A DNA stretch of 64,000 bases from Hyalangium minutum (GTDB lineage: Bacteria; Myxococcota; Myxococcia; Myxococcales; Myxococcaceae), in NCBI RefSeq assembly GCF_000737315.1, contig NZ_JMCB01000003.1, positions 558,001 to 622,000 of the forward strand, read 5' to 3'. Made by a program: the position numbers and the translations under genes. The notes beneath the pieces are model-generated. The model was not told the origin of the DNA. It made no database searches and saw only the letters and a program-made list of their open reading frames with translations. Within the stretch, counting starts at the first letter, position 1. Each line of letters starts with the position of its first letter. Below, piece after piece: positions 1 through 64,000 of the stretch.

Positions 1-218
1 GAGTCCGTCGTGAAGATGAGGAAGAGGTCGATATCGTGCAAAGGCCGGATGGCCGTATTCCGTCCATACGAGCCACTGAGAATGGACTCCCGCGGGCTCA
101 GATGGTGACGCAACGCATCGAAGACGACCCGCTCCTGACGCTGCGCCTCGCGGTTCTCACCTTCGCGGAGCTCTAGGTCCTGCATGAACTGCTCGAATGA
201 CTGCGCCACAGTCGGCAT
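1..218 (-). CDS. SMODS / CD-NTase (cGAS-DncV-like) nucleotidyltransferase, N-terminal 72 codons only (gene continues beyond the left edge)
   Basis: Manual translation of the minus strand from ATG at 218: MPTVAQSFEQFMQDLELREGENREAQRQERVVFDALRHHLSPRESILSGSYGRNTAIRPLHDIDLFLIFTTD. It contains the GSY-x-R-x-T-x-I-x4-DID motif of Pol-beta-family CD-NTases. AGGAG RBS at about 228-232. Not in the ORF track because no stop codon lies in the window. Confidence 0.8.
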   Translation of the reverse strand, partial: MPTVAQSFEQFMQDLELREGENREAQRQERVVFDALRHHLSPRESILSGSYGRNTAIRPLHDIDLFLIFTTD

Positions 219-414
219 CGTTGGTGTCTCCTCTCTTGCTAAGAGACACGAAGGAGACCGCAGGCATTACATCTGCTGAGCACAGCAAGCCGACAATTCC
301 TGGACTACATTGCCCCACCTCCTTCGCGCAGGGCGTCCAGCGCGAGGAGCAGGAGAGAGCAAATTTCCCGCTCTCCCCCTCCCCTTCAGCTCAAGGCCGC
401 GCGAGCGTCTCCGC

Positions 415-1680
415 TCACCACTTCCCGTTCTTGCTCAGGCCCTTGAGCTTGGTCTCGGCCTTGGCGAAGTTGTCGGCCGCCTTCCCCTTGCCGGAGAGCG
501 TGGCGTAGACGCTGTTGCGGAACTCGTTGCTCACCTGGTTGTACTTCGTGCCGGTGATGGTCGGCCGAGGCACCGCGTTGGTGAAGGTGGTGTAGAGGCT
601 GCCGAAGAACGGGTTGGCCTTCAGCAGCTCCGCGTCCTGGTAGAGGCTGGTGATGGTCGGGTTGAACGCACCCACCAGGGCCCGGCGCTTCTGCTCCTCG
701 TAGCTGGTCAGGTACTTCACCAGATCCACCGCCAGATCCTTGTGCAGCGAGTACTTCGGCACCCCGAGCTGCCAGCCACCCAGCGTGCCCGTGGACTTGC
801 CGTCCGCGCCACCCTTGGGCAGCGCCATCACGCCCACCTTGCCCTTGATCGGGCTGTCCTTGTTGTTGGCCAGCGCCCACGCATACGGCCAGTTGCGCAT
901 GAACACCGCATTGCCGGACTGGAAGGCGCCGCGAGCCCCCTCCTCCTCGTAGCTCAGCACGCCCTTGGGCACCACGTTGCCCACCAGCGAGGCGATGAAG
1001 TCGACGGCCTCCGCGGCCTTCGGGTTGTTGAGCGTGACCTTGCCCTGGGGATCCACCACCGTGCCGCCGCCGAAGGAGTCCACCCACTCCAGCGCGTTGC
1101 ACGTCAGGCCCTCGTAGGACTTGCCCTGGAACACGAAGCCCACGAGCTTGTCATTGCCCGCCTTCTTCTCACCCTCCAGCACCGTGCGGGCCGCCTGCGC
1201 CAGCTCCTGCCACGTGGTGGGCGGCTTCTGCCCGTACTTCTCCAGCAGATCCGTGCGGTAGTAGAGCAGCCCCGCGTCCGTGAACCAGGGCATGGCCACC
1301 AGCTTCCCGTTCACCGTGTTGTTCTGCACGATGGGCTGGAAGTGCTGCTTCAGCACGTCCTCGGGGATGTAGGGCTTCAAGTCGATGAAGTGGTTGGCCA
1401 CGAGGCCCGGCCACACGATGTCGATGCGCGCGACATCCAGATCCGTCGAGCCCGCCGCCAGCAGCTGCTGAAGCTGTGCCAGCTCCTGGGTGGCATCCGT
1501 GGACGCGCTCATGATCTGCACGGTGTGCCCAGTCTTCTTCGCCCAGGCCTCCGCGCCCTGCGTGCACAGGTCCTTCTCCATGCCCACGCTGCCACAGGCG
1601 ATGTGGAGCGTCTCGGCTCGCGCCAGTGTGGGGTTGACCAGCGCCGCCGCAGCTACGAGCCCTGCCATGACCTTCTTCAT
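415..1680 (-). CDS. ABC transporter sugar-binding protein (trehalose/maltose-type, SBP family 1)
   Basis: Signal peptide [22 protein letters not shown]; motifs [36 protein letters not shown] and [11 protein letters not shown], typical of trehalose/maltose-binding proteins. Confidence 0.9.
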
Positions 1681-1728
1681 TGCGTGTGTCTCCCTTGCTG
1701 CCAGGCGCTCCGGGCTTGGAGCGCGTCC

Positions 1729-4131
1729 CTACAAAAGGATCTCCAGCCGCCTCCAGTCCCCCTCCACGTCGAGCGTGAGCTTCCCCTCCGCGAAGCGGTG
1801 CTGTCGGGCGCCTCGCACCTCGCGGGGAGCGGGCAGGCCGTAAACACACAGCGTCTCCTGCTGGCGCGCCAGCGGCAACTCTCCTTCCGTTGCACGCTCG
1901 AGCACGCAGCGGCCGGACTGCCACTCTCCGACGAGCCGCGTTAGCCGCGCCGCGCCATAGCCCTCGCCCGCGTCTTCATACAGACGCGCGTCAATGCGCG
2001 GCGCCGCGTGGATGTGCCACGTGAGCTGCTTCCACTGGGCCGTGGTGGTGTGCAGCGCCGGCTCCGTGAGCGCCACCGCGCCTCCCGCACGCAGCCACAG
2101 CGGCACCGTGTCCAGCGGGGCCTCGGCCAGCGTGTGCTGCCGCCCCTCGAGGATCTCCCCGGAGGGCGCCAGCTGCGAGAAGGGCAACCACCGGCCCTCG
2201 GGCAGGTACATGTGCCGCCGCGTCCGGTACTGGCGAACGATGGGCGCGACGAGCAGATCCCGGCCGAACAGGAACGCATCGTCCATGCGCAGCGCCTCCG
2301 TGTCCCCAGGCGCATACATGACGAGCGGACGCATCACCGGCAGCCCCTCCACGGACGCCTCGTGCATCAGCGTGTAGAGGGTGGGCAGCAGCCGGTAGCG
2401 GTGCTCCATCCACTGGCGGGTGAGCGACAGGTAGGGCTCGCCGAAGCACCAGGGCTCCTGCTGCGGCGTGCCCTTGGCGGAGTGGTTGCGCAGCATCGGG
2501 TAGAAGGCGCCCAGCTGCGTCCAGCGCACCAGCATCTCCCCGGAGGCCCGCCCCAGGAAGCCCGGCACATCCACTCCCGCGAAGGACACCCCGGACAGAC
2601 CCAGCCCCAGGAGCATGGAGATAGAGAGTTCCAGGTGCGCCCAGTAGCTGGAGTTGTCCCCCGTCCACACCGCAGCGTAGCGCTGGATGCCAGCGAAGCC
2701 CGCCCGCGTCAGCACGAAGGGCCGCCGCTCCGGTGCCAGCTCGCGCAGCCCCTCGTAGGTCCCCTTCGCCATGCCCAAGGCGTAGACGTTGTGCACCTCC
2801 AGGTGGCGCCTGTCGCCGTGCCGGGCGTCATAGGGCAGCGTGATCCCCTCCACCTTGCCCACGTCCGCCGAGGGCACCCCGGGCACGGAGAAAGACTCAT
2901 TCCCGTTGAGGAGCTTGAAGCAGGACGGCTCGTTCATGTCGTTCCAGAAGCCCGAGATGCCGGTCTCCAGGAACTCCTTGTGCAGCTTGCCCCACCACTT
3001 TTGCACCGGCGCGCGCGTGAAGTCCGGGAACACGGCGGGCTTGGGCCACACCTCTCCGAGCAGCACGCTGCCCCGGTCATTGCGCACCAGGAAGTCGCTG
3101 GCGAGCGCCTCGTCATAGACGCGGTAGCCCGGCTCGGCCTTCACCCCGGGATCGACGATGGTCACCAGCCGCACGCCCTGCTCGGCCGCCTCGCGCGCCA
3201 GCCCAGCGGGATCCGGATAGCGGGTCTTGTCCCACGTCCAGACCTTGTAGCCCTCCATGTAATCGATATCGAGGTACAGGCAGTCCAGCGGGAGCCGGGC
3301 CTTGCGATAGCCGTGGAGGACAGCGCGGATGTCCTTGGCGTTCTCGTAGCCCCAGCGAGACTGCTGCGCCCCCAGGCTCCAGAGCGGCGGCAAGGGCGCC
3401 CGGCCCGTGAGCGCGGTGTAGCGCTTCACCACGTCCGAGGGCAGCGGGCCCGCGAACACATAGGCATCCAGTTCGGGGCCCGAGGACTCCCATCGCACGC
3501 CCAGGGGATCCTCGGCCGCCACGTCCACTTCCATCCTCCACGACTCATCGAGGAAGAAGCCCCAGGCGATGCCATCGCGCAGGCCCAGGCTGAAGGGGAT
3601 GGACTGGTAGAGCGGATCCGTGTCCGGGTGGTGCGGCAGCACGTCCGTGTTCCAGAAGGTGAAGCGCATGCCGCGCTTGTCGAGCGCCCCCACCTTCTCG
3701 CCGAAGCCCAGCCAGGCCTCGTCGACGGGCGAGCGCAGCGTGAGCCGGGAGCGGAAGCGCGTCACGGGGTAGTCCGGCCGCACCTCTCCGGCGAAGCTGT
3801 CACACCGGGCGAGCTCCCGGCCGCCGGCATCCCTCAGCCGCCAGGTGCCCAGTGCCAGCTGCACCTCCAGCGACAGCTCTTCCGTGCCCACCACCACGGT
3901 CTGCTCCGCGCCCTGCCCCTCCCGGCGGATCGACAGGGGCCGCTCCAGATGCTCCAGCACGGACCAGGACTGCTTGGAGGGCACCTCTCGCAGCGTGACG
4001 GCCGCGGCCCCCAGCGAAGGCAGGTGACGCAGCCTCAGGACTCCGGGCAACGGGCTGCGGATCTCCAGGGCGGAGTGGGAACCCCAGAAGGTGACTCGGG
4101 TGGTTTCAGCGGAGAGATCGTTGAAGTGCAT
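1729..4131 (-). CDS. GH31 alpha-glucosidase
   Basis: Motifs LDIDYMEG, GFWNDMNEPS (nucleophile), WTGDN (acid/base), RWTQLGAFYPMLRNHS. Start moved from 4161 to ATG 4131 because 4161 lies inside the upstream terminator stem. Confidence 0.92.
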   Translation of the reverse strand: MHFNDLSAETTRVTFWGSHSALEIRSPLPGVLRLRHLPSLGAAAVTLREVPSKQSWSVLEHLERPLSIRREGQGAEQTVVVGTEELSLEVQLALGTWRLRDAGGRELARCDSFAGEVRPDYPVTRFRSRLTLRSPVDEAWLGFGEKVGALDKRGMRFTFWNTDVLPHHPDTDPLYQSIPFSLGLRDGIAWGFFLDESWRMEVDVAAEDPLGVRWESSGPELDAYVFAGPLPSDVVKRYTALTGRAPLPPLWSLGAQQSRWGYENAKDIRAVLHGYRKARLPLDCLYLDIDYMEGYKVWTWDKTRYPDPAGLAREAAEQGVRLVTIVDPGVKAEPGYRVYDEALASDFLVRNDRGSVLLGEVWPKPAVFPDFTRAPVQKWWGKLHKEFLETGISGFWNDMNEPSCFKLLNGNESFSVPGVPSADVGKVEGITLPYDARHGDRRHLEVHNVYALGMAKGTYEGLRELAPERRPFVLTRAGFAGIQRYAAVWTGDNSSYWAHLELSISMLLGLGLSGVSFAGVDVPGFLGRASGEMLVRWTQLGAFYPMLRNHSAKGTPQQEPWCFGEPYLSLTRQWMEHRYRLLPTLYTLMHEASVEGLPVMRPLVMYAPGDTEALRMDDAFLFGRDLLVAPIVRQYRTRRHMYLPEGRWLPFSQLAPSGEILEGRQHTLAEAPLDTVPLWLRAGGAVALTEPALHTTTAQWKQLTWHIHAAPRIDARLYEDAGEGYGAARLTRLVGEWQSGRCVLERATEGELPLARQQETLCVYGLPAPREVRGARQHRFAEGKLTLDVEGDWRRLEILL

Positions 4132-4141
4132 GGGCGCTGAT

Positions 4142-4186
4142 AAAAAAGAGAGGCTGCCCATAGCATTCCTTGGGCAGCCCCTCTCT
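4142..4186 (-). terminator. Rho-independent terminator downstream of the GH87 gene
   Basis: Imperfect inverted repeat agagaggctgccca (4147-4160) / tgggcagcccctctct (4171-4186), followed on the minus strand by a T6 run (4142-4147). Confidence 0.75.
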
Positions 4187-4210
4187 AGAAAACCGGCAAC
4201 TTCTTACGCG

Positions 4211-7200
4211 CTACCAGTTGTTGCCACCACCGCTGGTGATGGTGAAGCCGCCGCTGCTCTGGTTGGCGACCTTGGCGGTGGGGGCGTTGTTCACCGTCAC
4301 GTTGGTGAAGGTGCCGCCGCCCCGCGCCGTGGACAGCACCTGGATGCCGTAGTTGGTGGGGTTGTTGATGGTGATGTTCTGGAAGGCCAGGTTGGTGAAC
4401 ACGCCTCCGTTGCTCTGGATGCTGATGCCCTGGTACGTCGGGTCGATGATGTCCACGTTCTTGATCGTGATGTTGTTGGTCGGGTTCTGGTCGGCGCGCA
4501 GCCAGATCGAACCGAACTGCTGCCCACCCCAGTAGGTGCCGCCGCTGCGGATGATCGTCAGGCCATCCACCGTCGCGGACTGCATGGGGTACGGATTGAA
4601 CTCGGAGCTGACCGTCAAGCCGGGATAGGTCAGCGTGTCGGAGACGACGCTGTTCTCGATCCGGTTGTTGAGGCCGCCGTAGATGGCGAAGCCCGCGGCG
4701 CGCCAGACGATCTGCACGGTGCAGTTGCGAATCACGTTGTTGGTGGCCGGGAACGGGTACAGGTCGGTCGCGGACCAGATGGCGAACGCATCGTCACCCG
4801 TGTTGCGGGCGTGGGAGTTCTCCACGATGCTGTCCTTGGTGCCGTTGCAGAGGTTGACGGCGTCCGCGCCGGTGTTGCGGAAGCGCGAGTTGCTGATGCG
4901 CAGGTTCGTCGACTCGGAGTTGCCGCCCACCCAGTAAGCGCACTGGACGTGCTCGACCCACATGTTCTCGATGACGGTGTTCTTGTAGGCCGAGTTCACC
5001 CACGCCTTGCCGCCCTGGGTCCGCAAGCCATCCGTGTTGCCGAAGATGGCGAAGTCCCGGAACTTCGCGTTGTCGCCAGTGATGATGAAGCCCGTCTGGC
5101 CCCAGCCCGCATCCTCGTTCAGCGCGGCGTTGTAGAGCTTCGTGTACCACATGCCCGCGCCCTGGATGGTGACGCCCTTGACCTGGATCTTGTTGGTCTG
5201 GTCGAAGGTGCCCGGCGGCAGGTACACACCCGCGTAGGTGCCAGCCTGCACCGCCCAGATGGCCTGGTTGATGGCGTTCTCGTCCGAGATGCCGTCGTTG
5301 GGGATCGCGGGCGCCCAGCTGTGGCCGCCCTCGGTGACGTCGATGTAGCCCGCGGGCTTGGCGATCGGCGCGCCCACCAGCTCCAGATCGATGAAGTCGA
5401 TGGCGTAGTACGGCGAGGTGTCGCCCGAGTCCTTCTGCAGGCGAACGGTGGCCCCGGCCGGGATGGTGGTGTTCAGCAGCTTGCTCGACTCGTCATAGAT
5501 GCGGCGCGGGGCGCCGGCCGAGGGCGAGTTGAACTGGGTGGCATCATCGCCGTAGACCCAGGCCTCCTTGGAGGAGAGGTTGAGCGTCCCCAGCTTGCTG
5601 CCGTTGACGTAGAGGCTCAGCGTCGCCTGGATGCCACCACCGCCCGCCGCGTCCGGCATGCTGTTGCGGACCACGATGGCGTTCGCCGGGGCCACGGTCG
5701 TCCACTCCACGTACTGGCCCGTCGCGTTGAGGACCACCGCCTTGCGGCCCGAGGCCTCACCCGCGATGGTGCCCAGCGCCCGGCTCGGGCCCTGGACGGC
5801 GCCGTTGGTGCGCCCGTTCTCCGCCTCGTACTCGATCCAGGGCACGTTGGCGCCACGGCCGACGAAGAGGCTCGAGGTCAGCGAGTTGTTGGTCTCCACG
5901 GACTCGGAGATGGCCGACGCGGGGTCCACCGTCGCCACAAGGGTGTGGTTGCCGTTCGTGGCCGTCCACGTGCCGCTCAGGGTGACCGCCGCGCCGGCGC
6001 CCGCCGCGAGCGAGCTGGGCACCGTCCCATTCAGGGTCGTCGCTCCATCAATCACCAGCCGCACCGCCACGGAGGAGCCGGGCGTGGGATCGAGGCCCTG
6101 GTTCGTCACCGTCACCGTGAAGGAGACCGCCGCGCCCGCCGCGGGCGTCGACGGCGTCGAGGAGATGGCCTGGACGATCAGGTCCGGACCGGGGCGCCGC
6201 GACACCGTCAGCGTCTTGGTGAAGCTGTTGTTGCTGTCGTTGAACTCGGCGATGGCGTTGTCCGGATCCACCACGGCCGTGACCGGATAGCTGCCGTACG
6301 AGGTGGACCACGAAGCGTTCGCCGTCAGGGTGACGCTGGCGCCCGCCGCGAGGGACGTCGTCGAGGGCAGCGTCGACACCGCGACCTCCGCGCCGTTCAC
6401 GAGGAAGGAGACCTTGTGGACGCTGCTCGGGCTGGCGCCGGTGCCGGCGTTCTTCACGACGGCCTTGAAGGAGATGGCCTCGCCCTCCTGCGGGGGGCTG
6501 CTCGGCGCGGTCCACTGGATGTCGGTGACGGTCAGGTCCGCCCGCTGCGTGGCCGTGGCGGCCACGGTGATGTAGTCCAGGTTGACGTTCGCCACGTCTC
6601 CCGCGTCGTACTGGTACGCCACCGCGTTGCTGCCCGCGTTCAGATAGACGGCCTGCGCCTTGTTGGCCCAGGTCGTCCAGGCGCCCGTGGTGGGCAGCGA
6701 GACCTGGCCCTGCTTCGTGCCGCCCACGTAGAGCGAGAGGTTGGAGTCCGTGAAGCCATTGCCGTAACGCAGCGTGACGTCGTACCAGCCGGCGCTCGCG
6801 ACGGACACGTTGAACTGGGTGCGCGCGCCCTGGGTCCAGTAGCCCTCCACGAAGCCCGTGCCGCTGTAGCCTGTGTGGTTGCTGTTGATCTGCGCGCCCC
6901 CGCTCAGGGTCGCGGACTCACCCTCATACTTCGAGCCGCCGGTGCTCGCCGTGTACGTGGCGGTGATTGTCGTCGCGGCCGCGGTCATCGTGTACGTCGT
7001 CGAGGCCGAGCTGGCATTGCCGAAGCTCGAGGCCACGCCACCAGTCCAGCCATTGAAGACCTGGCCGGACGACGGAGCGTTGGCCGAGATGTTCACGACG
7101 GCGCCGGACGCGTAGGAGCCACTGCCCGAGCCGTTGTTCACGGTCAGTGCATAGGTCGTTCCGCCCGCAGGCGAGCCCAGGATCTGGAACTCCGCGACCT

Positions 7201-7729
7201 GACCGCCCGGGGCGCCGCTGTTCGCGGTGAACTGGAGCCGCACCTCGCTCACCGTCCCAGAGACGGGGATCGTCACCTGATTGCCCGTCGACGGATTGAA
7301 GGTGTAGGTCGCCGAGGCCACGAGCGTCGAGAAGGTGGTCGTGCTGGCGTTGTGTCCCAGCACCGAGAACGTCTGGGTGCGCGTGCTCCAGGCACTGTCC
7401 GGGTTGAGCTGCACCACGACGGAGCTGATCGTGTGGTTGCTGCCCAGGTTCACCGTCAGCGTGTTGGGGTACGCGTTGGCCGTGCCCTCCCAGTAGGTGG
7501 CCCGGTTGTTGTCGTTCGCGTTCGTCGCCGCGTAGACCTGCGTGTAGCCGGAGGTCGTGATGCTCTTGCCGAGCGCGACGTTCGTGTCCACCGCCTGCGT
7601 CACGACTCCGGCGGGATCCACCACGGAAGCTGAAGGCGAAGGTTCGCAAGCGCTGATGAGCAGTTGGAGAACCATCCATACGGCGACGCCGCTTGTGCGC
7701 CGCCAATCTGACACTCTCGTGTTTTTCAC
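4211..7729 (-). CDS. Lipoprotein alpha-1,3-glucanase/mycodextranase (GH87-like) with CBM32, CBM6/35 and 2x CARDB domains
   Basis: Lipobox LLISAC; F5/8-type domain (NLALGK-like NVALGK...ATYWE); CBM6/35-like YEGESATLSGGA; two CARDB repeats (DLTVTDI, DLIVQAI); C-terminal VPWIEYEAE...EASGRKAV...ANAIVVRNSMPD and beta-helix repeats (RNTGADAVN, RNTGDDAFAIWS) typical of GH87. Confidence 0.82.
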   Translation of the reverse strand: MKNTRVSDWRRTSGVAVWMVLQLLISACEPSPSASVVDPAGVVTQAVDTNVALGKSITTSGYTQVYAATNANDNNRATYWEGTANAYPNTLTVNLGSNHTISSVVVQLNPDSAWSTRTQTFSVLGHNASTTTFSTLVASATYTFNPSTGNQVTIPVSGTVSEVRLQFTANSGAPGGQVAEFQILGSPAGGTTYALTVNNGSGSGSYASGAVVNISANAPSSGQVFNGWTGGVASSFGNASSASTTYTMTAAATTITATYTASTGGSKYEGESATLSGGAQINSNHTGYSGTGFVEGYWTQGARTQFNVSVASAGWYDVTLRYGNGFTDSNLSLYVGGTKQGQVSLPTTGAWTTWANKAQAVYLNAGSNAVAYQYDAGDVANVNLDYITVAATATQRADLTVTDIQWTAPSSPPQEGEAISFKAVVKNAGTGASPSSVHKVSFLVNGAEVAVSTLPSTTSLAAGASVTLTANASWSTSYGSYPVTAVVDPDNAIAEFNDSNNSFTKTLTVSRRPGPDLIVQAISSTPSTPAAGAAVSFTVTVTNQGLDPTPGSSVAVRLVIDGATTLNGTVPSSLAAGAGAAVTLSGTWTATNGNHTLVATVDPASAISESVETNNSLTSSLFVGRGANVPWIEYEAENGRTNGAVQGPSRALGTIAGEASGRKAVVLNATGQYVEWTTVAPANAIVVRNSMPDAAGGGGIQATLSLYVNGSKLGTLNLSSKEAWVYGDDATQFNSPSAGAPRRIYDESSKLLNTTIPAGATVRLQKDSGDTSPYYAIDFIDLELVGAPIAKPAGYIDVTEGGHSWAPAIPNDGISDENAINQAIWAVQAGTYAGVYLPPGTFDQTNKIQVKGVTIQGAGMWYTKLYNAALNEDAGWGQTGFIITGDNAKFRDFAIFGNTDGLRTQGGKAWVNSAYKNTVIENMWVEHVQCAYWVGGNSESTNLRISNSRFRNTGADAVNLCNGTKDSIVENSHARNTGDDAFAIWSATDLYPFPATNNVIRNCTVQIVWRAAGFAIYGGLNNRIENSVVSDTLTYPGLTVSSEFNPYPMQSATVDGLTIIRSGGTYWGGQQFGSIWLRADQNPTNNITIKNVDIIDPTYQGISIQSNGGVFTNLAFQNITINNPTNYGIQVLSTARGGGTFTNVTVNNAPTAKVANQSSGGFTITSGGGNNW

Positions 7730-7853
7730 TCGTGCCTCCTGCCGTGGGGGTCTGGAGCGTTTCGCATTGCGTCAAAGACTTGCGTGAATTCCTGAGAACG
7801 CTTGCTAAACGCGCGAAACCATCTAAAGGCGATTTTGCTGGCAGTAAAGTGAA

Positions 7854-7873
7854 TTCTGAAAACGCATTCAGAA
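7854..7873. promoter_or_regulatory. Candidate LacI-family operator 1
   Basis: TTCTGAAAACGCATTCAGAA: 7-bp perfect arms with a central CG, in the AT-rich intergenic region upstream of the GH87 gene. Confidence 0.55.
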
Positions 7874-7931
7874 ATAAACGTCTCCTGGCAAACGCTGCAC
7901 TGCGGCATGGCAGAGTGGGTACACGTCAGTC

Positions 7932-7945
7932 TGAAAGCGCTTTCC
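7932..7945. promoter_or_regulatory. Candidate LacI-family operator 2 (cre-like)
   Basis: TGAAAGCGCTTTCC contains the perfect 12-bp palindrome GAAAGCGCTTTC (7933-7944). Confidence 0.55.
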
Positions 7946-8007
7946 CAGCTGAGACGTAGGGGACAATCCTCCAGCCCCGCCGACGCAGTGATACAAGAGG
8001 GCCCGCT

Positions 8008-8730
8008 ATGGGACGCATATTCGAGACACGCAAGGCGACGATGTTCGCCCGCTGGAACAAGATGGCGAAGGTGTTCACGCGCGTCAGCAAGGACATTGCG
8101 ATCGCCGTGAAGGCCGGGGGCCCGAACCCGGACAGCAACCCGGCCCTGCGCCGCGCCCTCCAGAACGCGCGCGCCGCCAACATGCCCAAGGACAAGGTCG
8201 AGGGTGCCATCAAGCGCGCCAGCGGCCAGGACGCGGCCAGCTATGATGTCGTCCTCTACGAGGGCTATGCCCCCCACGGTGTCGCTGTGATTGTCGAAAC
8301 GGCCACTGACAACGTCGTCCGGACCGTCGCCAACGTGCGCATGCGCTTCAAGCGCAACGAAGGCAGCATGGGCAACACGGGCAGCGTGGCCTTCCAGTTC
8401 AAGCGCATGGGCGTCTTCCGGCTGAGCCCCGAGGGCGTGGATCAGGAGGCCTTGGAGCTGGACCTGATCGACCACGGGCTCGAGGAGATGGGCGAGGGCA
8501 CCGGCGAGAAGGGCGAGAAGCAGATCGTCATCCGCTGCGCCTTCAACGACTTCGGCAAGCTGCAGTCGGCCATCGAAGCGCGCGGCCTCACGGTGGTGTC
8601 CGCGGACTCGGAGTACATCCCGACGACCCCCGTGGAGCTCCCCGAGGACAAGGCGACCGAGGTCCTCAAGCTCGTGGACGATCTCGAGCAGGACGAAGAC
8701 GTGCAGCGCGTCTTCCACAACCTCGGCTGA
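8008..8730 (+). CDS. yebC: YebC/PmpR family protein
   Basis: [54 protein letters not shown] and [10 protein letters not shown] motifs. Confidence 0.93.
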
Positions 8731-8757
8731 TCGCCCTGCCCTGCCCCTCCCGGGGCC

Positions 8758-11700
8758 TCAGCGCAGTTGCATGATGACCTGCACCAGCGCCAGGGCCTCG
8801 GTGACGGACTGCCAGACCTGCATGGCCTTCAGGTCTTCCTCGCCGGACTGGAGGCTGCGCTTCGCGGCGCGCTCCAGGGGCTCCAGGGCCGCCTGGATGA
8901 GCGCCACCTGCCTCGGGAGATCCACCGGAATGGGCGCGGAGGCGGCTCGCTGCAGCGCGGGCGCCATCTGCACCTGGCGCTCCGACATGGCCGCCACCGC
9001 CTTCGTGAGCTGCTCCATATAAGGACCCAGGTCCGGAGGCGGAGCCGCAGCCGCCGGGGCAGCCGCCGGAGCCTGGATCGAGCGCTCGGCCAGGGCCTTC
9101 ATCACCTTCGCCAGGTGCTGGAGGTACGGCGTCAGATCCGTTCCCGAAGTCACATTCACCACCGGTGCGGGCGGCGGCGTCTCCTTCACCTCGCGGGCCA
9201 CCTTCGCCACCTCGAGCACGGCTTCGCGCAGCGCCTCCAGGCGCGGCGTCACGGTCGCCACGGGATCCGGACCGGGCTTTCGCTCCTGCTGGCCCTTGCG
9301 CACCGTCTCCGCGGCCTGAGAGACGGCCTGTCCCACCACGCCCAGCTGCTCCTCGATGGCGCTGAGCTGGCCTGTCACGCGAGCGACCGGATCGTCCTCC
9401 TTGCCGCCCATGCGCTTGATGCGCGCGAAGCCCTGCTTGATCTCCTCCCAGCGCTTCGACTTCTCCGGAGTGAGCCGCCCGCGCATCTCGGACAGCTTGA
9501 GCAGGTTCTGCTCCGCCGCCGTGGTGAGCGTCTGGGACTCGCCCTGGTAGTGGTCGTCGATGAGCCGCTCCAGCTCCTCGTCGGTCATCGCCGCGACCAC
9601 CTTCTCGGCGAGCTTGTTCATGTTGCGGTAGCTGCCCTGGAGCTTGAACGCGGGCTCGCTGCGGAAGCGCTCGTCCTGCGCCGCCGAGGCGATGTACTGC
9701 AGGTTCACCTTCAGCAGCACCTTCTGCACCCGGAACAGCCGCTCCAGCACCGCGGTGATCTCCTGGATCTCCGCCGCCGCGTAGCCGTACGAGAGCTCGC
9801 CCGTGTTCACCTCTTCGCCGCGCGACATCCGGATGAACTTGTGGATGTCACCCTGATCGCGCGTGGCCAGCGGGGCCAGCGCCGAGTTCGAGGTGAGCGA
9901 GTTCTCGATGTAGCTGAGCGAGAACAGATCCTCCTTGCCGTCGAGGATGTCGCCCAGGTTGTACGTGTCGGCGCGGTTGGCGAGCATGTCCGGGATCTTG
10001 AAGCGCTCGCCCGTCTCCGTGTACGGGTTGCCGGCCATCACCACGCAGAACTTCTTGCCGCGCAGGTCATACGTGCGCGTGCGGCCGTTCCAGACGCCCT
10101 CGATGCGGCGCTGTCCGTCGCACAGCGAGATGAACTTCTGCAGCAGCTCCGAGTCCGTGTGCTGGATGTCGTCGAGGTAGAGCATCACGTTGTTGCCCAT
10201 CTCGAAGGACAGGTTGATGCGCTCCACCTCCTGGCGGGCGGTGGCGTTGGGCGCCTCCGCCGGATCCAGCGACTTCACCGAGTGCCCCAGCGCCGGGCCG
10301 TTCACCTTCACGAAGGTCAGCCCGAGCCGGCTCGCGACATACTCCATGAGCGTCGTCTTGCCGTAGCCGGGAGGCGACATGAGCAGCAGCATGCCCATGC
10401 GATCCGTGCGCTTGTTCTCTCCCGCCGCGCCGAGCTGCTTGGCCAGGTTGGCGCCGATGAGCGGCAGGTACACGCCGTCGATCAGCTGGTTGCGCACGAA
10501 GGACGTGAGCACCTTGGGGCTCAGCTCCTCCAGCCGCAGCTTCCGGCGCTCGCGCTCCAGCAAGTCCCGCAGCAGGCCACGGTAGGCGTGGTAGGCCGGC
10601 ACCCGGAGCTGGCGGAACTCGCCCAGCCGCGCCAGGAACTCGTCCAGGCGCAGCATCATCTTGCGGTCTGTGATGCGCGGGTGCTGGCCGAGCAGTCCGG
10701 TCACCTCCAGCGAGGTGAGCGCGCCCGCCTCCTGGCGATCCAGCTTGCGCTCCGTGAGCAGCAGCACGGCGGCCTCCGCGGCCACGTGCGCCGCGTCCCC
10801 TGCCCCACCCTCGCGCTGCGCCAGGTACGCGTCCACCCAGGCCCGGGCAATGCGCAGGCGCTCGGGCAGGTTCTTCTCCAGGCCCCGCAGATCGTCCTCG
10901 AAGGCCGGGCGGTTCCCCTTCCGGTCCAGCTGGCCGAGGAACGCATCCTTGACCGCCACGGCCTCGGCGCTGGTGGTGAAGCGCGGCCGCTCCGCTCCCA
11001 GTTCCTCCACGAGGTAGCGCCCGGCCTGCCGGGCCTCCGCGATCGAGTGAGCGATCTTGTTCGCCGTGAGGAAGGCCCCCACGTGATCGCCCAGCTCGTT
11101 GCCCAGCACCGTCAGCTCCGCCGCGCTGGAGAACACCGAGCGCAGGCGGGCCAGGCTGCGCGCCCGGCGGTGGAGAATGGTACGGGCCGCGTCGTCCGAG
11201 TCGAAGGCCCAGTACAGCGCCGCCCAGGCCCGAGGCGTGGGAGCGAAGCGCAGCAGCCCCGCGCCCTTGTGCAGCGTCAGCAGCTTCTCGAGGATGGCGG
11301 CGGCGTCCGAGTCGTGGATGCCGCGCTCGTAGCCCTCATCGAACTTCTCGGCCGAGTACGCGCGCACGCGCTCCAGCAAGGTGCCATCGGCGGCGGACTC
11401 GTGCAGAGCCAGGAGGCTCACGCTGCTCCGGCCCTCCTCCACGTCCGCGAGCATGTTGGAAGCCAGATACTCCGAGCGGTACACCTCGCGCGTCTCGGAG
11501 ACGAGGTGCTGATCCCAGAGTTCCTTGTACTTCTCCAGCTCCGGATCCTCGAGGCGCTGGGCGTAGTCCGTGCCGGTGAGCTGCAAGTAGAGCACGCCGT
11601 CGCGCGGCAGCAGCGTCAGCTCCAGCGGCTGGGTGTTGACGTTGAAGCGGTACTTCCCGAACTTGATGACGGACTGGCCGTCCTCGAAGAGATCCTGGCG

Positions 11701-14262
11701 ATCGCGCAGGGCCCGCAGCGCGTCCTGGCGTGCGCTCTTCACGCGCGAGAGCACCTCGTCCGCGCGGACGCTGTCCTGCAGCTCCATCAGCTGCTCGGAG
11801 AGCTGGCGCAGCTTCTGGACCATGGTGTCGGACGCGAAGTACGTGTTCAGCTCGTCGTCCGACTTGAAGCTCTTGGCCCGGCGCTGCACGCCCACGAGGA
11901 TGCGCTCGGCGGCGCTGAACAGGTTCTGCGCGCGGCGCTGGCGCTCGTCCACCAGTGCCTGCTTCTTCGCCCCGAAGGCCTCGATCAGCTCCTCGCGCTT
12001 CTGGGTGATGGGGCCGAGGAACTCGTCGAACTCACCGAAGCGGCCCTCCAGCTCCTCGAGCTGGACGGTGATGCGCGACATGCCCTCGTCGCACTTCTCC
12101 GGCGTGTCCGCCACGGACAGGCCACTCTCGATGTTCTGCGCGAGCAGCTTGAACTGGGCGCCGAACTCCGCGCGCTTCTCGCGGCCCACCAGCTCCTTGC
12201 GCTTCACCTGGAGCCCGGCGCGCACCCGGTTCAGCCGGGAGAACAGCTCGGAGACCCCTTCCAGGATCTTCGCGCGGGCCAGCGGATCGCCCACCTGGAG
12301 CCCACCCACCACCTCGCCCAGCACCTCCAGGCCCTTGCCCACCTTCTCGATGTCCTCGGCGAGCGGGGCCAGCTCTGACGTGGTCTGCACCGGCTCCAGC
12401 CTGCCCAGCAGCACGTCCAGGCGATCGCCCACGGGCTGGAGCGCCTCGCCCTTCTGGAAGAAGTTCACACAGTCGGCGCTGACGCGGTCCGTCTCCTCGA
12501 CGACCTGCTTCTCCAGCGCCTCCACCCGCGAGAGCTCGATGTAGCGGATCTCCTTGAGGCTGATGAGGTGGCCGCGCTGCTGACGCAGCTCGGTGAGGGC
12601 CTGCATGTAGGCCTCGGCGTTCGTCAGCTCCTCGGGCCGCACCTTCAGCACCAGCGCCTGCTGCTTGGCGTCGGCCTCGGTGATGGCGGTGACGGCGCGC
12701 TTCTGCAGCGCCTGGACCTTCTCGAACTCATCGATGATGAGCTCGGCGGTGCGGCGCAGCGCCTCCATGGGCGCCTGGAGCCCCACCTCGGCGTGCGCGA
12801 GCCAGTAGTACGCGTCCAGCGCGCGCGTCACCGAACCAATCAGATCCTCATAGATGCGGCGGGTGGGCTTCTCGGACTTCGCGCTGCGCTGCAGGGTGAG
12901 CGCGTCGGAGATGCCGCGCACCAGCTCGGCGTTGCCCACCTTGCCCAGGTAGCCGGGGGCCGCGGGCAGGGCGGCGGCGTGCTCGGCGGAGACGAACGGC
13001 GTCTGCCAGATCTGCATCGGGTGGACGCGCGTCGGCTCGTTCGAGGTGGCGCGGAAGAGGGCCAGACACCCGTCCGCGAAGAGGCTGTAGCCGTGCCCGA
13101 GCAGCGGGTTCTGCACCTCCTTGCGCACCAGGTTGTACGGGAAGAGGACGTAGCTGCCCTCGTCGCGCCGGTGGAAGATGTAGAGCACGTCCTCGCCGTT
13201 GGGCGAGCGGATGGCCTTGGTGAACTCCATGCCCTCCGAGGTGCCCTCGAAAACCTTGAAGTCGCCCGTCTGCAGGTAGAAGCCGCCGGGGAAGATGACG
13301 CCCTGGTCCTCCGGGAGCCGGACGCACGCCTGCCCGATGGCGTCGATGCGCACCACGTGCTGTGTGCGCGTGTTGAAGACGAGGTAGCGGTGCTCCTTCT
13401 CGCGGAACGGCAGCACGCGCAGCAGAATCAGCGCGCCCACCTGTGAGTAGGCGATCTCCGCGTCATCCAGAGACTGGTCCGCGTCCGCCACGGGCTCGCT
13501 GTAGATGCCCAGGCCCGTGCTGGTGTTGTTCTCCACCTTGACGGTGAGGTCGCCCTTCACCGTCTCCACGAAGACCTGATCCAGGATGTTCACGTGCGGG
13601 TGGGTGCCCAGCACGTAGTTCTCGCGCCGCGCCACCGTCCACTCGAAGTCGTGTGACGGCGGGAAGACGTGATCGCGCTCGCCCTGGTTGTCGATATAGG
13701 TAGCGCGGCCCTCCACATCGACGCTGAAGCGGAACACCTTGATGTCCCGCAGGGTCAGGCCCGTCTGGAAGATGGCCAGCAGCCGCGACTCGGTGCGAAC
13801 CAGCTGCAGCAGCTTTGCGTCCTTGTAGTACTTGTACAGCTCCCCAAAGTCCTTCACGAACCGGGGATCCGCCAGGAAGCCACCGGCCTCCGTGGTGGGC
13901 ACAGCGGAGAGATCGAAGCCCTCCGCCGTCTTCTCGAACTTGTGCAGCGAGAAGACGTCCGCGACGGTCGTCTCCTTCTTCAACCCGATGAAGACGTTGT
14001 AGCCGAAGAGCAGGTACTTCCCGACGCTGACGATGTCGCGCGGGACGCAGTTGTTCTCCGTGCGGACCCGCTCGTTCCCGATGACGGTGAGCTCGGTGCC
14101 ACCAAAGAGGGCCTTGCGGCGCGCGTTGAGATCCGCGGCTCGGGTGCCCAGCTCTTCCGCCTGAGCGAGCAAACGGGCGCGGATGACCTCGTAGCTGCCG
14201 CCCTCCAGCGTCGTCTCGCCCGCGGGGGCAGTCCCCGCGGGCTTCGCGCCGTCAGTTGCCAT
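8758..14262 (-). CDS. Giant (1834 aa) coiled-coil AAA+ ATPase (DUF3686-type, often labelled 'DNA repair ATPase')
   Basis: Walker A SPPGYGKT, Walker B MLYLDDIQH, sensor-1 VVMAGNPY, Arg-finger-like DMLANR; long coiled-coil middle; N-terminal LEGGSYEVIRARL; strong GC3 codon bias. Confidence 0.85.
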   Translation of the reverse strand: MATDGAKPAGTAPAGETTLEGGSYEVIRARLLAQAEELGTRAADLNARRKALFGGTELTVIGNERVRTENNCVPRDIVSVGKYLLFGYNVFIGLKKETTVADVFSLHKFEKTAEGFDLSAVPTTEAGGFLADPRFVKDFGELYKYYKDAKLLQLVRTESRLLAIFQTGLTLRDIKVFRFSVDVEGRATYIDNQGERDHVFPPSHDFEWTVARRENYVLGTHPHVNILDQVFVETVKGDLTVKVENNTSTGLGIYSEPVADADQSLDDAEIAYSQVGALILLRVLPFREKEHRYLVFNTRTQHVVRIDAIGQACVRLPEDQGVIFPGGFYLQTGDFKVFEGTSEGMEFTKAIRSPNGEDVLYIFHRRDEGSYVLFPYNLVRKEVQNPLLGHGYSLFADGCLALFRATSNEPTRVHPMQIWQTPFVSAEHAAALPAAPGYLGKVGNAELVRGISDALTLQRSAKSEKPTRRIYEDLIGSVTRALDAYYWLAHAEVGLQAPMEALRRTAELIIDEFEKVQALQKRAVTAITEADAKQQALVLKVRPEELTNAEAYMQALTELRQQRGHLISLKEIRYIELSRVEALEKQVVEETDRVSADCVNFFQKGEALQPVGDRLDVLLGRLEPVQTTSELAPLAEDIEKVGKGLEVLGEVVGGLQVGDPLARAKILEGVSELFSRLNRVRAGLQVKRKELVGREKRAEFGAQFKLLAQNIESGLSVADTPEKCDEGMSRITVQLEELEGRFGEFDEFLGPITQKREELIEAFGAKKQALVDERQRRAQNLFSAAERILVGVQRRAKSFKSDDELNTYFASDTMVQKLRQLSEQLMELQDSVRADEVLSRVKSARQDALRALRDRQDLFEDGQSVIKFGKYRFNVNTQPLELTLLPRDGVLYLQLTGTDYAQRLEDPELEKYKELWDQHLVSETREVYRSEYLASNMLADVEEGRSSVSLLALHESAADGTLLERVRAYSAEKFDEGYERGIHDSDAAAILEKLLTLHKGAGLLRFAPTPRAWAALYWAFDSDDAARTILHRRARSLARLRSVFSSAAELTVLGNELGDHVGAFLTANKIAHSIAEARQAGRYLVEELGAERPRFTTSAEAVAVKDAFLGQLDRKGNRPAFEDDLRGLEKNLPERLRIARAWVDAYLAQREGGAGDAAHVAAEAAVLLLTERKLDRQEAGALTSLEVTGLLGQHPRITDRKMMLRLDEFLARLGEFRQLRVPAYHAYRGLLRDLLERERRKLRLEELSPKVLTSFVRNQLIDGVYLPLIGANLAKQLGAAGENKRTDRMGMLLLMSPPGYGKTTLMEYVASRLGLTFVKVNGPALGHSVKSLDPAEAPNATARQEVERINLSFEMGNNVMLYLDDIQHTDSELLQKFISLCDGQRRIEGVWNGRTRTYDLRGKKFCVVMAGNPYTETGERFKIPDMLANRADTYNLGDILDGKEDLFSLSYIENSLTSNSALAPLATRDQGDIHKFIRMSRGEEVNTGELSYGYAAAEIQEITAVLERLFRVQKVLLKVNLQYIASAAQDERFRSEPAFKLQGSYRNMNKLAEKVVAAMTDEELERLIDDHYQGESQTLTTAAEQNLLKLSEMRGRLTPEKSKRWEEIKQGFARIKRMGGKEDDPVARVTGQLSAIEEQLGVVGQAVSQAAETVRKGQQERKPGPDPVATVTPRLEALREAVLEVAKVAREVKETPPPAPVVNVTSGTDLTPYLQHLAKVMKALAERSIQAPAAAPAAAAPPPDLGPYMEQLTKAVAAMSERQVQMAPALQRAASAPIPVDLPRQVALIQAALEPLERAAKRSLQSGEEDLKAMQVWQSVTEALALVQVIMQLR

Positions 14263-14293
14263 GAATGTTCACCGGGAAGGAACGGGTGGGAGC

Positions 14294-16525
14294 CTAGCCC
14301 TGGGACTTCTCAGAGGAGGCCGGCCGGGCGCTGCCCTCGACGATCGGCTGCTGCGGCTGAGCCGCGGCCTGCGGAGCCGGAGCGCTGGTCACCATGCGGT
14401 GCAGGAGCGCCGCCACGGCCAGGTTCTGCGCGTCGTTGGTGAGCCCGGGCTTGGAGAGGATCTCCTTCAGATCCGCGGAGAGATCCTTCTCGCCGGACAG
14501 GTAGGGCTGGGCCACCGTGCGCAGCGCCTCGCCGTGATCGAGCGCGCCGTCCACCGAGGCGCCAACTGTGACGGCCTTGACGAACCGCTCGAAGAACTGG
14601 CCGTCGCCGCCGACGATCTGGAACTTCGCGTGGCTGAAGGCCTCCGCGAGCACCTTGGCCTGAGACTCGGCCACGGACTGACGGACGCGGATGGCCTCGA
14701 GCTCCACATCGCGCTCCTTGGCCAGGCGCAGGCGGAACTCCTCGTGCTCCCGGCCCACGCCGTCCAGCGCCTTCATGGAGTTGGCCTTCTCGGCCAGGCC
14801 CTTGGCCTCGGCCATGAGCTTCTCCTGGATGGCGACCGCCTCGGCCTCGCCGCGCTTCTGGATGGCGCTGGCCTCGGCCTCTTGGGCACGCGCGTGCGCC
14901 AGGCCCTTCTCCTGTTCGCCGGATGCCTCCGCCAGCAGGCGCTTCTGCAGGGCGGCCGCCTCGGCCTCCTGGATGCGCGCCTTGGCGAGACCCTTCTCCT
15001 GCTCACCCGCGGCCTCCGCCAGCAGCCGCTCGCGGATGGCCTCGGCCTGGGCATGGCCCTGCTTCTTGATGACCTCGGCCTCGGCCTCCTTCACGCGCAC
15101 GTTGGCCAGGCCCTGCTTCTCGCTGGCCACGGCGTCCGCCTCCCTCACGCGCACGTTGGCCAGGCCCGGGGCGGCCGTCTCCGCCTGGACGCCCTCGGCC
15201 AGCCGCGCCTTCGCCTTGGCCGTCTTGTCGGCGGCCTCGAGGTCCGCCTCGGCCAGGGTGAGCCGCTCCTTGGCCAAGTACTTGGACACCTCGTTGCTGG
15301 CCTCGGCGGCCTTGATGTCCTTGACGAGCTTCTCCTGAGCGTGGGCCTCGGCGGTGATGAGCAGCGCGTCCTTGTGGCGCTTGGCCTCGGCCGTCACGCG
15401 CAGATCCTTGATGCGCTCCTCCTCCTCGGCCACCGTCTTGTCCACGGCGATGCGCGAGCGGATGACGTCCGCGATGGCCTTCTTCTCCGTCTCGAGCGCC
15501 TTCTCCTTGGCGATGCGCTGCAGCTCCGTCTCCCGCTCGCGGTTGATGGCCTCGAGCATCCGATCCTTCTCGACGCGCTCGGTCTCCACACCCACCACGC
15601 GCTCGCGGTTCTTCTCCGCGACTTCGACCTGGCGCTGCTTGTTCTGCTCGTTGATGAGGATCTCTTCCTCGGCCTTGATGCGAGCCAGCTCCGACTTGGC
15701 GTGCTCCTCGGACTTCACGCGCTCGGCCTCGGACGTCTCGCGGGCCTGGACGCTCTCGATCTCCCGCTTCTGCTTGGCGGCGGCCTCGGTGCGCTGGCGC
15801 TCGAGGGCGAAGATGGCCTCGTCCGCCTCCACGTTGCGCTTGGTCATGGCCATGCGCTCGTTCTGCTTCAGCTCGTTGGTGCTGACGTTCTGCACCGTGG
15901 TGAGCTCGGTGATCTTCCGGATGCCCTGCGCGTCCAGGATGTTGTCCGGATCGAGCATCTCGACCGGCGTCTGCTCCAGGAAGTCGATGGCGCAGTCCTC
16001 CAGCATGTAGCCGTTGAGATCCCGGCCGATCACCTTGACGACCTCGTCCTTGATCTCGTCGCGCTGGGTGTAGAGGTCCTCGAAGTCGAACTTCTTGCCC
16101 ACCGTCTTGAGGGCCTCGGAGAACTTGGCCTCGAAGAGGTTCTCCAGCGTCTGCTGGTCACTGGCGCGGACGCAGCCGATGGCGCCAGAGACCTTGAGCA
16201 CGTCCTCGCGCGTCTTGTTCACGCGCACGAAGAAGGTGACCTTGATGTCCGCGCGGATGTTGTCCCTGCAGATCAGGCCCTCCTTGCCGCGCCGGTCGAT
16301 CTCCACCGTCTTCAGGGAGATGTCCATCACCTCGGCACGGTGGATGATGGGGATGACCACCGCGCCCGTGAAGGTGACGGTCGGCTCGCTCTTGAGCGTG
16401 TTGATGATCAGCACCTTGCCCTGATCCACCTGCCGGTAGAAGCGAGCGATGGTGAAGAGGGTGCCGAACAGCAGGACGCTGCCGGCACCGATGGCTCCGG
16501 CGACTGTGGGGAGATCCAGATCCAT
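14294..16525 (-). CDS. Flotillin-like SPFH protein (YqiK-like)
   Basis: N-terminal TM helix; SPFH domain (EVMDISLKTVEIDRRGKEGLICRDNIRADIKVTFFVRVN); long AE-rich coiled coil with repeated GLA-x-AR/VR-x-x-EAEA units. Confidence 0.9.
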   Translation of the reverse strand: MDLDLPTVAGAIGAGSVLLFGTLFTIARFYRQVDQGKVLIINTLKSEPTVTFTGAVVIPIIHRAEVMDISLKTVEIDRRGKEGLICRDNIRADIKVTFFVRVNKTREDVLKVSGAIGCVRASDQQTLENLFEAKFSEALKTVGKKFDFEDLYTQRDEIKDEVVKVIGRDLNGYMLEDCAIDFLEQTPVEMLDPDNILDAQGIRKITELTTVQNVSTNELKQNERMAMTKRNVEADEAIFALERQRTEAAAKQKREIESVQARETSEAERVKSEEHAKSELARIKAEEEILINEQNKQRQVEVAEKNRERVVGVETERVEKDRMLEAINRERETELQRIAKEKALETEKKAIADVIRSRIAVDKTVAEEEERIKDLRVTAEAKRHKDALLITAEAHAQEKLVKDIKAAEASNEVSKYLAKERLTLAEADLEAADKTAKAKARLAEGVQAETAAPGLANVRVREADAVASEKQGLANVRVKEAEAEVIKKQGHAQAEAIRERLLAEAAGEQEKGLAKARIQEAEAAALQKRLLAEASGEQEKGLAHARAQEAEASAIQKRGEAEAVAIQEKLMAEAKGLAEKANSMKALDGVGREHEEFRLRLAKERDVELEAIRVRQSVAESQAKVLAEAFSHAKFQIVGGDGQFFERFVKAVTVGASVDGALDHGEALRTVAQPYLSGEKDLSADLKEILSKPGLTNDAQNLAVAALLHRMVTSAPAPQAAAQPQQPIVEGSARPASSEKSQG

Positions 16526-16636
16526 TGCGATCCTTCTAACGTGACAAGCGGCGGGCTGTGGCTGACGCGTCCGGAGTCCCCCGCGAACGGCTCTCCGGAC
16601 GGCGAATGAAGCGACGGTGAGACGTCGCCAAGAGGG

Positions 16637-17503
16637 CTAATGGACCCGATCCCGTGCACGGGCGGCGATGGCGGTGGCCTTCGCCGGGTCCTGAATCTGG
16701 GCGATCTCCTCTGGGAGGAGGAAATCGACAGGCTCCACCTCGTAGACGTCCCGCGCCGGGTCGTAGCCGAGGATGAGCGCCTGATCGCCGCGCTTGAGCT
16801 CATTGTCGCGAGCGCAGAAGACGTTGAGGATGAGCCCGGCGCCGCCATCCGCGAGCGTGGCGTGGCCATGAGCGCCCGTGACGCTGCCGCTGTTGATGGT
16901 GCACACGCGGCCCATGAGCGAGTCCCGCCCGGGGGCCTGCTTGGCGATGAAGATGGGGCGCAGCGGCCTCACGGCCAGCGACGCCGCGAGCGTCCCGAGC
17001 ACCGAGCACAGCACAAAGAGGCCCGCGCCAATGGCAGCCCCCGGCACGAAGGAGCCCAGCAGGTTGTAGGCCGGGCCCCGGGTCGCGATGGAGAGGATCC
17101 AGGCCGCGAAGATGACGAAGCTGAAGGAGATCGTCACCGGGATGCCCGCGAAGCCCAGCGAGGCGAAGAGGCCCGACGCATCCCCGTCTACGTCATGATC
17201 GTGTCCGGCGTGGCCGTGAGCATCCGCGCCCTCGAAGGCACCCGAGGCGGCCTTGGCGCCACCCTCCAGCATGCCCCCGGCGGCCTTGGCACCACCCTCC
17301 AGGAGTCCACCGGCGGCCTTGGCACCGCCCTCCAGGAGTCCACCGGCGGCCTTGGCACCCGCCGAGAGGTCCACATCCCCATCGAGGACGTCGATTCCCA
17401 CTGCGCCGAGGATGACGCACAGCCAGTACGTCAGCGTCACCCCCATAAGGATGGTGAAGAAGGCGGTGGGGAACGCGAGGATGGACTCGAGGAAGGGAGA
17501 CAT
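16637..17503 (-). CDS. DUF1449/YqiJ-like inner-membrane protein (NfeD-like OB-fold C-terminus)
   Basis: Several TM helices (FPTAFFTILMGVTL..., FASLGFAGIPVTISFS); C-terminal GRVCTINSGSVT...G.A.L.DGGAGLILNV OB-fold. Likely start MSPFLES at 17503 rather than 17629. Confidence 0.8.
   Translation of the reverse strand: MSPFLESILAFPTAFFTILMGVTLTYWLCVILGAVGIDVLDGDVDLSAGAKAAGGLLEGGAKAAGGLLEGGAKAAGGMLEGGAKAASGAFEGADAHGHAGHDHDVDGDASGLFASLGFAGIPVTISFSFVIFAAWILSIATRGPAYNLLGSFVPGAAIGAGLFVLCSVLGTLAASLAVRPLRPIFIAKQAPGRDSLMGRVCTINSGSVTGAHGHATLADGGAGLILNVFCARDNELKRGDQALILGYDPARDVYEVEPVDFLLPEEIAQIQDPAKATAIAARARDRVH
17246..17360. repeat. 33-bp tandem repeat (about 3.5 copies) encoding GAKAAGGLLEG
   Basis: Unit ggcggccttggcaccaccctccaggagtccacc starts at 17246, 17279, 17312 and 17345. 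Confidence 0.9.
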
Positions 17504-17658
17504 CAGCCCAAGGGTTGGTGTTCCAAGAAAGTCTAGACGATCAGGGGGGCGGCCAGGGAAGCCCCGCCGGACGAATCTGGTCACGCTTGCCTGCCCCTCA
17601 TGCCACCTGCCTGTAGCGGATTGCAGCAAGGGGGCAGGCTGCGCATCCCAACTGGGCC

Positions 17659-18693
17659 ATGACCCAGATTGAGTGCCTGCAGCAGAAGGGAATCCGGCGA
17701 CTAGGGAGCCCCCAGCGAGGCTTCCGGTATGTGCGAGCGGACGGGCGCCCGGTCTCTGCCCAGGAGCGCGAGCGGATCCAGGCGCTCAAGCTCCCGCCGG
17801 CCTGGAAGGACGTGGCGATCTCGTCGGCGGCGAAGGCGAAGCTGCAGGCCATTGGGAAGGACAACGCGGGCCGGTGGCAGTACCGCTACCACGAGTCCTT
17901 TTCGAAGCGGCAGCAGGAGGAGAAGTACAAGCGCATCGTGGGCTTTGCGCGCGCCCTTCCCCGCATGCGGCACCGGGTGAGCGTGGATCTGCGCAAGAAG
18001 GGCCTGGGGCGGGACAAGGTGCTGGCGTGCATGCTGCGCATCCTCGGCACGTGCTTCATCCGGCCGGGGAGCCAGGTGTACGCGGAGGAGAACGGCAGCT
18101 TCGGGCTGGCCACGCTGCGCGCCAAGCACGTGAAGGTGGTGGGGGACACGGTGCTCTTCGACTTCCCGGGCAAGAGCGGCCAGCAGCAGCACCGGGAGCT
18201 GAAGGATCGACGCGTCGCGGTGATCGTGCGGCAACTGCTGAAGGTGCCGGGCCGGGACGTCTTCAAGTTCGTGCTGGATGACGGCCACATCGTGGACGTG
18301 CGCCGCCGCCACATCAACGAGTACATCCAGGAAGTGATGGGCCCCGACTACAGCGCCAAGGACTTCCGGACGTGGGGCGGCACGCTGATCTGCGCGTGCG
18401 CGCTGGCTCGGGCCCGTCACCGGCTCAATCACGCGGCGGTCGAGGGCTGCGTGAAGGCGGTGAAGAAGACCATGGTGGCCGCGGTGCGCGAGGCCGCCGA
18501 GCACCTGGGCAACACGCCAGCGGTGGCGAGGTCCTCGTACATCTACCCGTCGGTCCTGGCGATGTTCGAGCAGGGCAAGGTCGTGGGAAAGTACTTCGAG
18601 TCCGTGGAGGAGCTGACGAAGCACGACGCGCCGGAGCTGCACTGCTCGGAGAAGGCGCTGCTGTCGATGCTGAAGGACGGCGCGGCCGTGTGA
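17659..18693 (+). CDS. DNA topoisomerase IB (bacterial, poxvirus-like)
   Basis: Motifs KLQAIGKDNAGRWQYRYH, IRPGSQVYAEENGSFGLATLR, FDFPGKSG, KDFRTW, HLGNTPAVARSSYI (catalytic Tyr). Confidence 0.92.
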   Translation: MTQIECLQQKGIRRLGSPQRGFRYVRADGRPVSAQERERIQALKLPPAWKDVAISSAAKAKLQAIGKDNAGRWQYRYHESFSKRQQEEKYKRIVGFARALPRMRHRVSVDLRKKGLGRDKVLACMLRILGTCFIRPGSQVYAEENGSFGLATLRAKHVKVVGDTVLFDFPGKSGQQQHRELKDRRVAVIVRQLLKVPGRDVFKFVLDDGHIVDVRRRHINEYIQEVMGPDYSAKDFRTWGGTLICACALARARHRLNHAAVEGCVKAVKKTMVAAVREAAEHLGNTPAVARSSYIYPSVLAMFEQGKVVGKYFESVEELTKHDAPELHCSEKALLSMLKDGAAV

Positions 18694-18733
18694 CCCCGGG
18701 AGCAGCTCCCGAGGCCCCACGGCCCGATGACAC

Positions 18734-19492
18734 TCAGGGCTTCTTGTCCGAGGGCACTTCACCCGTCAGCACGCAGATGAGCGCGACGGGATCGCACTTC
18801 ACAGGGAAGATCGGGTTGATGCCCGAGCCGCGCAGCCGGCCCACGTTGTAGTCCGGATACGGATCGCACTTGGTCTCGTCCGGCTTGCCGCTCGTGGCAC
18901 AGCTCACCACCGGCCAGATGCCCCGCACGGTGTACTCCGCGGTGCACCCGTTCTCCGTGTAGCGCAGGTCCGCGATGAACTGCGTGCCAGGGATCTCCGG
19001 CGTGTTGTAGACGCGCAGGCCGGACCACTCGTAGGTGAAGCTCTGGGCCGGGAGGCTGGAAGTGGCGGGCACCTCCAGGCGCGCGGGCGCCAGCTCCGGC
19101 ACGTCACAGAAGTTGTCCGGCCCCGGAGTCTCGGAGGCCAGGGGACCCAAGGCGTACGGCGCGCCCGCGGTGGCCGCATCGAGCTGGGCGGCATACTGCG
19201 TTCGCAGCCGCCCCATCCGGTCCGTGCGAATGGCCACGGTGTCGGGCGCCGAGGGATCCTGGTTGAAGTACTTCTGCAGGCCCACGGGCTCCGACTTGAG
19301 CTGGGTGCACAGGCGAGCCGGATCCGGACTCCCCTCCTTCAAGGTGTAGGTGGCCGCGAAGGAGCCCGTGGAGCCATCCGAGACGGCCCTCGCCACCGAG
19401 CACTGCCGCTCGGGATCCTCGGTGTTGCACGCGCTGAGTACGGCGGCCAGGGCCACCGCGCTCACGCTCATTCCCATCAGGTCGCGCTTCAT
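18734..19492 (-). CDS. Cys-rich lipoprotein, MlpA-like partner of the upstream TonB-dependent receptor
   Basis: True start MKRDLMGMSVSAVALAAVLSAC (lipobox) at 19492; several further Cys; directly downstream of the Oar-like gene, as in M. xanthus oar-mlpA. Confidence 0.72.
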   Translation of the reverse strand: MKRDLMGMSVSAVALAAVLSACNTEDPERQCSVARAVSDGSTGSFAATYTLKEGSPDPARLCTQLKSEPVGLQKYFNQDPSAPDTVAIRTDRMGRLRTQYAAQLDAATAGAPYALGPLASETPGPDNFCDVPELAPARLEVPATSSLPAQSFTYEWSGLRVYNTPEIPGTQFIADLRYTENGCTAEYTVRGIWPVVSCATSGKPDETKCDPYPDYNVGRLRGSGINPIFPVKCDPVALICVLTGEVPSDKKP

Positions 19493-19515
19493 GGAAGGTG
19501 TTCTCCGGGAAGGGG

Positions 19516-22500
19516 CTAGAAGCTGAGCTTCGCGCCGAGGCGAATGGACCGAGGCGCCTGGTAGGCGGTCGGCTTGCCGAAGTTGGGGTTGATGTCCGAG
19601 CTGGTGATGGGCTGGCCATTGGCCGTCCCGATGATCTTGCAGGTCGCCTTCGGATCCGAGCACGACTTCAGATCGGCCAGCTTCGTCCCATCCTCCAGCG
19701 AGTACACGCGGGTGAAGGTGAGGGTCTGATCGACGTTCGTGTACTGCTGGAAGTTGAAGAGGTTGAAGACGTCCAGGGAGAGGGTCAGCACATAGTTGTT
19801 CGCGAGCTTCTGGTTGAGGCCCACGTGCCCGTCGACGTTGTGGAGCCAGGGCAGCCGGCCACCGCTGCCGCGGGGCAGGATGAACGTCTCCGAGCCGCTG
19901 CGCCGCGGGTGCGCACCCAGCACGTTGGTCACCGTGCCAGAGCGGCCGCGGTAGCTCGTGCCGATGTTCAGGCTGGTGCTGTCGGTGAGGATGAACTCGC
20001 GCGCGCCGTAAGCCTTGAGGCTGTGCGTGCGGTCGCCGGGCAGCAGGCCGTACCGGTTGAACGTGAGCGACAGCAGGTCGAAGTCGCGCGTCAGGTTGGG
20101 CGACAGCTGGCCGGTGTCCGCGCGGAACAGGCCCGAGTAGTTCCCCTCCAGCCGGGCCCACGTGTAGCTGGCCTGGGCCAGCCACTGGTTGGAGAAGTTC
20201 TTCTGGTAGTAGAGCGTGACGCCGTCGTACCTGCGCTGAGCCTCCGGGAAGTCCGTGGAGTAGCCCTTGCCTGGGTTGCCGATGAAGAAGGTGCTGCCGT
20301 CATCGCGGCTCATGTCCTCGATGACGTTGTTGAGCTGGCGCCGCGTATAAGTGAGTCCCAGTCGGCCCAGGAGCAGCTCCAGCTCGCCGCCCACGACGAT
20401 CTCGTCCATCGACTGGGGCTTGATGTTCGGGTCCACGGGGACGCGATCGCCGCCCTCCACGCTCCAGAACTGGTTGGGGCTCTCCCGGTTGCCGATGACC
20501 GTGCGGTTCGCGTCGCTGGCGCAGGCGGTCTGCAGGGACTCGGGATCCGAGGGATTGCACGCGGGCGCCTTGTACGTGGCGGACATGAGCTGCTGCTGCG
20601 GGAACGAGAGGTCCGCCATGTCCAGCGTCATGCTCTCGTAGAAGCGGGCGTAGTTGACGAAGAGCTTGGAGCGGCCCTGCTGCGTGGGATCGTAGATGAC
20701 GCCCAGGCGCGGGGACCACTGGTTGGGCAGGTAGAGGCCCACCTTGTTGTCCAAGCCCCAGACCGTCTGCGCGTCGTAGCGGAGGCCCACGTTGACGGTG
20801 ACCTTGTCGAGCACCGACCAGCTGTCCTGCACGAAGCCGCCCACGGTCATCGACTTGGAGGTGCCCTCCTTCGTCTCCAGGAACACGGGCTGGTCCGGCC
20901 CGTCCAGGTAGCCATACTGGTTGAGGCTGAAGAAGCACGAGCCGTCCGTGCACTCCTGCCAGTGGGCGAAGCCCGTGCGCGCGCGGTTGTTGTAGAAGCT
21001 CAGCCGCTCCGCGTCGAAGCCCGCCTTGACGATGTGGTGGCCGCGCCACTCGAAGAGGTACGTGCCCAGCACCTTGCCCTGGATGCGATCCAGCTTCTGG
21101 ATGCTGATGGTGCCCGGGCCACCCGTGGTGTACGCGCTCACCGGGCAGCGCGAGGCACGCTGCTCCGCCGGCAGCTCCGACGGAGAGTCACAGACGGAGG
21201 GATCCGGCAGCGACTCGAACTCGGTGATGCTGTGGAAGTCGCGCCCCGCCACGCCGGTGGTGGTGGAAGGCCGGCGCGTGCGCCGCCAGGAGACGCGCGG
21301 ATCCTTGGAGAGCCCCGTTCCCGAGTTCAGCCCCGAGTCATCCGACGGCAGGATCGTGTCGTACTGGTGGTGCCAACCCACCGTGGCATCCAGGAGCAGC
21401 TTCTTGTCGAAGAACGAGGAGGACTGCTTCGCCACCAGGTCCAGCGCGTTGTTGTCCCGCATGGTGGCGATGGACTCGTAGCTGCCCTGGACAAAGCCGG
21501 TGCAGGACAGGCTCGAGCACACCTCGGGCTCACCGTCGTCGCTGAAGGCGTACTTCCCTGCCCCACCCGAGGAGCGCGGCACGCCGAACACGGAGATCGA
21601 CAGGTTGTGATCGGGGGTGAAGAGGTACGTCAGCTTGGCCGTGTACTGCAGGCTGCGCTCGTCCGCGAAGCGGTTGACCTGGGTGCCCTCAATGGGCGTG
21701 GACACCTGGAACAGCGTCTTGGGATCCACCCGCGCCGCGCCCACCGCCGTGCAGCCGTTCTCGCGATCCACCGCCGTGCAGATGTCCAGCGTGCTCAGCC
21801 GCCGCTGCACCTGGATGCGGCTGAACGACGGCGCCACGCCCACGTAAAACCAGAGCTTGTCCTTGAGGATCGGTCCACCGAGATCGAAGCCGAAGTCGCC
21901 CAGGTTCCAGGGCTTGCCCTGGGCGCTGATGACGGAGCCCGCCTGCTGCACCACCGTGCCCGATGTCTGCAGGACGCCCGGGGCCATGTTGGCGAACACC
22001 GAGCCGTGGAACTCGTTGGAGCCGGACTTGGTGACGACGTTGAGGATGCCGCCCGTGGCGCGGCCGTACTCGGGCATGTAGCCGCTGGTGATGACGTTGA
22101 CCTCCTTGACGAACTCCACCGACAGCGGCGTGCCCACGGTGCCCACGCTGGGATCACTCACGGACAGGCCGTCCACCACGTACTGGCTCTCTGGAGAACT
22201 GCTGCCGCTGATGCTCACGCCGTAGCGATCTTCCTGGGCACCGGGGGCCAGCTCGGCCAGCGACTCGAAGGAGCGCGTGGCGGAGCCCTTGCCGCCCGGG
22301 CGGATGACGGCCACGTTGCGCAGGAAGTCCGAGTCCACGCTCACGCCCGCGGCGCTGGAGCCGATGTCCACGGTGGGCGGAGTGGCGACGATCTCCATCG
22401 TCTCGCCCAGGGCGTCCGGCAACAGTTCCACATTGACGCGGATCGTCACGCCCAGGCGCAGGGTGATGCCCGACCGCGCGTAAGGCCTGTAGGACTCCTT

Positions 22501-22752
22501 CTCGAACCGGAGGGTATAGGTGCTCGGCGGAAGCTGAGGGATGCGGTACTGCCCGCTCCCATCCGTGACGACCGTCTGCTCGCCCATGAGGCCCGGGGCC
22601 GTAGCGGTGACGATGACATCGGGGACGGGCTTCTTCGTCGAAGCGTCGATGACGGTGCCGGTGATGACAGAAGTGGTTTGGGCCAGCGCCTCGGAGCCAG
22701 ACAGCGCGGCCACGAGACACAGCCCCCATGCGAGAGCCAGACGTTTGAACAA
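19516..22752 (-). CDS. Oar-like TonB-dependent outer-membrane receptor
   Basis: Carboxypeptidase-regulatory-like N-domain (VITGTVIDASTKKPV...G.YRIPQLPP), plug (SPESQYVVDG...MPEYGRATGG..NVVTKSGSN.FHG), C-terminal YQAPRSIRLGAKLSF. Likely TTG start at 22752 with a GGAGGGG RBS and a signal peptide ending ALA-Q. Confidence 0.9.
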   Translation of the reverse strand: MFKRLALAWGLCLVAALSGSEALAQTTSVITGTVIDASTKKPVPDVIVTATAPGLMGEQTVVTDGSGQYRIPQLPPSTYTLRFEKESYRPYARSGITLRLGVTIRVNVELLPDALGETMEIVATPPTVDIGSSAAGVSVDSDFLRNVAVIRPGGKGSATRSFESLAELAPGAQEDRYGVSISGSSSPESQYVVDGLSVSDPSVGTVGTPLSVEFVKEVNVITSGYMPEYGRATGGILNVVTKSGSNEFHGSVFANMAPGVLQTSGTVVQQAGSVISAQGKPWNLGDFGFDLGGPILKDKLWFYVGVAPSFSRIQVQRRLSTLDICTAVDRENGCTAVGAARVDPKTLFQVSTPIEGTQVNRFADERSLQYTAKLTYLFTPDHNLSISVFGVPRSSGGAGKYAFSDDGEPEVCSSLSCTGFVQGSYESIATMRDNNALDLVAKQSSSFFDKKLLLDATVGWHHQYDTILPSDDSGLNSGTGLSKDPRVSWRRTRRPSTTTGVAGRDFHSITEFESLPDPSVCDSPSELPAEQRASRCPVSAYTTGGPGTISIQKLDRIQGKVLGTYLFEWRGHHIVKAGFDAERLSFYNNRARTGFAHWQECTDGSCFFSLNQYGYLDGPDQPVFLETKEGTSKSMTVGGFVQDSWSVLDKVTVNVGLRYDAQTVWGLDNKVGLYLPNQWSPRLGVIYDPTQQGRSKLFVNYARFYESMTLDMADLSFPQQQLMSATYKAPACNPSDPESLQTACASDANRTVIGNRESPNQFWSVEGGDRVPVDPNIKPQSMDEIVVGGELELLLGRLGLTYTRRQLNNVIEDMSRDDGSTFFIGNPGKGYSTDFPEAQRRYDGVTLYYQKNFSNQWLAQASYTWARLEGNYSGLFRADTGQLSPNLTRDFDLLSLTFNRYGLLPGDRTHSLKAYGAREFILTDSTSLNIGTSYRGRSGTVTNVLGAHPRRSGSETFILPRGSGGRLPWLHNVDGHVGLNQKLANNYVLTLSLDVFNLFNFQQYTNVDQTLTFTRVYSLEDGTKLADLKSCSDPKATCKIIGTANGQPITSSDINPNFGKPTAYQAPRSIRLGAKLSF

Positions 22753-22913
22753 GGAACCCCTCCAGAGGTGCGGGGCGCACTTTGTCCCAAACCAGACGGA
22801 AGCCCAAATCCCATCTGGCGAGTGGGTTGGGAAAAAGCACTCGGGGCGGATGCCAGGTTCCACTGCCGGGCCTACCTTCTCTCGGCCTCCATGTGCAGCC
22901 GAGGAGCCCAGGT

Positions 22914-25073
22914 ATGGCGAAGCGCGCTCCCAACGCCCGGGGTGGCGGACGGAAGACAGTTGAGCGGGACACCATCCCCGAGGGTGTCGAGGTCCCGGAC
23001 AAGGCTCTGTTCTTCAACCGGGAGCTGTCCTGGCTGCTCTTCAACGATCGGGTGCTGCAGTTGGCCGAGGACAGCGCGGTGCCGCTACTGGAGCGCCTGA
23101 AGTTCTGCGCCATCTACGCGCGCAACCTGGACGAGTTCTTCATGATCCGCGTGGCCCGGCTGCACGAGCAGCACCGCGCGGGCGTCGTCCGGCTGGTTCC
23201 GGATGGGGCCACACCGGGCGAGACCCTGGACAAGCTGCACGCGCGCATCCGCGAGCAGGGGCTGCGGCACAGCCACTGCTTCGAGCAGGTACTGCGGCCA
23301 GCGCTGGCGGAGAAGGGGCTGCGCATCCTCTCCATGAAGAAGCTGGATGCGGAGGCTCGGGCGCAGATAAATGAGCGCTTCCGCGCGCAGATCTTTCCCG
23401 TGCTCACGCCGCTGGCGATCGGGCTGGGGCGGCACTTTCCCTATATCTCCAATCTCTCGGTGAGCCTGGCGGTGCTGCTCCGGGATCCGGTGGCGGAGGT
23501 CGAGAACGTCGCACGGGTGAAGGTGCCCAAGGAGCTGCTGCCTCGCTTCGTGCCGCTCAAGAACGACGCCACGTCCTTCGTGCCGCTCGAGGACATCATC
23601 GCGCACAACCTGGGCACGCTGTTCCCGGGGATGGAGGTGCTGGACTACGGGGTGTTCCGCGTCACGCGGGACGCGGACTTCACCGTGTCCGAGGACGCGG
23701 AGGATCTGCTGGTGGCGGTGCAGGACGAGCTGCGACAGCGCCGCTTCGGAGACGTGATCCGCTTGGAGCTACAGGCGGGGATGAACCCCACGCTGCGCGA
23801 GTCCCTGGTGGAGGCGCTGGGGCTGGAGCCTCGGCAGGTGTACGAGGAGCAGGGACTGCTGGCGCTGGCGGATCTGCACTCGGTGGTGGCCACGCCGGGC
23901 TTCTCGGAGCTGCGGGCCACCTCGTGGACTCCTGTCACCCAGCCCCGGCTGCGGCCCGAGGGTGACACCGAGGGCACGGTGATGGCGGCCATGCGTCGCG
24001 GCGATCTGCTGGTGCACCACCCCTACGAGTCCTTCGCCACCTCCGTGGAGCGCTTCGTCACGGAGGCGGTGGAGAACCCGGACGTGCTGGCCATCAAGCA
24101 GACGGTGTACCGGACCTCGGACAGCTCGCCGCTGGTGCCCGCGCTCATCCACGCGACGGAAGGCGGTAAGCAGGCCGTCTGCATGGTGGAGCTCAAGGCC
24201 CGCTTTGACGAGCGCACGAACATCCAGTGGGCGCTGGCGCTGGAGGAGGCCGGGGTGCATGTGGTCTACGGCATCCCCGGGCTGAAGACGCACGCCAAGG
24301 CGATCCTCATCGTCCACCGCGAGGGCGAGAAGATCCGGCACTACGTCCACATCGGCACGGGCAACTACAACCCGAAGACGGCACGGCTCTACACGGACCT
24401 GGGACTGTTCACGACGGACCCGGACATCGGCGCGGACGTGGCGGACCTGTTCAACTACCTGACCGGGTTCGCCCGGCCCGAGACGTTCCGCAAGCTGCTC
24501 GTGGCGCCCATCAACCTGCGCGAGGGACTGCTGGAGCAGATCCGCCGCACGGTGGCGGCACACTCGAAGGAGAAGCCGTCGCGCATCCTGATGAAGATGA
24601 ATGCGCTGGTGGATCCCACGCTCATCCGGGCGCTCTATGACGCCTCTCGTGCGGGAGTGAAGGTGGAGCTCAACGTGCGAGGCATCTGCTGCCTGCGGCC
24701 CGGGGTGCCCGGTGTCTCGGAGAACATCCGGGTGGTGTCGCTGCTCGGCCGCTTCCTGGAGCACTCGCGCATCTATTGTTTCGAGCGCGGCGGAGAGACG
24801 CGCTGCTACATCGGGTCGGCGGATCTGATGCCGCGCAACCTGGACCACCGCGTGGAGGCGCTCGTTCCAGTGGAGGATCCGCAGATCCTCGCCCAGGTGC
24901 GAGACATCCTCGAACGCTCCCTCGCGGACAACACTCACGCGTGGGAACTGGACGCGGATGGCACCTGGCGCCGCCGCACGGCCAAGAACGGAGAGAAGCG
25001 CTGGGCCCAGGGCGAGCTGATGGAGCGCTCCGTCCGTCTGGCCCAGGCTCCCAGCGGCCGTCCCCTTCCCTAG
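22914..25073 (+). CDS. ppk1: Polyphosphate kinase 1
   Basis: FNRELSWLLFNDRVL, LLVHHPYESF, ELKARFDE, YVHIGTGNYN, GRFLEHSRI, SADLMPRNLDHRVE. Start at ATG 22914 after a GAGGAG RBS. Confidence 0.96.
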   Translation: MAKRAPNARGGGRKTVERDTIPEGVEVPDKALFFNRELSWLLFNDRVLQLAEDSAVPLLERLKFCAIYARNLDEFFMIRVARLHEQHRAGVVRLVPDGATPGETLDKLHARIREQGLRHSHCFEQVLRPALAEKGLRILSMKKLDAEARAQINERFRAQIFPVLTPLAIGLGRHFPYISNLSVSLAVLLRDPVAEVENVARVKVPKELLPRFVPLKNDATSFVPLEDIIAHNLGTLFPGMEVLDYGVFRVTRDADFTVSEDAEDLLVAVQDELRQRRFGDVIRLELQAGMNPTLRESLVEALGLEPRQVYEEQGLLALADLHSVVATPGFSELRATSWTPVTQPRLRPEGDTEGTVMAAMRRGDLLVHHPYESFATSVERFVTEAVENPDVLAIKQTVYRTSDSSPLVPALIHATEGGKQAVCMVELKARFDERTNIQWALALEEAGVHVVYGIPGLKTHAKAILIVHREGEKIRHYVHIGTGNYNPKTARLYTDLGLFTTDPDIGADVADLFNYLTGFARPETFRKLLVAPINLREGLLEQIRRTVAAHSKEKPSRILMKMNALVDPTLIRALYDASRAGVKVELNVRGICCLRPGVPGVSENIRVVSLLGRFLEHSRIYCFERGGETRCYIGSADLMPRNLDHRVEALVPVEDPQILAQVRDILERSLADNTHAWELDADGTWRRRTAKNGEKRWAQGELMERSVRLAQAPSGRPLP

Positions 25074-25086
25074 CGAACCTCGCGGC

Positions 25087-26343
25087 TCACATCTTCTTCA
25101 CGAGCGCCGCACGCTCCTGGACCTTCTCCATCGTGTCCAGGCTGAAGCTGCGCGCGTGTCCCAACTCCTCCTTGAGGAACATGGCGACGTTGTCCGCGAG
25201 TTCCTGGGCTGCCTTCTTCCGCTTCGGAGGCAACGGATCGAAGGTGGCGAAGACCCCCTGGCCCGCGGACGGATCGAACTCCCAGAAGCCCACCACGCGC
25301 TCGCCATCGAGCAGCGTCCGCGACAGAAGGTGCTTCACCTCCCCCAGCGTCGAGCCCTTCTTGCTGCCCCACTGAGACACCGCTCGCGAGTGGTGCTTCG
25401 GGTCGATCAGCAGTCCGGGCCCACCATGGACCGTGAGGTAATTGTCCTCGGCCGCGAGCATCGACAGGGACGTGGCCCCGGGCTGGGCCTCCTTCAGCGC
25501 CGAGACGTCCTGCTCCAGCACGAAGGCCTCGTCGGCGTAGCCCTCCACCTTTACCGGCACCACGGGGAGCTTCTCGAAGGCCGCGCGAGCATCCCGCTGC
25601 GAGAGCGCCGACCACGCCGCGAAGTCCGCCACCGTCACAGGCCCCACCTGCCGGACGAAGATCTCCGCGAGCCGCACGTTCCGCTCGGCGGCATCCGCCG
25701 GAACTTTGGCGCCCGTGAACGGGCTCTTCGCCGGGATTCGCCAGAGGTACCGCTCCGTGTCCAACCGCCCGGCATCGAGCGTCCGCTCCAGCTTCCCTTC
25801 GAACTCCAGGTAGCGCAGCGCTGGGGGAAGCGGAGAGGAGATCCCCACCTTCTTGCCCTTCTCTCCCAGGCTGCGGACAGTGCCCTCGGGCAAGGCCTTG
25901 CGCAGCGCGTCCGTTGTCAGCGGGCCCTTGCGCAGCACCTTGAGCACGGCCTCACCGATGCCGGACAGCTCGGATTGCGGGACGCCGACCTTCTCCATCT
26001 CCTTGTCCATCCGCTTGCGCGCCTGGTCCTCGGCAATCCGCAGCACGAGCGGCACTTGCGCCCGAGGCACCACGTAGATGCAGCCGCGAACCGCCGGGAT
26101 GACCTGGATCCGGGACTGGGCCACGGCCTCATCCAAGTCTTGTCGGCGCAGCCCCGGAAGACGCGCCCGCACCGCGAGATACACATCCACGCCCCCGAGC
26201 GTGCGAGGCCAGCTCGTGGCCGCGAGCGTCTCCTCGATGCTTCCCTTCCCCGGCTCGGCGAGCCCCTGGCGGCGGTGCCAGAACGCGCGCGCTTGCTCGA
26301 GGGAAACAGAGACTGCGGGTGCGGCGGGCTTCGTCCGAGCCAT
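25087..26343 (-). CDS. HTH_42 / AlkZ-YcaQ-like winged-helix DNA-binding protein
   Basis: Architecture ...YLAVRARLPG...AVRGCIY...GPLTTDALR...GPVTVADFAAWSAL...LDGERVVGFW, typical of the AlkZ-like glycosylase family. Confidence 0.72.
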   Translation of the reverse strand: MARTKPAAPAVSVSLEQARAFWHRRQGLAEPGKGSIEETLAATSWPRTLGGVDVYLAVRARLPGLRRQDLDEAVAQSRIQVIPAVRGCIYVVPRAQVPLVLRIAEDQARKRMDKEMEKVGVPQSELSGIGEAVLKVLRKGPLTTDALRKALPEGTVRSLGEKGKKVGISSPLPPALRYLEFEGKLERTLDAGRLDTERYLWRIPAKSPFTGAKVPADAAERNVRLAEIFVRQVGPVTVADFAAWSALSQRDARAAFEKLPVVPVKVEGYADEAFVLEQDVSALKEAQPGATSLSMLAAEDNYLTVHGGPGLLIDPKHHSRAVSQWGSKKGSTLGEVKHLLSRTLLDGERVVGFWEFDPSAGQGVFATFDPLPPKRKKAAQELADNVAMFLKEELGHARSFSLDTMEKVQERAALVKKM

Positions 26344-26424
26344 GAACTTCCTCCAAGGGGCGCGCAGTCTAAACCGATGCGCGCGCCCCAGCGGAAGAGG
26401 CCGCCGGCTCCTTTGAGCCGGTCC

Positions 26425-27417
26425 TCAGTGGGCGCGGGCCGTCGCAGGCCGCAGCGGCGCTGTCGCGGACGAGGCCGCTCCCTTCATGGCCTCGAGCGTC
26501 TGGCGGATACCCTCGTGATAGGGAGTCTTGCGCACCTCTCCCAAGAGTCCTCGCAGCGCTGAGTCATCCATCAGCACGGGCGTGGTCTGCAGGTAGTACA
26601 TCTCCACGAGCTCCCGCATGAACGGGTCGAACAGTCCCAGCGCGCGCACCATCCACGGGCCCGCGACGCGGAGCTTCGGGGGACGGCCCACCTCCGAGAA
26701 GATCCGCTCCACGATCTCTCGCTGGGTGGTGACCCCGGCTCCCGCCAGGTTCCAGGCTCGGCCGTAAGCGCGCGGCTCGTCGATGAGCGAGGCGACCACC
26801 GGCCCCACGTCCGGGACGAACACGAACTCGTGAGGCGTGTCGATGGGCCCGATGAGATCGGCCCGCGTGCCCTGAAGCGCGGCCTGGAAGACTCGGTAGA
26901 GAAGACTGCGCTCGAGGTTTGGACCGTAGAAGTCCGGCAGTCGCAGAATGGCCGTCTGCAGCCCGTCCCGGCCATGCGCCCCGAGCACGAGATCCTCCTG
27001 CTCCTTGCGCATCCGCCCCTTGAAGGTGTGGGGCTCGCGCGGATGGGACTCATCGACTCGCGCGCGCTGGGGCCGGCCAAACGGATACACCGTCCCGATG
27101 AGCAGCAGCTTGGACACCCCGGCGGCCCGCGCCCCCTCCAGCGTCTTCTGCATGAGGATTGGGTGCAACCGGAAGTCCCAGTACGGCACCCCCACCAGGT
27201 AGATGAGCGTCTCCAGCCCCTGCGCGGCGGCCTTCACGGACTGGGGATCGTCCGGGTTCCACGTCACGATCTCCGCCAGCGGATCGGCGCCGAACTCTGC
27301 CTCGAGCGCCCCTCGCGAGCGCCCCACCACCCGGTACGGACGCCCGCTTGCCCTCAAGGCGCTCGCCACACTTCCACCGATGGCTCCAGCCGCTCCAAAC
27401 AGTCCCACCAGGCCCAT
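26425..27417 (-). CDS. NAD-dependent epimerase/dehydratase family protein
   Basis: Rossmann motif GLFGAAGAIG; LRLPDFYGP; AGGAGG RBS before ATG 27417. Confidence 0.88.
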   Translation of the reverse strand: MGLVGLFGAAGAIGGSVASALRASGRPYRVVGRSRGALEAEFGADPLAEIVTWNPDDPQSVKAAAQGLETLIYLVGVPYWDFRLHPILMQKTLEGARAAGVSKLLLIGTVYPFGRPQRARVDESHPREPHTFKGRMRKEQEDLVLGAHGRDGLQTAILRLPDFYGPNLERSLLYRVFQAALQGTRADLIGPIDTPHEFVFVPDVGPVVASLIDEPRAYGRAWNLAGAGVTTQREIVERIFSEVGRPPKLRVAGPWMVRALGLFDPFMRELVEMYYLQTTPVLMDDSALRGLLGEVRKTPYHEGIRQTLEAMKGAASSATAPLRPATARAH

Positions 27418-27450
27418 GACATGCCTCCTTGTCTGAACACCTAACCACGG

Positions 27451-27479
27451 AGTGAACACTGTTCACTGAACGCCGTTCA
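27451..27479. promoter_or_regulatory. Tandem TetR operator candidates
   Basis: AGTGAACA-C-TGTTCACT (27451-27467) and TGAACG-C-CGTTCA (27467-27479), plus a half-site TGAACAC at 27434, between the divergent epimerase and TetR genes. Confidence 0.75.
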
Positions 27480-27523
27480 TTTAATGATGACCGTCCGGGC
27501 CGTCAAGGCTTAAAGTTCCTTTC

Positions 27524-28141
27524 ATGGGGATCGCAGAGCGAAGGCAGCGGCAGAAAGGGCAACTGCGCGAGCAGATCCTCGCGGCCGCTCGGGACATCGT
27601 GCTGAAGGAGGGTTTTCGCGCCCTGTCGATGCGCAAGCTGGCGGACGCGGTGGAATACGCCCCGGCCACGCTCTACCTGCACTTCAAGAACCGGGATGAG
27701 ATCGCCCAGGAGCTGAGCGCGCGGGGGTTTCAGGAACTGTGGACCTTCCTGGCGCCTGCGGCCTCCTCGCCGGATCCAGAGGCGCGCTTGCGCGCGGCGG
27801 CCCAGCGCTACCTGCAATTCGGCGTGAGCAACCCGGAGACCTACCGGCTGCTCTTCATGGAGGATCCGGAGATCACCAGCGCGGTGCTCCGCAGCACTCC
27901 CAAGGAGGGCGGCGAGCAATCCTTCCGTCTCCTCGTGGAAGCTTTCGAGGCGCTCCAAGCCGAGGGGCGTCTGGTGCCTGGCGCGGATCCTCAGCGGCTG
28001 ACAGAGATTTTCTGGGCGGGGCTCCATGGGGTGGTGAGCCTCAAGCTGACGTGCAAGGACTTCCTGACGACCCCCATGGAGGTGCTCTCCGAGCACATGA
28101 TCCGCGCGCTGTTGAGCGGGATGCTCCAGCCCCCTCGTTGA
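27524..28141 (+). CDS. TetR/AcrR family transcriptional regulator (WHG-like C-terminus)
   Basis: ILAAARDIVLKEGFRALSMRKLADAVEYAPATLYLHFKNRDEI HTH; FWAGLHG. Confidence 0.92.
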   Translation: MGIAERRQRQKGQLREQILAAARDIVLKEGFRALSMRKLADAVEYAPATLYLHFKNRDEIAQELSARGFQELWTFLAPAASSPDPEARLRAAAQRYLQFGVSNPETYRLLFMEDPEITSAVLRSTPKEGGEQSFRLLVEAFEALQAEGRLVPGADPQRLTEIFWAGLHGVVSLKLTCKDFLTTPMEVLSEHMIRALLSGMLQPPR

Positions 28142-28213
28142 GAGGACAGGCGAGCCCATGCCCTGTGCTTTGGGAGTCCCCTGCCCCTCCCGAGACCCGC
28201 TACGCTGGAGGCC

Positions 28214-28924
28214 GTGAGCGAGTACGTCACCCACCGCGACGCGCTGACAGGTCCCCGGCTGGAGGCCCTCCGGGAGGCCCTGCTCGCGTCACGCTTCGTA
28301 GCGCGCAGCCCGCTCATGGGGTCGTTCCAGGCCAGCAAGGGCTTCGCCTTCATCTTCACCGAGGCGGGCAAGGCCACGCTGCTGGAGCGCTTCCCCTTCC
28401 TCGCGGACTACCTCTCTCTGGTGATGGAGCCGAGGACGACACGGGGCCTGCTGCCCTGGCGCGAGCGCCTCTTCGGCCCGAGCTCAGAGCGGCTCCGCCC
28501 CAATGCCTTCTACTTGAACCTGCTGCTGCTCGAGGCTGGCAAGGGTGTGGGGCGGCACATCGACGCCACGCTGTCGGACCCCAGTGGCGTCCGGAACGCG
28601 GTCCCCGAGCATGTCAGCGTGCTCTACCTCACGGTGCCTTCGGGCGTTCAAGGTGGCTCGCTGCACCTGCTGCGTGAAGATCAGCTGGTGGGCAGTGTCC
28701 GTCCTCGGCCCGGGCTCCTCGTGCAGTTTCGTGGGGACCTTCAGCACGAGGTCGAGCCCTTCACGGGCGGCGAAGCGGGAGCGGTTCGCGCGAGCCTCGT
28801 CTGCGAACAGTACGCGTTCGGCTCGGAGGCGCTGGCGCGCATCCCCATGTTCCGGATCCAGTCCAAGGCGGGCTTCGCGGCCTACCTGGATGCGCACCGC
28901 GATCGCGAAGCGGCCACGCCCTGA
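28214..28924 (+). CDS. 2OG-Fe(II) oxygenase superfamily protein
   Basis: H-x-D (RHIDATL), distal His (LQHEV) and 2OG-binding R-x-S (VRASLV); GTG start. Confidence 0.78.
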   Translation: MSEYVTHRDALTGPRLEALREALLASRFVARSPLMGSFQASKGFAFIFTEAGKATLLERFPFLADYLSLVMEPRTTRGLLPWRERLFGPSSERLRPNAFYLNLLLLEAGKGVGRHIDATLSDPSGVRNAVPEHVSVLYLTVPSGVQGGSLHLLREDQLVGSVRPRPGLLVQFRGDLQHEVEPFTGGEAGAVRASLVCEQYAFGSEALARIPMFRIQSKAGFAAYLDAHRDREAATP

Positions 28925-28947
28925 TCCCTGAGTCAGCGCCAAAGACA

Positions 28948-28979
28948 AAGCCGGCGCCCCTTTTCAGGAGCGCCGGCTT
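28948..28979. terminator. Likely bidirectional terminator between the oxygenase and the tRNA genes
   Basis: 10-bp arms aagccggcgc / gcgccggctt. Confidence 0.7.
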
Positions 28980-28984
28980 CTTGA

Positions 28985-29059
<75 letters not shown>

Positions 29060-29087
29060 ATAACCTTTGTGACTCTGAGTAGAACGA

Positions 29088-29123
29088 CGGAGGCCCTTCC
29101 AGTTATTTCCGGAAGGGCCTCCG
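29088..29123. other. Stem-loop in the inter-tRNA spacer
   Basis: 13-bp perfect arms cggaggcccttcc / ggaagggcctccg with a 10-nt loop. Confidence 0.7.
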
Positions 29124-29132
29124 GTGCTTCCA

Positions 29133-29207
<75 letters not shown>

Positions 29208-29221
29208 GCAAAAGCGGGAGG

Positions 29222-29260
29222 GTAAGTACCGCCCTCCCCCTGGTGCGTCAACACCTTTTT
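29222..29260 (-). promoter_or_regulatory. Possible sigma70 promoter of the tRNA pair
   Basis: A-tract, then TTGACG (-35; plus-strand 29246-29251), 17 bp, then a weak -10 TACTTA just upstream of the tRNA. Confidence 0.35.
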
Positions 29261-29274
29261 CCGGAGCCCACTCC

Positions 29275-31347
29275 TCAGACCTTCTTGTTCTTCAACAGGT
29301 CCGCGAGCGTGCCGAATCCCTTGCCGCCACCGCCCTGGGGCTTCTGGGTCTTCTGCCAGGCGTCGAGCTCCGCGCGCTCCTCCGCACGCTCGGCCGCGGT
29401 GACGGACAGGCGAATCTTCCCGGACGCGTCGATGTCCAGGATGGCCACCTTCACGTCCTGGCCGAGCGAGAAGACCTTGCGCAGATCCGTGCCGCGATCC
29501 GTGCCCGTCTCAGCGGCCGGCAGGAGCCCCTTGCCACCGGGGAACTGCAGGAACACGCCGTAGGGCTCGATGCGGTCGACCTTGCCCACGACCACCTGGC
29601 CCACCTTCGGGCGCGGAGCGGCGGGCTCGGCCGGCTTGGCGGCCTTGGCCTCGGCGGCCGGGCGCTCCTCGGGAGGACGCTGCGCATCCTCCTCGGAGAT
29701 CTTCCGCAGGCCGATGCGCTTCTCGTTCGGGTCGATCTTCTCGACCACGACCCAGATCACCTCGCCCTCCTTCACCACGTCGCGCGGGTGCGCGATGCGG
29801 CGATCCGAGAGCGCGGAGATGTGCACCAGGCCATCCACGCCCGGCTTCAGCTCCACGAACGCGCCGAACGCCTGCAGGCGGACGACCTTGCCCTGGAGCC
29901 GGTCGCCCTCCTTGATGGAGGCCAGCGCCGCCTTGAAGGGATCCTCCTGGCGCGAGCGCAGGGACAGCGTGATGCGCTCCTTGTGCTTGGCCTTGTCCGG
30001 CGAGTTCGGCTGGGCGGCCTCGAGGCGGATGATCTCCACCTCCAGCTCGTCGCCCACCTTCACCACCTCGCTCGGGTGGCCGATGCGCACGTGAGACATC
30101 TCGGAGACGGGGATCATGCCCTCCACGCCGCCCAGATCCACGAAGGCGCCGAAGTCGCGCACGCCGGTGACCTTGCCCTTGACGACCTTGCCCTCGGACA
30201 GCGTCTTCCGGGTCTGGTCCGCCAGCTTCTTCTGCTCCTCCTCGAGGAGCGAGCGGCGCGACAGCACCACGTTCCGGTCCCGCACCTCGGTGACACGGAA
30301 CGTCAGCTTCTCGCCGATGAACTGATCCGGCTTCTCCACGAAGCGGATGTCCAGCTGGCTGATGGGGCAGAACGCGCGCACGTCGCCGATGGCGACCTCG
30401 ACGCCGCCCTTGTTCACGCTGAGGACCATGCCCTCCACCGGCATGCCCGACGCGCGAGCCTCGGCCAGCATGGCCATGTTCGCGTTGCCCTTGGTCAGGG
30501 CCCGGCTCAGCTGGATGCCGCGAGCGCCCGCCTCGATGACGTGCGCCTCGAGCGTGTCACCCACGCCGTAGCGCAGGATGCCCTCGTCGTCCTTCAGCTC
30601 GCGCAGGTCGATCATCGCCTCGCTCTTGACGCCGTCGAGCGACACGAAGGCCGTATCCGCGCCGAGCTGGAAGATCTTGCCCGTCACCTTCTCGCCCACG
30701 CGCACGCTGCGCCGGGTGGGGACGTTGCCGTCCTTCACCTGCGCCTCGAACATCTCCGCGAAGGACTCGCTCTCGGGCACGTCCTCATAGAGGGCGCTGC
30801 TCGGAGCCGGGACCGGCGCCGGACGCGGCGTGGGAGCCGGCGTCGGAGCCACGGGGGCCTCGGCGGCCGAAGCCTCAGCGGCCGCAGTCGTCTCCGCAGA
30901 CGTCGCCGTGGACGCGGCGGGCTGCTCGCCCACCGGGCCGCGCGTCTCGATGACGCCCGACGCACGTTTCACGACGACCATGGGGCCCGAAGGCTTGCGC
31001 TCACCGCCACCGCGGCGCTCGCCACCCCCTCCGCTGCCACCGCCTCCGCCGCCACGAGGGCCGCGATCCCGGTCACCCCGGGGCCGCCGGTCCTCACGAG
31101 GACCCGCGGCGGACGCACCCCCCGCCTCACCCTCGGGGCGCGGCGGACGAGCCTCGCGGTCGCCTCCCTTGCGGTCAGGACCGCCACGGCCCCGGTCTCC
31201 ACCCCGGTCGCCGCCGCGATCACCCCCACGGCCGCCCTCGCGCTCACCGGCGCGGCCCGCGGGGATACCGAGCATCACGTCACCGAAGGTGGCCTTGGGC
31301 TTCTTCGGACCAAAACCACCTGCTCCACCGCTCTTCTCGTCGCTCAC
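29275..31347 (-). CDS. S1 RNA-binding domain protein (RpsA-like, five S1 domains) with a long disordered N-terminus
   Basis: Five S1 repeats (e.g. VKGKVTGVRDFGAFVDLGGVEGMIPVSEM; GKVVRLQAFGAFVELKPGVDGLVHISAL); about 190-aa RGG/Pro/Ala-rich N-terminus. Confidence 0.88.
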   Translation of the reverse strand: MSDEKSGGAGGFGPKKPKATFGDVMLGIPAGRAGEREGGRGGDRGGDRGGDRGRGGPDRKGGDREARPPRPEGEAGGASAAGPREDRRPRGDRDRGPRGGGGGGSGGGGERRGGGERKPSGPMVVVKRASGVIETRGPVGEQPAASTATSAETTAAAEASAAEAPVAPTPAPTPRPAPVPAPSSALYEDVPESESFAEMFEAQVKDGNVPTRRSVRVGEKVTGKIFQLGADTAFVSLDGVKSEAMIDLRELKDDEGILRYGVGDTLEAHVIEAGARGIQLSRALTKGNANMAMLAEARASGMPVEGMVLSVNKGGVEVAIGDVRAFCPISQLDIRFVEKPDQFIGEKLTFRVTEVRDRNVVLSRRSLLEEEQKKLADQTRKTLSEGKVVKGKVTGVRDFGAFVDLGGVEGMIPVSEMSHVRIGHPSEVVKVGDELEVEIIRLEAAQPNSPDKAKHKERITLSLRSRQEDPFKAALASIKEGDRLQGKVVRLQAFGAFVELKPGVDGLVHISALSDRRIAHPRDVVKEGEVIWVVVEKIDPNEKRIGLRKISEEDAQRPPEERPAAEAKAAKPAEPAAPRPKVGQVVVGKVDRIEPYGVFLQFPGGKGLLPAAETGTDRGTDLRKVFSLGQDVKVAILDIDASGKIRLSVTAAERAEERAELDAWQKTQKPQGGGGKGFGTLADLLKNKKV

Positions 31348-31565
31348 TGCCGAGACCTTCCTGAAGGAAATCCTGGCCAGGTTTCAGGCAAAACCGGGCT
31401 CCTGAAAAAGGCGGCGCACTCTACACGCGCTCAACGCCGGGACGGAAGACGCTTGCGGCCTTCTTTCGCAAACACCCCATCCGCTGCTTAACGCGCCGCG
31501 CCCACCGTCCCATCCCCAACCCCCACTTTTGAGGCTGCCTGGCTGCCCTCCCGAGAGCGCCCAGG

Positions 31566-33266
31566 CTAGCGCCCCAGAAGCCTCCGCGCCCGGCGGAAGA
31601 CGGCCTGTGCCTGGGGCAGGCCCATGGCGGCCGTGAGAGCGAAATAGATGATGCCGTAGGGGGCGACGACGGCCAGGAAGGTCACCACCGAGGGCAGCGC
31701 CGGAGGGGCCAGCAGGCTCCCACCCCACTCCTCCGCCACCCCCAGCATGGGCCCCCGGAGCGAAGTCAGGGCGGCCTTGACGCCCAGGGCCACCACGCCC
31801 GCCACGGCGGCGGCGCCCCAGAGCTTCGGCAGCAGGCCCGGAGGTGGACCTACATGGCCTCCAATGCGGCGGGCCAGGCTCCGGCGCAGCAGAAAGGCCT
31901 CCACCCAGGCCACCAAGCCGCTCGCCACGGTGATGAAGGCGGCGCCCAGGTGCCGGGGCAGCCCCAGCCACTCCGGCAGGTACAGGCCGAGCCCCCAGGC
32001 CATGAGCGCCCCCAGGCCCACCCGGACGATGGCGAAGCGCAGCGGGGTGCTGGGGTCCTTCAGGGCATAGAAGGCGGAAGAGTACAAGCGGCCCACCGTG
32101 GCAGACACCAGCCCCACGGCCGAGCCCATCAGCAGGTACCAGACATAGCGGGAGTCCGCCGGGGTGAACCGGCCTGTCTGGAGGAGTGTGGCCGCCACGA
32201 CATCGCCCAGGAGCAGGAAGGCGGTGGCGGACGGCACCACGAAGAAGGCCACGCGGCGGGCACCCGCCTCGATGCGCTCGCGGAGCTTGGCGTTGACCTC
32301 CTCTGTGGCGCCACCGGTGGCGCGGGACATCTCTGGCAGCTCGGCGGCGGACACCGCCATGCCGAAGAGGCTCACAGGGATGAGGTAGATGGTCTGCGCA
32401 TAGAAGAGCGAGGACAGGGCCCGCTCGGACAGCAGCGAGGCCACGGCCGTGTCCACATAGGCGCTGATCTGCACCACGCCTCGGCCGATGACCACGGGGA
32501 CGAAGCTGCGCAGCACCCGGCGAACGGACTCGCTGGCCACGGAGAGCGAGGGCCGGAACTTCCCCAGCAGCCGCATCACCGAGGGCACCTGCACGGCGAA
32601 CTGCAGGAAGCTTCCGGCCACCACCGCGTACGCCAGCAGCTCCGCCAGCCGCTCCTCGCCCACCCGGCCGCCCATCACCACCAGCGTGCCGATCAGCACC
32701 AGGTTCCACACCACCGGCGCCAGATAGGACAGCAGGAAGCGGCGGTGACTATTGAGGATGCCCAGGCACCACGCCGACAGCACCAGCAGCCCCGTGCCCG
32801 GGAAGACGATGCGCACCAGCTGGATGGCCAGGGCCCGGGACTCGCCCTCGAAGCCGGGGGCAATGGCGTCCACGAACAAGGGCGTGGCCAGCATGCCCGC
32901 CGCCACGAACAGGCTGGTGGCCAGCGCCATCAGTCCGAAGATGGCCCCCGCCAGCCGATCCGCCTCCTCCTGGTTCTTCTGCCCCAGCAGCTGGGCGTAG
33001 ACCGGGATGAAGGAGCCGGACAGCACGCCCTCGCCGAACAGGTTCTGCAGGAAGTTGGGGATGCGAAGTGCCGCCTTGAAGACAGCGGCGGCCTCGGCGT
33101 TGCCCAGGTAGTGCGCGAAGACGCGCTCCCGCACCAGACCCATGAGGCGCGAGGCCAGGATCCCCGCAGCGACGAAGAGGGCACCCCGGCCGCTTCCCGG
33201 CTCGGACTTCTTCGCGGGGACTTCGGGCGGTGGGGGAAGGTTCTGACCTGGCACGGAGGCAGTCAA
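31566..33266 (-). CDS. murJ: Lipid II flippase MurJ (MviN)
   Basis: SRLMGLVRE, AAAVFKAALRIPNFLQNLFGEGVLSGSFIPVY; many TM helices. Confidence 0.94.
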   Translation of the reverse strand: MTASVPGQNLPPPPEVPAKKSEPGSGRGALFVAAGILASRLMGLVRERVFAHYLGNAEAAAVFKAALRIPNFLQNLFGEGVLSGSFIPVYAQLLGQKNQEEADRLAGAIFGLMALATSLFVAAGMLATPLFVDAIAPGFEGESRALAIQLVRIVFPGTGLLVLSAWCLGILNSHRRFLLSYLAPVVWNLVLIGTLVVMGGRVGEERLAELLAYAVVAGSFLQFAVQVPSVMRLLGKFRPSLSVASESVRRVLRSFVPVVIGRGVVQISAYVDTAVASLLSERALSSLFYAQTIYLIPVSLFGMAVSAAELPEMSRATGGATEEVNAKLRERIEAGARRVAFFVVPSATAFLLLGDVVAATLLQTGRFTPADSRYVWYLLMGSAVGLVSATVGRLYSSAFYALKDPSTPLRFAIVRVGLGALMAWGLGLYLPEWLGLPRHLGAAFITVASGLVAWVEAFLLRRSLARRIGGHVGPPPGLLPKLWGAAAVAGVVALGVKAALTSLRGPMLGVAEEWGGSLLAPPALPSVVTFLAVVAPYGIIYFALTAAMGLPQAQAVFRRARRLLGR

Positions 33267-33373
33267 AGAGGCGGCGCAATCTACGCGGGACGTTCACCTC
33301 CATGAAGCAAGAAGACAGCCCTCCACTGTTTTCCTTGACGGTGCCCCAGGCAGGCCGCAATGGTCCCCCCCCG

Positions 33374-33880
33374 ATGGCTGGGTCCTCCGACAATGATCTC
33401 CTGAATGACGTCGCTCGCATCCGTCGCGTGTTGGCGCGCGAGCTGGAGACCATCAATGAATACGAGGCCTTTGCCCAGGCCTCCTCCCACCCCGAGGTCC
33501 GCGCTTTCTTCGCCCACCTGGCCGCCGAGGAGAAGGAGCACGTCGCCGAGGCCACCCAGATGCTGCGCATGCTGGACGCGGGGCAGGACGCCCACTTCGC
33601 CAACCCCATCGCGCCGGGTCACTTCCAGAAGGCTGTCGGTGCCCCCTCTGTCCCGTCGCCTGCACCCTCGCCTGCTTCTTCTGTCCCCTCGCCTGCTGCC
33701 GCCGTGTCGGGAGCCAACGGGGGCCGCCTTGTCGTTGAGCCTGTTTCCACCCTTCCCCCCCACCGCGTCATCTACGGCCTGACCGCTCCACCCTCCGAGA
33801 ATGCCTACCCGCTCACCGTGGGATCGCTCAGGCGATCCGGCGGTACGGGGGGCGGCGGTGGCCGGGGCGGCGCTCGCTGA
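33374..33880 (+). CDS. encB: Encapsulin cargo ferritin-like protein (EncB-like)
   Basis: ARELETINEYE...EEKEHVAE ferroxidase motifs; targeting peptide LTVGSLRR at 33812-33835; start MAGSSDND at 33374. Confidence 0.92.
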   Translation: MAGSSDNDLLNDVARIRRVLARELETINEYEAFAQASSHPEVRAFFAHLAAEEKEHVAEATQMLRMLDAGQDAHFANPIAPGHFQKAVGAPSVPSPAPSPASSVPSPAAAVSGANGGRLVVEPVSTLPPHRVIYGLTAPPSENAYPLTVGSLRRSGGTGGGGGRGGAR

Positions 33881-33906
33881 CGATTCCTCCTTAGAGGAGC
33901 TTGCCG

Positions 33907-34773
33907 ATGCCTGACTTCCTTGGACATGCCGAGAACCCCCTCCGCGAGGAGGAGTGGGCCCGCCTCAATGAGACCGTCATCCAGGTCGCGCGCCGCTCGC
34001 TGGTGGGCCGCCGCATCCTGGACATCTATGGACCGCTCGGTGCGGGCGTGCAGACCGTGCCCCATGACGAGTACCAGGGCGTCTCCCCTGGCGCGGTGGA
34101 CATCGTCGGCGAGCAGGAGACGGCCACCGTCTTCACTGATGCGCGCAAGTTCAAGACGATCCCCATCATCTATAAGGACTTCCTGCTGCACTGGCGCGAC
34201 ATCGAGGCGGCCCGCATCCACAACATGCCGCTCGATGTGTCCGCCGCCGCTGGCGCCGCCGCCCTCTGCGCCCAGCAGGAAGACGAGCTGATCTTCTACG
34301 GAGACCCGCGGCTCGGCCACGAGGGCCTGATGACGGCCACGGGCCGGCTCACCGTGCCGCTCGGCGACTGGACGCACCCGGGCGCCGGCTACATGGCCAT
34401 CGTCGAGGCCACCCGGAAGCTCAACGAGCACGGCCACTACGGCCCCTATGCCGTGGTGCTCTCGCCGCGCCTGTTCTCCCTGCTCCACCGCATCTACGAG
34501 AAGACCGGCGTGCTGGAGATCGAGACCATCCGCCAGCTCGCCGCGGATGGCGTCTTCCAGTCCAACCGCCTGCGAGGCGAGGCGGGCGTGGTGGTGTCCA
34601 CCGGCCGCGAGAACATGGACCTGGCCGTGGCCATGGACATGGTCACCTCGTACCTGGGCGCCTCCCGGATGAACCACCCGTTCCGCGTGCTCGAGGCACT
34701 CATCCTGCGCATCAAGCACCCGGACTCCATCTGCACGCTCGAGGGCGGAGCCACCGCTCCTCCGCGCAAGTAG
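33907..34773 (+). CDS. encA: Family 1 encapsulin shell protein (EncA)
   Basis: MPDFLGHAENPLREEEWARLNETVIQVARRSLVGRRILDIYGPLGAG, as in M. xanthus EncA; AGAGGAG RBS. Confidence 0.95.
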   Translation: MPDFLGHAENPLREEEWARLNETVIQVARRSLVGRRILDIYGPLGAGVQTVPHDEYQGVSPGAVDIVGEQETATVFTDARKFKTIPIIYKDFLLHWRDIEAARIHNMPLDVSAAAGAAALCAQQEDELIFYGDPRLGHEGLMTATGRLTVPLGDWTHPGAGYMAIVEATRKLNEHGHYGPYAVVLSPRLFSLLHRIYEKTGVLEIETIRQLAADGVFQSNRLRGEAGVVVSTGRENMDLAVAMDMVTSYLGASRMNHPFRVLEALILRIKHPDSICTLEGGATAPPRK

Positions 34774-34783
34774 CCTGAAAGCC

Positions 34784-36241
<1,458 letters not shown>

Positions 36242-36307
36242 ACCCGAAATAACGCCGCGATCGCGACGGTTTCGGCCCCGCGTACCGCTCGACCTCAGGG
36301 AGCCTGC

Positions 36308-37357
36308 ATGCGGCCGTCTCTACCCACTCTTGGTGCCCCCCCGAAGCGGAGCCGGACCGGCTCTGTCGTCTTCGTCTCGCTGCTCCTGGGCGGCGCCGCG
36401 GGAGGCGCCTATTGGTGGAAGCAGAACAAGGGCGCCCTGCCCTTCCAGTCGCCGCCTCCTGCCGCTGTCGCCGAGGCCTCTCCCTCCGCCGCCAACCCGG
36501 CTGCTGTCCAGGCACCCACTCCGCCTCCGGCGCCGGTGGATCCCCTCACCGCTGCGGGCCTGTCTCGCGTCTCGGTGAAGATCGACGGGCCGCTGGAGAC
36601 GGCGCTCGTGCAGGCCTCGGATCCCTCCGTGGGCCCCGCGTTGGCGCAGGTGGTGACGCGCACCCTCGTGTGGTGGGTGCGAGTGCCCAACGAGATCCTC
36701 CGGGGCGACACCCTCGACGTGCTCTACCAGCTCCGCCCCAATGAGGAGCCGCTCGTGCACGCCGTGCGCTTCACCAGCGGCAAGACGGGCAAGACGCACA
36801 GCGCCTACCGCTTCCAGGCCCCGGGCGACGGGTACGCTCGCTTCTTCCTGCCCACCGGCGAGGAGATGGAGGAGCGCCTGGAGCACTCGCCCCTGGATGA
36901 CTTCGAGCAGGTGACGTCCCTGCTGCGTGATGGCCGCGGCCACAAGGGCGTGGACTTCAAGGCCGCCGTGGGCTCGCCCGTGAAGGCCCCCTTTACCGGC
37001 GTCGTCAAGCGCAAGAACTGGAACTTTGGCAGCAACGGCAACTGCCTGGAGCTGGAGGAGGTTGGCGGAAAGCGCCGGCGTGCGCTCTTCCTCCACCTCT
37101 CGGAGCTGCCCAAGAGCCTCAAGCCCGGGGCGCGCTTCTCCACGGGCCAAGTGCTCGCGCAGAGCGGCAACAGCGGCCGTTCCTTTGCTCCGCACCTGCA
37201 CTACCAGCTCATGACGCAGGACGATCGGGTGATGGACCCCTTCGACAGCCACCGCACGTTCCGGCGCACCCTGTCCGCCGACCAGAAGTCCTCGCTGGAG
37301 GCGGAGGTCCGGCGAATGGACTCACTGCTCGGCTCGGCAGTGGCATCTGGGAACTGA
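36308..37357 (+). CDS. M23 family metallopeptidase (membrane anchored)
   Basis: N-terminal TM helix; HKGVDF and PHLHY zinc motifs. Confidence 0.88.
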   Translation: MRPSLPTLGAPPKRSRTGSVVFVSLLLGGAAGGAYWWKQNKGALPFQSPPPAAVAEASPSAANPAAVQAPTPPPAPVDPLTAAGLSRVSVKIDGPLETALVQASDPSVGPALAQVVTRTLVWWVRVPNEILRGDTLDVLYQLRPNEEPLVHAVRFTSGKTGKTHSAYRFQAPGDGYARFFLPTGEEMEERLEHSPLDDFEQVTSLLRDGRGHKGVDFKAAVGSPVKAPFTGVVKRKNWNFGSNGNCLELEEVGGKRRRALFLHLSELPKSLKPGARFSTGQVLAQSGNSGRSFAPHLHYQLMTQDDRVMDPFDSHRTFRRTLSADQKSSLEAEVRRMDSLLGSAVASGN

Positions 37358-37512
37358 GCCCACCCATTTCTTGACACCCCTGCACATGACGGCTAGCGTC
37401 CCTGGTAATTTCTCAACAGTTCTCAGGGGTTAGGCCACCGCAGTCCGCAGTCCCGAAGGGGGCTGCCTGCATCCGCGGGCCCTGAGAGCCACTAGGGTTC
37501 TTCGGAGGTCGG

Positions 37513-38766
37513 ATGTTCAGGCTTCGCGCCGTTCTCGCCGCGCTGCTGTTCGGCGCCCCGCTGGCCGCAAACGCCGCGGAGATCACTCGGATCGCTTCCT
37601 CGTTCGACGAGGACGATCCGTTCGATCTCATCCTCGACGCCAAGTTCCACCGGACGCAGACGCACACGAAGATCGTCCGCGAGGAGCTCACGGGTACGCA
37701 GGGGCTCATTGAGCGGCCCGAGGTCTGGCACAAGGGCTCCGACACGCGGCTCGACATCAACCTGGCGATCGGTCTCTACAAGGACTTCGAGTTCTCGTTC
37801 GGGATCCCCATCGTTCTGCAACAGAACGACAACTACGCGTTCACCTCCGCGACGAGCGAATCAACCTCCACCATCATCAAAAACACCCTGAACCCGGACG
37901 GCACCCAGCGGGATACCCCGCTGACTCTGTTCCCCATCGACTCCAACGATCCCAGAAAGCGTGGAGGCCTGGGCAACATGCGCTTCGGCATGGCCTACGC
38001 CTTCTTCAACCAGAACCGGGACGACACCAAGCCGATGTGGATTGTTGGCCTGGACTACGAGGCGCCCACCGCGAAGCTGCGCGATCCGAGCCAGGACAAC
38101 CGGGATTCGGTCGGCACCCGCGGCAACGTGGGCGATCGCGTCCACAAGTACACCTTGTACACGTCCTTCTCGCGGAAGGTGGGCGTGGCGGATCCGTACT
38201 TCAAGGTGCACTACACGATCCCGGTGCAGGGCCCGGGCATCTACTCGAATTGCTTCAACTTGGAGTCCCAAGGCACGCCCGGCAACTGCTTCACCGGGAA
38301 GTGGAGCCGCAAGGAGACGGGCATCCAGGCTCCCACGGTGGCGGGCATCGTCACGGGCGCCGAGTTCACCGCGTTCAGCGACAAGACCAAGTCCCAGAAG
38401 TTCGCGCTGGATATCCGCGCCATCGGCACCTACATCGGCGAGGGCCGCTACTACAACGAGCTGAGCGCGGCCCTGGGCAAGCTGCTGGCCACCCAGGAGT
38501 ACTTCCAGATCGGCGGCCAGTTCGGCGCCACGGCGAGCGCGGGCGAGGCCTTCACCCTGCGCGCCTCGGGCACGTTCCTCTACAACACGGACCACGGGCT
38601 CACCAACGAGGACCTGGGCGTGAAGCCGGAGGAGTTCAGCGATCCGTCGAAGAAGCAGGACATCAACCCGAACTTCGACTTCCGCTACGATCTGGTGTCC
38701 CGGCGCTTCCGGGCGGTGGAGAGCACCAGCTTCCGGCTGGAGCTGTCCGCAGCGTTCGCGTTCTGA
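37513..38766 (+). CDS. Secreted protein, putative outer-membrane beta-barrel
   Basis: Signal peptide ending ANA-A; alternating aromatic beta-strand pattern; C-terminal ...LELSAAFAF (terminal Phe). Confidence 0.6.
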   Translation: MFRLRAVLAALLFGAPLAANAAEITRIASSFDEDDPFDLILDAKFHRTQTHTKIVREELTGTQGLIERPEVWHKGSDTRLDINLAIGLYKDFEFSFGIPIVLQQNDNYAFTSATSESTSTIIKNTLNPDGTQRDTPLTLFPIDSNDPRKRGGLGNMRFGMAYAFFNQNRDDTKPMWIVGLDYEAPTAKLRDPSQDNRDSVGTRGNVGDRVHKYTLYTSFSRKVGVADPYFKVHYTIPVQGPGIYSNCFNLESQGTPGNCFTGKWSRKETGIQAPTVAGIVTGAEFTAFSDKTKSQKFALDIRAIGTYIGEGRYYNELSAALGKLLATQEYFQIGGQFGATASAGEAFTLRASGTFLYNTDHGLTNEDLGVKPEEFSDPSKKQDINPNFDFRYDLVSRRFRAVESTSFRLELSAAFAF

Positions 38767-38778
38767 TTCCGAAGTCCC

Positions 38779-39606
38779 CTACCGCTTGAGGCTCAGCCCC
38801 AGGCGGTAGACGTCCTGTCCGGACCAGCCCGCGCGGCGGGCAAGCTCGGTGCTCAGCGCCTTGAGCTTCTCGCCGCGCGCCAGTCCCTCCTCCAGCGCCC
38901 GCCGTAGCTCCTCCTCGGACCAGCGGCGCTCGCCGGTGCGCCCCTCCACCAGCACCACCACCTCGCCCCGAGGCTCCTCGGCCGCGTAGCGCGCCGCCAG
39001 CTCCGAGAGCGGCCCCCGGACGAACTCCTCGTGCATCTTGGTGAGCTCGCGCGCCACGCAAGCGCGGCGGTCTCCCCAGGCCTCCTGGAGGTCCGGCAGC
39101 GTCTCCGCCAGCCGACGCGGGGACTCGTAGAGCACAAGCGTGGCCGAGAGCTGCGCCACCTCCTCCAACATGACGCGGCGCTCGGGGCCCTTGCGCGGCA
39201 GGAAGCCCAAGAAGTGGAAGCGGCCCGTGGGCAGCCCGGAGGCACTCAGCGCCGCGACCAGGGCGGTAGCGCCGGGCACAGGGACCACCGTGAGGCCTCG
39301 TTCGAGGGCCTCGGCCACCAGCCTCTCGCCCGGATCGCTGATGCCGGGGCTGCCGGCGTCGGTGATGAGGGCACAGTCCTCGCCCCCGGCGATGCGGTCG
39401 AGGATGCGCCCGGCGCGTTGGCCCTCCGCGAAGGCGGGCAGGCTCACCGTCTCCGGGGCGAGCCCGAAGTGCTCCAAGAGCACGCGCGAGTGCCGCGTGT
39501 CCTCGCAAGCGACGAAGGCGACGCGCCGCAAGGTCTCCACGGCCCGGGAGGTGATGTCCCCCAGGTTCCCGATAGGCGTTGCGACCAGATAGAGCGTCCC
39601 AGCCAT
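38779..39606 (-). CDS. rsmI: 16S rRNA (cytidine1402-2'-O)-methyltransferase
   Basis: LYLVATPIGNLGDIT, ACEDTRHS, DAGSPGISDPG, YESPRR, RELTKMHEE. Confidence 0.96.
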   Translation of the reverse strand: MAGTLYLVATPIGNLGDITSRAVETLRRVAFVACEDTRHSRVLLEHFGLAPETVSLPAFAEGQRAGRILDRIAGGEDCALITDAGSPGISDPGERLVAEALERGLTVVPVPGATALVAALSASGLPTGRFHFLGFLPRKGPERRVMLEEVAQLSATLVLYESPRRLAETLPDLQEAWGDRRACVARELTKMHEEFVRGPLSELAARYAAEEPRGEVVVLVEGRTGERRWSEEELRRALEEGLARGEKLKALSTELARRAGWSGQDVYRLGLSLKR

Positions 39607-39609
39607 GCG

Positions 39610-39987
39610 TCACATCCCCGCGTCGAAGGCGTTCGGAAGGTGCTCCACGGTGGCCTTCTCGCCGTGGCCCACCACCGAGACAACATCGAAGCGCATCATC
39701 CTCTCGCGCAGGTCATAGGCGAAGAGATAGTGCAGCGCGGCTTTCACCACGCGACGCTGCTTCGCAAAAGACACCGTGTGCGACGGGTCTCCCCACACGG
39801 CCGTGGAGCGCATCCGGACCTCCACGAAGCAGACGGTGTTCCCGTGCTCAGCCACGATGTCCAGCTCGCCATAGCGGCACCGGAAGTTGCGCGCCCGGAT
39901 GCGGTAGCCCCGCTCCTCCAAGAAGCGGACCGCCGCTGCCTCCGCCGCGTTGCCATACCCCTGCCTATCCACCGCCGCCCGTCCCAT
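39610..39987 (-). CDS. yraN: YraN family protein
   Basis: RNFRCRYGELDIVA...FVEVR...RFDVV. Confidence 0.93.
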   Translation of the reverse strand: MGRAAVDRQGYGNAAEAAAVRFLEERGYRIRARNFRCRYGELDIVAEHGNTVCFVEVRMRSTAVWGDPSHTVSFAKQRRVVKAALHYLFAYDLRERMMRFDVVSVVGHGEKATVEHLPNAFDAGM

Positions 39988-40135
39988 CCCTTCCCTCCTC
40001 CTTCACGCCCTTACTGGCGGTCCGTCACCTAGCACCGGGCTCCGACACACTCTCCGAGAGAGCTCGGCGCAAGGGGACCGGCCACTACTGCCACGGCCTC
40101 CAGGTCAGCGGCTCCGCCATGGCAGCTCCTCCTTG

Positions 40136-41548
40136 TCAGCACTCGGGCAGACCGACGCTCAGATCCGACACTTCGAGCACGTTGACCGCGAGTCCTCCGC
40201 GAGCGGTCTCCTTGTACTTGTCCTTCATGTCGCGGCCGGTGTCGCGCATGGTCTTGATGACCTTGTCCAAGCTCACGAAGTGCGTGCCATCTCCGGACAG
40301 CGACATGCGCGCGGCGTTGATGGCCTTCACCGAGGCCATGGCATTGCGCTCGATGCACGGCACCTGCACCAGCCCGCCGATGGGATCACACGTCAGGCCG
40401 AGGTTGTGCTCCATGGCGATCTCCGCCGCGTTCTCCACGTGGAGCGGCGTGCCCCCGAGCACCTCCGTCAGCGCCCCCGCGGCCATGGAGCAGGCGCTGC
40501 CCACCTCGCCCTGGCAGCCCACCTCCGCGCCGCTGATGGACGCGTTCTCCTTATAGAGCACCCCGATCGCCCCCGCCGTGAGCAGGAAGCGCACCACGCC
40601 GTCCTCGTCCGCGCCGGGCACGAAGCGCCAGTAGTAGTGCAGCAGCGCCGGGATGATGCCTGCGGCTCCGTTCGTCGGGGCCGTCACGACCCGCCCGCCC
40701 GCAGCGTTCTCCTCGTTCACCGCGAGGGCGTAGAGGTTGACCCAGTCCAGCACCGTGAGCGGGTTGGTGAGCCCCGCCTCGGGCCGGCTGAGGAGGCGCT
40801 GGTAGAGCTTGGCGGCACGGCGCTCCACCTTGAGGCCTCCAGGAAGGATGCCGGAGGAGGTGCAGCCGCGCTTCACGCACTCCTGCATGACCTCCCAGAT
40901 GCGCAGCAGGCCCGAGCGGATCTCTGCCTCGGTGCGCCAGGCCTTCTCGTTCTCCAGCATGAGGGAGCTGATGGGCAGGCGCTCGCGGTTGCAGTGCGCG
41001 AGCAGCTCGGCAGCCGAGCGGAACGGGAAGCGCAGGGGCGTCTCGTCCGGGCGAACGGGGGACTCGCCCTGCGCGGCGGACTCGTTCACCACGAAGCCTC
41101 CGCCCACCGAGTAGTAGACACGCACGCACAGCTCCGTGCCGTCGCTGTCCCAGGCGGAGAAGCGCATGCCATTGGGGTGGAACGGCAGCGCGCGGCGGCG
41201 GTGCATGACGAGCTGCTCGGCCTCGCGGAAGGGCACCTCGCGCTGGCCCAGCACCGCGACGCGGCCCTCGGAGTGCCAGCGGAAGATGCGCGCGGGGATG
41301 CCCTCCACGTCGACGCCCTCCGGCGTCTCTCCCATCAGGCCCAGGAGCACGGCCTTGTCGCTCCCGTGGCCCTTTCCGGTGGCGCCCAGGGAGCCAAACA
41401 GCTCGACCTTCAGGCGAGCCAGCCGCTCGAGCTTGCCCTCGTCGCGCAGTTGGAGCGCGAACATGCGCGCGGCGCGCATGGGCCCAACGGTGTGCGAGCT
41501 GGAGGGACCGATACCAATCTTGAAGAGGTCGAAGACGCTGACGGCCAT
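40136..41548 (-). CDS. sdaA: L-serine ammonia-lyase (Fe-S dependent, single chain)
   Basis: [27 protein letters not shown]; [12 protein letters not shown]; [19 protein letters not shown]. Confidence 0.96.
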
Positions 41549-41791
41549 GGGGATTTCAACATCGCACCTCCGCTGTCCTTCTTCATCGCCTGTCTGCTCT
41601 CCTGCCCCCATACAGAGCGTGTAGGCGCCCCTTCACCCGCCATCAGGAGCACCGAGTGCGGTATGGTGCCCGGAGTTCCGGTGTTACGAAGGACTGCGGC
41701 GCCGAGCGGCGGACGGCTGTGAGGGAATCCTCCCTCGCGGATCCCCGGCTCTAGTGGTGGCGGCGTGGGTTGGCGTGAGAGCGGGTGAGCG

Positions 41792-42883
41792 TTGTCGCAA
41801 GCATCGAAGGTGAAGTTCCTGGAGGCAGGGCGCTTCCATCAGGATCTCAAGACACGGGTCGAACAGTACTTGAAGGACCGCGGGCGCTCCCCGCGCGATC
41901 TGCCAGGCATGTATGCCAAGACGGCGCTCATCCTCGGCTGGTTCGTCTCCTCCTATTTATGGCTCGTCTTCGGAGCGGCCTCGCCCTGGGGCGTGGCCGT
42001 AGGGTGCGTGTCGCTGGGACTGGCCATGGCCGGGATCGGCTTCAGCATCCAGCATGATGCGAACCACGGCAGCTACTCGGAGCGGAAGGGCGTCAACCGG
42101 CTGCTCGCGTGGACCCTGGATGCCGTGGGCGGCTCCTCCTACGTGTGGAGCTGGAAGCACAACATCTTCCACCACAGCCACCCGAACGTGGCCGGGCTCG
42201 ATGAGGACATCGACATCCAGCCCCTGTGCCGGCTGGCGCCCAGTCAGAAGTCGCACGCGCCGCACCGCTTCCAGCACGCCTATATCTGGGTGCTCTACGG
42301 GCTGCTGCCGCTGAAGTGGCACTTCATCGATGACTTCAAGGATCTGCTCACGGGGCGGGTTGGACGGCAGAAGATGCCGCGCCCCAGCGGGTGGAAGCTG
42401 ACCGGGGTGCTGGGTGGGAAGCTGCTGTTCTACGGCTGGGCGCTCGTGGTGCCCGCGCTCTTCCATCCCCTGTGGCAGGTGGCGGTGGGCTACCTGCTGA
42501 CCGCGTTCGTGCTCGGGCTGACGCTGTCGACGGTGTTCCAGCTCGCGCACTGCGTGAAAGAGGCCGAGTTCACCGAGCTGCCGGAGGCCTCACACACCTT
42601 CCCGCGCGACTGGGCGGCGCACCAGGTGGAGACGACGGTCGACTTCGCCCGGGGCAACCCGGTGGTGAGCTGGTACCTCGGGGGGCTGAACTTCCAGGTG
42701 GAGCACCACCTGTTCCCGCGCGTGTGCCACCTGCACTACCCAGCGCTCTCGCGCATCGTCGAGGAAACCTGTCGGGAGCATGGGGTACGCTACCGTGCCA
42801 ATGTGAGCGTGGGCGCGGCACTGAAGAGCCACGTGAGCTGGCTCAAGCAAATGGGCCGTCCGGCCCTCGGAGTGCAGTCATGA
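41792..42883 (+). CDS. Membrane fatty acid (acyl-CoA/lipid) desaturase
   Basis: Three His boxes HDANH, HNIFHHSH and QVEHHLFP; TM helices; TTG start. Confidence 0.92.
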   Translation: MSQASKVKFLEAGRFHQDLKTRVEQYLKDRGRSPRDLPGMYAKTALILGWFVSSYLWLVFGAASPWGVAVGCVSLGLAMAGIGFSIQHDANHGSYSERKGVNRLLAWTLDAVGGSSYVWSWKHNIFHHSHPNVAGLDEDIDIQPLCRLAPSQKSHAPHRFQHAYIWVLYGLLPLKWHFIDDFKDLLTGRVGRQKMPRPSGWKLTGVLGGKLLFYGWALVVPALFHPLWQVAVGYLLTAFVLGLTLSTVFQLAHCVKEAEFTELPEASHTFPRDWAAHQVETTVDFARGNPVVSWYLGGLNFQVEHHLFPRVCHLHYPALSRIVEETCREHGVRYRANVSVGAALKSHVSWLKQMGRPALGVQS

Positions 42884-43257
42884 ATGACGAGAAGGCAGAG
42901 AAGGTCCGCTTCGGACGCGCACAGAAGTTTCGGCTCTCGCCGAAGGGTACCGAGGCCGCGCAGGCTTATACGGCCATGATCGAGGCCGCCAAGGAGGGCA
43001 ACGGCCGCGCCCAGTTCGATGCGGCGCGCGCCGCGTGGGGTGCGCCCCTGGGGTTGAGCTCCGAGGATGGGCTCTTCCTGGTGGAGTTCGGAGAGAGTGC
43101 CCGGACCATCCCGGAGGCAGCGCGCAACCTCGAGAGCTGCGGCACCACCGCGAAGGAGGTCAAAGCGGCCGTCGAGCGCTTGCTGACGTCCGGCATGCTA
43201 GAGCCCTTGCCCGCGGCTCCGCCTCCTCCGGCTCCGCCTCCGCGCCGTTACTGGTAA
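42880..43257 (+). CDS. Hypothetical protein (125 aa), translationally coupled to the desaturase
   Basis: ATGA overlap at 42880-42883; MNDEKAEKVRFGRAQKFRLSPKG...PPPPAPPPRRYW; host-like codon usage. Confidence 0.75.
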   Translation: MNDEKAEKVRFGRAQKFRLSPKGTEAAQAYTAMIEAAKEGNGRAQFDAARAAWGAPLGLSSEDGLFLVEFGESARTIPEAARNLESCGTTAKEVKAAVERLLTSGMLEPLPAAPPPPAPPPRRYW

Positions 43258-43284
43258 TCCGTGCGCGAGGCTGAGCGGCCCTAG

Positions 43285-43752
43285 CCCGGATCTGTCACAC
43301 GGAGGAGCGCGCCGGGCGGCTCGGCCTCAATCCTCGGAGTCTGGTTGCCGCGCTTGGCAAAAGGAAGCTCGGCAGCGTGCTGCAGGCATGACAGGAGCCT
43401 GCACCGGCCGGTGTTGGGACCCGTCGAGGTTGTCAAAGAGCAACAGGGCGTCAGGAGGGAGCTGGGACTTCGCAGAGCTGTTGCGCGACGCGCGCGAACA
43501 AATCCTGCACTGGGGCCGCCGCGCTGAGCGAGAGCACGACACGACGGACGCTGACGCGGACGATGGCGGCGACCTTGAGCAGCTTCAGCCGGAGGGTGCC
43601 CACTTGGGCCCGCTCCATCTCGGTGCCGCGCAGGCCGAAGTGGCGCAGCAGGTTGAGCAGCACGTACGCGGCGGAGGAAAACCAGAGGCGCAGCTGGTTG
43701 GCGCGCAGGGTGTGGCACTGGTCCTGTCGGCGAACAGGCCCAGCTGCTGCTG
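43285..43752 (-). mobile_element. IS1380-family remnant (3' end of transposase, frameshifted, with a possible terminal inverted repeat)
   Basis: QQQLGLFADRTSA, then a 1-nt deletion near 43714, then TLRANQLRLWFSSAAYVLLNLLR...LRLKLLKVAAIVRVSVRRV, which is the IS1380 DDE C-terminus. Candidate end CCCGGATCTGTCAC at 43285-43298, flanked by CTAG. Confidence 0.8.
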
Positions 43753-44010
43753 GTACTCAAAAGCAAAATGCTGAAGGCGTGTGTGGCGGATGCGGTCGGT
43801 GTCGAAGGCCACCTCCGGCATTTCGATGACAGCAATGCGATGGCTTGCAGCATCATTGGCGAAAAAGCCCGCGCGCACTTTCAAATCGGGTCCCTTGTCT
43901 CCAATCGGCCGATCCGAAAGATAGACAAGCCTCGCGCCGATCACTTTGCCATACCAGTCGGCCATGCGGTCGAGGTCGGCGGTGACAAGCCCAATATGGT
44001 TTCCTCCCAA
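43753..44010 (-). pseudogene. VOC (glyoxalase/extradiol dioxygenase) gene, 3'-truncated by the IS fragment
   Basis: NHIGLVTADLDRMADWYGKVIG...HRIAVIE...LQHFAFEY joins directly to the IS1380 sequence; the C-terminal beta-alpha-beta-beta-beta module is missing. Confidence 0.72.
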
Positions 44011-44012
44011 AG

Positions 44013-44462
44013 CTAGCCCCGCGCTCTGGGCGAGATGGGCGCACGTGTGAAGCGGCCCCAAGCGACGAATGCTGCGAGTGCTGCGGGCACGATGTTGAAG
44101 GCGATCACGTTCGCCTCGCCCCTCATGATGTGGAACGGCACCGCGAGCAGCATGATGATCGCCAGACCGACCGCGGCGATGGGCGTCAGCTTCGGAGCGA
44201 TACGGGTGGCTGACGGCAGCACGACCCCCAGTACACCGGCGAGCTCCGCGATGCCGATGAACCGCGCGAGGGCGACGGGAATCCCGAGGATCCACGGTGA
44301 GGTCTTCGCGGCCTCTTCGATCGGTTTGAGGCCGTGGTTGACGCCGGCCATGAGAAAGAACAGCGCGAGCAGGACTTGAACGACCCAGAGTGAGATGTGC
44401 AGCCCCCGGCTTGGGCGATGGGACGAAGCCGGGGGAGTAGCGGAGACAGAGGTGTTGGCCAT
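44013..44462 (-). CDS. DoxX family membrane protein
   Basis: LWVVQVLLALFFLMAG..., FIGIAELAGVLGVVLP, AVGLAIIMLLAVPFH. Confidence 0.88.
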   Translation of the reverse strand: MANTSVSATPPASSHRPSRGLHISLWVVQVLLALFFLMAGVNHGLKPIEEAAKTSPWILGIPVALARFIGIAELAGVLGVVLPSATRIAPKLTPIAAVGLAIIMLLAVPFHIMRGEANVIAFNIVPAALAAFVAWGRFTRAPISPRARG

Positions 44463-44495
44463 GACGGAATCCGGGTGAGGCAGGGGTACCAGTGA

Positions 44496-44963
44496 CTACA
44501 GCTTCACGCGTCGAAGCGCATCCTCGAGTGACCGCGGCGGGCGCCCCGCGAGCCGTTCGACGTCGCCGGTCGTCACATCGAAGCCGCAGGCCGACCACAT
44601 GTCCTGGATGCTCTGCCAGAGGTGCGGAGCATCGGCAGACCTCGTGCCGAGCGCCGATGTGAAGACCACATGCTCGACGCCCGCGTCGACAGCACGCTGG
44701 ATGGCGTTGTGCCCCTGCGTCGCGCGCACACCGGGGCGCATGTCGCTCGAAGGGATGATCAGCAGTCGATCGAGGCCAGCGAACGCCTTCGTGAGCGAGT
44801 CAGGATTATCGAAGTCGCCGAACCGCGCTTCGATGCCGAGCGCACTCACCTTGTCCGGCGAACGCGAGATGCCGACGAGCTGCGCTCCCGGCGCGCGTGA
44901 CTTGAGCGCCGCGGCCGTCGCTGCGCCGAGTTGCCCGCTTGCCCCACTGATTCCAATCTTCAT
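44496..44963 (-). pseudogene. NmrA/atypical SDR oxidoreductase with a probable large in-frame internal deletion
   Basis: N-terminal MKIGISGASGQLG...VVFTS joined near 44611 to the family C-terminus (GFDVTTGDVERLAGRPPRSL). Only 155 aa versus about 290 aa typical of the family. Confidence 0.68.
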
Positions 44964-45005
44964 GATGACTGCCTTTCTGTTGCTTTGCGCACTACCGGCG
45001 CGACC

Positions 45006-45144
45006 AAGGATCTTGTCGATGACCTCTTGCGGACTGCCGCCGACGAGTGCGCCCTGCGGCGAGAGCATCTGCTCGTAGGTGGCACGCGGCATCGGTCCGA
45101 GGATCGGCGACCAGATCGCCGAACGTATAGAGCCCGAGCTCCAT
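45006..45144 (-). pseudogene. LLM-class flavin-dependent oxidoreductase remnant
   Basis: N-terminus MELGLYTFGDLVADPRT fused out of frame to the C-terminal piece GPMPRATYEQMLSPQGALVGGSPQEVIDKIL; most of the gene is missing. Confidence 0.68.
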
Positions 45145-45232
45145 CCCGGGACCGATGTTCGCAACTTCCATGCGAGCAGTATTCGGCGCCCCAGGGCTCT
45201 CCACAATACGTAACTGTGTAATATACCAGTGC

Positions 45233-46117
45233 ATGCCTGCAACAATCGACATCACGCTCCTCGCGAGCTTCGTCGAGGTCGCCGATGCGTCCAGCTTCTC
45301 TGGCGCGGCCCGTGCCCTTGGGACGACCACCGCGACAGTGAGCCGCACCATCGCGAAGCTCGAAGCCTCCGTCGGCTCGAGGCTCTTTCACCGAACGACC
45401 CGCCGTGTCTCACTGACCACGGCGGGAAGAGCGCTCTACGAGCGAACCGCCGCGCATGTGCGTGCGCTGGCGCACGCCACGAAGGAACTGCCCGAACACC
45501 AAAGCGAGCCAGCCGGTACGCTGAAGCTCACGGCGCCGTACGACCTCGGCGCCATCTTCCTCGGCAGCGTGATCGCACGCTTCGTCGCGCTCTATCCGAA
45601 GGTGCAAGTGCAGGCGGAGTTCAGCAGCCGCGTGGTCGACCTCGCTGCCGAGGGATTCGATGTCGCAATCCGTGGCGACATCAGCAAGCACAAGGACCCG
45701 TCGCTCACGGCGCGACCGCTCGCCCAGCGAAGTGAGCTCAGTCTGTACGCGGCGCCGAGCTACCTCGCACGGCGCGGAAACCCTCGGGAGCTCGCGTCGC
45801 CCGGGCACGACTGGCTCGTGGCGGGCCCGCTACGTCGCGCGTTCGACTTCCCGGCAACGCTCACTCCAAAGGTCGTCGCGAACGATTTCCTCTTCCTGCG
45901 CGGCGTGGCCGCATCGGGAGGAGGAATCGCGATGTTACCTTCGTTTATCGCGCAGCCGTACGTGGCAAGCGGTGAGCTCGTGCGCGTCCTTCCCTCGGTG
46001 CGTGTGACCGTCGGCGGGCTCGTGCTCGTCTACTCGTCCACGCGGCCGCTCGCACGCAAAGTGGCGGCGTTTCGCGACTTCTTGGTGGAGGTCACCAAGA
46101 GGGAGTGGGTGGGCTGA
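45233..46117 (+). CDS. LysR family transcriptional regulator
   Basis: FVEVADASSFSGAARALGTTTATVSRTIAKLEASVGSRLFHRTTRRVSLTTAG; codon usage differs from the host. Confidence 0.94.
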   Translation: MPATIDITLLASFVEVADASSFSGAARALGTTTATVSRTIAKLEASVGSRLFHRTTRRVSLTTAGRALYERTAAHVRALAHATKELPEHQSEPAGTLKLTAPYDLGAIFLGSVIARFVALYPKVQVQAEFSSRVVDLAAEGFDVAIRGDISKHKDPSLTARPLAQRSELSLYAAPSYLARRGNPRELASPGHDWLVAGPLRRAFDFPATLTPKVVANDFLFLRGVAASGGGIAMLPSFIAQPYVASGELVRVLPSVRVTVGGLVLVYSSTRPLARKVAAFRDFLVEVTKREWVG

Positions 46118-46128
46118 GTGACCCGCGC

Positions 46129-47124
46129 TTACGGGGAGAAGCTTCGCCGGAGGATCTCCGTGAGGGGCACGCGGCAGGCGCGCAGCAGGGCCAGGAGCGT
46201 CGTCGCAGCCCACGGCGAGGGCGTCACGAAGTACCGCTGCGGCGTCAGCCCCGGGAAGGCCTCCTTCAGCTCGCGGAGCCGGGTGAGGTAGCCGATACCC
46301 GCCAGCCGGCGCTCCATCCACTTCACCTGGCGCGCCAGCACGGGCGAGCAGCCCTCGGTCTCCACCCCTACCAGCGGGCAGAACCCGAGCGAGAGCTGGC
46401 GCACCCCCTCCCCTCGCAGGCGCTCGGCCAACCTCGCGACGGCCGAGTAGTACACGCCCCACAGCCGGGTCCGCTCGAAGCGGATGAGGTTCAGGAGGTA
46501 GCCCTGGACGCGACCTCCGTCGAAGTACGGATCGAGCACCGCGTAGCCGAACACCTCAGCGTCCGCGCCCTGCCGCAGCACGAACATCCGCGCCAGCCCG
46601 TCGTCCTCGAACCCGAGCGGGCGGTTGAGGAAGTGCATCTCCACGGGGACCGCGCTCCGGCCCAGGTAGCTCCGGGTGATGGCGTCGAGGCGGGCCCGCT
46701 CCTCCTGCCCCAGCGCAGAGGGACGGACCTCGGCCACCTCGAAGCTGCCGCGCGTGGCCTTCTTGAGCGCTCCCCGCACCCGGGGGTGAACCTCAGCCGC
46801 GGGCGCATCGAGCTCCAGGATCTTGTCCATGCCCATGCCGCTGGTGCGGAAGCGGGGGCCGCCGAGCTCGGAGACGAGCGCCGCGACCTCCCTCGGCACG
46901 TAGAAGAAGAGCGGGTTCTTGCTGCTGCGGAGGAACCGCTGGATCAGCTCCACCCGATCGGCGCGGGCACAGACGGGAGGCCCCAGCGTGAGCTCGAAGC
47001 CGAAGGCGCGCTGGAAGGCGACATAGCCGAACGAGGTCTCGAAATAGGAGAGCCCCGGCTGCAGCGTCGAATAGGAGATCGGATCCGAGCCATGGGCTCG
47101 TACCAGCTCGTGCCTCACGCGCAC
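46129..47124 (-). CDS. Stand-alone DUF2156 / aaPGS-synthase-domain (aminoacyl-tRNA-dependent transferase-like) protein
   Basis: HGSDPISYSTLQPGLSYFE...GYVAF...LGPPVC, MHFLNRP, YLLNLIRF, QLSLGFCPL resemble the MprF C-terminal GNAT-like domain; no TM flippase domain. Confidence 0.65.
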   Translation of the reverse strand: MRVRHELVRAHGSDPISYSTLQPGLSYFETSFGYVAFQRAFGFELTLGPPVCARADRVELIQRFLRSSKNPLFFYVPREVAALVSELGGPRFRTSGMGMDKILELDAPAAEVHPRVRGALKKATRGSFEVAEVRPSALGQEERARLDAITRSYLGRSAVPVEMHFLNRPLGFEDDGLARMFVLRQGADAEVFGYAVLDPYFDGGRVQGYLLNLIRFERTRLWGVYYSAVARLAERLRGEGVRQLSLGFCPLVGVETEGCSPVLARQVKWMERRLAGIGYLTRLRELKEAFPGLTPQRYFVTPSPWAATTLLALLRACRVPLTEILRRSFSP

Positions 47125-47185
47125 AGGTTACGGTATTTTGAGGGTTCGCCGCCCGCGACTCCGCCGGGCGTCTCGGGGAGGGCCG

Positions 47186-48778
47186 GTGAAGAGACTCAAG
47201 GTCGGCGTCGTGGAGCTGCTGGCACACTCGGTCACCACCCCATTCTTGAGGCGCCGCGTCATCGCGCCGGAGACGGCCTCGGTGATGCCTCAGGCGGTGG
47301 CCGTCTGGGCGGAGGAGCTTGGGTGCGAGGTGCACTATGCCGTCTGGACCGCGGAGGAGGATCTCCGCCGCCTGCTGCCCGACGGGCTGGACCTGGTGTT
47401 CATCTCCGCGTTCACCCGGGCCTCGTTCGTGGCCTACGCGCTCTCCCGGCATCTGCGCTCGGGCGGCGCGGTGACGGTGCTGGGCGGCCCCCACGCGCAG
47501 TCCTTCGCCGAGCACGCACGCGATTATTTCGACTACATCTGCCAGACAACGGACCGAGCGCTGATCGCGGATCTGCTCCAAGCACCCGAGCGGCAGGAAC
47601 GAGGCCTCGTGCTCTGCGCGGATGAGGGGCCCTCTTCCCTACCCGGCGTTGCTCAGCGCGCGCGCTTCATCGATCACTGCCTCCAGAAAGGCACCAGGGT
47701 GCTGCGGCTGGTGCCGATGCTCGGAAGCCTTGGGTGCCCGTACACGTGCAGCTTCTGTGTCGACGCTCCCGTGCGGTGGCGGGGCCTGCCAGTGGACCCG
47801 ATCATCGAAGACCTGCGCCACATCGAGCGCCGCTGGGGCGAGGACACGCTTGTCGGGTGGCACGATCCGAACTTCGGGGTGCGGTTCGACGAGTACCTGG
47901 GCGCCATCGAGGATTCGGGCACGCACCTGGTGCACTGCGCACACATGAGCCTGTCCCTGATGAGCGCGCAGAACGCGCGGCGGCTCGGACGGGCGCGGTT
48001 CGGGCTCCTGGCGCCGGGGGTCGAGTCCTGGTTCGACTTCTCCGACAAGTCCGGGCGGGCGCGAGTCGTGGGAGAGGCCAAGGTCCTGCACGTCGCCGAG
48101 ACCCTGAACGTCATCCAGGCCGAGGTGCAGCACATCCAGACGAACATGATCGTGGGGCTGGACACCGATCAGGGCGAGCTGCCCTGGGAGCTGACCCAGC
48201 GGCTCGCGGAGCTCTCGCCGGGCATCTACCCGACCTACTTCCTGGCGACGAACTTCTACAACGCGCCCTTGAGCCGGGAGCTGCACGCCTCGGGACGGAC
48301 GATGGCCATGCCGTTCTCGCTGCTGGACACCAACTGCTTCGGCAACGTGCGGCCCCTGCACTACTCGCCGGTGGAGCTCTACGATCGCCTCATCGAGCTC
48401 TACGCATTCGCCTACTCGTGGAAGGCCGTGCTCCGCCGCACGCGCGTGACACCCGGCGGCTGGGGAAAGCTGGTGAACTTCGGCCGCAGCGTCGACGAAG
48501 GCCGAGGCTTTATTGCCTTCCACCGGAGCCTTCGCGCCCGCCTCGAGAGCGACCGGGAGCTGCGCGCGTTCTACGAAGGCGAACGCGTGGCACCCCCCAC
48601 CTCCTTCATGGACGAGGTGAAGGCGCAGCTCGGCCCGTACCAGGAGCTGCTGCCCGCAGAGCTCCTCTCGCCCGAGCGCTACGCCGAGTCATTCCGAGCC
48701 GCCGCCGAGGCCGCCGTGCGCACGATCCGCGCCCCCGCCGCGGGTTCAGTCCCCAAGGAACGCGCGGCAGCATCCTGA
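47186..48778 (+). CDS. Cobalamin-dependent radical SAM protein
   Basis: B12-binding domain (DLVFISAFT...VTVLGGPHA) followed by SLGCPYTCSFC, DPNFG and GVES; GTG start after GGGGAGGG. Confidence 0.88.
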   Translation: MKRLKVGVVELLAHSVTTPFLRRRVIAPETASVMPQAVAVWAEELGCEVHYAVWTAEEDLRRLLPDGLDLVFISAFTRASFVAYALSRHLRSGGAVTVLGGPHAQSFAEHARDYFDYICQTTDRALIADLLQAPERQERGLVLCADEGPSSLPGVAQRARFIDHCLQKGTRVLRLVPMLGSLGCPYTCSFCVDAPVRWRGLPVDPIIEDLRHIERRWGEDTLVGWHDPNFGVRFDEYLGAIEDSGTHLVHCAHMSLSLMSAQNARRLGRARFGLLAPGVESWFDFSDKSGRARVVGEAKVLHVAETLNVIQAEVQHIQTNMIVGLDTDQGELPWELTQRLAELSPGIYPTYFLATNFYNAPLSRELHASGRTMAMPFSLLDTNCFGNVRPLHYSPVELYDRLIELYAFAYSWKAVLRRTRVTPGGWGKLVNFGRSVDEGRGFIAFHRSLRARLESDRELRAFYEGERVAPPTSFMDEVKAQLGPYQELLPAELLSPERYAESFRAAAEAAVRTIRAPAAGSVPKERAAAS

Positions 48779-49063
48779 ACGCCATGTCGCGCTGCGCGAT
48801 GTTTGGGGAGCAACCGGGCGTGCTTGGCACGACGTCCTGGGCAGGCTCGTTCCAGCGATATTTGCTGATGCCAGGGCGCCCCAGCGTCAGAGCAGGGTTA
48901 CCCCTTGAACCAATACAGCAGGTAGGCGCGGCCTCGCGTGGGGCTGCCGTGACCTCGGGCCGGCGGGGTGCAACCCCAGGCGCGGCTCGCTAGGCTTCGG
49001 TGTCGGACAACCAACAGAACATGCGTTGTGCCGCAGCATCGATTCCCCCTTCTTGAGGCCTGG

Positions 49064-52000
49064 ATGTCATCTCGTCCCCTGTTGTCCGGAGTGTATGTCG
49101 CGCTGACCGCGCTGCTGGTCTTTGCAGCCGGCTGTCATGAAGATCCGCCGCCGCCGCCCAGCGAGCAGCCGGATGCGACGCGCTCGCAGGTGCAGGTGAG
49201 CCGCAGCTCCAACGTGCTGGCCAACGGACGGGACGTCGTCACCCTCACCGTGAAGGTGGTGAAGGCGGATGGTGCGGCGCTGGCGGGCCGCACGGTGAAG
49301 CTGGAGATCAGCGGGGACGGCGCGATCGTCGCGCCGGCCTCGGGCCAGACCAACCCGGAAGGGGTGATGACGGCGACCCTGGTCTCCACCCAGGCCGGGC
49401 TCAAGAAGGTGAAGGCCTCGGTGGAAACGGACGGTGGACCGGTGGTGCTGACCTCCCAGCCCACCGTCGAGTTCATCGAGGTCCCAGCGGCGAAGCTGGC
49501 CTTCCTCAACACGAGCATTCAGGGCACGGCGGGCGCCCCGTTGAGCCCGGCCGTAGAGGTGGAGCTCCAGGATGCCGAGGGCCGTCGCGTCCCAGGCAGC
49601 ACGGCCTCGGTGACCGTGGCCCTGGCGACAGGGCCTTCGGACACGCTGGAAGGCACGCTCACGGTGGCGGCCGTGGATGGGGTCGCGCGCTTCAGCGATC
49701 TCGTCATCCAACAGGTGGGGACGGGCTACTCGCTGCGAGCCACCTCGGGAACGCTGACGGAGGCCACCAGTCCTTCCTTCGCGGTGACTGCCGCGCAAGC
49801 GGCGGTGCTGGAGCTGACAGGGCTTCCGAACAGCCTCGTCGCAGGGAGTTCGGCGGAGGTCCAGGTGACGCTGAAGGATGCCTTGGGCAACGTGGCCACC
49901 GGCTACACGGGCACGGTGCGCTTCACCTCCACGGATGGGGCGGCGGTGCTCCCGAGCGACTACACCTTCACGGCGGCCGACGCGGGGCAGAAGACGTTCA
50001 GCGCGGTGGAGCTGCGCACGGCGGGGTCCCAGTCCCTCACGGCCACGGATACGGTGACTGCCTCGCTGACGGGCACTCAGAGCACCACGGTCTCCCCTGC
50101 TGCGGCCACCAGCCTGAGCCTCTCGGCCCCGGCCTCCGCCACCGCGGGCAGTGCCTTCAGCGTCACGGTCACGGCGCGCGACGCGTTCAGCAACGCGGCC
50201 ACCGGCTACACGGGCACCGTGTCCTTCAGTTCGGATGACACGCGTGCGGCGCTGCCGGGCAGCTACACCTTCACGGCCGCCGATACGGGGGCGCACACCT
50301 TCAGCGTCACTTTGGGCACGACGGGCTCTCAGCCGGTGCGCGTCACCGACGGCACGCGCAACGCCAACGCCACCGTCACCGTCACTCCGGGCGCCGCCAC
50401 CAGCCTGAGCCTCGCTGCGCCCCTCACCGTCATGGCGGACGGCCCCTTCAACGTCACCGTCACGCTGCGGGACGCCTCCGGCAACGTGGCCACCGGCTAC
50501 ACCGGCACGGTCTCCTTCAGCTCGGACGATACGCGCGCAACGCTGCCGGGCAGCTACACCTTCACGGCCGCCGATGCGGGGGCGCACACCTTCAGCGTCA
50601 TCCTGGGCACGGCGGGCTCCCAGCCGCTCCGTGTGACCGACGGCACGCGCAACGCCAACGCCACTGTCACCGTCACACCGGCTACCGCTGCCACCCTGAG
50701 CCTCTCGGCTCCGGCCTCCGCTACGGCGGGCTCGCCCTTCTCCGTAACGGTCACGATGCGGGATACCTCCGGCAACGTGGCCACCGGCTACACCGGCACG
50801 GTGCACTTCACCTCCACGGACGGGGCGGCGGTGCTTCCGGCGGACTACACGTTCACGGCGGCCGACTCGGGGCAGAAGACATTCAGCACGGTGGAGTTGC
50901 GCACGGCGGGGGCTCAGTCCCTCACGGCCGCCGATCGGGTGACCACGACGCTGACGGATACCCGCAGCACCACGGTCTCCGCGGCCGCGGCCTCCAGCTT
51001 GAGCCTCTCCGCCCCGGCCTCTGCCCCCTCGGGCAGTGCCTTCGATGTCACGGTCACGGCCCGTGACGCGTTCAGCAACGTGGCCGCCGGCTACACGGGC
51101 ACTGTCTCCTTCAGCTCCGATGACACACGCGCCGGGCTGCCCACCAGCTACACCTTCACGGCCGCCGACGCAGGCAGCCATACCTTCAGTGTCACCCTGG
51201 GCACGGCAGGCGACCAACCGGTGCGCGTCACCGATGGCACGCGCAACGCCAGCGCCACTGTGAACGTCACCTCGGGGGCCGCCGCCACCCTGAGCCTCTC
51301 GGTCCCCTCCACCGCCACGGCAGGCAGTGCCTTCTCCGTGATGGTGACGCTGCGGGATGGCGCGGGCAACGTGGCCACCGGCTACACGGGCACGGTGCGC
51401 TTCACCTCCACAGACGCGGCGGCAGTGCTTCCAGGCGATTACACCTTCACCGCCGGCGACGCGGGGCAGAAGACGTTCAGCACGGTGGAGTTGCGCACGG
51501 CGGGGTCCCAGTCCCTCACGGCCACGGACACAGTGACCGCGACGATGACGGACACCCGCAGCACCACGGTCTCCCCTGGCGCGGCCGCCAGCCTGAGCCT
51601 CTCGGCCCCGGCCTCCGCCACCGCGGGCAGCGCCTTCAACGTCACCGTGCTGGCGCGCGACGCGTTCAACAACGTGGCCACCGGCTACACGGGTGCCGTG
51701 TCCTTCAGCTCGGATGACACGCGCGCGGCGCTGCCGAGCAGCTACACCTTCACGGCCGCCGACGCGGGCAGCCACACCTTCAGCGTCACCCTGGGCACGG
51801 TGGGCTCCCAGCCGGTGCGCGTCACCGACGGCACGCGCAACGCCAGTGCCACCGTCACCGTCAACCCGGGCGTCGCCGCCAGCCTGAGCCTCTCCGCCCC
51901 AGCCTCCGCCACCGCGGGCAGCGCCTTCAACGTCACGGTCACGGTCCGTGATGCCTCCGGCAACGTGGCCACCGGCTACACGGGCGCCGTGTCCTTCAGC

Positions 52001-55000
52001 TCGGATGACACGCGCGCGACGCTGCCGGGCAGCTACACCTTCACGGCAGCCGACGCAGGCAGCCACGCCTTCAGCGTCACCTTGGGTACGACGGGCAGCC
52101 AGCCCGTCCGGGTGACGGATGGCACACTCAACGCCAGCACCACCGTGAGTGTCACCCCAGCCGCCGCCGCGACCTTAAGCCTTTCGGTCCCGGCCTCTGC
52201 CACTGCGGGCAGCCCCTTCAACGTCACTGTCACGCTGCGAGACAGCTTCGGCAACGTGGCCACCGGCTACACGGGCACGGTGCACTTCACCTCGACGGAT
52301 GGAGCGTCGGTGCTCCCGGCGGACTCCACCTTCACGGCCGCGGACGCGGGGCAGAAGACGTTCAGCACGGTGGAACTGCGCACGGCGGGGTCTCAGTCCC
52401 TCACGGCCACGGACACAGTGACCGCGACGATGACGGACACCCGCAGCACCACGGTCTCCCCTGGCGCGGCCGCCAGCCTGAGCCTCTCGGCCCCGGCCTC
52501 CACCACCGCGGGCAGTCCCTTCGCGGTCACAGTGACAGCGCGCGACGCGTTCAACAACGTGGCCACCGGCTACACGGGCACCGTGTCCTTCAGCTCGGAT
52601 GACACGCGCGCGACGCTGCCGGGCAGCTACACCTTCACGGCCGCCAACGCGGGCAGCCGCGCCTTCAGCGTCACCTTGGGCACGGTGGGCTCCCAGCCGG
52701 TGCGCGTCACCGACGGCACGCGCAACGCCAGCGCCACCGTCACCGTCACTCCGGGCGCCGCCTCGAACCTGACCCTCTCGGCCCCAGCCTCTGCCACCGC
52801 GGGCAGCGCCTTCAACGTCACGGTCACGGCCCGCGATGCCTCCGGCAACATCGCCACCGGCTACAACGGCATGGTGTCCTTCACCTCGACCGATCCGGCC
52901 GCGGTGCTGCCGGGCATCTACCTCTTCACGCCGGGAGACGCGGGCGTGGCCTCCGTGTCCGTGGAGCTGCGCACTGCGGGGAACCGCACCATCACCGCGA
53001 CGGACACCCTCGATGCGGGGCTCACGCACACCGTGGCGGTGGCGGTCTCGGCCGGTGCTCCGGCGCAGCTCGCGTTCACCACGCAGCCACAGAGCGGCAC
53101 CGTGCGCGCGACCCTGGCCACGGTGCGTGTGGAGATCAGGGATGCCTACGGCAACACCTCCACTGCCTCGAGCCCCTCCGTGACGGTGAGCCTCACGGGC
53201 GGCAACCCTGCCTCTACGCTGAGTGGGACACGGACCGTCTCACCGGCCAGTGGCGTGGCCACGTTCTCGTCTCTCTCCATCGACCAGGAGGGCACGGGCT
53301 TCCAGCTCGTGGCCGCCGCCACGGGCCTGACGGGGGCCACGAGCACGGCTTTCCAGATCGTGGACAACCTGGCTCCGGCCGCGGCGGTCCTCACCGCCAC
53401 ACAGGCCTCGTCCTCCAGCATCCAGGTGTCGTGGACGGCGGTGGGCGATGACGGCACCCTGGGCACCGCCGCGAGCCACGATCTGCGCTACGCCACCGCT
53501 CCCATCACCAACGATGCGCAGTTCACCGCGGCCACGCCCGTTTCCCTGGCCGCGCCTCAGCCCCCGGGGAGCGCCGAGTCGGCCACCGTCACGGGACTGA
53601 ACCTCACGTCCACGTACTACTTCGCGCTCAAGGTCTTCGACGGGGCGGGCAACTCCAGCCTCTCGAACAGCCCCGGCGCGGGCGGCTCGGATCCCTGCGC
53701 GTCCGTCACGTGCACGCCGCCGGCCACAACGTGCTCGGCCAATGGCCGGAGCGTCGTCACCTACACCTCGGCGTGCGTGGACTCCGGAGGCGTGGGCGTC
53801 TGCCAAAACACCCCGACAAGCACGCTGTGCGCTTCGAACCAGACCTGCAACGCCGGCGCGTGCGTGCCAGTTACCGCGGCCAGCCAGCAGGGCCAGATCA
53901 TCATCAGTGAGTTCAGCGCCCTCGGCGCGGAGTTCATCGAGTTGCGCAACACCACGGCCACGGCCATCGACGTGCGGGGCTACACGCTGCGCAACATCGC
54001 AGGCCAGGAGGTGGATATCCGCGCTCCGAACGACCCGAACGGCACGGGCTCCACCCCGGTGCAGGTGCCCGCCAACGGCGTGCTCTACGGCATCCCCAAC
54101 CCGTCCAGCTCTGTCCCGGGAGGCGTGGGCTTCATCTACGGCGCGCCGGGCACCTCCTTCGCGCTGGCGGACACAGGGGACGCGCTCGCGCTCTACGCGG
54201 CGCCTCCGGCGGGCAACCTGCAGGACCTGGTGGACTTCCGCACCTTCGTCACCAACCCGAACACGCCACTGACGGCGAGCGCCTTCGTGGGCTTCTCCGG
54301 CAGCTCCACCCAGCTGGAACCCACCACATCCACGGCGGCTGGCAACGACACGGCCACCAACTGGTGCGTGAGCTTCTACCCGAACGGGGCTCGCGGCTCG
54401 CGCGTCACGAACACGGCGGGCGCTCTCAACGGCAGCTGCAAGGTGGCCGTCATCAACGAAGTCATCATCGATCCGCCGGGCACGGACGATCAGAAGTCCT
54501 TCGTGGAGCTGGCCGGCCCGGGTGGAGCCGTCATCGGCGGAGCAAAGATCACGGACGTGGAAGGTCTCGGGGGCACGGCGGGCGCACTGAATGCGGATGG
54601 AGATCTCAGCACGGGCGAGACGGACGGCGAGTTCACCCTCCCCGCCGGCACACGCTTCCCTGCGGATGGCATCCTGCTGGTGGCGGACGCGAACTCGTCG
54701 GTGACCTCGACTCAGGTGGTGGGCTTCACGCCGGGAGTGGACGTCCTGGCCCGGGACATGGACGTGGAGAACTCCGGAGGAGACTCCATCCAACTGGTCT
54801 CCGCCACGGGCACCCTGCTCGATGCGGTGGGCCATGACGCCAACGGCGCCACCCTGGCCACCAACGTGGCCTACAACGGCCTGGCCCTGTACGAGACGGC
54901 CACCGCGCTGACACCCACGACGCCAGCCGGCACTGCGGCCCCCTCGCTCGCTCGCAATACGCTGAGCACGGACACCGACAACAACCGCAACGACTTCCGG

Positions 55001-55756
55001 GCGGATCCCACGCCCACGCCTGGCTCGCCCAATGACGCCCTCAACCTCACCGTCTCCACGTTGTTCCCGGACGACGGACCGGCCACCGCGGGAGCCTCCA
55101 GCGTCCTGGTGACCGGAACGGATATCTCTCCGGGGTTCCGGGCGGCGTTCGGAGCCAACCCTTCGCAGCCCTGCACGGTGGCCAGCCCCACCTCCGCCAC
55201 CTGTAGCGTGGTGAGCAACACTGGCAACGCCGTGGCGAGGGTGAACGTGACGTTCTCCAACCCGGCGAGCGTGGGGACTCCCAACTTCGTCCTCCCCAGC
55301 GGATTCACCTACACGGGCAACGAGAACGAGACGAACAGCATGCTGGAGGCGGACTACTGCAACCTCCAGTTCCCCGCGAGCTTCTCGGTGCCGTCCAACA
55401 CGGCGACACCGCTGCTCTACGGCCGCATCTTCGAGACGAGCATCACCGAGTCCATGGGAGCGCCCTCGGGCATCCTGGCCGAGGTGGGCTATGGCAACAA
55501 CGGCACGGACCCGCGAAGCACCAACTCGTGGAAGTTCTTCTCCGCGAACTACAACGTGCAGGTCGGCAACGATGATGAGTTCTCAGGCTCGTTCACGGCG
55601 CCCACCGTGGCGTCGAACACGAACTTCTCGTACACATTCCGGTTCAGCCAGGACAACGGGCTGAAATGGACCTACTGCGACCTGAACGGAGCGGGCTCCA
55701 ACACGGGCATGAACTTCGAGACGACGCAGATGGGTGTGATGACGGTCACTCCCTAA
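49064..55756 (+). CDS. Giant surface lipoprotein/adhesin: Big_1 Ig domain, 11 Ig-like repeats, FN3, Cys-rich segment, 2 lamin-tail domains, IPT/TIG, myxobacterial C-terminal domain
   Basis: Lipobox FAAGC after start MSSRPLL (49064); ANGRDVVTLTV (invasin-like); repeated GNVATGYTGTV units; SWTAVGDDG (FN3); IISEF..EFIEL and INEV..SFVEL (LTD); EADYCNLQFP...WTYCD. Confidence 0.88.
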   Translation: MSSRPLLSGVYVALTALLVFAAGCHEDPPPPPSEQPDATRSQVQVSRSSNVLANGRDVVTLTVKVVKADGAALAGRTVKLEISGDGAIVAPASGQTNPEGVMTATLVSTQAGLKKVKASVETDGGPVVLTSQPTVEFIEVPAAKLAFLNTSIQGTAGAPLSPAVEVELQDAEGRRVPGSTASVTVALATGPSDTLEGTLTVAAVDGVARFSDLVIQQVGTGYSLRATSGTLTEATSPSFAVTAAQAAVLELTGLPNSLVAGSSAEVQVTLKDALGNVATGYTGTVRFTSTDGAAVLPSDYTFTAADAGQKTFSAVELRTAGSQSLTATDTVTASLTGTQSTTVSPAAATSLSLSAPASATAGSAFSVTVTARDAFSNAATGYTGTVSFSSDDTRAALPGSYTFTAADTGAHTFSVTLGTTGSQPVRVTDGTRNANATVTVTPGAATSLSLAAPLTVMADGPFNVTVTLRDASGNVATGYTGTVSFSSDDTRATLPGSYTFTAADAGAHTFSVILGTAGSQPLRVTDGTRNANATVTVTPATAATLSLSAPASATAGSPFSVTVTMRDTSGNVATGYTGTVHFTSTDGAAVLPADYTFTAADSGQKTFSTVELRTAGAQSLTAADRVTTTLTDTRSTTVSAAAASSLSLSAPASAPSGSAFDVTVTARDAFSNVAAGYTGTVSFSSDDTRAGLPTSYTFTAADAGSHTFSVTLGTAGDQPVRVTDGTRNASATVNVTSGAAATLSLSVPSTATAGSAFSVMVTLRDGAGNVATGYTGTVRFTSTDAAAVLPGDYTFTAGDAGQKTFSTVELRTAGSQSLTATDTVTATMTDTRSTTVSPGAAASLSLSAPASATAGSAFNVTVLARDAFNNVATGYTGAVSFSSDDTRAALPSSYTFTAADAGSHTFSVTLGTVGSQPVRVTDGTRNASATVTVNPGVAASLSLSAPASATAGSAFNVTVTVRDASGNVATGYTGAVSFSSDDTRATLPGSYTFTAADAGSHAFSVTLGTTGSQPVRVTDGTLNASTTVSVTPAAAATLSLSVPASATAGSPFNVTVTLRDSFGNVATGYTGTVHFTSTDGASVLPADSTFTAADAGQKTFSTVELRTAGSQSLTATDTVTATMTDTRSTTVSPGAAASLSLSAPASTTAGSPFAVTVTARDAFNNVATGYTGTVSFSSDDTRATLPGSYTFTAANAGSRAFSVTLGTVGSQPVRVTDGTRNASATVTVTPGAASNLTLSAPASATAGSAFNVTVTARDASGNIATGYNGMVSFTSTDPAAVLPGIYLFTPGDAGVASVSVELRTAGNRTITATDTLDAGLTHTVAVAVSAGAPAQLAFTTQPQSGTVRATLATVRVEIRDAYGNTSTASSPSVTVSLTGGNPASTLSGTRTVSPASGVATFSSLSIDQEGTGFQLVAAATGLTGATSTAFQIVDNLAPAAAVLTATQASSSSIQVSWTAVGDDGTLGTAASHDLRYATAPITNDAQFTAATPVSLAAPQPPGSAESATVTGLNLTSTYYFALKVFDGAGNSSLSNSPGAGGSDPCASVTCTPPATTCSANGRSVVTYTSACVDSGGVGVCQNTPTSTLCASNQTCNAGACVPVTAASQQGQIIISEFSALGAEFIELRNTTATAIDVRGYTLRNIAGQEVDIRAPNDPNGTGSTPVQVPANGVLYGIPNPSSSVPGGVGFIYGAPGTSFALADTGDALALYAAPPAGNLQDLVDFRTFVTNPNTPLTASAFVGFSGSSTQLEPTTSTAAGNDTATNWCVSFYPNGARGSRVTNTAGALNGSCKVAVINEVIIDPPGTDDQKSFVELAGPGGAVIGGAKITDVEGLGGTAGALNADGDLSTGETDGEFTLPAGTRFPADGILLVADANSSVTSTQVVGFTPGVDVLARDMDVENSGGDSIQLVSATGTLLDAVGHDANGATLATNVAYNGLALYETATALTPTTPAGTAAPSLARNTLSTDTDNNRNDFRADPTPTPGSPNDALNLTVSTLFPDDGPATAGASSVLVTGTDISPGFRAAFGANPSQPCTVASPTSATCSVVSNTGNAVARVNVTFSNPASVGTPNFVLPSGFTYTGNENETNSMLEADYCNLQFPASFSVPSNTATPLLYGRIFETSITESMGAPSGILAEVGYGNNGTDPRSTNSWKFFSANYNVQVGNDDEFSGSFTAPTVASNTNFSYTFRFSQDNGLKWTYCDLNGAGSNTGMNFETTQMGVMTVTP
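49800..53060 (+). repeat. Intragenic tandem Ig-like repeats with a higher-order (ABBAB)x2+A' structure
   Basis: The conserved caacg(t/c)ggcc-type anchor occurs at 49888, 50191, 50482, 50773, 51076, 51367, 51670, 51961, 52252, 52555 and 52846. Spacings are 303, 291, 291, 303, 291, repeated twice (1479-bp period). Confidence 0.92.
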
Positions 55757-56355
55757 GCCGGCACGGGGATCTGCAGGCAGTACCTCCCGAACCCCACCAG
55801 CGAGCTGAAGCGCGGGTGGAGGTCCGGGGGGTACTCGAACCGGCGGGCAGCCCGGGCCAGCTCGGCGAGGTGAGCGTGGTAGCCGCCCGCGATCGCCGAG
55901 AGCATGGGCGCGAGCGGATCCTCTCCCGAAGCCACCTCCCCCGCGGCGCGCTCCAGCGCTTCGAGCCCGCCTGGGTATGACTGGAGCAACTGCAGGTCGT
56001 AGGCGATCACGCCGTCCTCATGGAACGAGGACAGCAGGTGCTTGATCAGGACGTGCGGCGTGGCGAGCAGCCCATTCCAGACGATCACCTGCTGGGGGCA
56101 GTAGAGGAGCTGGAGCGGAACCCGGAGCAGAATGTGGCCCCAGAGACTCCGGCGGTTGGCGGCGTGCTCGATGGGCGTCTCATTGAACGCGAAGGGCAGC
56201 ATCTCGAGCGTCGCGGCCTTCACCTGTGCCGGATGAGGAACCGCCTCCAGGAGGCCCTGCGCGACGAAGAACTCGAACCGAGGCTCCCAGCCGCTGTCCC
56301 GGCAGAGCCCCACCTTCAGCCCCAGCTCGAACACCCGCTCTATCGTCAATGACAT
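55753..56355 (-). CDS. Hypothetical protein, HED-YDLQLL family paralogue 1
   Basis: 200-aa ORF, clearly collinear with 58027-58644 (RVPLQ, KHLLS..HED...YDLQLLQS, RFEYP, PRF..LVGF..C). Confidence 0.82.
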   Translation of the reverse strand: MSLTIERVFELGLKVGLCRDSGWEPRFEFFVAQGLLEAVPHPAQVKAATLEMLPFAFNETPIEHAANRRSLWGHILLRVPLQLLYCPQQVIVWNGLLATPHVLIKHLLSSFHEDGVIAYDLQLLQSYPGGLEALERAAGEVASGEDPLAPMLSAIAGGYHAHLAELARAARRFEYPPDLHPRFSSLVGFGRYCLQIPVPA

Positions 56356-56399
56356 GGGAAGCCTGTCCTGTCGGCGGCCGCTACTCTAGAACAAGGGCC

Positions 56400-57182
56400 A
56401 TGGACCCAAAACCCGGAGGGCTCAAGTACAGGACGGCGCTCATCACCGGAGCCTCAGGAGGAATCGGGCGCGGGCTGGCCGCGTGGTTTGCTCGGCGCGA
56501 AGTGAAGGTCTTCGGTGCCGCTCGCCGCTTGGAGGAACTCGAAGCGCTCGCGCGAGAGCTCCAGGGACAGGGAGAGCTCATCCCGGTAAGGCTGGATGTG
56601 GCCGACGCCCGGGCGACCCTGGAGACCCTGCGATCGATCGACGATGCGTGTGGAGGGCTCGACCTCGTCGTGGCGAACGCGGCCGTGGCACTGGAGACTC
56701 CGGGAGACGCGCCCTCATGGGATGCGGTGGAGCGGATCCTCGACGTGAACGTCCGAGGGGCCGCCGCCACGCTCACCGCAGTGGCAGACCGGATGGCCTC
56801 ACGCGGCCGTGGCCACCTGGTGGGCATGTCCTCCCTGGGTGGAGGACGCGGTGTCCCCCGGCACAACACCTACAGCGCGTCCAAGGCCTTCCTCACCAAC
56901 TTCCTCGAAGGGCTGCGGATCGAGCTCGCGCCCCGAGGGGTTCAGGTGACCACCATCCATCCTGGCTTCGTGAAGACCCCCGGCACGGCGGGCAACACGT
57001 TCAAGATGCCGTTCCTGCTCGAGCTCGACGATGCGGCCGAGCGCATCGGCCGCGCCATCGTGCGAGGCTCGGCTGAGTTCTCGTTCCCCTGGCAGACGGC
57101 GCTGATGGCGAAGCTGGTGCGGATGCTCCCGAATGCGCTCTGGGATCGCGCCGCGAGGAGCCTGGGGCCTGGACGCGAGTAA
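56400..57182 (+). CDS. Short-chain dehydrogenase/reductase (SDR)
   Basis: TGASGGIG, VANAA, YSASK, HPGFVKTP; start MDPKPGG at 56400. Confidence 0.92.
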   Translation: MDPKPGGLKYRTALITGASGGIGRGLAAWFARREVKVFGAARRLEELEALARELQGQGELIPVRLDVADARATLETLRSIDDACGGLDLVVANAAVALETPGDAPSWDAVERILDVNVRGAAATLTAVADRMASRGRGHLVGMSSLGGGRGVPRHNTYSASKAFLTNFLEGLRIELAPRGVQVTTIHPGFVKTPGTAGNTFKMPFLLELDDAAERIGRAIVRGSAEFSFPWQTALMAKLVRMLPNALWDRAARSLGPGRE

Positions 57183-57211
57183 GCAACGGATCCGTGGCAT
57201 AGTGCGGCGCG

Positions 57212-58027
57212 ATGAAGGGTGCCGAATCCCCCGTGGATACCGTCTCCGAGCCCTACTTCGAGCGCCTGTGCGAGCTGGCGGCGCGCGACCAGTGGCGGCT
57301 CGAGGATCTCGACTGGCACACGCTCGATGTGGCGGCACTCCCGGAGGAGTTCCGGCAGACCGCGGCCGATGGCTTCGCGCAGCTCCAGTGGGGAGAGCGG
57401 ACCGCGCAGCACGCGGCGGCGAGGCTCGTGGAGCTCCTGCCCGAGGGCTCCGCGCGAGCGTTCCTCGTGACGCAGCGCACGGACGAGGCCCGGCACGTGG
57501 CCTTCTTCGAGCGAGTCATGCAGGTGCTCGGCTGTGAGGGGCGCGTGAGGCCCTCGGTGCAGCGGCTGATGCGCGAGGTCCAGGAGGCCGACACGCCCGA
57601 GGCGCTGGTGCTCGGCATGCAGATCCTCATCGAGGGCGTGGCCCACTCGCTCTTCCAGGAGGCGGCCAAGGTGGTCAACGGCTTCGAGGCGGACGAGAGC
57701 CTCGCGGGCCCGCTCCAGGCGCTGAAGAAGGTCATGGGCGAGTGGATGCCTCGGCTGCTCGCGAGAGACGAGAGCCGGCACATCGCCTTTGGGATCCACT
57801 ACCTGCGCCAGCGCCTGCCCCGGCTCGACGGCGCGTCCCGGCGCCAGTTGGAAGAGAAGGTCTCGCTGTGGGGCGAGTGGGTGCTGGAGCAGGCCCGGGA
57901 TCCGGATCTCGTGTACGGGATTGGCATCGACGGCGAGGCGGTGTGCGGGCAGCTGCTCGAGGATCTGAACCTCCGCCTCGGGCAGGTGGGGCTCGAGACG
58001 CGGATCGCACCCTTGAAGGCGGCGTGA
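57212..58027 (+). CDS. Ferritin-like di-iron carboxylate enzyme (R2lox/desaturase/ADO-like fold)
   Basis: Four-helix ligand pattern WGE...DEARH...IEG...DESRH. Confidence 0.85.
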   Translation: MKGAESPVDTVSEPYFERLCELAARDQWRLEDLDWHTLDVAALPEEFRQTAADGFAQLQWGERTAQHAAARLVELLPEGSARAFLVTQRTDEARHVAFFERVMQVLGCEGRVRPSVQRLMREVQEADTPEALVLGMQILIEGVAHSLFQEAAKVVNGFEADESLAGPLQALKKVMGEWMPRLLARDESRHIAFGIHYLRQRLPRLDGASRRQLEEKVSLWGEWVLEQARDPDLVYGIGIDGEAVCGQLLEDLNLRLGQVGLETRIAPLKAA

Positions 58028-58644
58028 TGGGCACCGAGCAATCCATCCAGGAGCGGATCGGCTTCTTCGTGAAGCACGGGTACCTCGATCGGCTGCCGAC
58101 GCCCTGGCAATTGAAGGTGGGCTGGCTGGCGATGCTGCCCATCACCCTGAGCGAGAGCGAGCGGGAGCGAGAGCGCAGCCGGAACACACTGATGGGGCAG
58201 ATCCCCATCCGGGTGCCGCTTCAGGTCCTCTACAGCCCGAGACAGTTCGTCACGGACACGGGGATCACCCAGGGCTCGGAGGCCCTCGTGAAGCACGTGC
58301 TCAGCGTGTACCACGAGGATGCGTTCCTCGGTTACGACCTGCAGTTGTTGCAGTCGCATCCCAACGGCCTGGCGCTGCTGCGCGAAGAGGCGGCGAAGGT
58401 TGTCGAGGGCAAGACGCTCTGGGCGCCTTACCTGCGCAAGCTGGTGGGCTGGCCGGGCTACCACGAGGGGCTCATCCGGCTGGCAGAGGCGGCCGAGCGC
58501 TTCGAGTACCCGGATCCGCTGGATCTCGATCCGCGCTTCGCGACGCTGGTGGGCTTCTCGGAGTTCTGCTGCTCGATGCCGGACTGGCCTCCGAGCGGGT
58601 TCTACGGCTTCGAGTTCGAGAAGGTCTTCTCGCGGTGGAAGTGA
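58027..58644 (+). CDS. Hypothetical protein, HED-YDLQLL family paralogue 2
   Basis: ATG overlaps the TGA of the di-iron gene (58025-58029); 205 aa; collinear with 55753-56355. Confidence 0.85.
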   Translation: MGTEQSIQERIGFFVKHGYLDRLPTPWQLKVGWLAMLPITLSESERERERSRNTLMGQIPIRVPLQVLYSPRQFVTDTGITQGSEALVKHVLSVYHEDAFLGYDLQLLQSHPNGLALLREEAAKVVEGKTLWAPYLRKLVGWPGYHEGLIRLAEAAERFEYPDPLDLDPRFATLVGFSEFCCSMPDWPPSGFYGFEFEKVFSRWK

Positions 58645-59426
58645 GGCCCGGCGATCTGGAGGCGTGTGATCCGGAGTTCCAGCGGCGCCATGCCGGCTGG
58701 ATCACGAAGGCCGTGCGCACGTGGTTCCGAGCGGACATCCAGGGAATGGAGCACCTGCCGGACGGTCCATTCGTGGGCGTCGGGAACCACAGCGGAGGGG
58801 TGCTGATTCCGGACACCCTGCTGTGGGTCGGCACGTACCACACGTCGGGGCGCAAGCCGCCGATGGTGACGCTGGCCCACGATGGGATGTTCGACGCGTA
58901 CCCGAAGCGGCTCGCGAGCGCCCTGGCGAAGCTGGGGGCGGTACGGGCGCGCAAAGAGATCGCGGCCGAGGCGCTTCGGAGAGGCTTCGCCGTGCAGGTG
59001 TACCCGGGAGGCGACCACGACGCGTGCCGGCCTTTCTCGCGGAGGAACGAGATCGTCTTCGCGGGCCGCAAGGGCTACGTGGAACTGGCACGGGAGGCAG
59101 GAGTGCCGATCGTGCCCGTGGTGTCGGTGGGAGCGCACGAAGCCTTGGTGGTGCTCTCGGACGGGGCGTCGCTGGCGAAGCGGCTGGGCCTTGACCGCCG
59201 CTTCCGCCTGAAGGCGTTTCCGATCACGTTGTGCCTGCCGTGGGGAATCTGGCTGGGTCCCCTGCCCGGCTATCTGCCGCTGCCCGCGAAGATGAGCCTT
59301 CGGGTGTTGCCGCCAATCTCCGCCGAGGGTGGGGACATCGACGCGATTGACGCGCGTGTGCGAGCATCCATGCAACGCGCGGCTGACGAGCTGGCACGAA
59401 GGAGACGCTTCCCATGGATCGGATGA
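58641..59426 (+). CDS. Lysophospholipid/MGAT-DGAT2-like acyltransferase
   Basis: NHSGG (HxxxxD: HSGGVLIPD), YPGGD, RKGYVELAREAGVPIVPV; GTGA overlap with the upstream gene. Confidence 0.88.
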   Translation: MRPGDLEACDPEFQRRHAGWITKAVRTWFRADIQGMEHLPDGPFVGVGNHSGGVLIPDTLLWVGTYHTSGRKPPMVTLAHDGMFDAYPKRLASALAKLGAVRARKEIAAEALRRGFAVQVYPGGDHDACRPFSRRNEIVFAGRKGYVELAREAGVPIVPVVSVGAHEALVVLSDGASLAKRLGLDRRFRLKAFPITLCLPWGIWLGPLPGYLPLPAKMSLRVLPPISAEGGDIDAIDARVRASMQRAADELARRRRFPWIG

Positions 59427-60892
59427 AGGTCTTCAGGTTCGACGAGTCCCTGGACGTGAACACCGCGACAGAGAGCGAGCTCGGGGCGAGGCTGGAGCGG
59501 CTCTGGGACAAAGCGCCGGAGCTGCGGCCTCGGCCGGAGATGCACGACTACCAGCTCACCTACCCGCCCGCGGTGCAGATGGAGAAGCGGGACGGCTACC
59601 GGCGCACACCCACGGACGAGGAATACCTGCGCGACGCGGTGGGAGCGTTCAACGCGGCCGGGTATTACTTCCATTTTGGCTTCTGCAAGTACCGTTGCCG
59701 CTACTGCTTCCACTACGAGCTGCTGACGCGGCACAACGATGAGCTGATGTCGCGGTACGTGGATGCGCTCTCGCTGGAAATGCGGCACGTCCGGGAGCTG
59801 ACGCCGAAGCTGAAGCCCGCGCTGTACTTCCTGGGAGGCGGCACCCCGACGGCCCTGCCAGTGCACCTGCTGGAGCGGTTCCTGAAGAACCTGGTGACGC
59901 ACTTCGGCCCGCCGCGCACGTCGATGAGCACGGTGGAGGCCAAGCCGGTGACGGCGTCGGATGACAAGCTCCGGGCTCTGGTCCAGGCGGGCTTCCGGCG
60001 CATCAACTTCGGGGTGCAGACGCTGGATCCGGAGCTCTACGCTTTCCACCACCAGAAGGAGGACATGCGGGTCGCCCTGGATGCGATCGAGCGGGCCCGG
60101 AAGCTCGGTTTCGAGTACATCAACATCGACATCATGACGGGGCTGGAGCGGCAAACGCCCGAGTCCTGGCAGAAGACGCTCACGGAGATCGAGCGGCTGG
60201 CGACGAGCGGCGCAGTGGACAGCGTCTTCATCTACCCGTACCACGACGATCCGCGCAGCGGCACGTACGGGAAGCCCGGGGCAGTCCCCTCCATCGTGCA
60301 GACAGCGCACAGCGACGCGCAGGCGCGGGCGCTGTTCACGCGGCTGGGCTGGAAGGAGCTGGGCGCGAGGTTCTACAGGGCGCCTCGGCACGTGCGGCGC
60401 GAGATCCTGGAGCTGGCGAAGCTGCGAGTGAACCCGGCCTACGGCGAGGTGCTGTACCACGGGCTGGGCAACTCCAGCTTCTCGATCGGGGATCGGGCGA
60501 CGTTCCTGAACCACCGGGACGTGCAGGACTACTGCGCGGCGGTGGAGAAAGGCGGCCTGGGCATCGCGTACTGGCGGACGCTGGATAACGCCCAACGGGC
60601 AACGCGGGACGTGACGTTCGACCTGCTCTACAGCCCGTTCACGCGGGTACGCTCACGGGCGAGGAAGTACGGGGCGGAGACGATGGCGCACCACCGCAAG
60701 CAGCTGGAGCGGTGGGCCGAGCTGGGCCTGGGCGAAGAGAACTGGCTGCTGGGCACGTTCTCGCTGTCACCGCTCGGCAAGCTGGTGCACCAGCAGCTCA
60801 TCCCCCAGCACTACCTGGCCGAGGATCGCCGCGAGCTGGAAGAGACGATGCAGCGGCGCCAGCAAGAAGGCCGCCGCTACCGAGGCTACTGA
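59423..60892 (+). CDS. HemN-like (class C-type) radical SAM protein
   Basis: FCKYRCRYCFHY (CxxxCxxC), LGGGTPT, INFGVQT, NIDIMTGL..QT; ATGA overlap with the acyltransferase stop. Confidence 0.86.
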   Translation: MKVFRFDESLDVNTATESELGARLERLWDKAPELRPRPEMHDYQLTYPPAVQMEKRDGYRRTPTDEEYLRDAVGAFNAAGYYFHFGFCKYRCRYCFHYELLTRHNDELMSRYVDALSLEMRHVRELTPKLKPALYFLGGGTPTALPVHLLERFLKNLVTHFGPPRTSMSTVEAKPVTASDDKLRALVQAGFRRINFGVQTLDPELYAFHHQKEDMRVALDAIERARKLGFEYINIDIMTGLERQTPESWQKTLTEIERLATSGAVDSVFIYPYHDDPRSGTYGKPGAVPSIVQTAHSDAQARALFTRLGWKELGARFYRAPRHVRREILELAKLRVNPAYGEVLYHGLGNSSFSIGDRATFLNHRDVQDYCAAVEKGGLGIAYWRTLDNAQRATRDVTFDLLYSPFTRVRSRARKYGAETMAHHRKQLERWAELGLGEENWLLGTFSLSPLGKLVHQQLIPQHYLAEDRRELEETMQRRQQEGRRYRGY

Positions 60893-60909
60893 CCCCGCTC
60901 CGCCCCGGC

Positions 60910-62892
60910 TCAGAGGTTGACGGAGCCGTCAGCCATTTGCGCCAGGCCCGGATGCGTCGTCACGAGCAGCACCTGCGTCAGCGTGCCCAGGTGCTTCAGC
61001 ATGCGCCCAATCAGCGGCAGCTTCACCTCGTCCATGCCGACGAACGGGTGCTCCATGATGAACGGGTACTTCACCCGGGTGCTCACCTTCTCCACGACCA
61101 CCATGCGCAACGCCAGGTAGTACATGTCCAGGTCGCGCGGGGGGATGTCGCCCACGAGCAGCTGTTGGCCCGGCACGAACACCGAAGCCCTACCGTCCTT
61201 GTCCCACTCGACGCCCAGATAGCGGCGATCCGTGAGCGCGCTCAGGTACTGGGTGCAGCGATCCCGCAGCATCCCGCCCAGCGTGGTGATGTCCGTGGAC
61301 AGCAGATCCGCCGCCAGCATCATCACCACCGGAGACGGATCCTCCATCGGCCCCGAGCCCATCCCCGCCGGCTCCGCACCCGCCGGCCCCGCCCCAGCGG
61401 GAGTCGGAGGCGGCGCTCCCGCCTTGGCCAGAACGATGGACTCCTTGGTCCGGGAGAGCTCGCGCTCCACCTCGCGCAGATCGCGCACGAAGGAGCCCTT
61501 CCGGGAGACTTCGACGCTGAGCTCGTCGATCTGCTGCTTGATCTCGTCGCGCTGCTGCCCGGCGGCGACGAAGTCCGGATCGGCCTCCATGGCCGCGAGC
61601 TGATCCCTCAGCTCGTTGAAGCGCTGCTCCAACAGGCCCTTGCGCTCGAAGACGCCTGGAATGTCCTCGTGGTTCTCCAGCTCGAGGATCTTCATCGCCT
61701 TGCGCACCGGCGAGACCTCAGCCTCGAACTCCTCGAGGATCTTCTTCTCGCGGGCGGAGAACATGCCCTCCTTGTTGCGCACGGTGGACGTCTTCGACAG
61801 GTCGTCCACGTACCGCAGCGCCAGCATCGCCGCGAAGCCGAACGCCGGGATGTCCAGCAGCGTCAGGTACCGCCAGCCGCTGTCCACCGCGAAGCCCAGG
61901 ATGATGCCGCCCAGCAGGAACAGGGCGCCGACCCCGAGCCCCGCCCAGAACAGCCGGTTCTGCTTCAGGGGCTCCACCGCGACCGGAGCCGCCGCCGCGT
62001 CCTGCTCGCGCTCCACGGCCAGCCGGTTCAGCGCGTCGTCCTTCTTGGCCACCACCTTGGAATAGCGCTCCACGCGCGTCAGGATGTCCGCGGGCAGCCC
62101 CAGCGACTCGGGGGTGGGCGCGGCGTTCCACGCGTTCTCCGCGTCCCGCACGGCCGCCTTCACGCCCTCGGTGCTCTTCAGCTTCCGCTCGGTCTCGAAG
62201 AGCTGCGAGTTCAACCCGTCCAGCTTGAACTGCACCTCCTCCATCTCGCGAGACTTCACCAGTTCCTGCTCCAGCTCCTTCACCTTGGCCTCAGCCGCGG
62301 GGATGTTCTCCGCGGGGGCCACCGCCTGGGTGCTGGCCAGGGCCGGCATGTTCGGGTTGCTCGCGAGCCCTCCGTGCCCGTGCCCGCTGTGCAGGCCCGG
62401 GTTGCTCGCCGCGCCGGGCATCGACGGCCGCTTGAGATCCGGCTTCGAGGTGCGCACCCGCGGGCGGCGCGACGGGAGCTGGCTCGGCATCAGGCAGCAC
62501 ACCTGCTCCCAGACGTTGCGCGACGGCAGGCCCACCTGCACGCGCAGGAACTGGCCGATCTCCGCCGTGTCCCCGGACACCAGCTCCGGAGGCTGCCCCG
62601 GCACCGTCTGCTTGTGCAGCGTCCCCGAGCCGCCCAGCTCCCGTAGCAGCCGGTACGTGAGGTTGTCCTGGCCCAGCATGGTGAAGGCGGACTTGCCACG
62701 CTTATCGGCCTGCGCCGAGAAGCTGGCATCGTCGCCACGCCCATCGGCGTACAGGAGCGCCAGGGACAGCGCCGCCAGAGGCGTCATCTCGGCGGCTGGG
62801 GGCTTGAGGACGAGGTAGCCCGGCTTGAGCTGGAAGCGGCCTTGTGCCGAGAAACCCCGGACGTTTTGGACAGCAACCTCGAGGAAGTGCAT
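60910..62892 (-). CDS. SMC/Rad50/YhaN-like coiled-coil membrane protein with degenerate ATPase motifs
   Basis: N-terminal FLEVAVQNVRGF strand; coiled coils; two TM helices (LFWAGLGVGALFLLGGIILG..., IPAFGFAAMLAL); C-terminal ..YLALRM...PFIMEHPFVGMD resembles the Walker B/D-loop region. Confidence 0.65.
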   Translation of the reverse strand: MHFLEVAVQNVRGFSAQGRFQLKPGYLVLKPPAAEMTPLAALSLALLYADGRGDDASFSAQADKRGKSAFTMLGQDNLTYRLLRELGGSGTLHKQTVPGQPPELVSGDTAEIGQFLRVQVGLPSRNVWEQVCCLMPSQLPSRRPRVRTSKPDLKRPSMPGAASNPGLHSGHGHGGLASNPNMPALASTQAVAPAENIPAAEAKVKELEQELVKSREMEEVQFKLDGLNSQLFETERKLKSTEGVKAAVRDAENAWNAAPTPESLGLPADILTRVERYSKVVAKKDDALNRLAVEREQDAAAAPVAVEPLKQNRLFWAGLGVGALFLLGGIILGFAVDSGWRYLTLLDIPAFGFAAMLALRYVDDLSKTSTVRNKEGMFSAREKKILEEFEAEVSPVRKAMKILELENHEDIPGVFERKGLLEQRFNELRDQLAAMEADPDFVAAGQQRDEIKQQIDELSVEVSRKGSFVRDLREVERELSRTKESIVLAKAGAPPPTPAGAGPAGAEPAGMGSGPMEDPSPVVMMLAADLLSTDITTLGGMLRDRCTQYLSALTDRRYLGVEWDKDGRASVFVPGQQLLVGDIPPRDLDMYYLALRMVVVEKVSTRVKYPFIMEHPFVGMDEVKLPLIGRMLKHLGTLTQVLLVTTHPGLAQMADGSVNL

Positions 62893-62919
62893 GCGCGGCC
62901 CCATCCTAGCGCACCAACG

Positions 62920-62954
62920 AAAAAAGGAGCGTCCGCGAACGGACACTCCTTTTT
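62920..62954 (-). terminator. Rho-independent terminator after rplS
   Basis: Minus strand aaaaaggagtgtccg-ttcg-cggacgctcctttttt: GC stem, UUCG loop, U6 tail. Confidence 0.85.
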
Positions 62955-63000
62955 CGAAACTGCGGAGACCTGAGAGAGCGGCCCGGGGGGCCTCCCCGAA

Positions 63001-63375
63001 CTAGGACTTCTTGGCGGCCGGGGTGTTCTCTTCCTGCACGTCCACGCGGGAAGCCTTGCCCTTGAGGTTGCGGAGGTAGAAGAGGCGGTTGCGGTTCACG
63101 CTGCCGCGGGAGAGGATCTCGATCTTCTCGTAGCGGGGGCTGTGCAGCGGGAAGATGCGCTCCACGCCGACGCCGAAGGACACCTTGCGCACGGTGAAGC
63201 TGGCGCGGTTGCTGCCCTTCTTCTTGCGGATGACGACACCCTCGAACGCCTGGACGCGCTCCTTCTCGCCCTCCTTCACCTTCCAGTGGACCCGGACGGA
63301 GTCCCCGGTCCGGAAATCGACCAGCTCCTTGCGGAGGTGCTTGGACTCGACGTACTCGATGGCGCTTCGACGCAT
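63001..63375 (-). CDS. rplS: 50S ribosomal protein L19
   Basis: [26 protein letters not shown]...[21 protein letters not shown]. Confidence 0.98.
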
Positions 63376-63506
63376 GACTGTCCTCAGAAATCCTGTGTGG
63401 TGCGAATCGACCAGTAAGAGGGGGGCCTAGTAGCAGAGACGAGCGGGTCGGACAAGTCCGCAGATTGCCCAGTGTTTCCTCTCCCCACCCCCACCCAACC
63501 CGGGTG

Positions 63507-64000
63507 CTACAGGTCTTCCTCCCGGAGGGCGAGCAGTTTCTGATCCGCCTTCCCGAGCTCCAGGCGGCCAAAGAGGTCCGGCCGGCGCTCCCGGGTGAGC
63601 ATCAGGGCCTTCCAGCGGCGCCAGCGGGCGATCCGGGCGTGATCGCCGCTCTGGAGCACGGCGGGTACCTCGGCGCCCCGGAAGACAGGAGGCCGCGTGT
63701 ACTGGGGGTGCTCCAGCAGTCCCTCCTCGAAGCTCTCGCTGACGTGGGACGCCTGGTTGCCCAGCACCCCGGGGAGCAACCGGGCCACCGCATCCACCAC
63801 CGCCAGGGCTGCGATTTCCCCGCCCGTGAGGATGAAGTCCCCCAGGGACAGCTCCTCGTCCAGGAACGGCATGACGCGCTCGTCGACGCCCTCGTAGCGG
63901 CCACAGACGAGGATCAGGCCCGCGGAGTGGCTCACCAGCTCACGCGCCCGCGCCTGGGTGAACGCGGGCCCCCGAGGGCTCATCAGCAGCACCTTGGCGC
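63507..64000 (-). CDS. trmD: tRNA (guanine37-N1)-methyltransferase, 5' end outside the window
   Basis: [46 protein letters not shown]. Confidence 0.97.

Follow-up and report, generated by a model that had tools for sequence, protein, structure and literature searches.

The left edge of the window, which is the whole stretch of 64,000 nucleotides of Hyalangium minutum DNA analysed here, almost certainly holds the beginning of a ten-gene anti-phage island: positions 1-270 of the minus strand carry the predicted promoter P1, a ribosome binding site and the first 72 codons of a CdnD-like cyclase, which I call Cdn1. A preliminary description of this DNA had placed a cGAS/DncV-like CD-NTase at the left edge and had expected a defence island to extend from there to the left of the window. 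Both expectations are borne out, as profiles and fold agree on a CdnD-like cyclase of 293 amino acids, and the island to which its gene belongs comprises ten genes over about 11.8 kb. This island is the orthologue of the published CBASS-CRISPR island of Myxococcus xanthus that is regulated by DdvS and DdvA. An island of this kind is therefore already known, having been described and found to be phage-protective in M. xanthus, and the H. minutum copy constitutes a second, naturally CRISPR-less case of a CBASS island under sigma/anti-sigma control.

Read on the minus strand from position 218 to position 1, the window gives the stop-free translation MPTVAQSFEQFMQDLELREGENREAQRQERVVFDALRHHLSPRESILSGSYGRNTAIRPLHDIDLFLIFTTD, which includes exactly the string quoted in the preliminary description. 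The frame opens with an ATG at 218..216, and the sequence upstream reads as the ribosome binding site GAGAGGAG (228..235, minus strand), with a GGAG core ending 9 nt 5' of the ATG, so that the claim of a ribosome binding site and start codon opening a frame missed by the list of open reading frames is confirmed from the sequence. In an alignment of three species the ribosome binding site is conserved in Archangium lansingense and similar in M. xanthus. The absence of cdn1 from the list is explained by the fact that its frame exits the window edge, as such frames are left out; for the annotation this means that nothing but the window edge 'hid' cdn1, and that the first promoter of the island is likewise inside the window. 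The gene continues to the left of the window, and in its entirety occupies positions 11463-12344 of the extended locus L001.

Because long open frames are common in DNA of such high GC content (68%, with long frames present in all six reading frames), an open frame alone is little proof of a gene, and the evidential weight therefore lies with the profile scores of the 72-aa fragment. This fragment matches the PADLOC Cyclase profile PDLC00823 with an E-value of 2.1e-21, Pfam SMODS with 36.3 bits (cut-off 26.5) and NCBIfam CBASS_cyclase_b with an E-value of 4e-11, and it carries the GS motif (G49 S50) as well as the catalytic residues D62 and D64. The pattern GSYxRxTxIxxxxDID, earlier put forward as the active-site motif of CD-NTases, is specific to this subfamily, and the general Pol-beta arrangement GS...DxD by itself could not tell a CD-NTase from other nucleotidyltransferases. 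The DNA was also rightly described as less GC-rich than its neighbourhood: the GC content is 0.595 at positions 1-200, as compared to 0.65-0.72 further into the window, and the GC content at third codon positions (GC3) is 0.80 in cdn1, as compared to 0.94 in the adjacent SBP gene.

Judged by its sequence, Cdn1 is a complete CdnD-like CBASS cyclase with an intact active site, for which cyclase activity is predicted. At full length it scores 86.6 bits with Pfam SMODS (cut-off 26.5) and 283.6 bits with PDLC00823, which matches residues 2-292 of 293. With CBASS_cyclase_b it scores 197 bits, just below the equivalog cut-off of 200, the profile being covered from 1 to 275 of its 275 positions. There are 561 homologues at E <= 1e-5, and in an alignment of 38 homologues (39-82% identity) the residues G49, S50, D62, D64 and D121 are invariant. 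Alignment with PDB sequences identifies D121, which lies within fDvvPaf, as the third catalytic aspartate, and residues 3-292 of Cdn1 align with Pseudomonas aeruginosa CdnD (PaCdnD) with an E-value of 5e-33 and 30-31% identity, D62 and D64 being aligned to the residues that are mutated in the PaCdnD entry 6p8j.

The AF2 model of Cdn1, made from the alignment of 38 homologues, has a pLDDT of 94.3 and a pTM of 0.90, and it contains a C-terminal helical lobe with helices from residue 150 to 286. The preliminary description had let its reading depend on this lobe and on the third catalytic aspartate; both are present. Among PDB structures, PaCdnD is the top match to the model (TM 0.88-0.91, with 6p82 at TM 0.90), and since a PaCdnD entry with the substitutions D62N/D64N is among the best fold matches, the catalytic residues of Cdn1 are fixed. 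The next matches are EcCdnD, CdnC and CdnB, which are trinucleotide synthases.

In order to follow the island beyond the window, the locus was extended leftward on contig JMCB01000003.1 (assembly GCA_000737315.1), with the exact-sequence match of the SBP gene (window positions 415-1680, minus strand) as the entry point. The first 11,680 bases of the resulting locus L001 are the reverse complement of the window, and a second locus, L005, adds another 9.6 kb. Cdn1 (293 aa) is encoded by the P1-proximal first gene, and the gene of a 649-aa CHAT-SAVED protein starts 5 nt past the cyclase stop codon, which provides the nearby effector gene that the preliminary description had asked for. This protein matches PADLOC SAVED_CHAT (4.9e-83) and the Pfam families CHAT and SAVED (5e-26 for SAVED), and its His224/Cys273 dyad is intact and invariant in the alignment. 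An ECF sigma factor of 180 aa, the DdvS orthologue, has a gene whose stop codon overlaps the next start as TGATG, so that the two genes would be translationally coupled. The next product is a 989-aa zf-HC2/TM/TPR-CHAT protein, which is the DdvA orthologue: residues 2-989 align with M. xanthus DdvA (8rot_B, 1361 bits), and the entry for the DdvA N-terminal domain (8rlz, 'Antisigma factor DdvA') is matched at 3.6e-32. It comprises a zinc anti-sigma domain, one transmembrane helix and a TPR-CHAT region of roughly 900 aa.

Further along are genes for a 118-aa protein, which has no family match and for which a PDB sequence search gave nothing useful, and for a C25-type peptidase of 483 aa. The latter has a weak match to Peptidase_C25 and no match in a PDB sequence search; its SHG and ACFG motifs, with H253 and C304, are conserved, which makes it a candidate second protease. 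The island continues with a second CD-NTase, Cdn2 (364 aa, PADLOC Cyclase 4.6e-139), which shares only about 23% identity with Cdn1, with Cap2 (E1/E2; 587 aa, Cap2_linker and ThiF domains) and with Cap3 (JAB; 177 aa, Prok-JAB domain). The search for Cap2, Cap3 and HORMA genes that had been proposed earlier was thus successful for the first two, whereas the genes of L001 and L005 revealed no HORMA domains and no TRIP13/Pch2 domains. A type III CBASS, composed of CdnC or CdnD with HORMA and TRIP13, was rejected for lack of these genes, and for the same reason the first module is by its gene content of type I. The authors of the M. xanthus study likewise class their first module as type I (PMC11506125).

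The predicted DdvS-dependent promoter P1, GTAATGCCTGCGGTCTCCTTCGT, is located at 248..270 on the minus strand and follows the pattern GTAAn16CGT, with the -35 element GTAA at 270..267 and the -10 element CGT at 250..248, and the pattern starts 52 nt 5' of the cdn1 ATG. This is the published pattern of DdvS promoters (Bernal-Bernal et al. 2018, PMC6061681). Within L001 and L005 it occurs four times, as compared to about 0.4-0.5 expected matches, and none of 100 shuffled sequences reached four. Three of the four are on the coding strand and begin 52 nt (cdn1), 55 nt (ddvS) and 35 nt (cdn2) ahead of the respective start codon. M. xanthus has three GTAAn16CGT sites with identical spacings (52/55/35 nt), and in A. 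lansingense three matches occupy the equivalent positions. In the alignment of the three species, GTAAT, CTCC and CGT are invariant in P1. Over the whole window the pattern is found twice, as compared to 1.08 expected; because it is this short and its count in the window is near chance, the weight of P1 comes from its position and its conservation. The second match in the window, at 58313-58335 on the minus strand, was rejected as being at chance level; both strands have open reading frames that run across it, one of them, of 221 aa, on the strand of the match itself. A promoter scan of window positions 1-600 found no sigma-70-type promoter. By orthology with M. xanthus, DdvS would drive P1 in H. 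minutum.

P1 lies in an intergenic region of 196 nt (219..414) that forms the island boundary, with a GC3 of 0.94 on the side of the SBP gene versus 0.65-0.80 on the side of the island. Just 3' of the stop codon of the SBP gene, this region contains a G+C-rich hairpin (332..398, minus strand) with a core stem of 12 bp (379..351). On strand folding it reaches -44.6 kcal/mol (z -2.4) and has no U-tract, and an intrinsic-terminator scan of positions 1-600 made no call, this hairpin included. A possible role would be to terminate transcription or to insulate the island from the sugar-uptake gene. The base composition marks both borders of the island: GC3 is 0.65-0.80 in all ten island genes, and 0.85-0.94 in six genes beyond Cap3. 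In L005 the JAB gene is followed by genes for PilZ, a kinase, VWA, DUF3105, DHH and an M2 peptidase. I considered the PilZ, the kinase and a 431-aa gene after Cap3 as potential island members and rejected them, as their GC3 of 0.86-0.93 resembles that of the flanks and they are not conserved in other genera. Within 7.7 kb after Cap3 in L005, no Cmr or cas10 genes, no CRISPR array and no fourth promoter were found, and the window likewise yielded no CRISPR array.

The M. xanthus locus (L003), which was retrieved by means of a homologue of Cdn1 and which ends inside Cap2, is collinear with the H. minutum locus, with protein identities of 54-76%. Cdn1 is 56% identical to MXAN_7291 over its full length, and the corresponding values are 58% for CHAT-SAVED, 75% for DdvS, 64% for DdvA, 57% for the small protein of 118 aa, 54% for the C25 peptidase, 76% for Cdn2 and 69% for the N-terminus of Cap2. 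MXAN_7291 and Cdn1 are also alike in that a GTAAn16CGT promoter precedes the ATG by 52 nt and that the downstream genes have the same order through Cap2; that Cap3 comes after Cap2 in M. xanthus is taken from the published description, as L003 stops inside Cap2. In M. xanthus the locus comprises four units, in which P1 precedes a CD-NTase and CHAT-SAVED, P2 precedes DdvS, DdvA, an uncharacterised protein and a C25-type peptidase, P3 precedes a CD-NTase, E1/E2 and JAB, and P4 precedes Cmr proteins and a CRISPR array (Bernal-Bernal et al. 2024, PMC11506125). The two species therefore differ past Cap3, where M. xanthus has the Cmr genes, the CRISPR array and the fourth promoter that H. minutum lacks within 7.7 kb, and they also differ in their left flank, as in H. 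minutum the gene of a sugar-binding protein directly abuts P1.

The regulation of the M. xanthus island is known in some detail. It is silent as long as DdvA holds DdvS, and upon release of DdvS the promoters P1, P2 and P3 are upregulated by as much as several hundred-fold (PMC6061681; PMC11506125). Disruption of ddvA raised the expression of MXAN_7291, the first cyclase, 572-fold (PMC6061681). The proposed model for this release is an autoproteolysis by the periplasmic CHAT domain that is followed by cleavage by RseP. When the locus is expressed, cells resist phage Mx4, whereas phage Mx1 is not warded off (PMC11506125). Phage Mx4 itself did not induce the regulon, and in this study the whole locus was deleted, not the cyclase singly (PMC11506125).

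The ten-gene core is also present in Archangium lansingense (L002), which was matched in a contig search with the C25 peptidase, in Vitiosangium and in Corallococcus exercitus. The cmr genes, the CRISPR array and the fourth promoter are absent from the Archangium, Vitiosangium and Corallococcus loci too, and the genes downstream are different in each: an amidohydrolase and a transporter in Archangium, integrase remnants in Vitiosangium, and a third set of SAVED, cyclase and ThiF in Corallococcus. Of the loci that were examined, only the one from M. xanthus has a reported CRISPR module, and this is taken from the published papers. At least five myxobacterial genera thus keep the core of ten genes together with its three promoters, with the CRISPR-Cas part as an optional add-on. 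The H. minutum locus also sharpens the questions to be asked in M. xanthus, namely which signal each cyclase makes, what the substrates of CHAT-SAVED and of the C25 peptidase are, and whether or not one effector serves both cyclases.

If the H. minutum island works like its M. xanthus orthologue, DdvA would sequester DdvS, and the release of DdvS would switch the island on. The cyclase, once made and upon infection, would then convert NTPs to a cyclic oligonucleotide, and the binding of this oligonucleotide to the SAVED domain would render the CHAT protease active. The protease could then cut proteins of the host or of the island, by which phage replication would be stopped through abortive infection or growth arrest. 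As to the signal, I favour with moderate confidence a cyclic trinucleotide of the cA3 type as the most likely product of Cdn1, since its closest solved relatives synthesise trinucleotides and cA3 activates the characterised SAVED-CHAT protease, although the SAVED domain of the island is just distantly related to the one that binds cA3 and the order of the domains is reversed. As to the substrate of CHAT-SAVED, the C25 peptidase is the leading candidate, albeit a tentative one. The characterised protease is the SAVED-CHAT of Haliangium ochraceum, for which activation by cA3 is described (bioRxiv 10.1101/2023.06.23.546230).

Alternatively, the island could hold one CBASS instead of two, in which Cdn1 and a Cdn2 that is primed by Cap2 and Cap3 both feed the single CHAT-SAVED, with a cassette of ddvS, ddvA, the gene of the 118-aa protein and that of the C25 peptidase inserted in between. 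This refines the explanation given above and does not replace it, and I regard it as plausible, though less than probable. In H. minutum, M. xanthus, Archangium and Vitiosangium, Cdn2-Cap2-Cap3 comes without an effector of its own, while relatives of Cdn2 elsewhere (L009, L011) have the gene order that is usual for type II, with the SAVED effector first and the cyclase, Cap2 and Cap3 after it. In Polyangium mundeleinium (L010) there is a locus with both cyclase types, composed of a Cdn1-like cyclase (39% identity), CHAT-SAVED, a Cdn2-like cyclase, Cap2 and JAB, with nothing intervening and no Ddv cassette, and Steens et al. report myxobacterial CBASS with two to three cyclases. However, with their identity of about 23% Cdn1 and Cdn2 may differ in their products, in which case one SAVED pocket may not fit both. 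The CHAT-SAVED of the Polyangium locus is just 23% identical to that of H. minutum, and the C25 peptidase, encoded directly 5' of Cdn2, could be the effector of Cdn2 instead. The gene order in Polyangium and the type II relatives thus point to the two 'CBASS' of the Ddv island as parts of one split system, although they are no proof of it. Slightly more doubtful is the fuller version of this idea, a dual-cyclase system in which a constitutively competent Cdn1 and a Cap2/Cap3-primed Cdn2 would signal to CHAT-SAVED and from there to a caspase-like cascade by way of the C25 peptidase, the whole being silenced by a phage-sensing anti-sigma factor, with the Polyangium locus as the ancestral form. 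If true, the literature's pair of a type I CBASS and a type II CBASS without effector would be one dual-cyclase system, and the Ddv island would be the CBASS counterpart of the type III-B cascade from SAVED-CHAT to PCaspase.

A different role for the first two genes would be mainly regulatory, with CHAT-SAVED cutting DdvA in its cytoplasmic anti-sigma domain, or cutting a partner, to free DdvS in a positive feedback. The cyclase, the SAVED protease and the sigma/anti-sigma pair do occur together in all five genera examined, distant cyclase homologues also adjoin sigma-70-type genes (L007), and there are precedents in CalpL, which cuts CalpT to release CalpS, and in SAVED-CHAT/PCaspase, which cleaves a sigma factor. 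I nevertheless consider this role improbable, as P1 itself is DdvS-dependent, so that the cyclase would be nearly absent before the release of DdvS, in line with the strong increase of MXAN_7291 on ddvA disruption. The published route of DdvS release runs through the periplasmic CHAT domain and RseP, and the pair of cyclase and CHAT-SAVED is found without sigma and anti-sigma factors in Polyangium (L010) and in L006. Least probable by far is that the frame encodes another nucleotidyltransferase of the Pol-beta type, such as an MNT-type antitoxin, a CCA-adding enzyme or a KNTase, or that it is a chance or degraded frame. The GS...DxD arrangement is common to all Pol-beta NTases, long chance frames abound in this DNA, and Cdn1 does give weak matches to NTP_transf_2 (19.6 bits, E 0.0012-0.0013) and to cca_archaeal (21.5 bits, E about 1e-4). 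However, both of these scores are below the curated cut-offs (21 and 281.3 bits, respectively), which also answers the preliminary concern about a different Pol-beta family, whereas SMODS clears its threshold by a wide margin. The gene is intact over its full length, its homologues number in the hundreds, the 50 best PDB fold matches listed for the model are all CD-NTases, and there is no HEPN or other toxin partner as for an MNT antitoxin, a SAVED effector adjoining instead. The profiles, the PaCdnD alignment, the conserved catalytic residues and the fold matches refute these readings.

Taking Cdn1 as the cyclase of a DdvS-controlled CBASS island, PaCdnD from a type III CBASS of P. aeruginosa ATCC 27853 (PDB 6p82, 6p8j, 6p8u) is its closest solved structure among the matches listed. 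The two enzymes are of similar length (300 aa versus 293 aa for Cdn1), with the catalytic D62 and D64 at the same positions. PaCdnD is controlled by HORMA and TRIP13 and paired with the nuclease NucC, as reported by Ye et al. in 2020. In contrast, the H. minutum island has no HORMA or TRIP13 gene, and its effector is the CHAT-SAVED protease.

In gene content there is also a likeness to the type III-B SAVED-CHAT/PCaspase system of H. ochraceum (PDB 8tl0), likewise from a myxobacterium, whose cluster combines a SAVED-CHAT fusion with a sigma factor, a small protein and another protease of the caspase fold; the possible counterpart of the latter in H. minutum is the C25-type peptidase, which has no match in a PDB sequence search. 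The SAVED domain of the H. minutum protein matches 8tl0 with an E-value of 1.3e-5, which indicates distant homology, and the domain order, CHAT followed by SAVED, is the reverse of that in 8tl0. The two systems differ in the source of the signal, which is Cas10 in H. ochraceum and a CD-NTase in H. minutum. Unlike the H. ochraceum cascade, the H. minutum island contains no PCk kinase, and its sigma factor is paired with the membrane anti-sigma protein DdvA.

The CalpL-CalpT-CalpS system likewise encodes a SAVED protease that senses cyclic nucleotides along with a pair of ECF sigma and anti-sigma factors. However, CalpL is a SAVED-Lon protease of type III CRISPR, whereas the H. minutum protease is of the CHAT type, and the H. 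minutum anti-sigma factor is, unlike CalpT, a transmembrane TPR-CHAT protein of 989 aa. The direction of control also differs, as the M. xanthus sigma factor acts upstream by switching on the cyclase gene, whereas CalpS is downstream of the signal.

Homologues of Cdn1 at 40-45% identity are found in three different gene contexts. In the first (L006), CHAT-SAVED is followed directly by Cmr1-6, and there is no sigma/anti-sigma pair; in the second (L007), the cyclase has kinases beside it, as well as a sigma-70-type gene and a SAVED protein; and in the third (L008), the cyclase is without any effector nearby. Steens et al. place myxobacterial relatives of SAVED-CHAT in CBASS-like arrangements that combine two to three cyclases with a kinase, a sigma factor and thiF (bioRxiv 10.1101/2023.06.23.546230), and the three contexts observed here agree with that remark.

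In Polyangium mundeleinium, a compact locus of five genes (L010 3687-10433) encodes, in this order, a Cdn1-like cyclase, a CHAT-SAVED protein of 785 aa, a Cdn2-like cyclase, Cap2 and a JAB protein, and the sigma/anti-sigma/C25 cassette is absent from it. The island may have descended from such a compact arrangement, whose gene order also hints at one effector common to the two cyclases. A cyclase with 44% identity to Cdn1 was observed in JGI metagenome 3300037465 (L006 2706-11551), where the genes Cmr1-Cmr6 directly follow those of the cyclase homologue and CHAT-SAVED; the same SAVED protease is adjoined here by CD-NTase and Cas10 complex genes. In Corallococcus exercitus, a third SAVED-cyclase-ThiF set (L013 13504-17754) is located immediately 3' of the Cap3 gene of the conserved ten-gene island, a position at which type III-B CRISPR-Cas genes have been reported in M. 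xanthus (PMC11506125).

Within the H. minutum island, the conserved gene between ddvA and the C25 peptidase gene (L005 8135-8491, on the source contig) encodes a protein of 118 aa, for which family and structure searches gave no match. Its C-terminal tail is rich in Lys, Gly and Asp and derives from a tandem repeat with a 12-bp unit, GCAAGGGAGACA, present in 2.8 copies (L005 8448-8480). The GTG start of the C25 peptidase gene overlaps the stop codon of this gene.

Between the island promoter P1 and the neighbouring sugar-binding protein (SBP) gene, the computed fold predicts a strong, G+C-rich hairpin on the minus strand (332-398; -44.6 kcal/mol, z -2.4) with a perfect core stem of 12 bp (379..351). 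The stop codon of the SBP gene lies directly 5' of the hairpin, and a U-tract is absent from it; ahead of the island promoter, it could serve as a terminator or insulator. Further to the right, on the minus strand, follow the genes for a GH31 glycosidase of 810 aa and a secreted protein of 1172 aa with F5/F8 type C, CBM6/35, CARDB and CatAgl domains (1729-7729). Together with the SBP gene, which was the only one of the three measured for composition and has a core-like GC3 of 0.94, they resemble a gene cluster for the utilisation of alpha-glucans.

The pattern search for the published DdvS promoter, GTAAn16CGT, gave a second match, on the minus strand of the window (58313-58335). A DdvS promoter is unlikely at this site, because the match lies across open reading frames of both strands and its occurrence agrees with the 1.08 matches per window that chance alone would give.

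The window also contains a very large gene on the minus strand (about 8758-14260, its 3' part being L001 1-2923 of the source contig), encoding a protein of 1834 aa with DUF3686, DUF7902 and AAA-type ATPase domains. A tandem repeat at 50105-52944, with 9.6 copies of a 291-bp unit at 70% identity, may code for a putative protein in which a domain of roughly 97 aa recurs about ten times.

Follow-up and report, generated by a model that had tools for sequence, protein, structure and literature searches.

The window analyzed here is a 64-kb stretch of the Hyalangium minutum genome containing three co-oriented open reading frames on the minus strand, which encode, in order, a YqiJ-like membrane protein, a flotillin and an ATPase. 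The YqiJ-like gene (16637–17503) encodes 288 residues from its ATG codon, the flotillin gene (14294–16525) encodes 743 and the ATPase gene (8758–14262) encodes 1834, with gaps of 111 bases between the first and second genes and 31 bases between the second and third. The N-termini of all three proteins agree with those of their homologues, and the public annotation of GCA_000737315.1 has identical gene calls; the reading frames and this record confirm the coordinates and shared orientation given in an initial annotation of the DNA. The open frame of the YqiJ-like gene extends to a TTG codon at 17629. Opposite-strand genes bound the trio on both sides: a divergent topoisomerase IB gene upstream (17659–18693, plus strand) and a convergent YebC gene downstream (8008–8730, plus strand). 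A CBASS locus lies ∼9 kb from the trio, at the left edge of the window. No recognizable sigma-54 or sigma-70 promoter or stress regulator was found at the locus, and a consensus scan of 17504–17658 for the sigma-54 (−24/−12) site TGGCAC-N5-TTGC with up to two mismatches gave no site, which is a weak negative. The operon-like arrangement is best explained if the three genes form one operon.

The first gene encodes an inner-membrane protein of the YqiJ/DUF1449-like (short NfeD) type, orthologous to Pseudomonas aeruginosa BacC (PA14_16160/PA3730). Hydropathy places three transmembrane (TM) segments at residues 14–32, 121–139 and 160–178. A profile of 30 homologues matches Escherichia coli YqiJ with an hhalign probability of 94% (E = 1e-7, 129 columns) across TM2, TM3 and the C-terminal β domain; pairwise BLASTP between the small protein and YqiJ finds nothing, and the homology is seen by profile only. 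The Hymenobacter orthologue is annotated as a ‘DUF1449 family protein’. The profile match and the three TM segments uphold the initial assignment of this gene as a DUF1449/NfeD-like TM protein. Its soluble, β-rich C-terminal domain (residues ∼195–262; 16718–16921, minus strand) aligns with YqiJ residues 132–192 and carries the block G..C.V.T..V...FGqA...DGGAGL...V......L..Gd.a....YD.....Y.V, which is conserved in the homologue alignment. From what is known of NfeD, YuaF and YqiJ (PMC2636767), this domain probably adopts an OB fold. Tandem Repeats Finder identifies a 33-bp unit present in 3.6 copies (17241–17359, minus strand; 90% matches) that encodes 11-residue GAKAAGGLLEG repeats. These Gly/Ala-rich repeats are part of the acidic segment linking TM1 to TM2, a variable linker that differs in length among homologues.

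The second gene encodes a YqiK-type flotillin of the SPFH/Band-7 family, the orthologue of P. aeruginosa BacD/PaFlo3 (PA14_16180/PA3729). It is 27% identical to E. coli YqiK over 422 residues (BLASTP, E = 1e-32), in line with its earlier description as a 743-residue flotillin, and a weak Pfam Band_7 match is present on the record. A single N-terminal membrane segment is indicated by hydropathy at residues 8–26. The SPFH domain that follows (residues ∼31–200; 15926–16435, minus strand) was delimited by alignment to YqiK, hydropathy and conservation, and is the most conserved block in the homologue alignment. Residues ∼201–640 (14606–15925, minus strand) form a long Ala/Glu/Lys-rich region of coiled-coil type, delimited by composition and the YqiK alignment; 68% of the residues are Ala, Glu, Lys, Arg, Gln or Leu and 4% are Pro or Gly, a composition that predicts a helical structure. 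Two tandem duplications found by Tandem Repeats Finder, one of 87 bp in 2.1 copies (14852–15030, minus strand) and one of 54 bp in 2.1 copies (15055–15167, minus strand), lie within this region. In a sequence search, the flotillin profile gave no match to the solved SPFH structures, and cage formation is therefore proposed by analogy only.

The flotillin and its upstream partner together have the composition of the E. coli YqiJ–YqiK pair, in which an SPFH2-type flotillin is encoded with a short NfeD-like protein. This two-gene core is homologous in the two systems and the membrane partner comes first in both; the YqiK BLASTP match, the YqiJ profile match and the gene order all agree with the initial proposal that yqiJ–yqiK represents the core. 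The E. coli locus differs in having no ATPase gene downstream, where sibD/ibsD are found instead, and YqiK (553 residues) is far more divergent from the window flotillin than are the ATPase-linked flotillins, which are 45–77% identical across phyla. The QmcA–YbbJ system and other SPFH–NfeD cage complexes also encode an SPFH protein and an NfeD partner in one operon, as cited in PMC13086221, but YbbJ is a long NfeD protein rather than the short YqiJ type and systems of this kind have no ATPase.

The ATPase is the largest component of the trio and is the orthologue of P. aeruginosa BacE (PA14_16190/PA3728). It has the domain order DUF3686/AAA+/DUF7902, with matches to Pfam families PF12458, PF00004 and PF25472, and hydropathy reveals no TM segment. 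In an AlphaFold2 model of residues 1–560 (mean pLDDT 85, pTM 0.79), a helix at residues 24–53 precedes a predicted β-propeller of ∼27 strands and probably seven blades (residues ∼56–425; 12988–14097, minus strand). The top Foldseek matches in the PDB for this N-terminal part are all β-propellers, of the WD40, prolyl-oligopeptidase and sialidase types (E = 5e-8 to 2e-5); the ‘β-rich part’ of the initial annotation was thus β as stated and can now be specified as a propeller. The middle part (residues 426–1245; 10528–12987, minus strand) is modeled as helical hairpins, a small β domain (residues ∼865–905) and an all-α domain leading to the AAA+ module, with residues 561–859 predicted to be helical from their composition. 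The AAA+ module and the helical DUF7902 domain C-terminal to it span residues 1246–1650 (9313–10527, minus strand; AlphaFold2, pLDDT 82). The family alignment and the protein end points define a low-complexity, helical tail (residues 1651–1834; 8761–9312, minus strand) that contains two DL.PY...L.K....A..ER repeats and a conserved terminal helix (VW...EAL), and that is missing from actinobacterial members. The protein had been described as a giant coiled-coil protein with one AAA+ module; the single module stands, but where the helical regions could be modeled they form bundles and hairpins and not one long coiled coil.

The ATPase contains one Walker A motif and one AAA+ fold. Walker A (SPPGYGKTT, residues 1296–1304; 10351–10377, minus strand) is kept in 77 of the 80 family members. 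In Walker B (LYLDDIQH, residues 1361–1368; 10159–10182, minus strand) an Asp-Asp pair replaces the usual Asp-Glu, and D1364, D1365 and the following I, Q and H are invariant in 77/80 members, as are the sensor-1 residue N1412, R1430 and the GSYRN motif. Walker A and B, sensor-1, an arginine finger and an α/β fold with a helical lid are all recognizable, and motif conservation and the modeled fold are best explained by a soluble and probably catalytically competent AAA+ enzyme. There is no canonical aromatic pore loop after GPALGH; together with the Asp-Asp Walker B, this makes classic polypeptide threading doubtful. Among 1.84 billion representatives, the AAA+ module was found in this architecture only. 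Its clade signals differ: by sequence profile the P-loop half is closest to NVL/Rix7/p97 and RuvB, pointing to the classic AAA clade or RuvB, and by structure the module is closest to RuvB (E = 9e-7) or MoxR-type NorQ/CbbQ (TM-score to target 0.55–0.60), followed by Lon, ClpA, p97 and spastin.

The public name of this protein is ‘DNA repair ATPase’, and database entries for the family also read ‘ATPase involved in DNA repair’. A repair function unrelated to the neighboring genes would be in keeping with an AAA+ fold that weakly resembles RuvB and with the position of recJ three genes downstream in P. aeruginosa, but we regard it as most improbable. Only ∼45 residues around the P-loop are covered by the RuvB models, which score 23 and 21 bits where 282 and 299 are required; the fold is fitted about as well by MoxR, Lon, p97 and spastin, and the structure models reveal no DNA-binding or nuclease domain. 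Moreover, the constant neighbors of the ATPase gene are those for two membrane proteins, and recJ is not conserved beside it in other loci. With a RuvB match confined to the P-loop and no conserved repair neighbors, the label lacks support, in agreement with the initial annotation, which had found no basis for it.

Pairing of an SPFH cage with an AAA+ enzyme has a precedent in HflK/C–FtsH. The trio resembles that system in logic only, as an SPFH scaffold and an AAA+ enzyme that would be functionally coupled at the inner membrane. FtsH is membrane-embedded and carries a protease domain, whereas the window ATPase is soluble, protease-less and equipped with a β-propeller; no special affinity to FtsH, over that to AAA+ proteins in general, could be detected for it, and the homology is at the superfamily level only. 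The precedent does raise the possibility of membrane-protein quality control, in which the flotillin would corral damaged or unfolded clients and the protease-less AAA+ enzyme would extract or unfold them. The similarity of the P-loop half to the classic-clade unfoldases NVL/Rix7/p97 is consistent with such a role, the β-propeller could serve as a substrate-binding module, and a flotillin–NfeD system stabilizes unfolded proteins in Staphylococcus aureus (PMC11222466). We nevertheless consider it unlikely, given the missing aromatic pore-loop motif, the non-canonical Walker B and best structural matches to RuvB and MoxR-type proteins rather than to unfoldases. Nor does the trio have a protease or chaperone gene as a conserved neighbor.

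The trio corresponds to bacC, bacD and bacE of a known P. aeruginosa operon, bacABCDEF (PA3732–PA3727/PA14_16140–16200; Mace 2008, Wallart 2024), with order and orientation shared. BacC (213 residues, YqiJ-like), BacD (688 residues, PaFlo3) and BacE (1746 residues, DUF3686/AAA+/DUF7902) are 29, 52 and 50% identical to the window proteins, in the last case over 1635 residues. The P. aeruginosa ATPase homologue lies in the context DUF2170–PspA–213 aa–688 aa–ATPase–PLD–YaeQ–RecJ–LasB (PA14_16140 to PA14_16250). The window trio lacks bacA (encoding a YjfI/DUF2170 chaperone-like regulator), bacB (PspA) and bacF (PLD), and the bac phenotypes in biofilm formation, rhamnolipid production, swarming and virulence stem from mutants of bacA and bacB, the first two of these absent genes. 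In P. aeruginosa, bacABCDEF is co-transcribed, BacB–F are elevated 6–13-fold in a bacA mutant and BacE is given only as a ‘hypothetical protein’ (PMC10948618). BacB (PA3731, PspA-like) accumulates after hyperosmotic shock (PMC2587700), and deletion of PaFlo3 reduces biofilm by ∼20% with no other phenotype (PMC13086221).

An operon class of this kind, including an abbreviated three-gene form without PspA, was described computationally by Ravi et al. in 2024 (mSystems 9:e00847-23, PMC11237479). The window locus has the gene order and strand of the abbreviated form and an ATPase with a β-propeller, helical regions and a C-terminal AAA+ module; this domain architecture agrees with theirs, and we find no essential difference. 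The trio is therefore a member of an already described class, equivalent to bacC–bacD–bacE, and is best explained as the conserved core of a flotillin/Psp-linked envelope system. The novelty implied by the initial annotation was overstated, as both the Ravi et al. study and the bac genes precede it. What is added here consists of linkage counts (∼75/77 loci), co-divergence, motif conservation, structure models and the occurrence of a CesT–PspA form in Bacteroidota.

Conservation of the trio was surveyed in 80 related loci and three annotated records (P. aeruginosa, Hymenobacter and Deinococcus), nearly all of which have the identical gene order. The trio is present in at least seven phyla, with representatives in Myxococcota, Actinomycetota, Gamma- and Betaproteobacteria, Acidobacteriota, Planctomycetota, Bacteroidota and Deinococcota. 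Of the 77 loci for which upstream DNA is available, 76 encode a flotillin homologue (45–77% identity) ahead of the ATPase, and in 75 the two genes are immediate neighbors; in 72 related loci, wherever the DNA reaches, the flotillin gene is in turn preceded by one for a YqiJ-like homologue. Across 67 loci, the matrices of pairwise distances for the three proteins are correlated (r = 0.93, 0.90 and 0.88; Mantel test, 0/999 permutations). The three proteins co-diverge and strictly co-occur across phyla; the initial annotation had named a lack of such co-occurrence as grounds for refuting its interpretation. The ATPase retains ∼50% identity over 1600 residues from one phylum to another and hardly ever occurs without the flotillin and the YqiJ partner, and so it probably acts on the scaffold that these would form.

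PspA is a relative of ESCRT-III, and the trio can accordingly be compared with Vps4–ESCRT-III and the PspA-linked AAA+ proteins, where a dedicated AAA+ enzyme is encoded with a membrane-remodeling polymer; in some phyla the trio does lie beside PspA. The window ATPase differs from Vps4 in lacking an MIT domain and in its N-terminal architecture, and PspA is absent from most trio loci. A CesT/YjfI–PspA pair is located directly 5′ of the trio in 14 gammaproteobacterial loci, in P. aeruginosa and on a Hymenobacter plasmid, and the first gene of the PspA-containing loci scores 313 bits against the NCBIfam BacA equivalog (cut-off 300). These loci bear out the earlier remark that Pseudomonas operons add a PspA-family gene, and they suggest that the ATPase might work with PspA rather than with the flotillin. 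We judge this rather improbable. Only 14 of the 80 loci, all among the 22 from Gammaproteobacteria, have a linked PspA gene, as do the P. aeruginosa and Hymenobacter records, which were retrieved separately; no linkage was seen in the Myxococcota, Actinomycetota, Acidobacteriota, Planctomycetota or Deinococcus loci. Consistent with the absence of an adjacent PspA gene noted initially, a PspA profile has no match anywhere in the 64-kb window. The flotillin and YqiJ-like genes, in contrast, are linked almost always, and these are therefore the constant partners of the ATPase. No MIT-like domain was recognized in the ATPase, and its N-terminus is instead the β-propeller.

Several observations relate the family to phage infection and could be read as anti-phage defense of the abortive-infection type, triggered by membrane perturbation. 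PA3728–PA3732 are raised in all phage-infected P. aeruginosa samples (PMC12041424), and the distribution in Pseudomonas is patchy, with horizontal transfer suggested (PMC13086221). Eight gammaproteobacterial loci and P. aeruginosa, and only these, have downstream of the ATPase gene a gene for a PLD-family protein resembling NucT/DISARM DrmC, and the window itself contains the CBASS locus mentioned above. Psp-type operons, however, respond to phage as a general envelope stress. None of the three proteins has a significant match in PADLOC-DB v2, where the ATPase P-loop hits IetA with E = 0.003, and the three-gene form has no effector. No homologue is present in 50,697 phage records, and among 72,556 plasmid records there are 13 with one, most of them megaplasmids or chromids. 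The interphylum identity of the ATPase is also unlike that of fast-evolving defense genes, and the topoisomerase IB flank is kept across myxobacterial genera. The defense option raised initially thus fares poorly and appears highly unlikely.

The reading we favor, with a probability of about 0.55, is that the trio forms a flotillin/NfeD inner-membrane scaffold with a dedicated cytoplasmic AAA+ remodeler for envelope stress. The flotillin would be anchored in the inner membrane through its N-terminal segment and, by analogy with other SPFH proteins, would most likely use its long helical region to oligomerize as a large scaffold on the cytoplasmic side of the membrane, with the YqiJ-like protein as its NfeD-type membrane partner. 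The ATPase may dock on this scaffold via its β-propeller or helical part and use ATP to assemble, open, disassemble or clear the scaffold, or clients held by it, under envelope stress. Cage formation, the ATPase–flotillin contact, the substrate of the ATPase and a stress role in myxobacteria are the elements of this scheme that we infer. A more specific version, which we offer tentatively and hold to be possible but doubtful, casts the DUF3686 AAA+ protein as a motor dedicated to flotillin (SPFH) assemblies, recruited through its β-propeller to open or disassemble the cages at the expense of ATP. If so, this protein would be to flotillin what Vps4 is to ESCRT-III or NSF to SNAREs. It would also be the first known non-protease enzyme that regulates an SPFH scaffold, and would provide a testable biochemical cycle for bacterial flotillins.

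Deletions of bacterial flotillins usually have little or no phenotype (PMC13086221), and the trio provides a way into the long-standing question of their function. The myxobacterial three-gene form is a minimal version of the system and therefore offers a clean system for reconstitution. Identification of the ATPase substrate would reveal whether SPFH scaffolds undergo active remodeling, would correct the name ‘DNA repair ATPase’ now carried by thousands of database entries, and would also explain the bacC–E half of an operon that in P. aeruginosa has been connected with biofilm formation, virulence and phage-induced stress.

The locus is composed of three minus-strand genes: a YqiJ-like gene (288 aa; 16637–17503), a flotillin gene (743 aa; 14294–16525) and an ATPase gene (1834 aa; 8758–14262). 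The open reading frames are separated by 111 and 31 bases, their start codons are backed by the N-termini of homologues, and the same genes are called in the public record for Hyalangium minutum DSM 14724 (JMCB01000003.1), in agreement with the three co-oriented genes of the initial annotation. A topoisomerase IB gene (17659–18693, plus strand) lies divergently upstream of the operon and a YebC gene (8008–8730, plus strand) flanks it on the ATPase-gene side. The position of the type IB topoisomerase is kept in Corallococcus and Cystobacter (3632–4648 of locus L003 and 3614–4618 of locus L004), which makes the locus syntenic between genera of myxobacteria. Consensus scans at the window locus found no sigma-54, sigma-70 or terminator signals for the operon. 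Farther out, a CBASS-type pair on the minus strand (SMODS nucleotidyltransferase, then CHAT-SAVED effector) starts ∼8.5 kb past the 3′ end of the ATPase gene; the first ∼218 bases of its SMODS gene lie at window positions 1–218, and the pair continues past the left edge (24045–25505 of the fetched locus L001). The window is GC-rich overall (∼0.68), and its most GC-rich part (0.70–0.715) contains a 2262-aa ORF (48968–55756, plus strand). On the opposite strand, the 15-mer TGGCG[CT]TGGCGTTGC is repeated at 50358, 50649, 51243, 51837 and 52722, with near-copies at 53946 and 54342, which suggests a repeat-containing gene.

More than 567 relatives emerged from a scan with one genome per species, and linkage was counted in the best 80 loci, which belong to Myxococcota, Actinomycetota, Gammaproteobacteria, Acidobacteriota and Planctomycetota; Betaproteobacteria also occur among the named ATPase-family matches. 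Of the 77 loci with upstream DNA, 76 have a co-oriented flotillin homologue (45–77% identity) upstream of the ATPase gene, and in 75 the two are adjacent. The exceptions to adjacency are two related Labilithrix-type genomes (L015 and L046, positions 1–8000 of each): ∼6.4 kb of other genes separates the pair in L015, and no flotillin gene was found within 8 kb of the ATPase gene in L046. Every locus in which sequence is available ahead of the flotillin gene has the YqiJ-like gene there. Pseudomonas aeruginosa also has the trio, as do a plasmid of Hymenobacter (Bacteroidota) and a megaplasmid of Deinococcus, so that the grouping initially described in one genome recurs across taxa. Distance matrices for the three proteins are correlated over 67 loci (r = 0.93, 0.90 and 0.88; Mantel test, 0/999 permutations), which is what co-inheritance as a unit would produce, with species phylogeny adding to the correlation.

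Further genes accompany the trio in some lineages. A YjfI/DUF2170 gene and PspA lie upstream in 14 gammaproteobacterial loci, P. aeruginosa and Hymenobacter, and a phospholipase D-type (PLD, HKD) gene follows the ATPase gene in eight gammaproteobacterial loci and P. aeruginosa. A profile search found no PspA homologue in the 64-kb window, where none had been noted next to the trio, or in the non-gammaproteobacterial loci of the best 80. It is thus the flotillin and the YqiJ-like protein, rather than PspA, that constantly accompany the ATPase, and a Vps4-like motor acting on a PspA polymer encoded elsewhere is a doubtful reading of this enzyme. Some Gammaproteobacteria carry a gene for a rhomboid-like polytopic membrane protein (weak rhombosortase match, E = 1e-5) between the ATPase and PLD genes. 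It occurs in seven loci (L044, 13376–13951; L053, L054, L061, L065, L071 and L057), the L057 copy being upstream of the ATPase gene on the opposite strand, and we found no mention of it in the literature on the operon. The 169-kb plasmid of Hymenobacter sp. DG25B (NZ_CP010056.1; locus L084, 1604–10917) has the order Tir-type chaperone, PspA/IM30, DUF1449, flotillin, ATPase, adjoining a LexA-family regulator. DUF2170/PspA contexts have been described as exclusive to Proteobacteria (Wallart et al. 2024, PMC10948618), whereas this five-gene form is found in a species of Bacteroidota.

The operon class, its abbreviated three-gene form included, was described by Ravi et al. (2024, mSystems 9:e00847-23; PMC11237479). 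The gammaproteobacterial loci open with a gene that passes the NCBIfam equivalog model ‘biofilm formation regulator BacA’, scoring 313 bits against a cut-off of 300. In P. aeruginosa the ATPase family is represented by P0131 (1746 aa; 3222 member sequences), which is encoded within the order DUF2170, PspA_IM30, 213 aa, 688 aa, ATPase, PLDc_2, YaeQ, RecJ, LasB. This is the published order from PA14_16140 to PA14_16200 and on to lasB (PA14_16250). The window genes are therefore orthologues of bacC, bacD (PaFlo3) and bacE. The PA14_16180/90 reverse RT-PCR primer fits a conserved TENNC(I/V) site when one indel is allowed, and not otherwise; this mapping was suggestive of BacE identity, and the genomic context of P0131 took its place.

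Several published observations bear on the Pseudomonas operon. RT-PCR identified bacABCDEF as one transcript, and BacB–F rise 6–13-fold in a bacA mutant (Wallart et al. 2024, PMC10948618). The PspA-like BacB (PA3731) builds up after hyperosmotic, not heat, shock, and its loss impairs biofilm formation, rhamnolipid production, swarming and virulence (Mace et al. 2008, PMC2587700). The proteins that change in an rsmA mutant include PA14_16190. PA3728–PA3732 were raised in all phage-infected samples of one study (PMC12041424), and single deletion of paFlo3, which is patchily distributed within Pseudomonas, reduced biofilm by ∼20% with no other phenotype (PMC13086221). PA3729 also appears in Arc3 pull-down tables, where we rejected it as an interactor and consider it background (fold change ∼1.3). 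The literature library searched (on DUF3686, ‘DNA repair ATPase’ with flotillin, YqiK/YqiJ with cryo-EM, and myxobacterial flotillin) contained no paper that deals with the ATPase itself.

Anti-phage defence is a very unlikely function for these genes. The three proteins have no significant PADLOC match, no homologue occurs in 50,697 phage records, and 13 of 72,556 plasmid records carry one, mostly megaplasmids. The topoisomerase IB flank is moreover kept across genera. On the PADLOC result, the absence from phages and this synteny, we rejected a defence island as the main explanation. Neither the PADLOC nor the NCBIfam scans of the three proteins returned anything usable.

The flotillin aligns with Escherichia coli YqiK over 422 residues (BLASTP, E = 1e-32, 27% identity). 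It has a single N-terminal hydrophobic segment (residues 8–26 by hydropathy), a weak Pfam Band_7 match on its record, and a 440-residue stretch in which A, E, K, R, Q and L make up 68%. Two in-frame tandem duplications in the helical region (14852–15030, 87 bp × 2.1; 15055–15167, 54 bp × 2.1) account for its length above the family median (∼690 aa). Sequence searches with the single protein and with a 22-sequence profile matched no solved structure; its assignment to the flotillins is therefore based on homology to YqiK, and a cage is proposed by analogy. The YqiJ-like protein contains three hydrophobic segments by hydropathy, an in-frame linker repeat of 11-aa Gly/Ala-rich units (17241–17359; 33 bp × 3.6) and, in the homologue alignment, a conserved β-rich block at its C-terminus. 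Pairwise BLASTP gave no match to E. coli YqiJ; a 30-sequence profile matches it across TM2–TM3 and the soluble domain (hhalign probability 94%, E = 1e-7), and the Hymenobacter plasmid orthologue is annotated ‘DUF1449 family protein’. In locus L013, a 152-aa ORF (5088–5546) between the YqiJ-like and flotillin genes has a flotillin-like N-terminus (TM segment, then ‘RYYQV..G.ALV’) and could be a remnant or a short additional SPFH-like gene.

The ATPase is the largest component and contains the Pfam domains DUF3686, AAA and DUF7902, with no hydrophobic segments by hydropathy. Its Myxococcus xanthus orthologue is ∼76% identical. The AlphaFold2 model of residues 1–560 (pLDDT 85) predicts a helix (24–53), a β-propeller (∼56–425) and long helices; the top Foldseek matches are all β-propellers, a fold consistent with the β-rich N-terminal part noted initially. 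Residues 860–1660 (pLDDT 82) are predicted to form a small β domain, an all-α domain and one AAA+ module, extended at its C-terminus by helices. Foldseek on this 801-residue model gave AAA+ matches only, and no structural class for the middle domain (861–1245). The AAA+ module is structurally closest to RuvB and MoxR-type NorQ/CbbQ, then Lon, ClpA, p97 and spastin; by sequence, the match is confined to the P-loop half and is best to NVL/Rix7/p97 and RuvB, so that no single clade is picked out. The P-loop match to RuvB (23 bits; cut-off 282) is the sole support for the database label ‘DNA repair ATPase’, which the initial annotation had rightly questioned and which we consider scarcely credible. 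The yaeQ and recJ genes after bacF in P. aeruginosa (12260–15357 of locus L083), a neighbourhood not kept elsewhere, might have encouraged that name.

Of 80 members, 77 share Walker A (SPPGYGKTT), Walker B (LYLDDIQH), N1412, R1430 and GSYRN without variation, and the other three are faulty ORF calls. This argues for a working enzyme. The Walker B motif (residues 1361–1368; 10159–10182) is Asp-Asp, not Asp-Glu, family-wide. The pore-loop segment of classic AAA proteins is replaced by an invariant GPALGH.V.SLDP..APNATARQE (residues 1322–1345; ∼10270–10300), and we found no aromatic pore-loop motif after GPALGH, which counts against a textbook threading unfoldase. A quality-control unit resembling HflK/C–FtsH is unlikely. 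A search of 1.84 billion representative proteins found the AAA+/DUF7902 module confined to a ∼1550–2040-aa architecture (382 clusters, E up to 1e-30), and shorter matches look like contig-cut fragments. The C-terminal tail (1651–1834; 8761–9312) carries the repeat DL.PY...L.K....A..ER twice and closes with a conserved helix. Myxococcota and Gammaproteobacteria have this tail, but the proteins of Actinomycetota lack it and stop near residue 1650.

We propose that the flotillin and its NfeD-type partner would make a membrane scaffold on which the dedicated, soluble AAA+ enzyme docks, probably via its β-propeller and helical part, and that, under envelope stress, ATP would drive the remodelling of this scaffold or of what it contains. 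We give this mechanism as a whole a probability of roughly 55%; the narrower assignment of the ATPase as a dedicated flotillin-cage remodelling motor is tentative. Our analysis establishes what the genes are, how they are arranged and linked, the protein architecture, the conservation of the motifs and the orthology. We infer the link to envelope stress from the results in Pseudomonas and from those phyla in which PspA is linked, and the protein contacts, substrate and physiological trigger in myxobacteria are likewise putative. The initial description of the locus was real and accurate, and its main inferences are in line with proposals made by others. The locus is not a new kind of system: this myxobacterium has the minimal version, with three genes, of an operon class that was described in 2024 and whose experimental representative is bacCDE of P. 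aeruginosa. The interesting part is the mechanism of the ATPase.

Follow-up and report, generated by a model that had tools for sequence, protein, structure and literature searches.

A previously undescribed all-helical protein family in a conserved gene module of Myxococcota, with a putative role in lipid assembly or tailoring

Two paralogous genes flank SDR and di-iron protein genes in Hyalangium minutum

The window analyzed here is a 64,000-nucleotide stretch of the Hyalangium minutum genome (contig NZ_JMCB01000003.1, positions 558,001 to 622,000), and the genes of interest lie at the following window positions.

46129..47124, minus strand: stand-alone PF09924 (DUF2156, MprF C-terminal-like) tandem-GNAT transferase (PF09924, E = 3.5e-23)
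47138..48778, plus strand: B12-binding-domain radical SAM-like protein (weak PF02310 and PF04055 matches; start codon uncertain)
55753..56355, minus strand: paralogue A, 200 amino acids (open reading frame)
56400..57182, plus strand: short-chain dehydrogenase/reductase, SDR (PF00106, E = 1e-41)
57212..58027, plus strand: AurF/R2lox-like ferritin-like di-iron (or Mn/Fe) carboxylate protein (PF11583 AurF, E = 9e-9)
58027..58644, plus strand: paralogue B, 205 amino acids, beginning MGTEQS (open reading frame and orthologues)
58635..59426, plus strand: PlsC/DGAT2-like (LPLAT) acyltransferase (PF01553, E = 1e-9; PF03982, E = 3e-6)
59414..60892, plus strand: HemN-like (class C type) radical SAM enzyme (PF04055, E = 1e-20)

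As originally predicted from the open reading frames, A and B flank the SDR and di-iron protein genes, A being divergent from the operon (a 44-bp gap separates it from the SDR gene on the opposite strand) and B being translationally coupled within it. B is enclosed in a longer, mechanically defined open reading frame (57742-58644, plus strand), and its true start is the ATG at 58027; B orthologues are likewise 205 amino acids long. The sequence reads such that one base is common to the TGA of the di-iron protein gene and the ATG of B (GCGTGATGGGC), and the B stop (58644) and the GTG of the acyltransferase gene (58635) lie in a 10-nucleotide overlap, both of which bear out the coupling. A further overlap, of 13 nucleotides, joins the acyltransferase and radical SAM genes.

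BLASTP aligned A and B with 46% identity over 178 residues (E = 1e-48), far beyond chance, in agreement with the paralogy proposed from alignment by eye, and all of the motifs on which that proposal was based, including KH-x-LS-x2-HED-x4-YDLQLLQS, are present in the A-B alignment. A retains the conserved Q, R, H, H, D, YH, and C residues. Members of the A-type subfamily share a conserved extension of about 23 residues at the N terminus, and the PDWP..FYGF C-terminal tail conserved in B is absent from A. Orthologues of A form 30 clusters with 62-97% identity. Comparison with Hyalangium rubrum gave dN/dS values of 0.23 for A and 0.33 for B, indicating purifying selection and hence that both are functional genes. 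A and B are anciently diverged members of one soluble, all-α-helical family of about 200 residues.

The di-iron protein matched the NCBIfam R2-like ligand-binding oxidase model under its cutoff (E = 7.5e-9), and its PDB matches to R2lox structures such as 4HR0 were weak (E = 0.002-0.006). The radical SAM enzyme carries CX3CX2C and GGGTP motifs; its matches to the NCBIfam STM4012, HemN, and ChuW models were all far under cutoff, and in the PDB it matched HemN (1OLT, E = 5e-23) and NocN (E = 1e-11). The gene for the B12-binding-domain radical SAM-like protein, whose translation contains a CPYTCSFC motif, forms a divergent pair with the PF09924 gene.

The family has no detectable relative among described families

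Searches of A and B against Pfam-A 2025 and NCBIfam 20.0 gave nothing better than E = 0.05, the few matches being short stretches at chance level, and a profile scan of the complete alignment A2 (33 members) matched solely the fused SRPBCC domain of two members. The family likewise had no match in PADLOC, PHROGs, or a PDB sequence search, and B has no internal repeat. The AlphaFold2 model of B (pLDDT 88, pTM 0.84) consists of 15 helices and no strands, and B has a GRAVY of -0.25 and lacks hydrophobic transmembrane helices. Foldseek with this model gave best E values of 0.75 in the PDB and 1.2 in BFVD, with TM scores of about 0.2, which amounts to no match; the top entry, the TenA-family structure 3MVU (E = 0.75, probability 0.08, TM 0.19), is noise. 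A literature search found no paper on the family or its gene cluster. The initial impression of an unrecognized family thus held in every search, and the A/B family is previously undescribed and without detectable relatives in any described family.

Three described classes were considered and rejected. HD-domain metal-dependent phosphohydrolases are all-α proteins with a conserved H...HD...D pattern of metal ligands, but the family did not match PF01966, no HD protein was among the Foldseek matches of the B model, and the B motif is H-E-D, with the E and D replaced in distant relatives (by HHG, HLG, HNG, HQV, and others). The heme-oxygenase-like/TenA fold has seven helices, and its di-iron oxidase members use six carboxylate/His ligands on four helices, whereas the superfamily described here keeps just three potential ligands (H90, H96, and D104). 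The strand-free B model and the lack of an invariant serine argue against the hydrolase class that includes AcvB/VirJ, PA0919, AhyD, and ErdH, whose hallmark is an alpha/beta-hydrolase or VirJ fold with a Ser-Asp-His triad.

B is the core member of a gene module conserved in Myxococcota

The family comprises 175 clusters among 1.84 billion representatives, and all 27 genome loci found to carry it belong to Myxococcota. B is syntenic in all of these Myxococcota loci and represents the ancestral core of the family. It lies in a tight co-directional module of four to five genes made up of an optional di-iron protein gene, a tandem-GNAT gene, B, a PlsC/DGAT2-like acyltransferase gene, and a HemN-like radical SAM gene, with spacings of 0-40 bp or overlaps between them. 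Among assessable loci, the tandem GNAT was found in 30/30, the acyltransferase directly 3' of B in 28/31, and the radical SAM gene in 28/29; the di-iron protein gene is present at about half (approximately 14/33). The acyltransferase gene usually lies between B and the radical SAM gene. At three loci (L016-L018) no acyltransferase gene adjoins B, and B is directly 5' of the radical SAM gene in three loci. The radical SAM enzyme is 45-93% identical across the phylum. A lack of linkage between homologues and di-iron, acyltransferase, or radical SAM genes would have counted against the original prediction; the strong linkage to the acyltransferase and radical SAM genes, with the di-iron gene at about half of the loci, is the opposite result.

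The PF09924 gene adjoins B in at least 20 loci, lying directly upstream of it in Polyangia, Nannocystales, and Sandaracinaceae and inverted in Myxococcia. A PF13480 Fem-like GNAT takes its place at three loci (L028, L030, and L041). In the close relative L046, the PF09924 gene is contiguous with the rest of the cluster, and the PF09924 gene at 46129..47124 is part of the same conserved system as B, displaced in the window. The B12-binding radical SAM-like gene lies beside PF09924 in the window and at L001, L007, L008, L012, L013, L040, L046, and L047. In close relatives, a fatty-acid desaturase gene is found nearby, and an aryl-polyene-like gene set directly adjoins the module in Sandaracinaceae.

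In one lineage (P0301 and P0309), at a locus otherwise identical to the usual module, B is fused in frame to the acyltransferase through a (HDKPGELGA)x6 linker. In a distant relative from Kofleriaceae (P0199), an SRPBCC lipid-binding domain is fused to a B-like domain, and the gene for a 339-amino-acid double-GNAT protein lies directly 5'. Other distant relatives adjoin CMP-sugar genes (CTP_transf_3 and NeuB), suggesting that the superfamily is not tied to lipids everywhere.

A belongs to a separate, SDR-associated subfamily

In a neighbor-joining tree, A groups with a separate, older sister subfamily (P0146-P0150) and so is no recent local duplicate of B. A is found in 6-7 of approximately 33 loci, the remaining 26 or so carrying B alone, and A and the SDR gene occur together in the window and at L001, L012, L040, and L046. 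The SDR in the window is 44-45% identical to the one encoded by the first gene of the A-sister operon; this operon encodes, in order, the SDR, a UbiE/MenG-like SAM methyltransferase, an A-like protein, and an OlsE-like (ornithine-lipid hydroxylase) FA_hydroxylase (E = 4e-41), without B. The OlsE-like protein, which is truncated by the end of the contig, scored 141 bits against a family cutoff of 475. Because A falls in a separate subfamily with a B-less operon, it looks like a second, SDR-associated module added onto the B operon. A and B could nevertheless form a complex in this genome.

Near-invariant residues point to an active or ligand site

Q28, R62, H90, H96, D104, and Y145 are nearly invariant, each being present in 116-127 of 127 divergent relatives with approximately 25% identity. 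Conservation at such divergence points to an enzyme active site or ligand site, and the pattern appears to fit either. By comparison, conservation of the E and D of the HED motif, of H146, and of the Cys does not extend beyond the narrow core family. The conserved H, HED, D, and C residues had been taken to indicate a metal- or cofactor-binding enzyme; the almost invariant H90, H96, and D104 partly support that suggestion, but the E and D of HED and the Cys do not.

A proposed role in making or tailoring a lipid

The neighbors of the family, namely, the R2lox-like di-iron protein, the LPLAT acyltransferase, the OlsE-like FA_hydroxylase of the A-sister clade, and the nearby fatty-acid desaturase, suggest a lipid substrate. 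The reading that we favor, with moderate confidence, is that the family is the catalytic component of a lipid-assembling or -tailoring module in which B partners the acyltransferase and the GNAT and A acts on an SDR-processed substrate. A and B would probably catalyze a step in the synthesis or tailoring of an unusual lipid; we infer the lipid substrate, the catalysis, and the order of steps. The family may represent a previously unrecognized catalytic part of a pathway that assembles or tailors an (amino)acyl lipid.

Against this reading, PF09924 enzymes draw the aminoacyl groups that they transfer from tRNA, yet the cluster has no linked gene for a dedicated aminoacyl-tRNA synthetase; the three loci with no acyltransferase gene beside B and the CMP-sugar neighborhoods of some distant relatives also weigh against it. 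The module may assemble or tailor a lipid bearing an amino-acid or acyl-ester group, with B taking part in catalysis, not serving as a passive scaffold, and working physically with the acyltransferase and the GNAT. B would use Q28, R62, H90, H96, D104, and Y145 as its site, which could either support acid-base chemistry through His/Asp or hold a mononuclear metal center. B would act on an ester-linked intermediate; for example, it might generate or shift the hydroxyl or lyso acceptor that is then acylated by the acyltransferase. A and its SDR would have been grafted onto the 5' side of the B operon in one Myxococcia lineage, and A probably carries out the corresponding reaction on a form of the substrate that the SDR has processed.

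It is possible, if rather doubtful, that A and B are instead noncatalytic adaptors, helical scaffolds or substrate presenters that tether the soluble GNAT, acyltransferase, and radical SAM enzymes to the membrane or to one another or hand them a hydrophobic substrate; ERG28, a tether of the sterol C4-demethylation enzymes, provides an analogy. The tight translational coupling on both sides of B, the flexible repeat linker that joins it to the acyltransferase in the fusion, the lack of a recognizable catalytic fold, and the apparent lack of membrane anchors on partner enzymes that presumably act on lipid would all suit such a role. However, six almost invariant polar residues are typical of an active or ligand site, not a scaffold, and the family is also found in quite different gene contexts. 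Furthermore, the SRPBCC fusion would be redundant if the B domain were itself a lipid carrier, and we take the fusion as an argument that the B domain contributes chemistry instead.

A diffusible secondary metabolite, or a modified tetrapyrrole or quinone cofactor, with A and B as tailoring enzymes, is an unlikely product of the cluster. The best-known roles of HemN-like radical SAM enzymes lie in heme chemistry and in the methylation or cyclopropanation of natural products, AurF-type di-iron enzymes (AurF, CmlI, and VlmA) and relatives of PF09924 occur in natural-product pathways, and both the UbiE/MenG-like methyltransferase of the A-sister operon and the contiguous aryl-polyene-like gene set of Sandaracinaceae are consistent with this idea. 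The conserved core nevertheless lacks PKS, NRPS, transporter, and regulator genes, and the same four genes, with 45-93% identity, recur in three classes amid unrelated housekeeping neighborhoods, a pattern more usual for genes with a physiological role in lipids or the envelope; the LPLAT, R2lox-like, and OlsE-like neighbors also point to lipids.

Less likely still is that B is a dedicated turnover hydrolase for the product of the neighboring DUF2156-type transferase. Known synthase-hydrolase pairs include mprF/acvB(virJ), PA0920/PA0919, mprF2/ahyD, and the fungal erdS/erdH. DUF2156 synthase genes typically adjoin the gene for a hydrolase that removes the amino acid (PMC7334510), and with the PF09924 gene directly 5' of B in most loci and a double-GNAT gene directly 5' of one distant relative, a hydrolase-like role for B is conceivable from gene order; the conserved His/Asp/Tyr/Arg set could perform ester hydrolysis. 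The known enzymes, however, are alpha/beta-hydrolases or VirJ-type serine esterases, not all-α proteins without an invariant serine, and A-type members are also found with no GNAT gene in view. B is at least equally coupled to the acyltransferase (including by fusion) and to the radical SAM gene, and it therefore looks biosynthetic.

Least likely is the model first put forward to explain the two retained copies, in which A and B form an obligatory heterodimer or catalyze successive steps of a single pathway. In its favor, purifying selection has kept both copies intact with every conserved site residue, and they share a locus in at least six genomes. However, the B-only loci indicate that the family works without A, the restriction of A to a few loci makes an obligatory heterodimer unlikely, and A co-occurs with the SDR gene rather than with B, groups with a subfamily that has its own operon, and lacks the B C-terminal tail.

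Comparison with known systems

Small all-α proteins such as HD-domain, heme-oxygenase-like/TenA, COQ4, secreted PLA2, and Lipocone proteins resemble B in being helical, of about 200 residues, and equipped with conserved His/Asp, and some of them act on lipids or prenyl-quinones. The family did not match the Pfam HD, COQ4, or PLA2 models. Lipocone proteins (Wnt, SAA, PTDSS, TelC, VanZ, and others) have a four-helix conical core, are mostly membrane embedded, and direct polar residues at lipid head groups (PMC12419801). B differs from most of them in lacking transmembrane helices, Foldseek gave no match to Wnt, SAA, or TelC structures, and the text of that paper mentions no linkage to radical SAM, PlsC, or DUF2156 (PMC12419801).

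In two-component systems (the C10P/C10Q cyclopropanase, Jaw5, and the NocN/NosN methyltransferases) the radical SAM enzyme is HemN-like, as is that of the operon, whose best PDB matches are HemN and NocN. Enzymes of this type frequently depend on a small partner protein and target unsaturated acyl or aromatic carbons (PMC6050322, PMC13459092). Unlike C10Q, B is not a methyltransferase-fold partner.

The PF09924 tandem GNAT that is the upstream partner of B in most loci is shared with MprF and fungal ErdS/ErdH (DUF2156/PF09924), systems in which the gene beside that of the synthase typically encodes a second dedicated enzyme (PMC7334510). The operon, although not A or B themselves, supplies the PF09924 synthase domain of MprF. 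In contrast to MprF, the PF09924 protein in the window (331 amino acids) consists of that domain alone, lacking the N-terminal integral-membrane flippase domain, any other membrane domain, and a fused tRNA synthetase, and it matched the NCBIfam MprF model weakly (E = 6e-6; cutoff 600 bits) over model positions 561-834. The B module further differs in that a Fem-like PF13480 protein can replace PF09924, that B is all-α rather than an alpha/beta or VirJ hydrolase, and that its LPLAT and radical SAM partners belong to no known MprF/ErdS system.

Known aminolipid N-acyltransferases carry PF13444 (PMC11631085), in contrast to the PF09924 or PF13480 GNAT partners found here, which are not OlsB-type, and B-like, HemN-like radical SAM, and AurF-like proteins are absent from every described Ols pathway. 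Sorangium cellulosum, a member of the phylum, makes ornithine lipids without OlsBA, and no order of Myxococcota is listed in a 2026 review as having OlsB, OlsF, or OlsH (PMC12971839). The ornithine lipid pathways (OlsB/OlsA, OlsF, and OlsH/OlsI, with the modifiers OlsE and OlsG) nonetheless share with the B module the logic of a GNAT-fold transferase acting alongside a PlsC-type O-acyltransferase: an LPLAT-type gene (PF01553/PF03982) lies in the operon, as it does beside B at 28/31 loci, and the A-sister protein is encoded between a SAM methyltransferase and an OlsE-like hydroxylase.

Two paralogues in one conserved cluster

A and B, the two paralogues of the ~200-residue family, flank an SDR gene and a di-iron gene in the window, as the original prediction had described, and open reading frames, BLASTP, and family matches all bear this account out. 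The genes of the locus are listed below.

Features of the locus in the window
46129-47124, minus strand: stand-alone PF09924 protein, MprF C-terminal-like, 7 kb from A and part of the same conserved system
47138-48778, plus strand: B12-domain radical SAM-like protein with a CPYTCSFC motif, divergent from the PF09924 gene and likewise part of the conserved system
48968-55756, plus strand: giant repeat protein of 2262 aa (6.8-kb gene), which splits the conserved locus
55753-56355, minus strand: paralogue A, an ORF of 200 aa
56400-57182, plus strand: SDR (PF00106, E 1e-41)
57212-58027, plus strand: ferritin-like di-iron protein (PF11583 AurF, E 9e-9)
58027-58644, plus strand: paralogue B, 205 aa, starting MGTEQS, the 3' two-thirds of the mechanical ORF 57742-58644
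58635-59426, plus strand: PlsC/DGAT2-like acyltransferase (PF01553 and PF03982)
59414-60892, plus strand: HemN-like radical SAM enzyme (best PDB matches HemN and NocN)

A and B are 46% identical over 178 residues (BLASTP, E 1e-48), and every motif quoted in the original prediction is present in their alignment. The true start of B is the ATG at 58027, many B orthologues being likewise 205 aa long. Inspection of the sequence showed that the TGA of the di-iron gene and the ATG of B have one base in common and that the B stop and the acyltransferase start overlap by 10 nt; there is a further overlap, of 13 nt, between the acyltransferase and radical SAM genes. A and the SDR gene are divergent, with 44 bp between them. 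A scan of 55500-61200 for sigma-70 promoters and terminators returned nothing exceeding shuffled expectation. In both NCBIfam and the PDB, R2-like ligand-binding oxidases match the di-iron protein more weakly than does AurF, and the radical SAM enzyme matches HemN (E 5e-23) and the class C methyltransferase NocN (E 1e-11) in the PDB. Comparison with Hyalangium rubrum gave dN/dS values of 0.23 for A and 0.33 for B, so both are working genes; for A, this value, its conservation in 6-7 genomes, and the retention of all site residues rule out a pseudogene or decaying duplicate.

A small family with an apparently new fold

When 1.84 billion cluster representatives were searched exhaustively with an HMM, only 175 clusters were recovered at E < 1e-3, of which 10 make up the close family and the remainder are distant relatives of 220-435 aa. 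With a single genome scanned for each of 185,579 species, all 27 loci found were in Myxococcota, spread across Myxococcaceae, Hyalangium, Polyangiaceae, Sandaracinaceae, and Nannocystaceae/Enhygromyxa, and the one named distant relative, from Kofleriaceae, belongs to Myxococcota too. Among the 127 relatives of at least 190 aa, the polar positions Q28, R62, H90, H96, D104, and Y145 are almost invariant, as are P24 and G79, and D104 is kept in all 127. The original prediction had singled out a conserved set of H, HED, D, and C residues; H90, H96, and D104 are indeed near-invariant, whereas conservation of the E and D of HED, like that of H146 and C181, is limited to the close family. Standing out at ~25% overall identity, the six-residue pattern looks like an active or ligand site. 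Four distant relatives (P0163, P0169, P0186, and P0188) have in common a C-terminal extension of ~200 residues without a Pfam match, another undescribed domain, with the motif GVSLGLP...W..F.K.F...GW.N.RLEQ.GLD.P...FG.F...LIDYG...RL.DP.V...P.LLLG.S...TP..F.L (alignment columns about 470-675).

A and B matched nothing in Pfam-A, NCBIfam, PADLOC, or PHROGs, and when 33 diverse members were scanned singly the sole match was to the SRPBCC domain that two of them carry as a fusion. Searches of PDB sequences with phmmer and with the family profile gave nothing credible, the profile returning only a spurious 40-residue stretch of Rab33B. The AlphaFold2 model of B, built from a 34-sequence alignment, is all helical, with 15 helices (pLDDT 88, pTM 0.84), and Foldseek found no match to it in the PDB (best E 0.75, TM 0.19) or in BFVD (best E 1.2). 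Sources that name proteins of the A/B type label them "hypothetical protein," and our literature searches turned up no paper on either the family or the myxobacterial cluster. Judged by these sequence and model comparisons, the family, which the original prediction had left unrecognized, is apparently new, no described family or fold having been matched in any of these collections. Taken whole, the operon combines known enzyme classes in a new way.

HD-domain, heme-oxygenase-like/TenA, COQ4-like, and PLA2-like readings received no support from Pfam or Foldseek, and no supporting evidence was found for the Lipocone superfamily, a lead from a literature match. Comparison of the N- and C-terminal halves by hhalign gave nothing that would indicate an internal duplication of the fold. 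A and B are soluble proteins whose sequences show no evident signal peptide or transmembrane segment, and isoelectric point and hydropathy, considered as hints of tRNA or membrane binding, showed no consistent trend.

The gene neighborhood of B

Neighborhoods were compared by tblastn of the window proteins against all fetched loci carrying family members (L numbers). The ancestral order, seen in Polyangia, Nannocystales, and Sandaracinaceae, is an optional di-iron gene, the PF09924 gene, B, the acyltransferase gene, and the HemN-like radical SAM gene, all co-directional with gaps of 0-40 bp. The PF09924 protein is a DUF2156, MprF C-terminal-like tandem GNAT, and a tandem-GNAT gene is present in all 30 assessable loci; L028, L030, and L041 are without a PF09924 gene and instead carry a gene for a 420- to 460-aa PF13480 (Fem-like GNAT) protein between the acyltransferase and radical SAM genes. 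The acyltransferase gene lies directly after B in 28 of 31 loci, the radical SAM gene taking that position in L016-L018. Of 29 loci, 28 have a radical SAM gene, and about 14 of 33 have a di-iron gene. The PF09924 gene of Myxococcia is inverted and has acquired a divergent B12-domain radical SAM partner. Flanking genes vary among genomes, so that the conserved unit is the module itself.

The entire set is contiguous in L046, the closest relative found (88-93% protein identity), where only ~55 bp separate the B12 radical SAM gene from paralogue A, and the 6.8-kb giant gene in the window is therefore an insertion specific to the window's lineage. Its 2262-aa product consists largely of ~95-residue repeats (...ATGYTGTV.F.S.D..A.LP..YTFTAAD.G..TFS...). 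Upstream of the PF09924 gene lie genes for a membrane fatty-acid desaturase (41792-42883, plus strand; PF00487, E 2e-37) and a LysR regulator (45155-46117, plus strand); the desaturase gene has the same position in L007, L046, and L047 and may thus belong to the locus as an outlying member. A gene for a 678-aa protein with no Pfam match (60910-62946, minus strand), conserved only in close relatives such as L007, separates the radical SAM gene from rplS/trmD (63001-63375 and 63507-63992). Both flanks of the locus are housekeeping genes, those upstream (38779-41611) looking, from their sequences alone, like rsmI, a YraN-like gene, and an L-serine dehydratase gene. In a Sandaracinaceae locus (L002 1-10773; JACKEC010000022.1), the PF09924-B-acyltransferase-radical SAM module adjoins, in the same orientation, an aryl-polyene/xanthomonadin-like set (FAD halogenase, ACP, AMP-ligase, LpxL-like acyltransferase, 4HBT thioesterase, LolA-like protein, DHDPS-like protein, and DUF3261), suggesting that the role of the module in this lineage may be the attachment or tailoring of a lipid anchor.

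Fusions and distant relatives

On two independent metagenome contigs, B is fused in frame to the acyltransferase through six HDKPGELGA copies (P0301, at L040 4362-5960, and P0309; 532 aa), in a locus otherwise identical to the window's. This fusion is a strong argument for joint action of B and the acyltransferase. AlphaFold2 modeling of P0301 for domain docking was uninformative with a four-row alignment (pLDDT 35, pTM 0.29), and deeper alignments misaligned the acyltransferase part. In the distant relative P0199, an SRPBCC/START-like lipid-binding domain is fused to a B-like domain, suggesting that the B domain adds something besides lipid binding; a 339-aa double-GNAT protein is encoded directly before P0199, repeating the GNAT-then-B order.

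The distant relatives P0195 and P0302 adjoin CTP_transf_3 and NeuB genes, a sugar-nucleotide-type context that is different from the B module and indicates that the superfamily is not confined to one pathway. At L034 7539-10797 and L042 1092-2515, relatives 23-24% identical to B are followed by a CTP_transf_3 cytidylyltransferase gene, and in L034 NeuB also lies 3' of the relative. An unannotated 150-aa protein is encoded before the distant relative in L034-L036.

Paralogue A and its sister operon

A orthologues are few (30 clusters) and are confined to loci that also have B: the window, L001, L012, L013, L040, L046, and the fragment L047. In a neighbor-joining tree, A is not nested within B and groups with the relatives P0146-P0150. 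The A-sister operon, found on short contigs at L043 83-2957 and L044 544-2697, encodes an SDR, a class I SAM methyltransferase of the UbiE/PmtA-like type, an A-like protein, and an FA_hydroxylase, in tightly overlapping genes (4-nt overlaps). The FA_hydroxylase, incomplete at the contig end, has the ornithine-lipid hydroxylase OlsE as its sole NCBIfam match (E 4e-41; 141 bits, below the 475-bit cutoff). Of two metagenome scans for longer A-sister contigs, the first gave nothing and the second only the window's close relatives L046 and L047. The A-sister SDR is 44-45% identical to that of the window, and the A-type/SDR pairing is therefore old; A and the SDR gene in the window look like a module added 5' of the B operon. 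The A-sister and B operons are functionally parallel: each combines an SDR with a radical SAM or SAM-dependent methylating enzyme and with a soluble or membrane-bound di-iron enzyme that depends on O2.

Proposed function

The LPLAT acyltransferase, the MprF/Fem-type transferase, the R2lox-like oxidase, the OlsE-like hydroxylase of the sister operon, and, in close relatives, the nearby desaturase point to lipid assembly or tailoring, of which the product would be an ester- or amide-linked lipid, amino-acid-bearing or acylated. We see an even chance that B is a catalytic subunit that acts, in concert with the GNAT and the acyltransferase, on an ester-linked intermediate and that A carries out the corresponding reaction on a substrate processed by the SDR. 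Residues Q, R, H, H, D, and Y of the B site could then serve His/Asp acid-base chemistry or form a mononuclear metal site.

That A and B are instead a non-catalytic scaffold seems doubtful, and we think it unlikely that the cluster makes a secondary metabolite or cofactor and not a membrane lipid. Slightly less likely still is that B is a turnover hydrolase, for which the mprF/acvB and erdS/erdH pairs offer an analogy (PMC7334510). The A-B heterodimer of the original prediction is the least probable reading, most genomes having B only, which makes an obligatory pairing unlikely as a general property.

Should the catalytic reading of B hold, a family with no described relative and an apparently new fold would be a constant component of a phylum-wide operon, one that unites enzymes of four types in a combination never reported: a DUF2156 or Fem-type transferase, an LPLAT acyltransferase, a HemN-like radical SAM enzyme, and an R2lox/AurF-like oxidase. 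This points to a possible role in the cell for an R2lox-like protein and gives lipid biochemists a defined target of ~8 kb for a myxobacterial lipid, which could be an ornithine lipid or aminolipid whose synthase lacks assignment in Myxococcota. With a natural B-acyltransferase fusion and six invariant residues to work from, the hypothesis can be tested directly. The finding should interest lipid and radical SAM biochemists, its reach being limited by the family's narrow phyletic range and by a function deduced from sequence.

Comparison with known aminolipid systems

More ambitiously, and only tentatively, A and B might represent a new enzyme fold supplying a missing step of a Myxococcota-specific amino-acid-lipid route through previously unseen His/Asp or metal chemistry, a route comprising the tandem GNAT (DUF2156 or Fem-like), B, the LPLAT acyltransferase, and the HemN-like radical SAM enzyme. 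This could be the ornithine/aminolipid pathway of Sorangium-type myxobacteria, a fourth convergent aminolipid synthase system, or alternatively a tRNA-dependent route to an aminoacyl-lipid with a radical-SAM-modified chain; in either version B would act on an ester-linked intermediate. Sorangium cellulosum lacks OlsBA yet produces ornithine lipids, and no Myxococcota order figures among the holders of OlsB, OlsF, or OlsH named in a 2026 review (PMC12971839). A fourth convergent route is an appealing, if unproven, reading. Known aminolipid N-acyltransferases, the OlsF C terminus included, carry PF13444 (PMC11631085), whereas the GNAT partners here belong to PF09924 or PF13480, which counts against simple membership among the known aminolipid systems and rules out a split OlsF in which the PF09924 gene would be the N-acyltransferase half. 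Jaw5 is the only HemN-like radical SAM enzyme acting on lipids in another 2026 review (PMC13459092), and the operon described here would, if our reading holds, provide the second example.
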